The notes beneath the pieces are model-generated. The model searched no databases, was not told the origin of the DNA, and saw nothing but the letters and a program-made list of their open reading frames with translations. 32,000 nt of DNA from Gammaproteobacteria bacterium (GTDB lineage: Bacteria; Pseudomonadota; Gammaproteobacteria; Pseudomonadales; Halieaceae), in the NCBI GenBank assembly GCA_030433415.1, contig JAUIMF010000011.1, positions 1-32,000 of the forward strand. The letters run 5' to 3'. The position numbers were made by a program, and so were the translations under genes. Below are positions 1 to 32,000 of this stretch, piece after piece. How positions within the stretch are numbered: the first letter of the stretch is position 1; each line of letters starts with the position of its first letter.

Positions 1-513
1 ATCAAAACCTTCTATCGGCACAGGAAGCATATCCGCCTTTACAAGGTGCACGGCTCGCTGAACTACTTTTTGCATCGGGATGCTGTCATTGAAAACAACG
101 CTTGGATGTGGAACCCGCCCGATTTCGCTGAGCGCGTGATGATCACCCCAGGGCTATCGAAGTATCAGGCGCTTCAACGATACAGACGTGAGCTGCTTCA
201 GTTTGCAGATGATGCTGTAGATGGAGCCACACACTTTCTATTCCTCGGCTATGGCTTCAATGATAGCCACTTAGAGGAATACATAAAGCGGAAGCTAGTC
301 ACGCAGTCCAGCCAAGGACTGATTGTGACGCGGGACTGCAATCCACGAATAGAGTTATTGCTTGAAGAGGCAGATAACCTCTGGCTGATCTGCAAAGAGG
401 AAAACGGCGATGGCTCTCGAATTTTTAACAGGCGTCATTCTGGATGGTTGTCACTGCCAAACCAGAAGCTGTGGGACGTTCGTGACTTCACCACTCGGAT
501 TTTTGGAGGATGA
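1..513 (+). CDS. SIR2-like (SIR2_2-type) protein, C-terminal part. The reading frame is open from base 1, so the 5' end lies outside the window.
   Basis: Frame 1 is open from position 1 (IKTFYRHRKHIRLYKVHGSLNYF...). The YKVHGS motif and the later FLFLGYGFNDSHLEEYI motif resemble the KLHGS and hhhGYSxxD signatures of defence-associated SIR2 domains. The stop codon overlaps the next start (ATGA at 510-513), and the next gene is a HerA-type ATPase, the known SIR2-HerA pairing. Confidence 0.6.
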   Translation: MKTFYRHRKHIRLYKVHGSLNYFLHRDAVIENNAWMWNPPDFAERVMITPGLSKYQALQRYRRELLQFADDAVDGATHFLFLGYGFNDSHLEEYIKRKLVTQSSQGLIVTRDCNPRIELLLEEADNLWLICKEENGDGSRIFNRRHSGWLSLPNQKLWDVRDFTTRIFGG

Positions 514-2252
514 CCATGCCAATCTTTACATTCGACGCCTCATATTTGCTCGGCAAAGTCCGCTCGGTAGATACACGCAAGGTTAATGTGCAGGTCAAGA
601 GCGATGAAGACCTGCGCAAGGCGCGTGTTGGACAACTGGTCGCCCTGGATCTTCCGGGTGCCACTGAAGAGTGGCTGATCGGCATCATTGAAAAAGTTGT
701 AAAAACGCCGGTTCTGGAAGAAATAGCTGTTTTGGAAGAGCAGGACCCAGAAGAAGATAACACCCTGGATTTGCCTAGAGAAAGTGTTCACAACACCGTT
801 CAGCTCACCCTGGTGGGAACCGTTTGCCTGACGGTAGAAAATAGTGCCCGGTTTTCCCGCTCTTTGGTGCAGGTTCCAGAGATTGATGCCCAATGTCACA
901 TCCTGCGGGATGCACAACTGCAATCGTTCATGAATTTGCTTTCCGCCGAGGGGAAAACGGATCATTCGTTGGAGATAGGATGCTACACCATCGATGAAAA
1001 TGCCAAGGCATACCTCGACGGAAACAAGCTTTTTCAGCGCCACGCAGCTCTTTTGGGAAGTACTGGATCGGGAAAGTCCTGGACTGTTGCGTCAATTCTT
1101 GAGCAGGCGGGAAAGCTGCCTTCGTCCAACCTGATCGTATTCGACTTGCATGGCGAATATCGAAAACTGGGTTATGCAAGGCATCTTCGTATACCCGGGC
1201 CTGAAGAGTTGGGTAGTTCAGATCATTCGCTCCTGTTCCTGCCTTACTGGCTTCTCAATGCCGAGGAGCTGCAAGCCATGTTCATCGACAGAAGTGAGTT
1301 CAGTGCTCATAACCAGGTGATGGCATTCCAGGACACTGTCGTCGCTGAGAAAAGAAGTGTTCTGGAGTCGCTCGGGAAAAACGAGGTGCTCAATGCATTC
1401 ACCTTGGACAGCCCGGTACCTTTCGATATTGAGAAGGTGCTCAATGAACTGAAGCGTTTGAACGAAGAAATGGTGCAAGGATCAAGAGGCGAGAAGCAAG
1501 GCCCATTTTATGGCCAATTCAGTCGTCTATTGCTGCGCCTTGGCAGTAAAGTGAGCGACAAGCGTTATGGCTTCCTTTTCCAGGCTCCCGAAGCACATCA
1601 TGACTATGGGGCCATGGCGAACCTGGTCAGACGCCTTATGGATTTCTCGGAGCAGAATTCACAGATTAAAGTCATCGACTTTTCTGAAGTGCCTGCTGAC
1701 ATTCTCCCGGTCATCATCGGTTTGGTGGCTCGAATCATTTATCAAGTCCAGTTTTGGACAGATCGCGATAGGAGGCAGCCTCTTGCTCTAGTGTGTGATG
1801 AGGCACACCTCTATCTCCCCAAGAAAGATGGGAAGAACCCCGTGGAGCAACGTGCAATCGAGAACTTCGAAAAAATCGCGAAGGAAGGCCGTAAGTATGG
1901 TGTCGCGCTGTTTGTGATCAGCCAGAGGCCGGCTGATGTCAGTACAACCATACTCAGTCAGTGTAACAACGTCATTGCCCTTCGCCTAACCAATGGGGAC
2001 GACCAGAACACTGTTAAGAGACTGATGCCAGAGAGCCTCGAAGGGCTCATGGATACGCTACCCATTTTGGATATTGGTGAAGCCTTGGTCGTTGGTGACG
2101 CAGTGCTGCTACCAAGCCGAATCCGAATTCACGAACCAACAGAAAAACCACTCAGCGCAACCATAGACTTTTGGGATGAATGGAGCAAAGACCCGGATGC
2201 TCCCGACTTTGACAAGTCGGTGGAGAACATGCGCAGACAGAATAGAGTATAA
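510..2252 (+). CDS. herA: HerA/DUF87-family P-loop ATPase (FtsK-HerA superfamily), partner of the SIR2 protein
   Basis: Walker A is GSTGSGKSW and Walker B is LALVCDEAHLYLP. A VISQRPADVS segment and an N-terminal barrel-like region (GKVRSVDTRKVNVQV...LIGIIEKV) are typical of HerA. GGAGGA at 505-510 favours the in-frame ATG at 516 as the true start, while the ATG at 510 overlaps the upstream stop. Confidence 0.8.
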   Translation: MTMPIFTFDASYLLGKVRSVDTRKVNVQVKSDEDLRKARVGQLVALDLPGATEEWLIGIIEKVVKTPVLEEIAVLEEQDPEEDNTLDLPRESVHNTVQLTLVGTVCLTVENSARFSRSLVQVPEIDAQCHILRDAQLQSFMNLLSAEGKTDHSLEIGCYTIDENAKAYLDGNKLFQRHAALLGSTGSGKSWTVASILEQAGKLPSSNLIVFDLHGEYRKLGYARHLRIPGPEELGSSDHSLLFLPYWLLNAEELQAMFIDRSEFSAHNQVMAFQDTVVAEKRSVLESLGKNEVLNAFTLDSPVPFDIEKVLNELKRLNEEMVQGSRGEKQGPFYGQFSRLLLRLGSKVSDKRYGFLFQAPEAHHDYGAMANLVRRLMDFSEQNSQIKVIDFSEVPADILPVIIGLVARIIYQVQFWTDRDRRQPLALVCDEAHLYLPKKDGKNPVEQRAIENFEKIAKEGRKYGVALFVISQRPADVSTTILSQCNNVIALRLTNGDDQNTVKRLMPESLEGLMDTLPILDIGEALVVGDAVLLPSRIRIHEPTEKPLSATIDFWDEWSKDPDAPDFDKSVENMRRQNRV

Positions 2253-2254
2253 GC

Positions 2255-5017
2255 ATGAAAGATCAACTGAATTTTGGGCAGACAGAAGCATCCACCCAAC
2301 CGGTGGAATGCCTGGGGAAAACCTTCCCGAATGATGAAGCACGGCGCGAGCATTTTCTAAATCTGTTGGCTGAAAAGCTGAAAGATCCGGAATTCCGAAA
2401 GCAGGAGGGCTTTCCGCAAGGTACGGATGAAGCCATTCTGGCCATGTCTGATCCACCGTACTACACCGCTTGCCCGAATCCTTGGTTGGCTGATTTCGTC
2501 GGACACTACGGCAAGCCATATGATCCTTCGGTGAAATACAGCCGAGAGCCTTTGGCAATTGACGTGTCGGTCGGCAAGACCGATGCTATCTACAAGGCAC
2601 ATTCTTACCACACTAAGGTTCCTCACTTGGCAATTGTGCCGTCGATTTTGCACTACACTGAGCCCGGAGATATCGTGCTCGATGGCTTTGCCGGCTCAGG
2701 TATGACCGGCGTGGCGGCACAATGGTGCGGCAGTGCGCCTGCGACTTACCGACATGAGCTGGAGATGGCCTGGAAGCAGGAAGGCCGCCCAGCGCCCAAG
2801 TGGGGGGCGCGTCGAGCCATTCTAAATGATTTGTCTCCAGCGGCGACATCTATCGCCTCTACTAACAACCTACCATTTGATGTAAATCGCTTTGCTTATG
2901 AAGCCGATAAGTTATTGGCGGATGCTAGGCAAGAACTAGGGTGGATGTATCAAACGAAACACAAAGACGGTACCCCAGTTCATCTTTCATATACAGTCTG
3001 GAGCGAGGTTTTCGTTTGTAAGTCCTGTTCTGGAGAGACAGTGTTCTATGAGGGAGCCTATGACTCTGCGATCAACAAGGTTCGTGATGAAGTCACTTGC
3101 TCAAAATGCGGAGCAATAACCAAAAAAGAGAACATGGATTTGTTGCTAGAGTCATTCATGGATTCCCCCTATAGCCGGATTGAAAAGCGCCCAAAACTCG
3201 TGCCAGTTCTAATCAAATATTCGCTAGGCCGTGCCTCATATTTCAAAGCTCCCGATAGCGATGATATTAACATTATCGAGAAAATCTCTCAGCTTGCCAG
3301 CCCTTCCGGTTTGCCTGTTGATGAGCTTCCCGATTGCCAAATGACGCGGGTGGGAAGAATGCGGACAACTAATACGCGCTGCATTCATCATATGTATTTG
3401 GCGCGAGCGGCACACACAATTTCATACTTATGGGATAAGGCTACACAGATTTCTGATGCGAGACTAAGGGGGGCGATTAGATATTGGTTAGATAGTCAGT
3501 TCACCAATATGTCGATACTGAACCGCTACCGTCCAGAAGTCTCGTTTCCGTACAATCCGCTTTCTGGTGTTTTTTATGTTCCGTCATTGATATCTGAAGC
3601 TGATCCTTTCACGGCTTATGAGAATAAAATTAAGCGCCTTGTTAAAGCATTCAGTATAAGTCACGCCAAAAATGGAGTCCCGGCTATTTCATCTGGAAGT
3701 GCAACCATGCTACCTCTTCCTGATGGAGCTGTTGACTACATCTTTACTGATCCGCCTTTCGGGGAGAACATTTACTATGCAGATTTAAATATTCTTCCCG
3801 AGTCTTGGTATGGTGTGCTAACTGACGCAAGTCCCGAAGCTATTATTGATCGCGTTAGAGAAAAGGGAGTGCCTGAATATCAGCATTTAATGCGTGTATG
3901 TTTTTCCGAATATTACCGTGTCTTAAAACCAGGGCGTTGGATGACGGTAGTATTTTCAAATAGCAAGGCATTTGTTTGGAATGCTATTCAGGTAGCCTTG
4001 CAACAGGCAGGATTTATCGTTGCGGAAGTTACTGCCCTTGACAAAAAGCAAGGGAGTTTTCAACAAGTTGTCTCGCCAAATACTGTCAAGCAAGACCTTG
4101 TGATTTCGGTATACAAACCAAATGGCGGCTTGGAGCAGCGATTTATAGAGCGTGGGGCAACTCCGGAGACAGCTTGGGATTTCGTGCATACACACCTTGC
4201 CCAGCTTTCGGTAACAAAAGTTAAAGGAGGTGATCTGGAATTCATCATTGAACGTGATCCTCGTCGAATCTACGACAGAATGGTTGCATGGTTTGTTCGC
4301 CACGATTCGCCTGTACCCCTATCCAGTGAAGAGTTCCTGCACGGATTGCGTCAGCGATTTCCTGAACGTGATGGGATGATTTTTTTGCCTGATCAAGTCG
4401 GTGCATACGATAGAAAGCGCTCTCAGGCTGTTCAGGCTCCTCAGATGGAGATGTTCGTCTCCGACGAGCGGAGCGCCATCGACTGGCTAACTGATTTCTT
4501 GAAGAAGCGCCCGTCTACCTATCAAGAAGTGCACCCAGCCTTCACTACCCAGATTGGCGCGGGTTGGAAGAAGCACGAAGAGAGACCCGAGCTTTCCGCT
4601 CTGCTGGAAGACAACTTCATCAAGTACGATGGTAGCGGTGATGTACCCAGCCAGATCCACAGCTACCTTTCTACCAACCACAAGCTCCGTGGCCTGGAGA
4701 AAAATCACCCGGAGCTGGTCGCCAAAGCCAAGGATCGCTGGTACGTGCCAGATCCCAACAAGGCGCAGGACTTAGAGAAAAGGCGTGATAAGGCACTGTT
4801 GAAGGAATTCCAGACCTACCTGGCATTCACCGGTCGCCGGCTCAAGGAGTTCCGTCTGGAGGTATTGCGCGCAGGCTTCAAGGATGCATGGGGCAACAAG
4901 GATTATGCGACCATCATCAAGATTGCGCAGAAGATTCCTGACACCGCTTTGCAGGAAGACGAAAAGCTGCTGCTCTGGTATGACCAGGCGCTGACCCGCA
5001 CGGAGGCAGATGTCTGA
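2255..5017 (+). CDS. Large DNA methyltransferase (N6-adenine/N4-cytosine type, PglXI-like) with an internal zinc ribbon
   Basis: The SAM-binding motif I is PGDIVLDGFAGSGMTGVAA (aa ~137-155), preceded by HTKVPHLAIVPSIL. The catalytic motif IV is VDYIFTDPPFGENIYY (DPPF at nt 3749-3760). A CKSC...CSKC zinc ribbon lies at nt ~3017-3109, between motifs I and IV. An extra DPPY tetrapeptide sits at nt 2450-2461. The gene starts 2 nt after the herA stop. Confidence 0.8.
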   Translation: MKDQLNFGQTEASTQPVECLGKTFPNDEARREHFLNLLAEKLKDPEFRKQEGFPQGTDEAILAMSDPPYYTACPNPWLADFVGHYGKPYDPSVKYSREPLAIDVSVGKTDAIYKAHSYHTKVPHLAIVPSILHYTEPGDIVLDGFAGSGMTGVAAQWCGSAPATYRHELEMAWKQEGRPAPKWGARRAILNDLSPAATSIASTNNLPFDVNRFAYEADKLLADARQELGWMYQTKHKDGTPVHLSYTVWSEVFVCKSCSGETVFYEGAYDSAINKVRDEVTCSKCGAITKKENMDLLLESFMDSPYSRIEKRPKLVPVLIKYSLGRASYFKAPDSDDINIIEKISQLASPSGLPVDELPDCQMTRVGRMRTTNTRCIHHMYLARAAHTISYLWDKATQISDARLRGAIRYWLDSQFTNMSILNRYRPEVSFPYNPLSGVFYVPSLISEADPFTAYENKIKRLVKAFSISHAKNGVPAISSGSATMLPLPDGAVDYIFTDPPFGENIYYADLNILPESWYGVLTDASPEAIIDRVREKGVPEYQHLMRVCFSEYYRVLKPGRWMTVVFSNSKAFVWNAIQVALQQAGFIVAEVTALDKKQGSFQQVVSPNTVKQDLVISVYKPNGGLEQRFIERGATPETAWDFVHTHLAQLSVTKVKGGDLEFIIERDPRRIYDRMVAWFVRHDSPVPLSSEEFLHGLRQRFPERDGMIFLPDQVGAYDRKRSQAVQAPQMEMFVSDERSAIDWLTDFLKKRPSTYQEVHPAFTTQIGAGWKKHEERPELSALLEDNFIKYDGSGDVPSQIHSYLSTNHKLRGLEKNHPELVAKAKDRWYVPDPNKAQDLEKRRDKALLKEFQTYLAFTGRRLKEFRLEVLRAGFKDAWGNKDYATIIKIAQKIPDTALQEDEKLLLWYDQALTRTEADV

Positions 5018-5036
5018 TGCAATATGAGGTACGGGG

Positions 5037-6821
5037 ATGAATCAGGACGAACTGCTCGCCCGCCTTGATGGCATCGAATGGAACGACTTCGAGTGCAAGC
5101 GGGCCCAGCGCGGTGTCCCGGAGGATGCCTACAAGACGGTATCTGCCTTCGCCAATACGGCCGGGGGCTGGCTAGTGTTCGGCGTGAGTGAACGTGATGG
5201 CCGTCTTGAAATCACTGGTGTCGAAACACCGGACAAGGTTCAGAACGATTTTCTGGCTGCCTTGCGGGGTGGACAGAAGCTGAACCGTGTGATTGCTGTG
5301 GAGCCTTGCCGGTACGAGATCGACGGCAAGCACGTATTTGCCTTTCATGTGCCAGAAGCGACACGAGCGGACAAGCCGGTATATCTCAAGGGTGACCCAC
5401 GCCAGAGCTATGTGCGGCGTGGCGCGGGTGATGAGCAGTGCACCCAGGGAGAGCTGGAGCGTTTGCTGCGTGATGCTTCGCAGGAGCGGTATGACGGCTT
5501 GGTCTTGTCGAACATTCCGGTGGAGCGCTGCTTCGACCTGGACACGGTGAAGTGGTACCAGGCCCAGTTCGCGCGGCGTAATCCGGAACACAAGGAGATC
5601 GCAGACCCGAGCGAGTTCCTGCTCAACTGGAATTTCATTGTCGAACAGGATGGTACTTTGCTGCCCACCCGCGCCGGTGTACTGCTGTTTGGTGAAGGAC
5701 GCTACGTCCGACAGATTCTGCCTCGGCCGGTGCTGGACTATCAGCGTATCGATACCGCTTTCGAGCGCTGGTCGGCGGAGCAGCGCTGGCATGATCGCTA
5801 TGTGTTTGAGGAAAACATCTTCCAGACCTGGCAAGGCCTGGTGGCCCGCTACATGCGCATTGCCGAGCATCCCTTCGCGCTCGACCCCTCCACCTTGCGC
5901 CGCAATGACGACCCGCCGGATTACGTGGCCTTTCGCGAGGCGGCCATCAATCTGTTGATTCACCAGGACTATGGCGACCATGGCCGCAAGCCATCCATTC
6001 GCTTGTTTACCGATCGCACCATCTTCTGGAATCCTGGGGATGCCTTTGCTACCGAGGCTGAGTTGCTGGACCCCACCGAGAAGGAGGTACGCAACCCCTC
6101 CATCGTTAAAGCGTTCCGGCGTATTGGCTTGTCGGATCAGGCCGGTACGGGTATTCGCGCCATTTTCCGCAACTGGCATGAGCTGGGTCGGGTGCCGCCC
6201 CAGTTGCACAATGACAAGGCGCGCAAACAGTTCGAGCTGGTATTGCTCAATCAGCCCCTGGTAACCGAGGCCATGCAGCATTTTCGCCAGACTATTGGCG
6301 CAAACCTGAACCGGGAGCAGGCGGATGTGCTGGCCTTGGCCCTGGGCCGGGTAGATGGCGAGCGGATAAGCCTGACGGATATTCGTGGCCTGGGGGTTGC
6401 CACCACCCTGCAAGCCAAGCGAATCGCCGATTTCCTGGTTCAGCAGCAACTGTTGCAGGCAGTGAGCGACACCCTGTTTGAGGTGCCAGAAGTGCTGCGG
6501 CAGCGCTTTACGGAGAAGCCGGTGGCCGATGAGGGGGGAGCTACCCCGCAAGAGACCCCTCAAGGTACCCCGCAAGCTGCCCCTCAAGTTACCCCGCAAG
6601 TTTCAACGCTGCTGGCCAAGGTTACCGGGGAGATGACGCGCCAGGAACTCATGGATAGCGTCGGGTTGAAAGATCGCATGCATTTCGCAAAGGCTTACCT
6701 CCAGCCCGCGCTGGATGCGGGGGTCTTGGAAATGACGATTCCCGACAAGCCCCGTAGCGGCAATCAGCGATACCGCCTTACCCCCCTCGGGCAGGCTGTG
6801 ATTGGACAGGGGGATATATGA
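5037..6821 (+). CDS. AlbA_2/Schlafen-like (divergent AAA_4) protein with a HATPase_c_4-like middle region and a C-terminal wHTH, often annotated as RecG-like transcriptional regulator
   Basis: The N-terminus EWNDFECKRAQRGVPEDAYKTVSAFANTAGGWLVFGV matches the AlbA_2 signature (E.K......... .. AFAN..GG.L..GV). The middle region has AINLLIHQDYGDHG...IFWNPGD. The C-terminus resembles wHTH proteins of this family (MTRQELMDSVGLKDRMHFAKAYLQPALDAGVLEMTIPDKPRSGNQRYRLT). The stop overlaps the next start (ATGA at 6818-6821). Confidence 0.7.
   Translation: MNQDELLARLDGIEWNDFECKRAQRGVPEDAYKTVSAFANTAGGWLVFGVSERDGRLEITGVETPDKVQNDFLAALRGGQKLNRVIAVEPCRYEIDGKHVFAFHVPEATRADKPVYLKGDPRQSYVRRGAGDEQCTQGELERLLRDASQERYDGLVLSNIPVERCFDLDTVKWYQAQFARRNPEHKEIADPSEFLLNWNFIVEQDGTLLPTRAGVLLFGEGRYVRQILPRPVLDYQRIDTAFERWSAEQRWHDRYVFEENIFQTWQGLVARYMRIAEHPFALDPSTLRRNDDPPDYVAFREAAINLLIHQDYGDHGRKPSIRLFTDRTIFWNPGDAFATEAELLDPTEKEVRNPSIVKAFRRIGLSDQAGTGIRAIFRNWHELGRVPPQLHNDKARKQFELVLLNQPLVTEAMQHFRQTIGANLNREQADVLALALGRVDGERISLTDIRGLGVATTLQAKRIADFLVQQQLLQAVSDTLFEVPEVLRQRFTEKPVADEGGATPQETPQGTPQAAPQVTPQVSTLLAKVTGEMTRQELMDSVGLKDRMHFAKAYLQPALDAGVLEMTIPDKPRSGNQRYRLTPLGQAVIGQGDI
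6540..6599 (+). repeat. Five tandem 12-nt repeats (nnnaCCCCkCAA) encoding (x-T/A-P-Q)5 inside the AlbA_2 gene
   Basis: The units are gctaccccgcaa|gagacccctcaa|ggtaccccgcaa|gctgcccctcaa|gttaccccgcaa. They encode ATPQ ETPQ GTPQ AAPQ VTPQ, located between the body of the protein and its C-terminal wHTH. Confidence 0.9.
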
Positions 6822-9634
6822 CCAACGTATGGGCGGTAGGCGATTGGTGCTGGCATATTCGCCAGACCGCCCCCTGCCGGGTGGTGGATAGCCAGACGCT
6901 GTGGGGAGAAAACACCTACCGGGTATGGCTGCCGGGCAAGGACGCCGTGGTGCGCGCCCGAGCCCAAGAGCTGGGTTCACTGGCCGACGTGCAGACGACG
7001 GCTGACCAGATTCTGCATACGGCTGCCGCTGCCAAGTTGTGCGATGCGCTGGAGGACAACCTGCTACTGGCCCCGATACAGTCCAGCGTGGTGCCTCTGC
7101 CGCATCAGCTCCATGCACTGAACAGGGCCATGAGCCGAGACCGCATTCGCTACCTGCTTGCTGATGAAGTAGGGCTGGGTAAGACCATTGAGGCCGGCCT
7201 GATTTTGCGAGAACTCAAGTTGCGCGGTATGGTGAAACGCGTGCTGGTGGTGGCCCCCAAAGGTTTGGTGCGTCAGTGGCAGGCGGAGATGCGCTTGCAC
7301 TTCGGCGAGGCGCTTCGCTTTATAGAGCCATCCGACCTGACCGCCTTTCGTACCTGGCGCAACGAGGATGATAATCTGTGGCGGATGCATGATCAGGTTA
7401 TCTGCTCACTGGACTCGGTGAAACCGATCGAGGCCCGTCGTGGCTGGAGCCTGGAACAACTGAACACCTACAACCGCGAACGCTTCGAGGATCTGGTGTC
7501 TGCCGGTTGGGACCTGGTGATTATCGACGAGTCGCACCGTATGGGCGGTAGTACCGAGCAGGTAGCCCGGTACAAATTGGGAGCTGCGTTGGCGGAGGCG
7601 GCCCCCTACTTGCTGTTGTTGTCTGCCACGCCTCACCAGGGCAAGACAGACCAGTTCATGCGCTTGATGCAGTTGCTGGATCGTGAGGCGTTTCCTGACG
7701 AGAACAGTATCAATCGCGACCGGGTGCAGCCTTATGTGATCCGTACGGAGAAACGTTCCTCTATCGATGCCGAGGGACAGCCGCTATTCAAGCCGCGTGC
7801 GACCAAGCTACAGGCCGTGGCATGGCAGGATCGCCATGCCGCCCAGCAGAGACTCTATGAGGCGGTAACCGACTACGTGCGCCATGGTTACAACCAAGCC
7901 ATGGCCGCCAAGCAGCGCCATATTGGATTCTTGATGATTCTGATGCAGCGCCTGGTGACGTCCAGCACGGCAGCCATTCGGGCCACGCTGGAAAAGCGCC
8001 AAAGCCTGCTGGAAGAGCCGCAACTGCAAGCCAGCTTGTTTGATACGGCGAATATGGATGAGTGGGCTGAGCTGGATGGGCAATCGCAGGTCGACATTGT
8101 CGTGCAGGCCAATGGCTGGGAGCAGGAGAAAGCGGAGGTCGACATTCTGCTCGACTTGGCGCGTGAGACCGAGCGGCAAGGGACTGATGCCAAGGCTGAG
8201 GCCCTTCTGGAACTGATCTACAAGCTTCAGCAGGAGGAGAGGGACCCGCAGCTCAAGGTGCTGGTGTTTACCGAGTTTGTGCCCACTCAGGCCATGTTGG
8301 CGGAGCTCCTGGAAAGCCGGGGCTTTTCCGTAGTGCTACTCAACGGCGGGATGGATCTGGATGCGCGAACCAAGGCGCAACAAGACTTTTCTGGTGATGT
8401 CCGGGTGCTGATCTCAACTGATGCCGGCGGTGAAGGTTTGAACCTGCAGTTCTGCCATGTGGTTGTCAATTTCGACATGCCCTGGAACCCCATGCGGCTG
8501 GAGCAGCGGATAGGCCGCGTTGATCGTATCGGACAACCTCATGTGGTGCGGGCCATCAATCTGGTTCTTGAAGACACGGTCGAGCACCGGGTTCGCCAGG
8601 TGCTGGAAGAAAAGCTGGAGGTCATCGCCCAAGAGTTCGGTGTAAATAAAGCGGCGGATGTCATCGACTCGGTGGAAGTGGAGCCAATCTTTGATGAGCT
8701 GTTCGTACATGGTCTGCAGAACCCGAGCCGTATTGACCAGGAATGCGATGCGGTCATCGACCAGGTACGGGATAAGGTGTCAGCAAGCTGCAAGGGTAGC
8801 GATCTCCTGACGGAGGACTACACCCTGGAAGCCGATGATGCACGCAAATGGCGTGATCACCCAGCACAATATTGGCTAGAGCGCGCCATCACCTCGGGGC
8901 TGCCGGCACGTGGTGGTGAGGCTGAAAAGTGCGGTGAGTCCTGGAGAGTGAAGTGGCCGGACGGCAGTGAGTCACCCCGTGTTTGCTTTGATGCACGAAC
9001 CGCTGAACAGCACCCCGAGATCGAGTGGATCACGCTGGAGGACGCTCGTGCCCGCGCGGTCATCAGTGAATTGCCGCGCTGTGTGGCGGGCCAGCCTCTG
9101 CCGATGGTTTCGATGCGTGGCCTGCCTGAAGCGGTTATCGGTGTGTGGTCGCTTTGGGAGATCAGTCTTGACGCGTCCCATGTGTCTGAGCGATTCAGCC
9201 GTCGTCGCTTCCTGCCCGTATTCATTACCGATGATGGTCGCAGCTTTGTACCTACGGCCAAGCGAATATGGGATTTACTGCTGACAGAGCAATTGATTCT
9301 CGCCCCTGAGTTGGAAATGGAACAAGCCGACAACGACTTTGAAAACGCTTTGGCCGCTGCCAGGGGGCAAGGTGAACGATTGTTTGCCGGATTGAAGGAA
9401 GAGCACCATAGCTGGCTTGCCGAGGAGCGCGAGCGAGCACGCTATGCCTTTGAAGCCAGATATCAGGCCATCGGTCGCATTGGACTTCCTGCTGTGAGGG
9501 AGCACAGGCGCAAGCGTTTGGATGCGGAACATGAAGCGCGCATGGCGGCTCTGCTTGAAGCCGAACAGGGCACTCCGGAACTCAATGCAGTATTGATGTT
9601 GCGGATTGGCAGTGTCGGGGGGAATGCAGCGTGA
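6818..9634 (+). CDS. SNF2-family helicase (RapA/HepA-like, in the position of BREX BrxHII)
   Basis: Motif I is LLADEVGLGKTIEA, motif II is DESHRMGG and motif III is LLLSATPHQGK. The helicase C-terminal domain has LISTDAGGEGLNLQ and motif VI QRIGRVDRIGQ. The N-terminus has a Tudor/SH3-like segment as in RapA. About 360 aa at the C-terminus are unassigned and end in a predicted coiled coil. Confidence 0.85.
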   Translation: MTNVWAVGDWCWHIRQTAPCRVVDSQTLWGENTYRVWLPGKDAVVRARAQELGSLADVQTTADQILHTAAAAKLCDALEDNLLLAPIQSSVVPLPHQLHALNRAMSRDRIRYLLADEVGLGKTIEAGLILRELKLRGMVKRVLVVAPKGLVRQWQAEMRLHFGEALRFIEPSDLTAFRTWRNEDDNLWRMHDQVICSLDSVKPIEARRGWSLEQLNTYNRERFEDLVSAGWDLVIIDESHRMGGSTEQVARYKLGAALAEAAPYLLLLSATPHQGKTDQFMRLMQLLDREAFPDENSINRDRVQPYVIRTEKRSSIDAEGQPLFKPRATKLQAVAWQDRHAAQQRLYEAVTDYVRHGYNQAMAAKQRHIGFLMILMQRLVTSSTAAIRATLEKRQSLLEEPQLQASLFDTANMDEWAELDGQSQVDIVVQANGWEQEKAEVDILLDLARETERQGTDAKAEALLELIYKLQQEERDPQLKVLVFTEFVPTQAMLAELLESRGFSVVLLNGGMDLDARTKAQQDFSGDVRVLISTDAGGEGLNLQFCHVVVNFDMPWNPMRLEQRIGRVDRIGQPHVVRAINLVLEDTVEHRVRQVLEEKLEVIAQEFGVNKAADVIDSVEVEPIFDELFVHGLQNPSRIDQECDAVIDQVRDKVSASCKGSDLLTEDYTLEADDARKWRDHPAQYWLERAITSGLPARGGEAEKCGESWRVKWPDGSESPRVCFDARTAEQHPEIEWITLEDARARAVISELPRCVAGQPLPMVSMRGLPEAVIGVWSLWEISLDASHVSERFSRRRFLPVFITDDGRSFVPTAKRIWDLLLTEQLILAPELEMEQADNDFENALAAARGQGERLFAGLKEEHHSWLAEERERARYAFEARYQAIGRIGLPAVREHRRKRLDAEHEARMAALLEAEQGTPELNAVLMLRIGSVGGNAA

Positions 9635-11631
9635 CGAATTCTTCCTGGGTAAACTGTATTCTTGGAGAGTTCCAGTCTGATTTATCTCGACTGTGGATTG
9701 TCTCTGATCCGGATGGCGTCTTGCTTGATGAGCACGTCCTGGCGGGCTTGCGTGAACGTGGCTTTGAAACGCTGCTGTTCGAGGACAGCATAGCGTTTCG
9801 CGCCGAATACGAAGAGCGCTACCGTACAGCCTGGGATCAGGGAGAGGCACCACCGTCCGATGCACTCATTTTGCATCTGCGAGGACATCAGGCCGGCGAA
9901 CTGCCCTGGGACTACTTACGTCATGGGCGCCGCTTAAGCCTGAGCCTGGCGGAGCTACTGCCAAAACTCAGCTATTCGGTAGTGCGGCAACTAGACAACG
10001 AGATGTTGCCTTCCTTGTTCGAAGCGCAGGCTCAGCATGCATCACAAGTCCTGGGAGAAGCAGCCACCAAGGAGTTTGTGCTTACACATATCTTTGAACT
10101 AAGCCCCCATCTGATAAAGCAGCCTGAACACTTTTGGCGAGAATTGCTGCGTTTGCACTATCGCGAGTCTACACTACCCACGGTGCTTGCTCAGTATGTA
10201 GAGCAGGTATTGGGTAGCCAGAGTGCATTCAGAGACGCTCCTATCGCCGAACTCTTCTCGAATAGGAGCCAAACCCTGCGAGTAGTTCAGGATGCCTGGT
10301 ATCGCTACTTGGAAAAACATGGGCTTACTGGAAACCGAGTCGGGGAGCCATCACCGCCGGAATTAAACGTTAAGCTGGAAATTCCATTTAATCACCATGA
10401 TGTCTGGCTGATTGTTGATTCCATGTTCCTGGATGGCACATTGCACCCGCTGGAAGTATCGGGCATATCGGACGCCTTGCCTAAATGGGCCAAAGTGGGG
10501 GTAGTCCAGAACCCGCTTGCGATGCGCACTCTGGTCCTGGACGGTATAAAGGCCCTGGAGGATGAGATTCCTGGCATTGATTCGAGCCATCGTGACTGGG
10601 CACATTTTGCCCGCCGTCTCGGCGAGATCATTTCGCGCTTCAACGGCCTGGATGCCAGCCGTGCGGCAGGCCTGAGGAATGATCTTCTGGCCTTGCAGTG
10701 CCAGGCTGATACTCAGCTACAGGGATGGTTGGTCAAGCACTATTCGGATTTGCCTTCCTTGCCGGTCGTGAAAGGACCGATCATGTTGCATCATGTTCCC
10801 CGTTTTCTGTCGATACGACGAGAACATGGTGAACAGAAAATCGCGCTCCTTCTGTTCGATGGATTGGCCATCGATCAGTGGATTCAGGTCCGGGAGAGCG
10901 TCACCAAGGCTCAACCTCGACTGATGTTCGATGAGCAAGCCTGTTTTGCCTGGCTGCCAACTTTGACATCCGTCTCCAGACAAGCCCTTTTTTCTGGTCT
11001 ACGTCCTCGTGAGTTTGCCGACAGTATTGAAACGACATCCAAAGAACCGGGACTGTGGGATCGTTTTTGGCGAGACCATGGACTGACTTCCAGGGAGGTT
11101 TTCTATCGCAAAGCCATCAAACGAAATGATGATTTGCCTGACCTGGAAGCTGAGTTGTCTAATCCTGCTGTCAAAGTGGCTGGTATTGTTGTCGATACCG
11201 TAGACGAAATGATCCACGGTGCGGTGCTTGGCAAATCCGGTGTGGCCGCGCAAATAACGAAATGGTGCGAATCGGGGTTTATTGAAAGACTGTTCCAGAT
11301 TCTGCTGGGCAATGGTTTCAGTATTTACCTGACAGCGGATCACGGCAATGTAGAAGCGGTTGGCATAGGTCGACCGAACCAGGGCCTTGCTCCTGAACTT
11401 AGGGGTGAGCGCGTACGTGCTTATCGTAGCGAAGCGCTTCTCGCTGAAGCCTTGGCCGCGAATCCGGATGCTTTTAATTTGGATGTTGGCGGTTTGCCAA
11501 CGGACTTTATGCCGCTTTTTGCTGGAGGCCGCGGAGCCTTCGTACCGAAAGATGATCAAATAGTAGTGCACGGCGGGCCATCCGTTGAGGAGCTGATCGT
11601 GCCGTTTGTAAAAGTGAGCTACGTAGATTGA
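9631..11631 (+). CDS. pglZ: PglZ-domain protein (alkaline-phosphatase superfamily, BREX hallmark)
   Basis: PglZ core motifs are present: LLLFDGLAIDQW, LPTLTSVSRQALFSG (the T..SR nucleophile region), VVDTVDEMIHG and YLTADHGN. The GTG start overlaps the SNF2 stop (GTGA at 9631-9634) and is preceded by GGGGGGAA. Confidence 0.8.
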   Translation: MTNSSWVNCILGEFQSDLSRLWIVSDPDGVLLDEHVLAGLRERGFETLLFEDSIAFRAEYEERYRTAWDQGEAPPSDALILHLRGHQAGELPWDYLRHGRRLSLSLAELLPKLSYSVVRQLDNEMLPSLFEAQAQHASQVLGEAATKEFVLTHIFELSPHLIKQPEHFWRELLRLHYRESTLPTVLAQYVEQVLGSQSAFRDAPIAELFSNRSQTLRVVQDAWYRYLEKHGLTGNRVGEPSPPELNVKLEIPFNHHDVWLIVDSMFLDGTLHPLEVSGISDALPKWAKVGVVQNPLAMRTLVLDGIKALEDEIPGIDSSHRDWAHFARRLGEIISRFNGLDASRAAGLRNDLLALQCQADTQLQGWLVKHYSDLPSLPVVKGPIMLHHVPRFLSIRREHGEQKIALLLFDGLAIDQWIQVRESVTKAQPRLMFDEQACFAWLPTLTSVSRQALFSGLRPREFADSIETTSKEPGLWDRFWRDHGLTSREVFYRKAIKRNDDLPDLEAELSNPAVKVAGIVVDTVDEMIHGAVLGKSGVAAQITKWCESGFIERLFQILLGNGFSIYLTADHGNVEAVGIGRPNQGLAPELRGERVRAYRSEALLAEALAANPDAFNLDVGGLPTDFMPLFAGGRGAFVPKDDQIVVHGGPSVEELIVPFVKVSYVD

Positions 11632-12359
11632 ATACCATGAAACCCTCGGCACCTAAAATCGGCTTTGATCGCTTCGTACCGCTCGAATGGGCGACGGCAG
11701 CGCTTGAAGTCCGTGCCGAGTCGAATACCCTGGATGGTTTGAACACTTTGCTGGATCAGGCGGAGCTTGGCGTTGCCGCCCGCAAGAAGACTCGTACAGT
11801 ACTCAACCGGCTTTGGCTGGAACCACGCCCAGAACTGAAGGCCTTCGCTGATCGAGGAGTTGCCATCCATAAAGCTGATCCCAATACTCCCATCGCGGCA
11901 CTGACTTGGGGGATGGCCATAGCAACCTACCCGTTTTTTGGCAGGGTAAGCGAGCTGGTTGGGCGACTTTCCTCTCTGCAGGGTGACTGTGCTTCGGCGG
12001 AAATTCATCGTCGTATGAGTGAGAGTTACGGCGAGCGCGAAGGCACCTATCGAATGACAAACATGGTCTTGCAGTCGCAAGCAAGCTGGGGAGCAATCGA
12101 GCGTGTTGAGAAAGGCAAGCGATTGGTACGAAAACAGCCGATCGTAGTCAGAGATGAGCAGGCTGTAACTTGGCTCATCGAGGCGGCATTGATGTACACG
12201 GGGAAGGCACTGCCGGTGTCTGGCTTGTCATCATTGGCAGTGCTTTATCCATTCATGCTCGACCAGCCATTAAGCTACCTTGTCTCCAGGGGGGCAGGCC
12301 TGAGTGTGAGAGCAGAAGGCGCTGGCAACCAGTTCGTACATTTGAGTGCCACCACATAA
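11628..12359 (+). CDS. Hypothetical protein, last gene of the operon, possibly BrxA-like (DUF1819-like)
   Basis: TTG at 11628 overlaps the pglZ stop (TTGA). An in-frame ATG at 11637 is the more likely start. The size (~240 aa), its position after pglZ and a loosely BrxA-like helical pattern (ARKKTRTVLNRLW...ALTWGMAIATYPFFGRV) are the only support. I cannot confirm the family by eye. Confidence 0.4.
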   Translation: MNTMKPSAPKIGFDRFVPLEWATAALEVRAESNTLDGLNTLLDQAELGVAARKKTRTVLNRLWLEPRPELKAFADRGVAIHKADPNTPIAALTWGMAIATYPFFGRVSELVGRLSSLQGDCASAEIHRRMSESYGEREGTYRMTNMVLQSQASWGAIERVEKGKRLVRKQPIVVRDEQAVTWLIEAALMYTGKALPVSGLSSLAVLYPFMLDQPLSYLVSRGAGLSVRAEGAGNQFVHLSATT

Positions 12360-12393
12360 GGTGGTCTTCAATTCATGAGCCGGATGAGCTGGC

Positions 12394-12753
12394 TCAAGGA
12401 TCGTCAGGGTCGCCCATGTCATGACGCCACTCGTTCTTGTCGTACAGGCCAAAGCCAGAGTGACCTTCACGCCACTCTGGCTCTGCTTCACTGGCATCAT
12501 TCGAGTTAAGCGCAGCCCAAACGACCAAGGTGCCTACAAGTAGGAACCCGACAATCCAGAACCCCGTGATCAGCAAGGCACCGAGCACTCCGAACTTGAG
12601 GCCCCATAGCAACAGACGTCCCACACCAGCAGGCAGTCCTTTCGCAGCCAGCCAATGAATAGCTCGCGTCTCGCGACGAGCAACACCACGCCACATGCGC
12701 CCCAGCCATCGACCGGCGCGCTCGGTTTTCGTAATCGTCGGTGTTGCTTTCAT
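12394..12753 (-). CDS. Small two-TM membrane protein, DUF3742-like (a family typical of PFGI-1/ICEclc-type ICEs, usually next to traI)
   Basis: The N-terminus AGRWLGRMWRGVARRETRAIHWLAAKGLPAG is followed by two hydrophobic helices (LLLWGLKFGVLGALLITGFWIVGFLLVGTLVVWAAL) and an acidic tail (EWREGHSGFGLYDKNEW...DPDDP). This pattern matches my recollection of DUF3742 proteins. AAGAGG lies ~8 nt upstream of the ATG. Confidence 0.6.
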   Translation of the reverse strand: MKATPTITKTERAGRWLGRMWRGVARRETRAIHWLAAKGLPAGVGRLLLWGLKFGVLGALLITGFWIVGFLLVGTLVVWAALNSNDASEAEPEWREGHSGFGLYDKNEWRHDMGDPDDP

Positions 12754-12773
12754 CGCTTTAACCTCTTGGAGGG

Positions 12774-13241
12774 CTATCGCTTCTCCTTCGTCGACCAGTC
12801 GGATCGGCTTGCTGCCACGAGACTTTCCCAGTCATCCGGTGGGTTGCCACGCTGGAGCATCTTCTCGAACACCGCGTAGGGGTCAGACTTGCTGCCCGAC
12901 GACCGTAACGTCTGTTCATCATTGACCCAGGCAAACACGATGGTCTTCGACCTGGAGTCGTAGCGGAAGAACAGCCGGAAGCGCCTTCCGATCTTGGCTC
13001 GCCGCCAGTGCCGGTGCTTTAGCCCTAGCGTGTTGCCCTGCCGGTATTCATCTCGCCCTGGATCTCTGGGCACGATCTCCAGGATCAACTGCGTCAACGC
13101 CCTGAACAATTTGACGTTAGCGTTACTCTCGTAGCCTTTCGGGTCACTCCGCTGAGCCCGCTCGGCGGCGGCGTGCAGCTTCTGCAATTGCTCCACGATG
13201 CAGTCGTGGAACAGCAGTATCCATCCATGGCGCTGCATCAA
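12774..13241 (-). CDS. yhaV: YhaV-family type II toxin (ribonuclease)
   Basis: There is clear similarity to E. coli YhaV: RFRLFFRYDSRSKTIVFAWVNDEQTLRSSGSKSDPYAVFEKMLQRGNPPDDWESL versus RYRLFFRYSEKEKVIILGWMNDENTLRTYGKKTDAYTVFSKMLKRGHPPADWETL. The start overlaps the prlF stop by 4 nt. Confidence 0.9.
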   Translation of the reverse strand: MMQRHGWILLFHDCIVEQLQKLHAAAERAQRSDPKGYESNANVKLFRALTQLILEIVPRDPGRDEYRQGNTLGLKHRHWRRAKIGRRFRLFFRYDSRSKTIVFAWVNDEQTLRSSGSKSDPYAVFEKMLQRGNPPDDWESLVAASRSDWSTKEKR

Positions 13242-13555
13242 AGGGCTACTTCGCCTTCGATATCCTCATTGAGATCCACCGGGTGCTCCAGATTCGCCAG
13301 CATGGCCTGGGCGAGATCGTCCGGCAGGTTGCCAACGTGCTTGCCCTGGCGGATGTCCTGTTCCAGCAATCCCAGGAAGGCACCGATGGCCGGGTCTTCA
13401 TGTTCGGCGTCGGCACGGGTGACGATCACTTCGCCGCCGCGCAGCTCAAAGGACACCTTGCCCCCGGTGGTCACACCCAGGGCCTGTCGAATTGCCTTGG
13501 GCAAGGTGATCTGCCCTTTGGAAGTCAGGGTAGCTTGTTCATGGATACCAGGCAT
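13238..13555 (-). CDS. prlF: PrlF (SohA) antitoxin, AbrB/SpoVT-type DNA-binding fold
   Basis: MPGIHEQATLTSKGQITLPKAIRQALGV...HEDPAIGAFLGLLEQDI resembles E. coli PrlF (LTTESKVTIRGQTTIPAPVREALKL...MNAFLRFLDADI). I chose the start at 13555 because AGGAG lies 7 nt upstream. The longer 159-aa ORF (to 13717) runs through the promoter region. Confidence 0.85.
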   Translation of the reverse strand: MPGIHEQATLTSKGQITLPKAIRQALGVTTGGKVSFELRGGEVIVTRADAEHEDPAIGAFLGLLEQDIRQGKHVGNLPDDLAQAMLANLEHPVDLNEDIEGEVAL

Positions 13556-13591
13556 GGTCAGGCTCCTGTCGGTGATACTCATGCCTATAGA

Positions 13592-13617
13592 GTAAGGATT
13601 ATTCCTTACCTTGTCAA
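13592..13617 (-). promoter_or_regulatory. Putative prlF-yhaV promoter with a palindromic operator
   Basis: The inverted repeat GTAAGGA-ttat-TCCTTAC lies at 13592-13609. On the minus strand it follows a TTGACA box (complement of 13612-17). A weak -10, TACTCT, follows at 17-nt spacing. An operator between -35 and -10 is the usual layout for autoregulated TA operons. Confidence 0.45.
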
Positions 13618-13626
13618 TCCTGGCTT

Positions 13627-13685
13627 CCCTCGGTGTATTTTGCGGTCGCATGGCCCCCTCCTGCTGTTGCTGAAAGCACCGAGGG
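13627..13685. repeat. 9-bp perfect inverted repeat (CCCTCGGTG ... CACCGAGGG) with a 41-nt spacer, upstream of the relaxase gene
   Basis: Read directly: 13627-13635 and 13677-13685 are exact reverse complements. The match extends to 12 bp with one mismatch. The repeat lies in the prlF/traI divergent intergenic region. Confidence 0.6.
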
Positions 13686-13788
13686 TAGACAAGGTACAGC
13701 CTGCCTTCCGCAAACAATACGGAACCGCACGAATCCTATTTATTGTGGCTGGATACCATGGGCTAACTTATACCCGAGGGCTAATCAA

Positions 13789-13831
13789 GGGCCAAAGGGC
13801 TGGGAAGGGGCAAGGGAATGGTAGGAAGGGG
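13789..13831 (+). other. G-quadruplex-consensus purine tract upstream of traI
   Basis: The tract is GGGccaaaGGGctGGGaaGGGGcaaGGGaatggtaggaaGGGG. Five G3+ runs with loops of 5, 2, 2 and 3 nt lie at 13789-13816, and a sixth run is at 13828-13831. It sits 60-100 nt upstream of the traI ATG. Confidence 0.5.
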
Positions 13832-13891
13832 AAAGGCTCTACCCGAAAAGGCCAAAAGGCCCCAGCCCGGTCACACTGTTCGGGGTTTCAG

Positions 13892-15688
13892 ATGTTTTCC
13901 CTGTTCCAACGTAAAAGCGTCCGCCTGACCGCCGGCGCACCACAAGCCCCCGTCTCGGAGATGCCCAAAGGGCTGACGCGACCTGAGTCGGCCGCGTCTC
14001 TGCTGGCAACGCCTCGCCGGCGGAAACTGCTGGAACACATCTGGCAGCGGACGTCATTATCTCGTCGTCAATTCAACACTCTGTATCTGGCACCCCTGGA
14101 ACGCTACGCTGAACTGGTCCAACAGTTCCCAGCCTCCGAGGGGCATCACCACGCCTATCCTGGCGGAATGCTCGACCACAGCCTGGAAATCGTCGCCTAT
14201 GCACTCAAACTGAGGCAGTCCCACCTGTTGCCTGCCGGTACAACTCCGGAGACCCAGGCCGCCCAGGCGGAGGCCTGGACCGCGGCCACCGCCTATGCGG
14301 CGCTGCTGCACGACATTGGCAAAATCGCCGTCGACCTGCATGTGGAATATGCCGACGGCTCCATCTGGCACCCATGGCACGGTCCATTGCAGCGGCCATA
14401 CCGGTTTCGTTATCGCAAGGACAGGGAGTACCGCCTGCACAGTGCCGCTACTGGACTCCTGTACACCCGGCTGCTCGATCGTGAAATCCTTGACTGGCTC
14501 AGCCAGTATCCCGATCTGTGGGCTGCCTTGCTGTATGTCCTGGCGGGGCAATATGAACATGCCGGCACCCTAGGCGAGCTGGTGATACAGGCCGACCAGG
14601 CTTCGGTTGCCCAGGAGCTCGGTGGCGATCCCGGCAAGGCGATCGCCGCGCCCAAATATACCCTGCAGCGGAAACTGCTGGATGGCCTGCGCTATCTGCT
14701 CAGGGAAGAGTTCAAACTTAACCAGCCCCAGGCTTCCGATGGCTGGCTGACCCAGGATGCATTGTGGCTGGTGAGTAAGACCGTTTCCGACAAGCTCCGC
14801 GCCTATCTGCTGTCCCAGGGCATTGAAGGCATACCCTCCAACAATACGGCGCTGTTCAATATCCTGCAGGACCACGGCATCGCACAGCCCACTCCAGACG
14901 GCAAAGCGATCTGGAAGGCGACCGTGACCAGCGATGGGGGCTGGTCACACAGCTTCACCTTTCTGAAGCTGTCTCCGGCTGCAATCTGGGAAGCAGCCGA
15001 CCGACCACCTGCATTCACGGGGAACATTGAGGTCGATCAAGGGGAAGAGGATACGCCTGCACCCAGCGAAGGGAATGCCGGCCATCATGTACCTGACGCC
15101 GATCTGGATCAGTCTGGGTCGGCAGAATCAGTTATGGCAGACGATGGCGTAAACGCTCTGCTCGACCTACTGGATGACTCCTCGGCACCTACAACAGCCG
15201 ACCCGCCGCAACCTCCAAAAGAAGAGTTCGTCGCTCCAGTGCCGGATGAGGAGCCAGAGCGGAGAAATGCCTCACCTTCCGGCGAACACTTCATGGAATG
15301 GCTACGTCAGCACATCCAGGCTCGAAAACTCATCATCAACGACGCCAAGGCGCTGGTGCACACCGTAGACGGTACCGTGTATCTCGTCAGCCCGGGGGTG
15401 TTCCAGCGTTATGCCCAGGAGCATCCCCAGATAGCGAAGCTTGCCAAGACAGAGAAGCTCTCAGACTGGCAGTGGGCTCAGAAGAAGTTCGAAAAGTTGG
15501 GACTGCACCGCAAGCAAGACAATGGGCTGAACATCTGGACTTGCGAAGTCACCGGGCCACGCAAGTCGCGGCGGTTGCATGGCTACTTGTTGGCAGATGG
15601 CTCGGTGTTGTTCAACGAACCAATTCTAAATAATCCGTATTTGACGCTTTCGGTTGGCGAAGCTCAGTCCAACAGTGGTGCTACATAA
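13892..15688 (+). CDS. traI: MobH-family (HD-domain) conjugative relaxase, TraI of the PFGI-1/ICEclc/SXT type
   Basis: The HD-type relaxase motifs HHHAYPGGMLDHSLE and AALLHDIGK are present, and the N-terminus RRRKLLEHIWQRTSLSRRQFNTLYLAPLERYAELVQQFPASE is typical of ICE TraI. The start is set at the ATG at 13892 (MFSLFQRKS). The upstream 203 codons of the 801-aa ORF are antisense to prlF and its promoter. Confidence 0.8.
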   Translation: MFSLFQRKSVRLTAGAPQAPVSEMPKGLTRPESAASLLATPRRRKLLEHIWQRTSLSRRQFNTLYLAPLERYAELVQQFPASEGHHHAYPGGMLDHSLEIVAYALKLRQSHLLPAGTTPETQAAQAEAWTAATAYAALLHDIGKIAVDLHVEYADGSIWHPWHGPLQRPYRFRYRKDREYRLHSAATGLLYTRLLDREILDWLSQYPDLWAALLYVLAGQYEHAGTLGELVIQADQASVAQELGGDPGKAIAAPKYTLQRKLLDGLRYLLREEFKLNQPQASDGWLTQDALWLVSKTVSDKLRAYLLSQGIEGIPSNNTALFNILQDHGIAQPTPDGKAIWKATVTSDGGWSHSFTFLKLSPAAIWEAADRPPAFTGNIEVDQGEEDTPAPSEGNAGHHVPDADLDQSGSAESVMADDGVNALLDLLDDSSAPTTADPPQPPKEEFVAPVPDEEPERRNASPSGEHFMEWLRQHIQARKLIINDAKALVHTVDGTVYLVSPGVFQRYAQEHPQIAKLAKTEKLSDWQWAQKKFEKLGLHRKQDNGLNIWTCEVTGPRKSRRLHGYLLADGSVLFNEPILNNPYLTLSVGEAQSNSGAT

Positions 15689-15691
15689 AGC

Positions 15692-16966
15692 TTAGCCCGC
15701 TCTGCGAGCACGAGCACCAATCTTCTTGGATGTCGGCTTGGAAGCTGACTCAGATGTATTTACAGCCGCCTCTTCTGCTGCCGAAAGATAATCAGCCCAT
15801 GCCTGCATCATTTCACGGCGCTGGGAGAGCAGGATTGCCTTATTGTAAGTTGCGCGCACCTTGTTGCTTTCGACGTGGGCTAGCTGGCGCTCAATGGCAT
15901 CGGGACGGAAACCCTGCTCGTTGGCCCAAGTGGAAAAAGTGGTTCGCCAACAGTGGGGTGTTGTTCTCGGCCCCAGATTCATGTCACGCATGGCATACGA
16001 CAATCTGTTGGGCGTCGTGAACCCCTTGCCGCTACGGTGAGGAAACAGATAGCGCCCACCTTCGGTAATTGGCCGAAGGTCTTCGATCACCTGGATTGCC
16101 TGATCAGAAAGAGGGCAGACGTGGTCGCGTCCGGCTTTCATCTTCTCCCCCGGTCGGCGCCATACTTGTTCCTCAAAATCAAACTCGTTCCACTCTGCAT
16201 CGGCTGCTTCGCCGGGTCGGCAGGCAGTTAGTGCAATGAGTCGCAGACACAGGGCAGTTTCTGGGTAGCCACGGTAAGCCCGAAGCTCTCGATAGAAGGC
16301 GCGGGTCTGCTCGGCGGTCAAGACGGCCTTGCTTTGGCTGGGAGGTATCTTGAGCAGTCCGCGCAGCGTTGGTATCGGGTTGGCGTCGGCCAAGCCCCGT
16401 ACGATTGCATACTCAAAAATTGCGTTCAGGTCGCCCTTCACATGAATCCCGGCCCAGGCACCGTGGGCTTTGCAGGCCTCCAGGACGGGACGTATCTCTT
16501 TGACTCCGATCTCACTGATTGGAATCTCGGCCAGCTTCGGTGCGAGGTATTTCCGGATACGGCTTTCCTTGGCGCGGTACGAGCCTGGCTTGTAGCTCGC
16601 TTTCACCTCAGCCAGATAAGCAGCCGAGACTTTGGCAAAAGAGCTTTCCATGGCTCGCTTGCGTTCTTCGAGTGTCTCGATATTGCGCCGCTTTATCTCT
16701 TGGCGGTCGTGCGATGGGTGAATGCCTTGCTTGACGAGCTGCCGTGCCGAGTCCCGCTCCGTTCGGGCATCTGATAGGCCTACATCAGGGTAGGGGCCGA
16801 TAGCGTAAAGATTCTCCTTGCCATCAATGCGGTACTTCCAGCGCCAGAGCTTGCTGCCATTTGGTTTGACCAAGAGGAACAGGCCGCCGCCATCACTGAG
16901 CTTATACGAGCGTGATTCCGGCTTCGCCGCCCTGACTTTGAGTTCGGTAAGTAGATCCTTTGGCAT
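15692..16966 (-). CDS. int: P4-like tyrosine integrase (DUF4102 N-terminal arm-binding domain plus phage-integrase catalytic domain)
   Basis: The N-terminus LKVRAAKPESRSYKLSDGGGLFLLVKPNGSKLWRWKYRIDGKENLYAIGPYPDVGLSDAR is the classical P4-integrase N-terminal signature. Catalytic residues are present in TACRPGEA, HCWRTTFSTW and LAHVESNKVRATYNKA. The start at 16966 has GGAGG 5 nt upstream. The ORF-track extension to 17098 crosses the repeat/promoter region. Confidence 0.9.
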   Translation of the reverse strand: MPKDLLTELKVRAAKPESRSYKLSDGGGLFLLVKPNGSKLWRWKYRIDGKENLYAIGPYPDVGLSDARTERDSARQLVKQGIHPSHDRQEIKRRNIETLEERKRAMESSFAKVSAAYLAEVKASYKPGSYRAKESRIRKYLAPKLAEIPISEIGVKEIRPVLEACKAHGAWAGIHVKGDLNAIFEYAIVRGLADANPIPTLRGLLKIPPSQSKAVLTAEQTRAFYRELRAYRGYPETALCLRLIALTACRPGEAADAEWNEFDFEEQVWRRPGEKMKAGRDHVCPLSDQAIQVIEDLRPITEGGRYLFPHRSGKGFTTPNRLSYAMRDMNLGPRTTPHCWRTTFSTWANEQGFRPDAIERQLAHVESNKVRATYNKAILLSQRREMMQAWADYLSAAEEAAVNTSESASKPTSKKIGARARRAG

Positions 16967-16991
16967 TGGCACCTCCAGGATGGGGGAGGCG

Positions 16992-17035
16992 GTACCCCCA
17001 AAATTTTTGAGCAGTACCCCCAACTGTACCCCCAA
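16992..17035. repeat. Three perfect 10-bp direct repeats, GTACCCCCAA, upstream of int (candidate arm-type or regulator binding sites)
   Basis: Copies lie at 16992-17001, 17014-17023 and 17026-17035, with start-to-start spacing of 22 and 12 nt. They are 26-70 nt upstream of the int start codon. The adjacent TGGGGG(16981-86)/CCCCCA(16995-17000) pair forms a 6-bp inverted repeat. Confidence 0.7.
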
Positions 17036-17203
17036 AAATCCTGGAATGCAAAATCCAACAGTAGACGTCGGCGGCTCAGAAGACCCAGGCTTTTTCAATG
17101 TAAGCTGTTGATTTTACGTTATATGCTTAGTCTATGGGTGGCTACTAACGTCTACTGAGGTATAGGAGAAATGATCAAACGTTAATCAGACTACCGCTAC
17201 GAA

Positions 17204-17638
17204 GTGTATGACCTGGCGCTGACCGGCGAGGTGCTGCTGTCCTACAAGATCGTCGACTTCGCGACGTCGGAGGTGGGCGAAGCACGCACCGCAAGGGCCA
17301 GAAATACCATCGATGATCGCTGGGTGCCCGGTGATCCCGGTAAAGGCGTGCCCGCCGACCCGGTCGAGTTGCCCAGTCAGCAGCTGTTCAAGCAGGAACT
17401 TCTTGATGGCGCTATCGAGTCCCTCATTGCCGGACTCGAGCAGGAATTGGGTGAGGGCAAACAGGCCTATCTGCAGCGCGCCCGCAATGCGGCACAGGAT
17501 GGGGCGCGAACCCGCGCGATTGAGAACTACATTCGCTTTCTGTCTGCGGGGGCCGATCTACTGGGGCCCGAGGCGCAGGAAGCCAATGACTATGTTTACG
17601 AAGAGCTGGGTATTCAGTTGATAAAACGCCGGCGCTGA
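17204..17638 (+). CDS. Hypothetical protein, possibly a gene disrupted by an in-frame stop at codon 5 (see findings)
   Basis: This is a 144-aa ORF from a GTG with no Shine-Dalgarno sequence. A well-placed AGGAGA plus ATG at 17171 is in the same frame but meets TAA at 17183-85. I recognised no family. Codon composition matches the downstream genes. Confidence 0.4.
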   Translation: MYDLALTGEVLLSYKIVDFATSEVGEARTARARNTIDDRWVPGDPGKGVPADPVELPSQQLFKQELLDGAIESLIAGLEQELGEGKQAYLQRARNAAQDGARTRAIENYIRFLSAGADLLGPEAQEANDYVYEELGIQLIKRRR

Positions 17639-17659
17639 CATCCGGCAGGGAGGGGAGCT

Positions 17660-20600
17660 ATGAATCGTGCGCTACAAAGGATCGCGGTTCTCGGGTTGGC
17701 TGGTGCGCTGTCGGTTGCCCCATTTGCTCAGGAAAACACCGAGAATGAATCCACTCGCCTACCGTCTTCGGTAAGTCCCATCAGCGCTATCACCGGCCAG
17801 GCCGCTGGAACGGGAGCCCCCACGGGCAACGCGGGCGGCACAGCATCGACGCCAGCTCCGGCAGCTCCGGCAGCACCCACAGGGCCGGGCGAGGGCTTCT
17901 ACACCCATCCGCTCCAGCAAGATCCGCAGGCCATTGCCACTTCTAATGAGACGCTGCGAGCCAAAGGTGCGGAGTTGCAGGCCCAGCGCCAGCAAAGCTC
18001 CATGAGTAGCCAGACACAGCAGGCCTGGGACCGCTGGTCGAGCGGTGATTACTCCAAGTTACCTGCGGCAGATATCGACGCGGCGAAGAAGCGTGACTTC
18101 CTCACGCTGCAACGTGACTGGGAGAGTGTTCAGGTCGAGGCGCATAAAGGCAATATTTCACCCGAAGCGAACAAGAAGTTTCTCGACGCCCATTCCGTTG
18201 ATCTGCAGCAGCGCTACAAGGCCGCGGCCGAGGCAAACGGTCTCGAGGTCAAGCTACAGGATCCATCAGGTCAACCCAAAGTTTTCTCTGATGTGGACAT
18301 CCATGGCTACCCCAAAGGGGCCGGCGAGAACGGCTGGAAGCCGGGTCAGGCCGGGGAGATGAGCGCGGAGCAGTTTAAAGCGGCGCGCGATGCATTCAAT
18401 GACAAGTTCAATGCCGACCTCAAGGAGGTCGGCCTTGCCACGGTAAATAAGGTGGATGCCAAAGGCCTTCCCGACAGTCCTTCTCGACGCATGCGCGTCG
18501 ATCTCATGCCGATCACCGAAGACAAGCAGTTGTTCCAGCAGGTCGAAGCACATATCAATCCCGAAGGCGGGGTGATGTACCAGTGTACGAACGCGGTGTG
18601 TCAGGAAGTGGCAAACCGTCGCACGGCACCCGATGGCAGCAATCTGGGGGACGCGACCTCATCGTCCACGAAGGCGGATTACCTCAATGAGCAATATCGC
18701 CAACAGCGAGGCCATCGCCGGGAATCGGAACACCTGTTTGAAGAGGCGATGGCGATTAAGAATAACCCCAATGCGACACCCGAAGATCTTGCGCGAGCCG
18801 ATCAGATGATCGAGATGGCTCAGGGCGAAGGCAGCTCGTTGGTAGGCAAGTACGAGGAGCGGGGCAATCGCACCGTCGATCAGCAGGCCCGTAATGCCGG
18901 CGTCGAGGGCGTGGACGGCATGGACGTGAACCAGCGACGACAGGCTGCGATCGATGCCGTCGGGAATACCCGTGATCATACGGTAACGAGAGAATCAGCC
19001 GATATTCTGGCAACCAGCGAAAACGCGATTCGCAATCAACAGATGGAGGGGGCCCGCGCCATGGCCGCCGACGGTAAGCTCAGCGATGCGGCCGAAATGG
19101 GGCGCAATGCCCTGGATGCCAATACCAAAGGCGAGATACTGGAAGCGGCGCGGGAGGGAGCCTACGCCCGACACCAGGAACGACTGCGCCAGGCTCATCC
19201 GGACTGGGATGCCGCTGATATCGAAGCGGCAGCGCGGGCCGCCGCCAACGATGATGCCGCGCGCATTGCCCAGGAAATGCGCTCGCAGACTCCAGACGTG
19301 CAGACGCCAGAAAAACACCGCTGGGACATCAATGAGAATCCCAACCGCGGCATAGCCGATGCGGACGCGATGGTAAATGCCTCCGGGCAGGACGCCCGTG
19401 ATCTGGCAGCTGTCGAAGAGGCTCGCGCCGCCCGTCAGGCCGCAAACGCGGATGCGCCAAGCATTGGTACTCAGGCGCGTCAGACCGTCGATGCCGCCGG
19501 ACGTTTGGTTGATGCAGCAGCACTGGGAGCCCAGATTGGCGAAGCCGGGGTACGCCAGGCGGGCAAGGCGGTGGATGAAAACCGTGACTTGAATGCCTGG
19601 GATGCAGGCGAGGCAGCCCTGGAGGCAACGGGTGCGACGGGAATGTACGCGTTGGGTAACCGCATCTCTCGCGAAGTGCTGATCGAGGTGCAGCGAGGCA
19701 ATATTCCGCCGCACATGGCTACCGATGTCATCGCGGCCAGAATGGTTGCCGAGGTTGGGGATGCAATGTTGGTCGATCCCGTTCGTCGGGCGATAGAAGA
19801 AGAATGGAAGGCCGCGGAACGAGAGGGCAGGGAACCTTCTTACGTGTCAGCCGGTGCCGATGCGGCGGTAGAAATTGGCGGGAATGTCACTGGGATCACT
19901 CAGATGGCCGATGCCATCTATGAGCCGGGCACCTGGGAGTCGCGAGCCGATGCGGCCGCCCAGGCCGATGCGTTGCAACAGTACCTGGGGGACGAGGCCC
20001 GGTGGGCAGACAAAAACATTTCGCGCTTGCAGCGGGAACTCGAAGATTTGAGTCTCAACGGAGACCTGGGTGATCCGGCGACGCTTGCAGCCATTCGCGA
20101 GCGGGAAGAGAGTCTGCGCGCCGAGTATGACCGTATGGGGCGGGTACGCGATGCGGCAAACCGCAATAGCGACAGCCTGTCTGCTGAAGCGCTGAGTGAA
20201 GTTAACGCGCTCGCGCGATCCCAGACCAATCCTGAAGATATGATCGATTACGTCGAGCAGAATGTGCGCGAACGCCGTGGTAGCGGGGACGAACTGGCCG
20301 ACGCGTTCGCAGCCCTTGGGGATGACGAAGCAGGAAGCTGGGAGGGTGATCTGCGGCCGGATAACACGCGGTTCGCCGATGCCTTTGCGGCAGCCGACGA
20401 AAGTAGCCAGTCTTCTGAGCAGGCAGAGGTCGCGTTGTCGTCTACCGAGCGCGAAGTTGGCGCTACGGATCTCTCGCGGGTATGGGCCCGTGAAGACGCG
20501 CAGGAGGCCGCAGAAGAGCTCGCACGGGTCGAAGGTGCGGCCCGTGATCAACAAACGCTGGCCGATGCCTGGAATAGCACGCTCGACAATGTAGAGCGCA

Positions 20601-21199
20601 ATGCGACGGCGCAGACGCAACAGGGGCAGCAGCAGCTTGCCGCGGCTCAGCAACAGGGGCAGGCGGCGGTCGCTGCAGCAGCAGCGCAGGGCGATCCGCG
20701 CATGTCGGCGTCCGATTTCAATGACCGCGTACAACAGCTCGACGACGAAGCGGAGCAGTTGGCTCAGCAGCAAATGGATCAGATGATGGGTAAGGGCGGA
20801 GCCAATGGTCCGATCGATCCGAACCAGGGAGGTCAATATGGCGGCGCAGCCATCGCGCAGGCCGCAAGGGGTGATGAAACCGGCTTCGACCAGCGCCAGG
20901 CCAGCTGCAATGATGTAGTGAAAAGCGGTGGCAATGCACCCGCGTCTGTCGCGATCAGTGGCGCCGGCTTCGGTGGCTCCGCTACGCTGACCTGGGATCA
21001 CTACGGGGTAAAAGATCGCATCGCCGTGTTGTCGGGCGGGTCCGTGATCTTCGATTCAGGTTGTGTTCCGGATGAGGGCTCCACATCGATTGCCGTAGGT
21101 GGTCAGGTCAAGGTCATCGTGGAGCCCAACTGTGAGCAAACCAGCAGTTCCCAGTGGGAGTTCAAAGTGGCGTGCACCGCAGCGGTGGCCCAGCAGTGA
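17660..21199 (+). CDS. Large secreted acidic Ala/Gln/Asp/Glu-rich protein of unknown function with a Cys-containing C-terminal domain
   Basis: GGAGGGGAG precedes the ATG. The Sec signal peptide is MNRALQRIAVLGLAGALSVAPFA. A low-complexity Pro/Ala/Gly/Thr linker is followed by ~950 aa of predicted helical, charged sequence including a Q-rich tract (QTQQGQQQLAAAQQQGQAAVAAAAAQG). The last ~130 aa form a distinct Gly/Ser/Val-rich segment with 4 Cys. I recognised no family. Confidence 0.6.
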   Translation: MNRALQRIAVLGLAGALSVAPFAQENTENESTRLPSSVSPISAITGQAAGTGAPTGNAGGTASTPAPAAPAAPTGPGEGFYTHPLQQDPQAIATSNETLRAKGAELQAQRQQSSMSSQTQQAWDRWSSGDYSKLPAADIDAAKKRDFLTLQRDWESVQVEAHKGNISPEANKKFLDAHSVDLQQRYKAAAEANGLEVKLQDPSGQPKVFSDVDIHGYPKGAGENGWKPGQAGEMSAEQFKAARDAFNDKFNADLKEVGLATVNKVDAKGLPDSPSRRMRVDLMPITEDKQLFQQVEAHINPEGGVMYQCTNAVCQEVANRRTAPDGSNLGDATSSSTKADYLNEQYRQQRGHRRESEHLFEEAMAIKNNPNATPEDLARADQMIEMAQGEGSSLVGKYEERGNRTVDQQARNAGVEGVDGMDVNQRRQAAIDAVGNTRDHTVTRESADILATSENAIRNQQMEGARAMAADGKLSDAAEMGRNALDANTKGEILEAAREGAYARHQERLRQAHPDWDAADIEAAARAAANDDAARIAQEMRSQTPDVQTPEKHRWDINENPNRGIADADAMVNASGQDARDLAAVEEARAARQAANADAPSIGTQARQTVDAAGRLVDAAALGAQIGEAGVRQAGKAVDENRDLNAWDAGEAALEATGATGMYALGNRISREVLIEVQRGNIPPHMATDVIAARMVAEVGDAMLVDPVRRAIEEEWKAAEREGREPSYVSAGADAAVEIGGNVTGITQMADAIYEPGTWESRADAAAQADALQQYLGDEARWADKNISRLQRELEDLSLNGDLGDPATLAAIREREESLRAEYDRMGRVRDAANRNSDSLSAEALSEVNALARSQTNPEDMIDYVEQNVRERRGSGDELADAFAALGDDEAGSWEGDLRPDNTRFADAFAAADESSQSSEQAEVALSSTEREVGATDLSRVWAREDAQEAAEELARVEGAARDQQTLADAWNSTLDNVERNATAQTQQGQQQLAAAQQQGQAAVAAAAAQGDPRMSASDFNDRVQQLDDEAEQLAQQQMDQMMGKGGANGPIDPNQGGQYGGAAIAQAARGDETGFDQRQASCNDVVKSGGNAPASVAISGAGFGGSATLTWDHYGVKDRIAVLSGGSVIFDSGCVPDEGSTSIAVGGQVKVIVEPNCEQTSSSQWEFKVACTAAVAQQ

Positions 21200-22329
21200 T
21201 GCGAGTCCTGCTGCTGGTCGTACTGCTTGTCGTCGTACCGACCTTGAGTGCTGATGTATTCACTGGCGTAGGACAGTCGGTCCTGATCGGCGATCAGCGC
21301 GCCGATGCCGAACGACTCGCCATGGACGTGGCGCGCAGCGACGCGCTCAAGCAAGCGATAAAGGCCTACGCAGCCGACGGGGGCATTGATGAACATGCTC
21401 TCAATGCAAAACTTGGGCAGCTGCTGTCCACCCAACGTGATTTTCTACGCGGTGAGCGTTTGCGCAACGCTCAGTACGATGCGCCATTGCTGAAGATCGA
21501 GCTGGAGGTAGATGTCGACATGGATGGCTTGGCCCGGGCGCTCGGTTTGCAGGGGCTGGCCACGCGCTCAGAGCAACTGGCCCGTCGCGATGCCCGGCCG
21601 GTCACAGTCGTGATTGTCGCTGAGGAGCTTAATGGCAGCATGAATTCGTTCCCCTACAGTGCTGGCATTGTTCAAAAACAGTTACTGGCCGCCGAATACG
21701 ATTTGATCGACAGCACTGTCGCCGCTCGCGCAGCGAAGCACGATCAGGCGGTGCAGGCGTTGTTCAACAATGACCCGTCATCAGCTCAAGCCCTGGCGCT
21801 CCAGTTCGATGCGGGGCTCATGGTGACGGGGCGCACCGTGGTGCAGGCTTCGGGCCTGTCGGCGGGGGGGATGTCTTCCTACGGTGCCAACGTCGCGCTG
21901 TCTGCGATCGCGGCAGATAGTGGCAAAGTACTCGCCACGGCAGCGGCGGATGCCAACTACCCCCATGTCAACGCGATCACCGGCTCGCGTCTGGCGGCTG
22001 AAGCAGCAGCGGTCAAAGCCATTACACAGCTGCTTCGGGAATTGGATGCGCTGGAGCAGGGCACGCAAAACGCACTCAGAATGACGGTCGAGGGGATCAA
22101 CTTTCAGCAACTGGCGATTCTGAAAAAATTGCTTGCGAGAGATTTTCCCGAGGTTGTAAATATTCAGACCCGAGGCTTCGGCGGCGACATCGCCCGCCTG
22201 GATGTGGCCTTGTCGGCGCCGGCAACGAACTTCGCAGAAGCGCTTGCGGCCAAGGATTTTGGCGCCTTTCGTCTGCGGGTGCTGAGTCAGAGCTCGGGCA
22301 AACTGGATGCTACCGTGGTAATGCGCTAA
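21199..22329 (+). CDS. Periplasmic or secreted 376-aa protein, tentatively FlgT/LPP20-like, translationally coupled to the upstream gene
   Basis: The ATG at 21199 overlaps the upstream stop (TGATG). The signal peptide is MRVLLLVVLLVVVPTLSA. The mature N-terminus DVFTGVGQSVLIGDQRADAERLAMDVARSDALKQAIKAY fits the G.G...I......AR..A..DA...A pattern of FlgT_N/LPP20-type domains. The length is close to Vibrio FlgT (~377 aa). The assignment is weak. Confidence 0.55.
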   Translation: MRVLLLVVLLVVVPTLSADVFTGVGQSVLIGDQRADAERLAMDVARSDALKQAIKAYAADGGIDEHALNAKLGQLLSTQRDFLRGERLRNAQYDAPLLKIELEVDVDMDGLARALGLQGLATRSEQLARRDARPVTVVIVAEELNGSMNSFPYSAGIVQKQLLAAEYDLIDSTVAARAAKHDQAVQALFNNDPSSAQALALQFDAGLMVTGRTVVQASGLSAGGMSSYGANVALSAIAADSGKVLATAAADANYPHVNAITGSRLAAEAAAVKAITQLLRELDALEQGTQNALRMTVEGINFQQLAILKKLLARDFPEVVNIQTRGFGGDIARLDVALSAPATNFAEALAAKDFGAFRLRVLSQSSGKLDATVVMR

Positions 22330-22339
22330 TCCCCCGGCC

Positions 22340-25300
22340 TTACTGGGAGGGTTCATTGGCTGTTTTCCAACGCTTCAGCGCCTTTTCACAGGGATCGCCC
22401 CGCAGCAAAAAACGGCCAATGAGTGGCTTGGCGATCACCGTGAGGCCACCCGTGGCCACGGCTGCACCGCCAGCCAGGGCGGAATGCTTGATGTCCAGTC
22501 CCAGCGTCGGTTTGGAGAGCGTGCCCGCGATCTGCACGTAGGGATTGACCAGGCTGGCGGCGCTGAACCCCAGGCCTTTTCTGGCCTGGTTGTCAAAACG
22601 TATCGCCAGGGTTTCATCGCGCAGGTCGATGACACCTCGCGCCGACATGTCCACACGACCTGTGCGAAATACAAAGCCGGGATCGAGCCTAACGAGACCG
22701 TCCTGTGCTCGCATGGCAAGTAGTGTGCAGCTCACTTTCATGTCGGTACTGGTCGTTTCGAGTCCGGGCAGCAGCGCGCCAAAAAACTGCGCCAGGAATG
22801 ATTCCGTGGCAAAGCTGTAGCCCACATTACTGACTGTGCCCGGACCGCCGGTCAGCAGTAGCTCGCCGTTGAGGCTGGCAGCGAGCTCGCGGTAGCTCGT
22901 GCCCTGCATTGTCAGTTTCGAATCAATACGGTGTCGCGGCAACGTCTCGAGACTTGTTCCCTGTGAAGTAAGACCAAGTGCCAGGTCCTCTACACTCAGT
23001 TCAACGTCGATCATCGCCTCGGAATCCGGGACGCTGATGTTGGCATCGAGGGCGAGCCGGCCTCGACCGCCTGAGAGGCGCTGAATATGCAGACGTTGGT
23101 TACTGCCAGAACCCTTAAGACTCAGTTGCGCCTCGCGCACAAGCGGGGCTTCCGTGAACCTGGGGTCTGGTAACCCAAGGTCGCCGGTGATGATTTCGAT
23201 ATCTGTCTGCCAGCCGTCCAGCAGTGTCAGCGGTAAAGGAGTGTCCGGTATCAGAAAGTTGTTCTGCGCGTGCGCCTCGGCGCTCACGGCGTCCTTCTGC
23301 TGAGACTTCCAGGCGGAAATCCAGCGGGGAACTTCGGCTCGAGGAATATGCAACCGCGCATAAACCTGGTTTGGATCAGTCAAGCGGATGTCCCCGTTGA
23401 GCTGCGAAGCACCGACAGTCAGAGTTTCAATCTCCAACTGCATCGATCCCTTCTCCAAAGCTCCGTTGAGCCGCACCTCGTAGGGAAGGTCGCCCGAAGG
23501 CAGGAGCGGGGAGTGACCCAACCTTTTTACGTCGCTGCCTTCGCCCGTGATGGTGAGAAGGGTGGAGTTGGATTGCCTGGGAAGTTGGAGCTCGCCGCGC
23601 AGGAGTGCGCTCTGGGCATCCGCGATGGAAAGCTGGATTTTCTGCGCGCTTTCGCCCCGGGTGCTCGCGCGTACGTGCAACGGGTGTTGCGGCGGTACGT
23701 AGAAGTCTGTCGCTGGAAGAAACTGCGCGGGATTTTCGATCGTGACGTCAGCCTCGAGCTGCGCGTCTGCACCCAGAGACAGGTCGGGTGGTAGTCGCAG
23801 TAGCGCGTTTCCACTGACGCCGTCCCCCTGTAAATCCTTGATCTGAACCGAAACCTGCCGGCTGTCTATCAGGGGTGCGAGAACAAAAGACAGGGAGCCG
23901 GGATCCTGGTTCTCGACCGCATAGCTACCGAGCAGTTGTGGAATGTCGCTCGCCGTCACCTCAAGCTGCAGATCGGATTTGAGGTCACCATTTGCCAGGA
24001 TCAGACTGCCGTCGGTCTGCGACAGCTCAAGCCCCCCGAAGGACGCCTCTAAATCGCCGAGCTCAAGCGAGTAGGGTGAGCCGGTGGCCCGCAGGCTGAT
24101 ACGACCCGGAAGATCCCCAAGCGGATCGAGACCCAAATAATGGCTACTGCGAGCCAGGGAGTCTGTCTGCCAGCGCAGTGTCAGGTCCAACTCATTCAGG
24201 TCTGGCGGGACGCGCAGTCTGCCCTCGGCCTGCAGCGACATCTCGGGAAAGCTGAGCTGCAGGGATTCAATGCTCATGAATCCCGCGTCATCAACCTTCG
24301 CTCGGCCTTCACCGTTAAAGGACACCGGTGGAAGCGCTACGCCAGCCAGTGCGGTGACGGCGCCGGCGTCCGGACCAGAAAAAGCCCATTGCAATGTGCT
24401 GCCAGCGTAATGCGGGTGATCGCCCAACTGTCCTGACAGGTCGGCGACAACATCACCGATTCGCAGCGTTGCCTCTACCTGTTCCCGTCCACCAGCTAGT
24501 TCCTGCACTGTCAGGGACGCGGTATAGGCATCTGAAATCGTGGCGGGTGTCTCGAGAAGCTCCTGTACAAAACTGAAATCGTCACCTGCAACGTGCACAG
24601 AGATCTGCGCGTCGTCCACTGTCGGAAACGTCGGTATACGTACGTCGCCGGTGATGCGGTGGTCGCCTGCTTCGGCAACGATGTCGCTCAGATGAAACTG
24701 GGCGCCACGCCGGGTGAGAGATGCATCGACACGAAGGGGGACCTCCTCGGTGCTGCCCAGGTTCAGCGCCTGGGCCAGACGAGGCAGACTTGCGGCGTCC
24801 AGATCGAGAGACAGCTCGATGCCATCGCCGCTCCCGGGGTGGTCTATGGTGCCCGTCAGTTTGACTTCGAGTTGCTGGAGCTGAATGTCGGCCAGCAGAT
24901 TAATGCCAGGATCGACATCGGTTACCAGCAGGTCCAGACGCATGGTTTCGCCGGCGTCGAGCACGGGTGACAGTGCAGCAACTCGCGGTGGCAAAGGGCC
25001 GGTCAGCGTGGCGTCGAGGGAGAGATCGGCGAGCCGGTGAACGTCGGGCAGGTCATAGTGGGCCTCGAGCGTCAGCTGATCCAGGGTAGCCTGGAGCTGT
25101 CCGTGAAGGTTCCTTCCCCGCAAAATACTATCGAGGTCGCTGCCATTTCCGTGCAGGGTCCAGGGGCGTTCCTGCAGCGTACCGTTGCCTTCCAGCAGTA
25201 GGCCTGTCGCTCTGGACTGCTGCGACAGGCGCTGGACGCGAAAATCGATATCGGCACCGTTGGGTCGATTGAGACTTTTCGCGTGAAGTTTGCTCAACTC

Positions 25301-25744
25301 GGCGTGCAGCACCACGATGCGTCGCTGGTCCTCGTCGTCGCTCTCGTCCGTGTCGCTTGCGAGTGCAGGCAGGCTGTTCTGTCCTTCGCCGTCGTGGTCC
25401 AGAACGAAGTCGAGGCCAGAAATCGACAATGCTGAAACGACAAGGGTATCGCTGAACAACGAGCGAGTGTCGACAGCCAGTTCGGCGGTGCCAATGGACA
25501 GCAGTGGTTCGCTGGTCGCCCAGTCCGCGTTGGCGAGGCTAAGCCCCTCGACGCGCAACTCGATAGCGTTGCCAACGCGCACATGCAACGGCCTGGTCAG
25601 CCGAACTTCTCGCTGCAGCTGCGCAGAGAGACGGGTTTCGATCAGGTTGTGTGCAAATCCGAGGCTGATGCCCCGATTCAGCGCAACGATTCCACCGGCC
25701 GTCAGTAGTAAAAAAAATCCCAGAACATAAGCGGCGCGTTTCAT
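22340..25744 (-). CDS. AsmA-family protein (large envelope, lipid-transfer-type)
   Basis: The N-terminal anchor MKRAAYVLGFFLLLTAGGIVAL is followed by ...RLSAQLQREVRLTRPLHVRVGNAIELRVEGLSLAN, which is typical of AsmA. The body is long and beta-rich. The C-terminal AsmA_2-like segment is ...RVDMSARGVIDLRDETLAIRFDNQARKG...VQIAGTLSKPTLGLD. Confidence 0.8.
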   Translation of the reverse strand: MKRAAYVLGFFLLLTAGGIVALNRGISLGFAHNLIETRLSAQLQREVRLTRPLHVRVGNAIELRVEGLSLANADWATSEPLLSIGTAELAVDTRSLFSDTLVVSALSISGLDFVLDHDGEGQNSLPALASDTDESDDEDQRRIVVLHAELSKLHAKSLNRPNGADIDFRVQRLSQQSRATGLLLEGNGTLQERPWTLHGNGSDLDSILRGRNLHGQLQATLDQLTLEAHYDLPDVHRLADLSLDATLTGPLPPRVAALSPVLDAGETMRLDLLVTDVDPGINLLADIQLQQLEVKLTGTIDHPGSGDGIELSLDLDAASLPRLAQALNLGSTEEVPLRVDASLTRRGAQFHLSDIVAEAGDHRITGDVRIPTFPTVDDAQISVHVAGDDFSFVQELLETPATISDAYTASLTVQELAGGREQVEATLRIGDVVADLSGQLGDHPHYAGSTLQWAFSGPDAGAVTALAGVALPPVSFNGEGRAKVDDAGFMSIESLQLSFPEMSLQAEGRLRVPPDLNELDLTLRWQTDSLARSSHYLGLDPLGDLPGRISLRATGSPYSLELGDLEASFGGLELSQTDGSLILANGDLKSDLQLEVTASDIPQLLGSYAVENQDPGSLSFVLAPLIDSRQVSVQIKDLQGDGVSGNALLRLPPDLSLGADAQLEADVTIENPAQFLPATDFYVPPQHPLHVRASTRGESAQKIQLSIADAQSALLRGELQLPRQSNSTLLTITGEGSDVKRLGHSPLLPSGDLPYEVRLNGALEKGSMQLEIETLTVGASQLNGDIRLTDPNQVYARLHIPRAEVPRWISAWKSQQKDAVSAEAHAQNNFLIPDTPLPLTLLDGWQTDIEIITGDLGLPDPRFTEAPLVREAQLSLKGSGSNQRLHIQRLSGGRGRLALDANISVPDSEAMIDVELSVEDLALGLTSQGTSLETLPRHRIDSKLTMQGTSYRELAASLNGELLLTGGPGTVSNVGYSFATESFLAQFFGALLPGLETTSTDMKVSCTLLAMRAQDGLVRLDPGFVFRTGRVDMSARGVIDLRDETLAIRFDNQARKGLGFSAASLVNPYVQIAGTLSKPTLGLDIKHSALAGGAAVATGGLTVIAKPLIGRFLLRGDPCEKALKRWKTANEPSQ

Positions 25745-25756
25745 GTCATCACGCGA

Positions 25757-27079
25757 TCAGGGCTGAGCGTCACTCGCCCGTTGCGCCAGCTGCTCGCCCG
25801 CGCGTCGACTGACAAGATAGAAAAGGGCACCTGAGACGACGATGCCCAGGCTGATCGTCGCTTCGACAGGCCGCTGGAGCACGATGTAGAGCAGGGTCCA
25901 TCCCGTGATGCCGAGAAATACGAGGGGCGTCACGGGGTAGAGCCAGGTTTTGAAGGGGCGCTCCAGATCAGGTCGGCGCCAACGGAGAACGAATACCCCA
26001 AGCACGGTAAAAAACGTGTTGAGCGCCATGGTCGCTCCCGAGAACACGAGTATCCGATCGAAGGACGCGGTCCACAAAAACGCCAGAGCGACCGCCGCCT
26101 GCACGATCACCGCAGTCGCCGGTATACCGTCGTTGTTGACGCGGCCGAGGAGCCGAAAGAGCGGAAAGTCCTCACCGATACGGTGAAGGACGCGCGGCCC
26201 GGCAAGAATCATCGCGCTTACCGTCGAGACCAGAAGCAGGGCAAGTAAAACGCCCATGATGGTCGCCCCCGCCTCGCCGAAGGCGTAAGAGGCTGCGACA
26301 TAGCCGACCTCGACCTTCCCGACCATCGCGTCCATCGGTGCAACGGCGAGGAATACGTAGTTAAGCAGCAGGTACGACAGTCCAACGACCGAGGTGCTGG
26401 CAATGAGGACTACCGGTAGCGACTTCTGCGGCTCATCGAGTTCCCCGCTGATATAGGTGGCGGCGTTCCACCCCGAGTAGGCGTAGTTCACGTAAATGAG
26501 CGACACGGCGAAGGCACCGGACAGTAGAAGGGCGCCATCGCCAGCGGCGGGCAGTAGCTGTGCGGGCTCGGGATTGTCGTTAAAAATCAGCGCCAGGGTC
26601 GCAAAGCCGATGATCAGGATGATCTTGAGCACGGTGAAAAGGTATTGGGTACTGCCCGAGCTTTTGTGGCTGCGGCTGTGGGCGAGGGCCAACACGATGA
26701 TCAGGCCGGTCGCCAGCCAGATGGCAGATAGCTGCGGGAAGACCGCCGACAGATAGCTGCCGAAAGTCATCGCCGCCAACGCCGTAGGCGCTGCGAATCC
26801 AACCGTCGCCGACACCCAGCCCGAAATAAAACCGGCAATTGGATGGTAAATCTCGCTGAGAAAATTATATTCGCCGCCAGAGCGGGGCAGGGCCGCGCCG
26901 AGTTCAGCGTAGGACAACGCACCGCAAAGCGCGGCGAGCCCACCCACGGCCCACAGTGCCAGCAGCACTGGCACCGACTGAATCTCGACCAACTGAAAAC
27001 CCAGGCTGGTGAACACCCCGGTACCAATCATATTGGCGATAACGATCGCCGCGGCAACGGAGGGGCGAAACCGCGTCAC
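25757..27079 (-). CDS. APC-superfamily amino acid permease
   Basis: The 440-aa protein has ~12 hydrophobic segments. The N-terminal motif is AIVIANMIGTGVFTSLGFQ, followed by LSYAELGAALPRSGGEYNFLSE, which is characteristic of APC transporters. Confidence 0.8.
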   Translation of the reverse strand: MTRFRPSVAAAIVIANMIGTGVFTSLGFQLVEIQSVPVLLALWAVGGLAALCGALSYAELGAALPRSGGEYNFLSEIYHPIAGFISGWVSATVGFAAPTALAAMTFGSYLSAVFPQLSAIWLATGLIIVLALAHSRSHKSSGSTQYLFTVLKIILIIGFATLALIFNDNPEPAQLLPAAGDGALLLSGAFAVSLIYVNYAYSGWNAATYISGELDEPQKSLPVVLIASTSVVGLSYLLLNYVFLAVAPMDAMVGKVEVGYVAASYAFGEAGATIMGVLLALLLVSTVSAMILAGPRVLHRIGEDFPLFRLLGRVNNDGIPATAVIVQAAVALAFLWTASFDRILVFSGATMALNTFFTVLGVFVLRWRRPDLERPFKTWLYPVTPLVFLGITGWTLLYIVLQRPVEATISLGIVVSGALFYLVSRRAGEQLAQRASDAQP

Positions 27080-27086
27080 GAGCCGG

Positions 27087-28103
27087 TCACAGCACGGTGC
27101 CTATCGCCAGGGCGCCCAAAAACAGCGGTGTAAATCGGCGGGTGTGGGCGAAGGCGTTGGGAGCAAACCACAGGGGCCAGAGGTTTTCGGGAAACTCCTG
27201 GGGTCGCTGCGTGGGCTTGGTCCGCGAGAAGTTGCGGAGCTGGCGTACGAGAAACGGGGTGGCGAGAAACACCAGCAGCAGAATCCAGTGCTCGCGACCC
27301 GTCACTACCAGCAGTACGCAACCGAGGTACTGCGTAATTAGCATCGCCTGCACACAACGCCGCGCGAGAGACTCGCCCAGCAGCACGGGCAGCGTGCGAA
27401 CTCCCTTGGCCGCATCAAACTCCAGCTTGTCGATATGTTTGCCAAACAGCACCGCCGTCGGACCGAGGGCGTAGAGCAGCCCCAGCCAGATAACGTCCTC
27501 GTTCCAGGTACCACTGACCACGTAGCAGGTGCCGCCAACCATCAAGGGGCCCCAGACCAGCAGAACGGCGGGTTCGCCAAGGCCGAGGTACTTGAGGGGC
27601 CATGTGTAAAACAGAACGAAAAACGCGCCGGCGAGCATCAGTGCGGCAGTCATACCGCCCCTGAGGCCGATCAGCCAGGCGCCGACTAGGATGGCCGCGA
27701 GCCCCGTGAGCACGATGTAGCGCATAAGCTGGGATGACGTGAGCAGCCCGTCCTCAAGCACGTGCACGCCGTACTGATTGCGGGAGTAATTGTCTTTGTC
27801 GATGCCACGACGGGAATCGGTGTAATCGTTGAGCAGATTGTTGGTCGCATGGGCAAGCATCAGACCCGCCAGACAGAGACCAAAGGCAAGGGGGTCGAAG
27901 GGAGCAAAACGGGCTGCCAGCAGGCCACCGAGCACGGCGGACATCACGGTCATGAGCAACACCGAAAATCGACTGGCGATCAGCCAGCGCGACATGGTGC
28001 CCAACTCTTCCCATTCCCCCTCGGCGAGTGAGGGAACCGTGACCAAAGCCTCTAACCAGCGCCGTTTGATGGTTCTACTTCCTTGTGCTGATGCATTCGA
28101 CAA
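27087..28103 (-). CDS. UbiA-family prenyltransferase (MenA-like)
   Basis: It is a polytopic membrane protein with the first Asp-rich motif NNLLNDYTDSRRGID and a second region GKHIDKLEFDAAKGVRTLPV. The true start may be the internal ATG at 27995 (MSRWLIAS...), giving ~302 aa. Confidence 0.75.
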   Translation of the reverse strand: MSNASAQGSRTIKRRWLEALVTVPSLAEGEWEELGTMSRWLIASRFSVLLMTVMSAVLGGLLAARFAPFDPLAFGLCLAGLMLAHATNNLLNDYTDSRRGIDKDNYSRNQYGVHVLEDGLLTSSQLMRYIVLTGLAAILVGAWLIGLRGGMTAALMLAGAFFVLFYTWPLKYLGLGEPAVLLVWGPLMVGGTCYVVSGTWNEDVIWLGLLYALGPTAVLFGKHIDKLEFDAAKGVRTLPVLLGESLARRCVQAMLITQYLGCVLLVVTGREHWILLLVFLATPFLVRQLRNFSRTKPTQRPQEFPENLWPLWFAPNAFAHTRRFTPLFLGALAIGTVL

Positions 28104-28220
28104 GAGGCAAAGTGTAGCGCGTTCACGCCGCGAAAACTGCGGTTTTGGGCCGCGAAATAGCCCCGGATGGGCAACAACACAAGGCTTGTTTGAGGCGGAC
28201 GCTGCGCACGAAAAATACGC

Positions 28221-28249
28221 TTGAAAGGCCCGTGCGAGGTGTATAGAAT
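28221..28249 (+). promoter_or_regulatory. Sigma70-type promoter for tRNA-Ala
   Basis: TTGAAA (28221-26), a 17-nt spacer and TAGAAT (28244-49) are followed by a GC-rich discriminator (tcgcgctcc). The tRNA 5' end lies 15 nt after the -10. Confidence 0.6.
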
Positions 28250-28264
28250 TCGCGCTCCTTCTTT

Positions 28265-28340
28265 GGGGCCATAGCTCAGCTGGGAGAGCGCAACACTGGC
28301 AGTGTTGAGGTCGGCGGTTCGATCCCGCCTGGCTCCACCA
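28265..28340 (+). tRNA. tRNA-Ala (anticodon GGC), CCA encoded
   Basis: I hand-folded a 76-nt cloverleaf. The acceptor stem is GGGGCCA/TGGCTCC with the G3:U70 alanine identity pair. The D arm is GCTC-AGCTGGGA-GAGC. The anticodon arm is CAACA-CTGGCAG-TGTTG (anticodon GGC). The T arm is GGCGG-TTCGATC-CCGCC, and the molecule ends in ACCA. Confidence 0.95.
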
Positions 28341-28402
28341 ATTTTCCCTCCAAATTTTAGTGATTTGCGCAGGCTGCGGGTCTGACTAGCCTCTGTCGGG
28401 TA

Positions 28403-28439
28403 AATGTCGGGGAGCTTGCGTAACCGACATTGGTAGAAT
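28403..28439 (+). promoter_or_regulatory. Putative extended -10 promoter and inverted-repeat operator upstream of the XRE regulator gene
   Basis: The inverted repeat AATGTCGG (28403-10) / CCGACATT (28424-31) has a 13-nt spacer and is followed directly by TGgTAGAAT (28431-39), an extended -10. The start codon is 39 nt downstream. A partial third copy, TGTCGG, lies at 28394-99. Confidence 0.4.
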
Positions 28440-28477
28440 CACTGGATACTCTCGGTTCGTAAGTGCTGGGGGAGACT

Positions 28478-28942
28478 ATGATTCTCAAACAATTGCGAAT
28501 AGGCCGCCATCTCTCGCAGGAGCAGTTGGCGCAAATGTCTGGCCTAAATGTCAGGACAATTCAGCGGATTGAGAGCGGACAAAACGCCAGTTTGGAATCG
28601 TTAAAATGCCTCGCGTCGGCGCTCGAAGTTGATATTGAGACTTTGAATCAAGAGAACTTCGCGATGAACACGAATACGGTGGGTTGGCAGAATCTTCCGT
28701 TTTGGCTGAAATGCTGGTTTTTTCTGAATTTCCTGAGCGTGCGTACGCGACGAAGTGTTGCGAGACGAATTTATGTCTTATCGCATGTATGCGGATTCAC
28801 GTTCTGTGCGCTGGGCTTGGTTTACGAAGCATCGCTCGTCGGTGGACTAATTCTGCTCGCAAATGCGTACCTATTTGCGCTGTTGATTTCGCAGGGAGAT
28901 AAGTACGGCATCTGGTACGACCCCGTAGAAACAACAATGTGA
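28478..28942 (+). CDS. Membrane-anchored XRE-family (HTH_3) transcriptional regulator
   Basis: The N-terminus LKQLRIGRHLSQEQLAQMSGLNVRTIQRIESGQNASLESLKCLASALEV is a canonical Cro/C1 HTH. The C-terminal half has two hydrophobic helices (LPFWLKCWFFLNFL and FCALGLVYEASLVGGLILLANAYLFALLI). The ATG at 28478 is preceded by GGGGGAG. The ORF track starts at a GTG at 28463. Confidence 0.75.
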   Translation: MILKQLRIGRHLSQEQLAQMSGLNVRTIQRIESGQNASLESLKCLASALEVDIETLNQENFAMNTNTVGWQNLPFWLKCWFFLNFLSVRTRRSVARRIYVLSHVCGFTFCALGLVYEASLVGGLILLANAYLFALLISQGDKYGIWYDPVETTM

Positions 28943-29175
28943 GAGTCGTTTTCTTCGGTCTGTCACCCTCTACAGTTAGCCAATGGCTATAGGCAGCAGA
29001 ATACCGGTCTTTGAGAGAGGCTATTCGCGTAGGACATTCGCTGTCGAGTGATATCCAGTCGTGGCCGAAAGACGGCTCTCCGAACTGCTCCAACGGATGA
29101 CCACACTATCCCTTAATTCGGTTCCAGATTGGTCTAAGCTGTGTAGTACCTAGCGACAATATTTCGGTAGCGCTT

Positions 29176-29913
29176 ATGAGCAGGATTCCTTTGGGCGCCG
29201 GCCGTGACCAGTCGTTCAGCCTTCGCGGGAAGGGCATCACCAAAATTTACAAGACGGGATCGGTGACCATCGAGGCCCTGAGAGGAGTGGACTTCGAACT
29301 CGGGCCTGGCGAACTCGTCGTACTGCTTGGCCCCTCGGGGAGCGGCAAGTCAACGCTGCTGAATATTCTGGGTGGGCTGGACACGCCGACCGACGGCCAG
29401 CTTATTTTTGAAGACCACCTGCTCACGGATGCGAAGGAAAGCGAGCTCACGCTGTTCCGTCGTCAGCACGTGGGCTTCGTCTTTCAGTTCTACAACCTCA
29501 TACCAAGCCTCACCGCGCGGGAAAACGTGGCCCTCGTGACCGAGATCGCAACTCAGCCGATGACGCCGGAGGAGGCGCTCACAATCGTGGGTCTCGACTC
29601 GCGTATGGATCATTTTCCGGCCCAGCTGTCGGGCGGTGAGCAGCAGCGAGTGGCGATTGCCAGGGCAATCGCGAAGCGGCCGGAGTTGCTGCTCTGTGAC
29701 GAACCGACCGGCGCGCTTGATAGCAGAACGGGCATTCTCGTGCTCGAAGCCATCGAACGCGTGAATCGTGAGCTTGGCACCGCCACCGCGATCATCACGC
29801 ACAATTCCGGCGTAGCGGCCATGGCCGACCGTGTGGTCAGCATCGGTGATGGCCGCATTACCGATGTTGTGGTGAACGAATCGCGGATGCCGGCGCGGGA
29901 ACTGTCGTGGTAG
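29176..29913 (+). CDS. ABC transporter ATP-binding protein (MacB/LolD-like)
   Basis: Walker A is [12 protein letters not shown], the signature is [14 protein letters not shown], Walker B is [12 protein letters not shown] and the H-loop is ITHN. Confidence 0.9.
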
Positions 29914-29917
29914 TCCG

Positions 29918-32000
29918 TTGCGCGCACTGAACCGCAGGCTCAGCCGGGAGCTCTGGCGTCTGCGCGGCCAGGTATTGGCCGTAGCGCTCGTGATCGGCTC
30001 CGGGGTCGCGGTTCTCGTGATGGCGCTCTCAACGTTCGAAGCCCTGAGTGAAACGTCGGAGGCTTACTACGAGCGCTACCAATTCGCCGATGTGTTCGCT
30101 GGCGCGAAGCGAGTTCCGATCAGCGTTGCCCGGCGCATAGCAGCGATATCCGGTGTGCAATTGGTGCAAACGCGCATCGCCCGCTACGCCACCCTGGATG
30201 TCCAGGGCTTCGCTGAACCCGTCATCGGTCGTCTGACTTCGATCCCCGAGACCGGTCAACCCGTACTCAATCAACTCGCGCTCCGAAGCGGGCGCTGGAT
30301 TCAGCCCGGCCGTCATGACGAGACAATCATCAGCGAACCGTTCGCCGAAGCGCACGCGCTCGAAGCTGGCGATACCTTCACGGCAATCGTAAATGGTCGC
30401 AAACGCAGGCTCACCGTGGTGGGTACCGCGCTGTCCCCTGAGTTCATCTACGCGCTTGGCCCGGGTGCGCTGCTGCCGGATGACAAGCGTTTCGGCATCG
30501 TATGGATGGGGCGCGAGGCACTCGAGGCCGCATATGACCTCGATAACTCGTTCAATGACCTTGCCGTGACCCTGCTGAGGGACGTGGCACCCGAGCCGGT
30601 TATCTCCGAAATCGACACACTGCTCGAGCCGTATGGTGGGGTCAGCGCCATACCGCGTGCTGATCAGTTGTCCAACTGGTTCGTGCGCAATGAATTGAGC
30701 CAGCAGCAAAGCATGTCCACGATCCTGCCGACCATCTTTCTCGGCGTGGCTGCCTTCCTGTGCTACACCGTGCTCTCACGGCTGATCACGACGGAGCGCA
30801 GCGAAATTGGTCTACTCAAGGCGTTTGGGTACAGCGACCTGGTCGTCGGCTGGTATTACGCGAAGTTGGTAATCGCAATCTCGCTTATCGGCGCTGCGAT
30901 CGGCTGGATACTGGGCGGTTATTTCGGTCGTCTGAATACCCAGATGTATGCCGACACCTTCCGATTCCCGCTGCTCATCTATCGGCCGAGCGCGGAAGCG
31001 TTTCTGATCGCAGGCTCAGTGAGCCTGATAGCCACGTTGTCTGGAGCGCTCGTTGCCGTGCGTCGCGTCGTCAAGCTGCCCCCGGCTGAAGCGATGCGTC
31101 CACCCGCACCACCGACCTATCGACACGGCGTGCTGGCGCGCCCCGGTCTGCGCGACTGGCTGGACCAGCCAACACGGATTGCGCTGCGCCAGATCGGGCG
31201 CTGGCCCCTTCGCGCCGCGGTCACGACCATAGGCATCGCCGCCTCTGTAGGTCTGCTGATCATGGCTTTGCAGTGGGAGGATGCCATTGACTACATCGCC
31301 GACAAGTACTTTTTCGAGTCTCAGCATCAGACCCTGTCTATCGGGCTTACCGAGCCCCAGTCACTTGCCGCCGTGCGCGAGATGAAGCACCTGCCCGGAG
31401 TGATGGCCGCGGAACCATGGCGTGCTGTTCCGGCAGACCTCTCCGCCGGCACGCGACGGCACCGGGGTGGAGTCATTGGACTGGCGAGAAGCAATCGCCT
31501 GCAGCCGATTTACGACGACGCGACGGATACCAGAATTGCCGTACCAGAAGGGGGAATCGTTCTCAGCCGCTATCTCGCAGAGAAACTCGGCGTAGGCGTA
31601 TCGGACTACGTCAGGGTGCACGTATTGGAGGGGCGACGGCCCGAGGGAGAGTTGCGCGTTGTTGCGGTGTTCGAAACGACCATCGCTATGCCAGCCTATA
31701 TGGACCTGGATGCGCTGAATCGCTGGCTGGGTGAGCGGCCGGTAGCACAATACGTCAATGTTCTGGTCGACGCTTCACAGCAAGCCGCGCTGTTCTCCAG
31801 GCTTAAACAAACGCCGCGGGTCAGCGCGATTATGGTCCGCGAGGGCGCGCTGGAGGCGTTTCACGACACCGTAGGACACAACATTCTGATCTTCATCGGC
31901 ATCTTCACGGGCTTTGCCATGGCGCTGGCCTTCGGCGTCACCTACAACTCAGCGCGCATAGCACTCTCGGAGCGTGGCCGTGAACTCGCCACGTTGCGTG
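29918..32000 (+). CDS. FtsX-family ABC transporter permease (large two-FtsX-domain type), with the 3' end beyond the window
   Basis: This ORF is absent from the ORF track because frame 2 has no stop before base 32000. From TTG at 29918 it reads [27 protein letters not shown], a typical permease N-terminus. Later it reads ...[22 protein letters not shown] (30770-30840), and at the window end ...[11 protein letters not shown]. Both are FtsX-domain loop signatures and are in the same frame. Confidence 0.8.

Follow-up and report, generated by a model that had tools for sequence, protein, structure and literature searches.

The stretch of DNA analysed here (the window) is 32,000 nucleotides long, and the ORF list places seven co-directional reading frames, tightly packed on the + strand, within its positions 1-12359:

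1..513, + strand: SIR2 NADase, C-terminal 170 of 366 codons; open from base 1 and cut by the window edge
510..2252, + strand: HerA ATPase, the SIR2 partner; 580 aa (start ATG 510) or 578 aa (start ATG 516)
2255..5017, + strand: PglXI, the N6-adenine methyltransferase of type 3 BREX, containing a nested target-recognition region (PADLOC, Pfam N6_N4_Mtase)
5037..6821, + strand: Schlafen/AlbA_2 domain, HATPase_c_4 domain (minimal histidine-kinase-like) and C-terminal wHTH; an embedded accessory gene (Pfam)
6818..9634, + strand: BrxHII, the type 3 BREX helicase, SNF2/RapA-like (PADLOC, Pfam)
9631..11631, + strand: PglZ of the BREX-3 type (NCBIfam, PADLOC, Pfam)
11628..12359, + strand: BrxA, the final BREX operon gene; alternative start ATG 11637 (PADLOC)

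The junctions between them, read from the sequence, are as follows:

510-513: SIR2/HerA, ATGA
2250-2257: HerA/PglXI, TAA-GC-ATG, a 2-nt gap
5018-5036: PglXI/Schlafen, a 19-nt gap
6818-6821: Schlafen/BrxHII, ATGA
9631-9634: BrxHII/PglZ, GTGA
11628-11631: PglZ/BrxA, TTGA

A preliminary description of this DNA had proposed these seven same-strand genes and their junctions, and all of its coordinates and junction letters match the sequence. The six complete ORFs are intact, the SIR2 frame is open, and the HerA, PglXI and BrxHII motifs checked are preserved. The first 196 codons of SIR2 lie upstream of the window, and the full gene is found at 7159-8259 of metagenome contig L081, which is the same as window 1-15017 with 1 mismatch (99.993%) and runs 7746 nt further upstream. 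Gene callers on identical contigs start HerA at ATG 516 (578 aa) and BrxA at ATG 11637 (240 aa), so these two genes may be separated from their upstream neighbours by 2-5 nt instead of overlapping them by 4 nt. Scans inside the gene array returned 2 promoter-like matches against a shuffled expectation of 8.1 and 11 terminator-like matches against 12.5, and the same scan of L081 found nothing exceeding the shuffled expectation; at this level the scans are uninformative on internal promoters, and they are compatible with a single transcript without proving it. The gene order is also found in other genomes, as had been suggested might be checked: because it recurs in Alcanivorax hongdengensis (locus L001, ~82% nucleotide identity) and in distant phyla, the array is not a chance arrangement.

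The array is followed by a second group of genes:

12394-12753, - strand: DUF3742 (Pfam)
12774-13241, - strand: YhaV toxin (Pfam)
~13238-13651, - strand: PrlF antitoxin (Pfam, L081 gene calls)
~13892-15688, + strand: TraI_2 relaxase (Pfam, L081 gene calls)
15692-17098, - strand: tyrosine integrase (Pfam)

We interpret 12394..17098 as the end of an integrative conjugative element (ICE). In the sister contig L167, TraU and TraG_N are located just upstream of BrxR. A megablast comparison of window 1-12359 with plasmids gave no match.

Profile searches with Pfam, PADLOC and NCBIfam agree with every domain call made earlier, including PglZ for the 666-aa protein and HerA for the 580-aa protein. PglXI matches the PADLOC PglXI model over its full length (1327.6 bits) as well as Pfam N6_N4_Mtase, and has FAGSG and DPPF motifs; relative to its L001 counterpart, residues 151-550 are 22-38% identical and both ends 70-95%. 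BrxHII matches PADLOC PDLC02500 (named BrxHI/BrxHII, with BrxHI in the description line) over its full length at 1418 bits, contains the Pfam SNF2-rel_dom and Helicase_C domains with GLGKT and DESH motifs, and shows a RapA similarity in NCBIfam of 209 bits, which is under the cutoff. PglZ scores 716 bits on NCBIfam BREX_PglZ_3 (curated cutoff 250) and 781 bits on PADLOC PglZ, and also matches Pfam PglZ. BrxA aligns with positions 2-248 of 251 of PADLOC PDLC02444 (213 bits), and had no match in Pfam or NCBIfam profile searches. The 5037..6821 product contains Pfam SLFN_AlbA_2, HATPase_c_4 and Fic-like_C domains, and at least 1017 taxa are reported to have this Schlafen-HATPase-wHTH architecture in linkage with the core loci of BREX or BREX-related systems (PMC12839542).

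The first two genes are adjacent, with SIR2 in front, and both match their PADLOC models over the full length. SIR2 matches Pfam SIR2_2 and PADLOC PDLC04086 (265 bits, with the window part covering profile positions 194-361 of 361), and its YKVHGS (in the window) and TPNYD (in L081) motifs, which we take to be catalytic, align to their equivalents in PDB 8yhx_G. HerA matches PADLOC PDLC04105 over its full length and contains Pfam DUF87 and HerA_C, a Walker A motif (GSTGSGKS at residue 183) and a Walker B motif (LVCDE); it matches PDB HerA chains down to 1.7e-81, and scores 766 bits on the PADLOC SIR2-partner HerA model versus 16 bits on DndH. The NCBIfam equivalogs for anti-phage SIR2 (41 versus a cutoff of 500 bits) and HerA (334 versus 850 bits) are so far from their cutoffs that these models are unusable for deciding SIR2-HerA membership.

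No BrxC is visible anywhere in the 32-kb window, as was noted at the outset; the two other large ORFs have no Pfam match or are AsmA-like. From this absence, the preliminary description had raised the reading that HerA and SIR2 have taken the place of BrxF and BrxC, making this a BREX variant that lacks BrxC and has an NADase arm. The absence is the sole point in favour of that reading, and it arises because the window edge cuts the operon. Upstream in L081 are genes for BrxC (1241 aa), an OLD-like protein (651 aa), a HATPase_c protein (629 aa), a 444-aa protein and SIR2 (366 aa); the five share the + strand and are spaced 24-66 nt apart. The BrxC is full-length, on the same strand, contains BrxC-PglY_N and DUF6079 domains, and ends ~5.9 kb before the first base of the window; its L001 counterpart, 94% identical, scores 1790 bits on PADLOC BrxC. 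Moreover, all related SIR2-HerA/PglXI loci with enough upstream DNA have both BrxF and BrxC. Replacement of BrxC is thereby refuted, with next to no probability left to it, and the apparent anomaly of a BrxC-less BREX, which came solely from the window edge, is removed. The second reading proposed earlier, in which a complete SIR2-HerA system is nested at the brxC-pglX hotspot of a type 3 BREX, is the one that the L081 BrxC supports. The upstream extension that had been suggested for finding both brxF and brxC thus recovered BrxC in the element itself, and BrxF in relatives: in L001 and L167, the closest ones, WYL/BrxR and then BrxF precede BrxC (PADLOC BrxF, 147 bits each), and BrxF is directly 5′ of BrxC in nearly all surveyed loci with upstream DNA. 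Sequence for the exact element ends within BrxC, ~190 nt from the start of the gene, and BrxR and BrxF are predicted in front of it from these two relatives, among which BrxC is ~94% identical. Identical contigs were found by an exact PglXI look-up, the 580-aa form of HerA having no exact match since callers use ATG 516; 14 contigs carry the same sequence, and the six listed, each from a different sample, differ by no more than 1 mismatch.

Here the BrxC-PglXI gap contains the OLD-family ATPase/TOPRIM nuclease, the HATPase_c gene, the 444-aa gene and SIR2-HerA, and the PglXI-BrxHII gap contains the Schlafen-HATPase-wHTH gene, which makes this junction another hotspot with embedded cargo of its own. 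The 629-aa HATPase_c and 444-aa proteins gave no PADLOC match and no useful NCBIfam match. A survey of 55 type 3 BREX loci from metagenomes found PglXI next to BrxC in 17, and varied cargo of 0.25-7.8 kb between the two genes in the other 38; none (0/55) has an intact window-clade SIR2-HerA. BrxHII follows PglXI directly in 14 of 28 surveyed loci, and the gap is filled in the other 14. An intact pair is present in 1/80 sampled BREX-3 loci (L104), and L138 and L098 have deletion remnants only. GC content is 48-54% from OLD through PglXI, and 58-60% in BrxC, Schlafen and BrxHII. SIR2-HerA thus lies between host core genes, in the same orientation, and varies among related loci, as embedded cassettes do. 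[quoted passage not shown]

The HerA clade that includes the window (at least 73% identity, 100% bootstrap) comprises ~29 loci, among which 19 plus the window are embedded, with BREX-3 (8 loci), Hma (8), SNF2/type III RM-like (2) and type I RM (1) hosts. Same-clade pairs in L020 and L025 stand alone between opposite-strand genes, with protein lengths unchanged. In neighbour-joining trees, built on one protein with neighbourhoods annotated mainly by tblastn, 95.5% support is obtained for a HerA clade in which Hma, type III RM-like and BREX-3 hosts occur together, and BREX-embedded HerAs are monophyletic in 0/200 bootstraps. A single entry of SIR2-HerA into BREX-3 with vertical descent only is rejected because of this lack of monophyly, although co-divergence within sub-lineages is real. 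In the sister element L167, where the BrxC-OLD DNA is 98.3% identical and the Schlafen and BrxHII proteins ~98.6% identical, the same slot is occupied by a different, non-orthologous pair, a 459-aa SIR2 and a 710-aa HerA, the latter with ~30% identity. This second subfamily, in a small sample chosen for long contigs, is embedded in 7/7 distinct places (L104, L167, L168, L169/L170, L171, L172 and L173), the hosts being BREX-3, BREX-1 or SNF2/type III RM-like operons. We conclude that SIR2-HerA is a portable module and not a BrxC substitute, and that it is gained, exchanged and lost at hotspots by recombination.

Within BREX-3 loci, SIR2 and HerA identities track the BrxC, BrxHII and PglZ groupings (the L014 BrxC, with an internal stop, was left out of the alignment), and the pair is always directly 5′ of the methyltransferase with few-nt gaps. 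Across BREX-3, Hma and type III RM-like hosts, most loci have the pair in this position, and the neighbouring genes often overlap or lie a few nt apart; L004, L007, L023 and L169/L170 are exceptions, with other genes in between. This tracking and the fixed 5′ slot indicate that long co-inheritance is real, and it could reflect functional coupling, with SIR2-HerA as the guard or effector arm of a methylation-based host system. PrrC is held in check by its host system, the type I RM system EcoprrI; similarly, BREX or its methyltransferase may hold the pair inactive until an anti-BREX phage factor triggers NAD+ depletion. The frequent embedding of the window clade, the 7/7 of the second subfamily (with the sampling noted above) and the presence of two non-orthologous subfamilies inside BREX or RM-like operons all favour coupling, a guard role has been discussed for embedded systems (bioRxiv 10.1101/2024.01.29.577857), and the filling of one slot by both subfamilies in sister elements could reflect selection for partnership rather than hotspot traffic. 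Coupling nonetheless strikes us as unlikely, given the unchanged standalone pairs, the switches of host type within the 95.5%-supported clade, the single intact pair in 80 BREX-3 loci, and the finding for other homologues that Sir2 and HerA, cloned and co-expressed without other genes, protect cells lacking the system (PMC11514289). We are similarly doubtful that SIR2-HerA lineages are specialised residents of BREX-1, BREX-3, Hma/DUF499 and SNF2/type III RM operons, usually 5′ of the methyltransferase, expressed by the host operon and maybe wired as guards.

Signs of erosion in related loci raise the question of whether this is a mosaic operon that accumulates cargo and is partly non-functional: a frameshift divides the L167 PglXI into parts of 251 and 643 aa, the L014 BrxC has its internal stop, and other loci have scars of SIR2-HerA and methyltransferase genes. 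For the window this seems very improbable, in view of its intact frames, the motifs kept in HerA, PglXI and BrxHII, and the recurrence of the same sequence across samples.

We therefore favour, with a probability of about 0.8, the interpretation that window 1-12359 corresponds to the 3′ two-thirds of a single long co-directional type 3 BREX operon, carried as ICE cargo, in which SIR2-HerA and accessory defence genes are nested. The core genes form a complete type 3 BREX, with BrxC, PglXI, BrxHII, PglZ and BrxA, and BrxR and BrxF predicted in front. By homology, the nested recognition region of PglXI would set the motif at which this enzyme methylates the host, and BrxC, BrxHII and PglZ would block unmethylated incoming DNA. 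SIR2-HerA would assemble into the known HerA-SIR2 complex and deplete NAD+ on infection, probably as an independent abortive-infection layer on the shared BREX transcript and regulator. The locus is an example of a multi-layer defence operon that is fully intact and borne on an ICE, with exclusion by methylation, an abortive NADase module, an OLD nuclease and an effector of the Schlafen type apparently on one transcript and probably under one WYL regulator. Its compactness makes it a convenient construct for asking whether nested modules are independent or act as backups, and the nesting of SIR2-HerA, the exchange between sister elements and the deletion scars illustrate cargo turnover at fixed BREX-like operon junctions.

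The locus shares with the published embedding pattern its same-strand cargo between core genes, the varied content at the same junctions, and the OLD/TOPRIM and Schlafen-HK-wHTH cargo, which is explicitly described. Neither the recurrence of SIR2-HerA immediately 5′ of the methyltransferase gene nor the exchange of two of its subfamilies at one site is stated there, and the searchable main texts on embedding mention neither SIR2-HerA nor NAD. In PrrC/EcoprrI, too, an operon for methylation-based immunity harbours a suicide effector; PrrC is restrained by its host, whereas published SIR2-HerA homologues are active when cloned alone. SIR2-HerA itself was reportedly introduced as an anti-phage system by Gao and colleagues in 2020. 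The pair here has the gene order, SIR2 NYD and HG motifs and HerA Walker A/B motifs of the solved systems (8su9/8j4u/8yhx; PMC11514289), but belongs to a distinct subfamily with weak similarity to solved SIR2 chains (E 1e-8), and lies inside the operon of another system rather than forming a two-gene unit.

BREX-related capture (BRC) systems with HerA/FtsK also combine a HerA-family ATPase with PglZ, BrxC and BrxA homologues in one locus, but their HerA is a DndH-like core component, and they are without PglXI and use GNAT/TGT (PMC12839542). Here HerA pairs with SIR2 in a portable two-gene module and PglXI is present; assignment as a BRC system is rejected on this PglXI and on the HerA scores (766 versus 16 bits). 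The type 3 BREX order is said to have been given by Goldfarb and colleagues in 2015 as brxF-brxC-pglXI-brxHII-pglZ-brxA. Type 3 BREX has since been re-analysed and is experimentally ‘less explored’ (PMC12839542). The locus agrees with it in the canonical order of its core genes, a PglZ that passes the curated BREX-3 model, a DUF6079-type BrxC, the nested recognition region of PglXI, a RapA-like BrxHII and, in close relatives, a WYL/BrxR regulator, and differs from it in having five or six extra genes at two junctions and in sitting on a conjugative element.

The array at window positions 1-12359 (+ strand) contains seven ORFs with coordinates identical to those reported in the preliminary description, and its domain assignments are all borne out by profile searches (Pfam, PADLOC and NCBIfam), as are its junctions by direct reading of the sequence.

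Genes and junctions of the array, in order (all + strand)
SIR2, C-terminal 170 aa only in the window; Pfam SIR2_2, PADLOC SIR2; HG motif
510-513, +, first junction (SIR2/HerA), ATGA
HerA; PADLOC, 766 bits; Walker A/B motifs
2253-2254, +, second junction, 2-nt gap
PglXI; PADLOC, 1327 bits; FAGSG and DPPF motifs
5018-5036, +, third junction, 19-nt gap
Schlafen/AlbA_2, HATPase_c_4 and Fic-like_C wHTH protein; three Pfam domains
6818-6821, +, fourth junction, ATGA
BrxHII; PADLOC, 1418 bits; GLGKT and DESH motifs
9631-9634, +, fifth junction, GTGA
PglZ; NCBIfam BREX-3 PglZ, 716 bits (cutoff 250)
11628-11631, +, sixth junction, TTGA
BrxA; PADLOC, 213 bits

The six complete ORFs are unbroken, and the SIR2 frame is open within the window. 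The HerA and BrxA overlaps depend on start choice, and because gene callers place these starts at ATG 516 and ATG 11637 in identical contigs, the two may instead be small gaps. Promoter-like and terminator-like matches within the array show no excess over shuffled expectation.

The array includes HerA and SIR2 and has no BrxC, and two readings had been offered: that HerA and SIR2 stand in place of BrxC, or that SIR2-HerA is embedded in a type 3 BREX. Fourteen contigs on record encode the exact PglXI protein. Over window 1-15017 the metagenome contig L081 differs from the window at a single position (99.993% identity), and it carries 7746 nt more upstream DNA, whose genes lie in the orientation of the array, 24-66 nt apart.

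Genes of L081 from BrxC to HerA, in order
BrxC, 1241 aa; BrxC-PglY_N and DUF6079 domains
OLD-family AAA_15/AAA_21 protein, 651 aa
HATPase_c protein, 629 aa
444-aa protein, no family
SIR2, full length, 366 aa, preceded by a 66-nt gap and followed by HerA

Because BrxC ends approximately 5.9 kb before window base 1, on the same strand, the more exciting reading – replacement of BrxC – is refuted and keeps a negligible probability; the cautious one, of SIR2-HerA embedded in type 3 BREX, is right, and the observation as a whole is confirmed. The closest genome, Alcanivorax hongdengensis (L001; ~82% nucleotide identity), has the same gene order as the window element (WYL-BrxF-BrxC-OLD-SIR2-HerA-PglXI-Schlafen-BrxHII-PglZ-BrxA), with an OLD orthologue (88% identical) that also has a weak TOPRIM match. 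A contig of a sister element (L167) carries TraU, TraG_N, BrxR(WYL), BrxF and BrxC, and its BrxC-OLD DNA is 98.3% identical; from these two relatives, the window's exact element probably also has BrxF and BrxR.

The HATPase_c/MutL-like 629-aa gene and the 444-aa gene lie between OLD and SIR2 at L081 3844-7092 (window-equivalent -3902 to -654), and are a clean insertion in the window's element relative to A. hongdengensis. The 444-aa gene has no Pfam, PADLOC or NCBIfam family match, and occurs alone after BrxC in another locus (L088; 82% identity). The HATPase gene occurs alongside a Schlafen-like gene in three loci (L108, L109 and L111), and a homologue (31% identical) lies 3′ of HerA in L004. 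Both are candidate uncharacterised embedded defence genes.

PglXI differs from its A. hongdengensis counterpart in its center, with residues 151-550 (window 2705-3904) sharing 22-38% identity, both ends 70-95%, and the flanking genes being 86-92% identical. The central 400 residues look to have been replaced, which suggests that the nested target-recognition region, and with it methylation specificity, has been exchanged. The composition of the operon (GC across L081 1-20105) is a mosaic, with 48-50% in OLD, the HATPase gene, SIR2, HerA and PglXI, 54% in the 444-aa gene, 53-55% in PglZ and BrxA, 58-60% in BrxC, Schlafen and BrxHII, and ~60% in the rest of the window.

Downstream in the window, Pfam matches and gene calls place DUF3742 and YhaV/PrlF, then a TraI_2 relaxase and, beyond it, a tyrosine integrase; the BREX locus is carried as cargo close to one end of an integrative conjugative element. 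The YhaV/PrlF toxin-antitoxin pair (12774-13651) and DUF3742 are on the opposite strand, between the BREX operon and the relaxase. There is no tRNA gene beside the integrase (15692-17200); the sole tRNA in the window is tRNA-Ala GGC at 28265-28340, 11 kb from the integrase. Three + strand ORFs just past the integrase (17204-22329; 144, 1179 and 391 aa) have no Pfam match; AT skew is strong across the region (+0.2), and the 1179-aa product is acidic, rich in Ala, Gln and Glu, and has a signal-peptide-like sequence at its N-terminus.

A HerA search limited to one genome for each species returned 80 loci, of which approximately 29 with HerA at least 73% identical form one clade (100% bootstrap) with several types of host system.

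Contexts of SIR2-HerA in the window's clade
BREX-3, 8 loci: BrxF-BrxC-(cargo)-SIR2-HerA-PglXI-(cargo)-BrxHII-PglZ-BrxA
Hma/DUF499, 8 loci: HmaA helicase-(PDC-S02)-SIR2-HerA-HmaB methylase-HmaC
SNF2 and type III RM-like operons, 2 loci
Type I RM, 1 locus
Remaining loci: standalone pairs (L020 and L025, for example, have neighbours on the opposite strand), or contigs too short for a decision

The gene order recurs across genomes, in A. hongdengensis and in distant phyla: the eight loci with the BREX-3-nested SIR2-HerA-PglXI arrangement span Gamma- and Betaproteobacteria, Syntrophales, Planctomycetales, Bacillota, Clostridia, Verrucomicrobia and Synergistales. Screened with BREX-3 and Hma core queries, the loci whose HerA falls under 73% identity gave no match apart from one weak HmaB-like one.

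Monophyly of the BREX-embedded HerAs is recovered in 0/200 bootstraps, and a clade joining Hma (L002), type III RM-like (L004, L005) and BREX-3 (L008, L072) hosts has 95.5% support; mixed hosts and non-monophyly together are evidence of movement between host systems. SIR2-HerA is thus a portable module, often nested. Within BREX-3 sub-lineages, SIR2 and HerA identities track the BrxC, BrxHII and PglZ groupings, which argues that the pair, once installed, persists long. Cassette traffic is further supported by gene fragments. SIR2-HerA is flanked by methyltransferase 5′ and 3′ fragments in two loci, where HmaB pieces (L012 8458-8760, 15475-15591 and 16988-17113; L023 11871-12365), representing 99 or 165 N-terminal residues and two C-terminal stretches of 40 residues, adjoin the cassette and an intact HmaB gene and resemble scars left by recombination that repeatedly replaced blocks. 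Two type 3 BREX loci otherwise without the pair have short SIR2 and HerA remnants between BrxC and PglXI (L138 6188-6593; L098 6697-6825), which indicates loss by deletion; in L138 the N- and C-termini of SIR2 are fused, and HerA residues 1-42 come next.

The sister element (L167 11994-18247) has a non-orthologous pair in the same slot, between OLD and PglXI: a 459-aa SIR2 (PADLOC PDLC04079) and a 710-aa HerA (PDLC04098) ~30% identical to that of the window. A frameshift divides the PglXI of this element into 251 and 643 aa, which is either a genuine inactivation or an artefact of assembly. Every homologue of this HerA sampled for context is embedded.

Contexts of the second SIR2-HerA subfamily
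L169/L170: BrxR-BrxF-BrxC-SIR2-HerA-...-PglXI-...-BrxHII-PglZ (same protein sequence on record from Pseudomonas aeruginosa)
L168, L172: SNF2 helicase-SIR2-HerA-type III methylase-Res
L171, L173: type 1 BREX, pair between PglX and PglZ
L104: pair directly 3′ of BrxC

The type 1 BREX pairs lie at L171 7610-11103, adjoining a PIN/DUF2281 pair, a DUF1016 gene and a Schlafen gene, and at L173 7637-11127. Since the PglX-like gene 5′ of the L173 pair encodes only 643 aa, and 3′ of HerA lies a 595-aa gene of no family, SIR2-HerA may interrupt PglX.

A metagenome contig scan with BrxC alignment yielded 80 type 3 BREX loci. BrxC and PglXI, both visible in 55, are adjacent in 17 and 0.25-7.8 kb apart in 38; the cargo identified includes Schlafen-like genes, the HATPase_c gene, the lone 444-aa gene and PDC-S02, and in many loci the gap contents match none of the queries. 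At the PglXI-BrxHII junction, the two genes adjoin directly in 14 loci and have cargo between them in another 14. Both junctions are cargo hotspots.

By homology, PglXI would methylate and BrxC, BrxHII and PglZ would exclude, as in type 3 BREX, and SIR2-HerA would be an NADase module. In this locus SIR2-HerA, the OLD nuclease and the Schlafen protein would each provide an additional, independent layer and be transcribed together with BREX; we assign this a probability of about 0.8. In published work, cells given only Sir2 and HerA lose NAD+ and are protected, Sir2 being activated when HerA binds (PMC11514289). A real functional coupling of SIR2-HerA to BREX, in the manner of a PrrC-like guard, is unlikely; the strikingly regular nesting beside methyltransferase genes could reflect either hotspot traffic only or a functional partnership, and some pairs of the clade stand alone.

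In the running text of the papers searched, which are part of the literature, neither SIR2-HerA nor sirtuin nor NAD is named as BREX cargo. Embedded genes occur in 62.7% of Hma systems, and 96.7% of embedded genes are oriented like their host system (bioRxiv 10.1101/2024.01.29.577857), and in Halomonas, Septu lies between HmaA and HmaB (PMC11232893). OLD/TOPRIM modules (1242 taxa) and Schlafen-HK-wHTH proteins (1017 taxa) are described as BREX ‘backup effectors’ (PMC12839542). The window locus belongs to this already known kind of nested defence operon.
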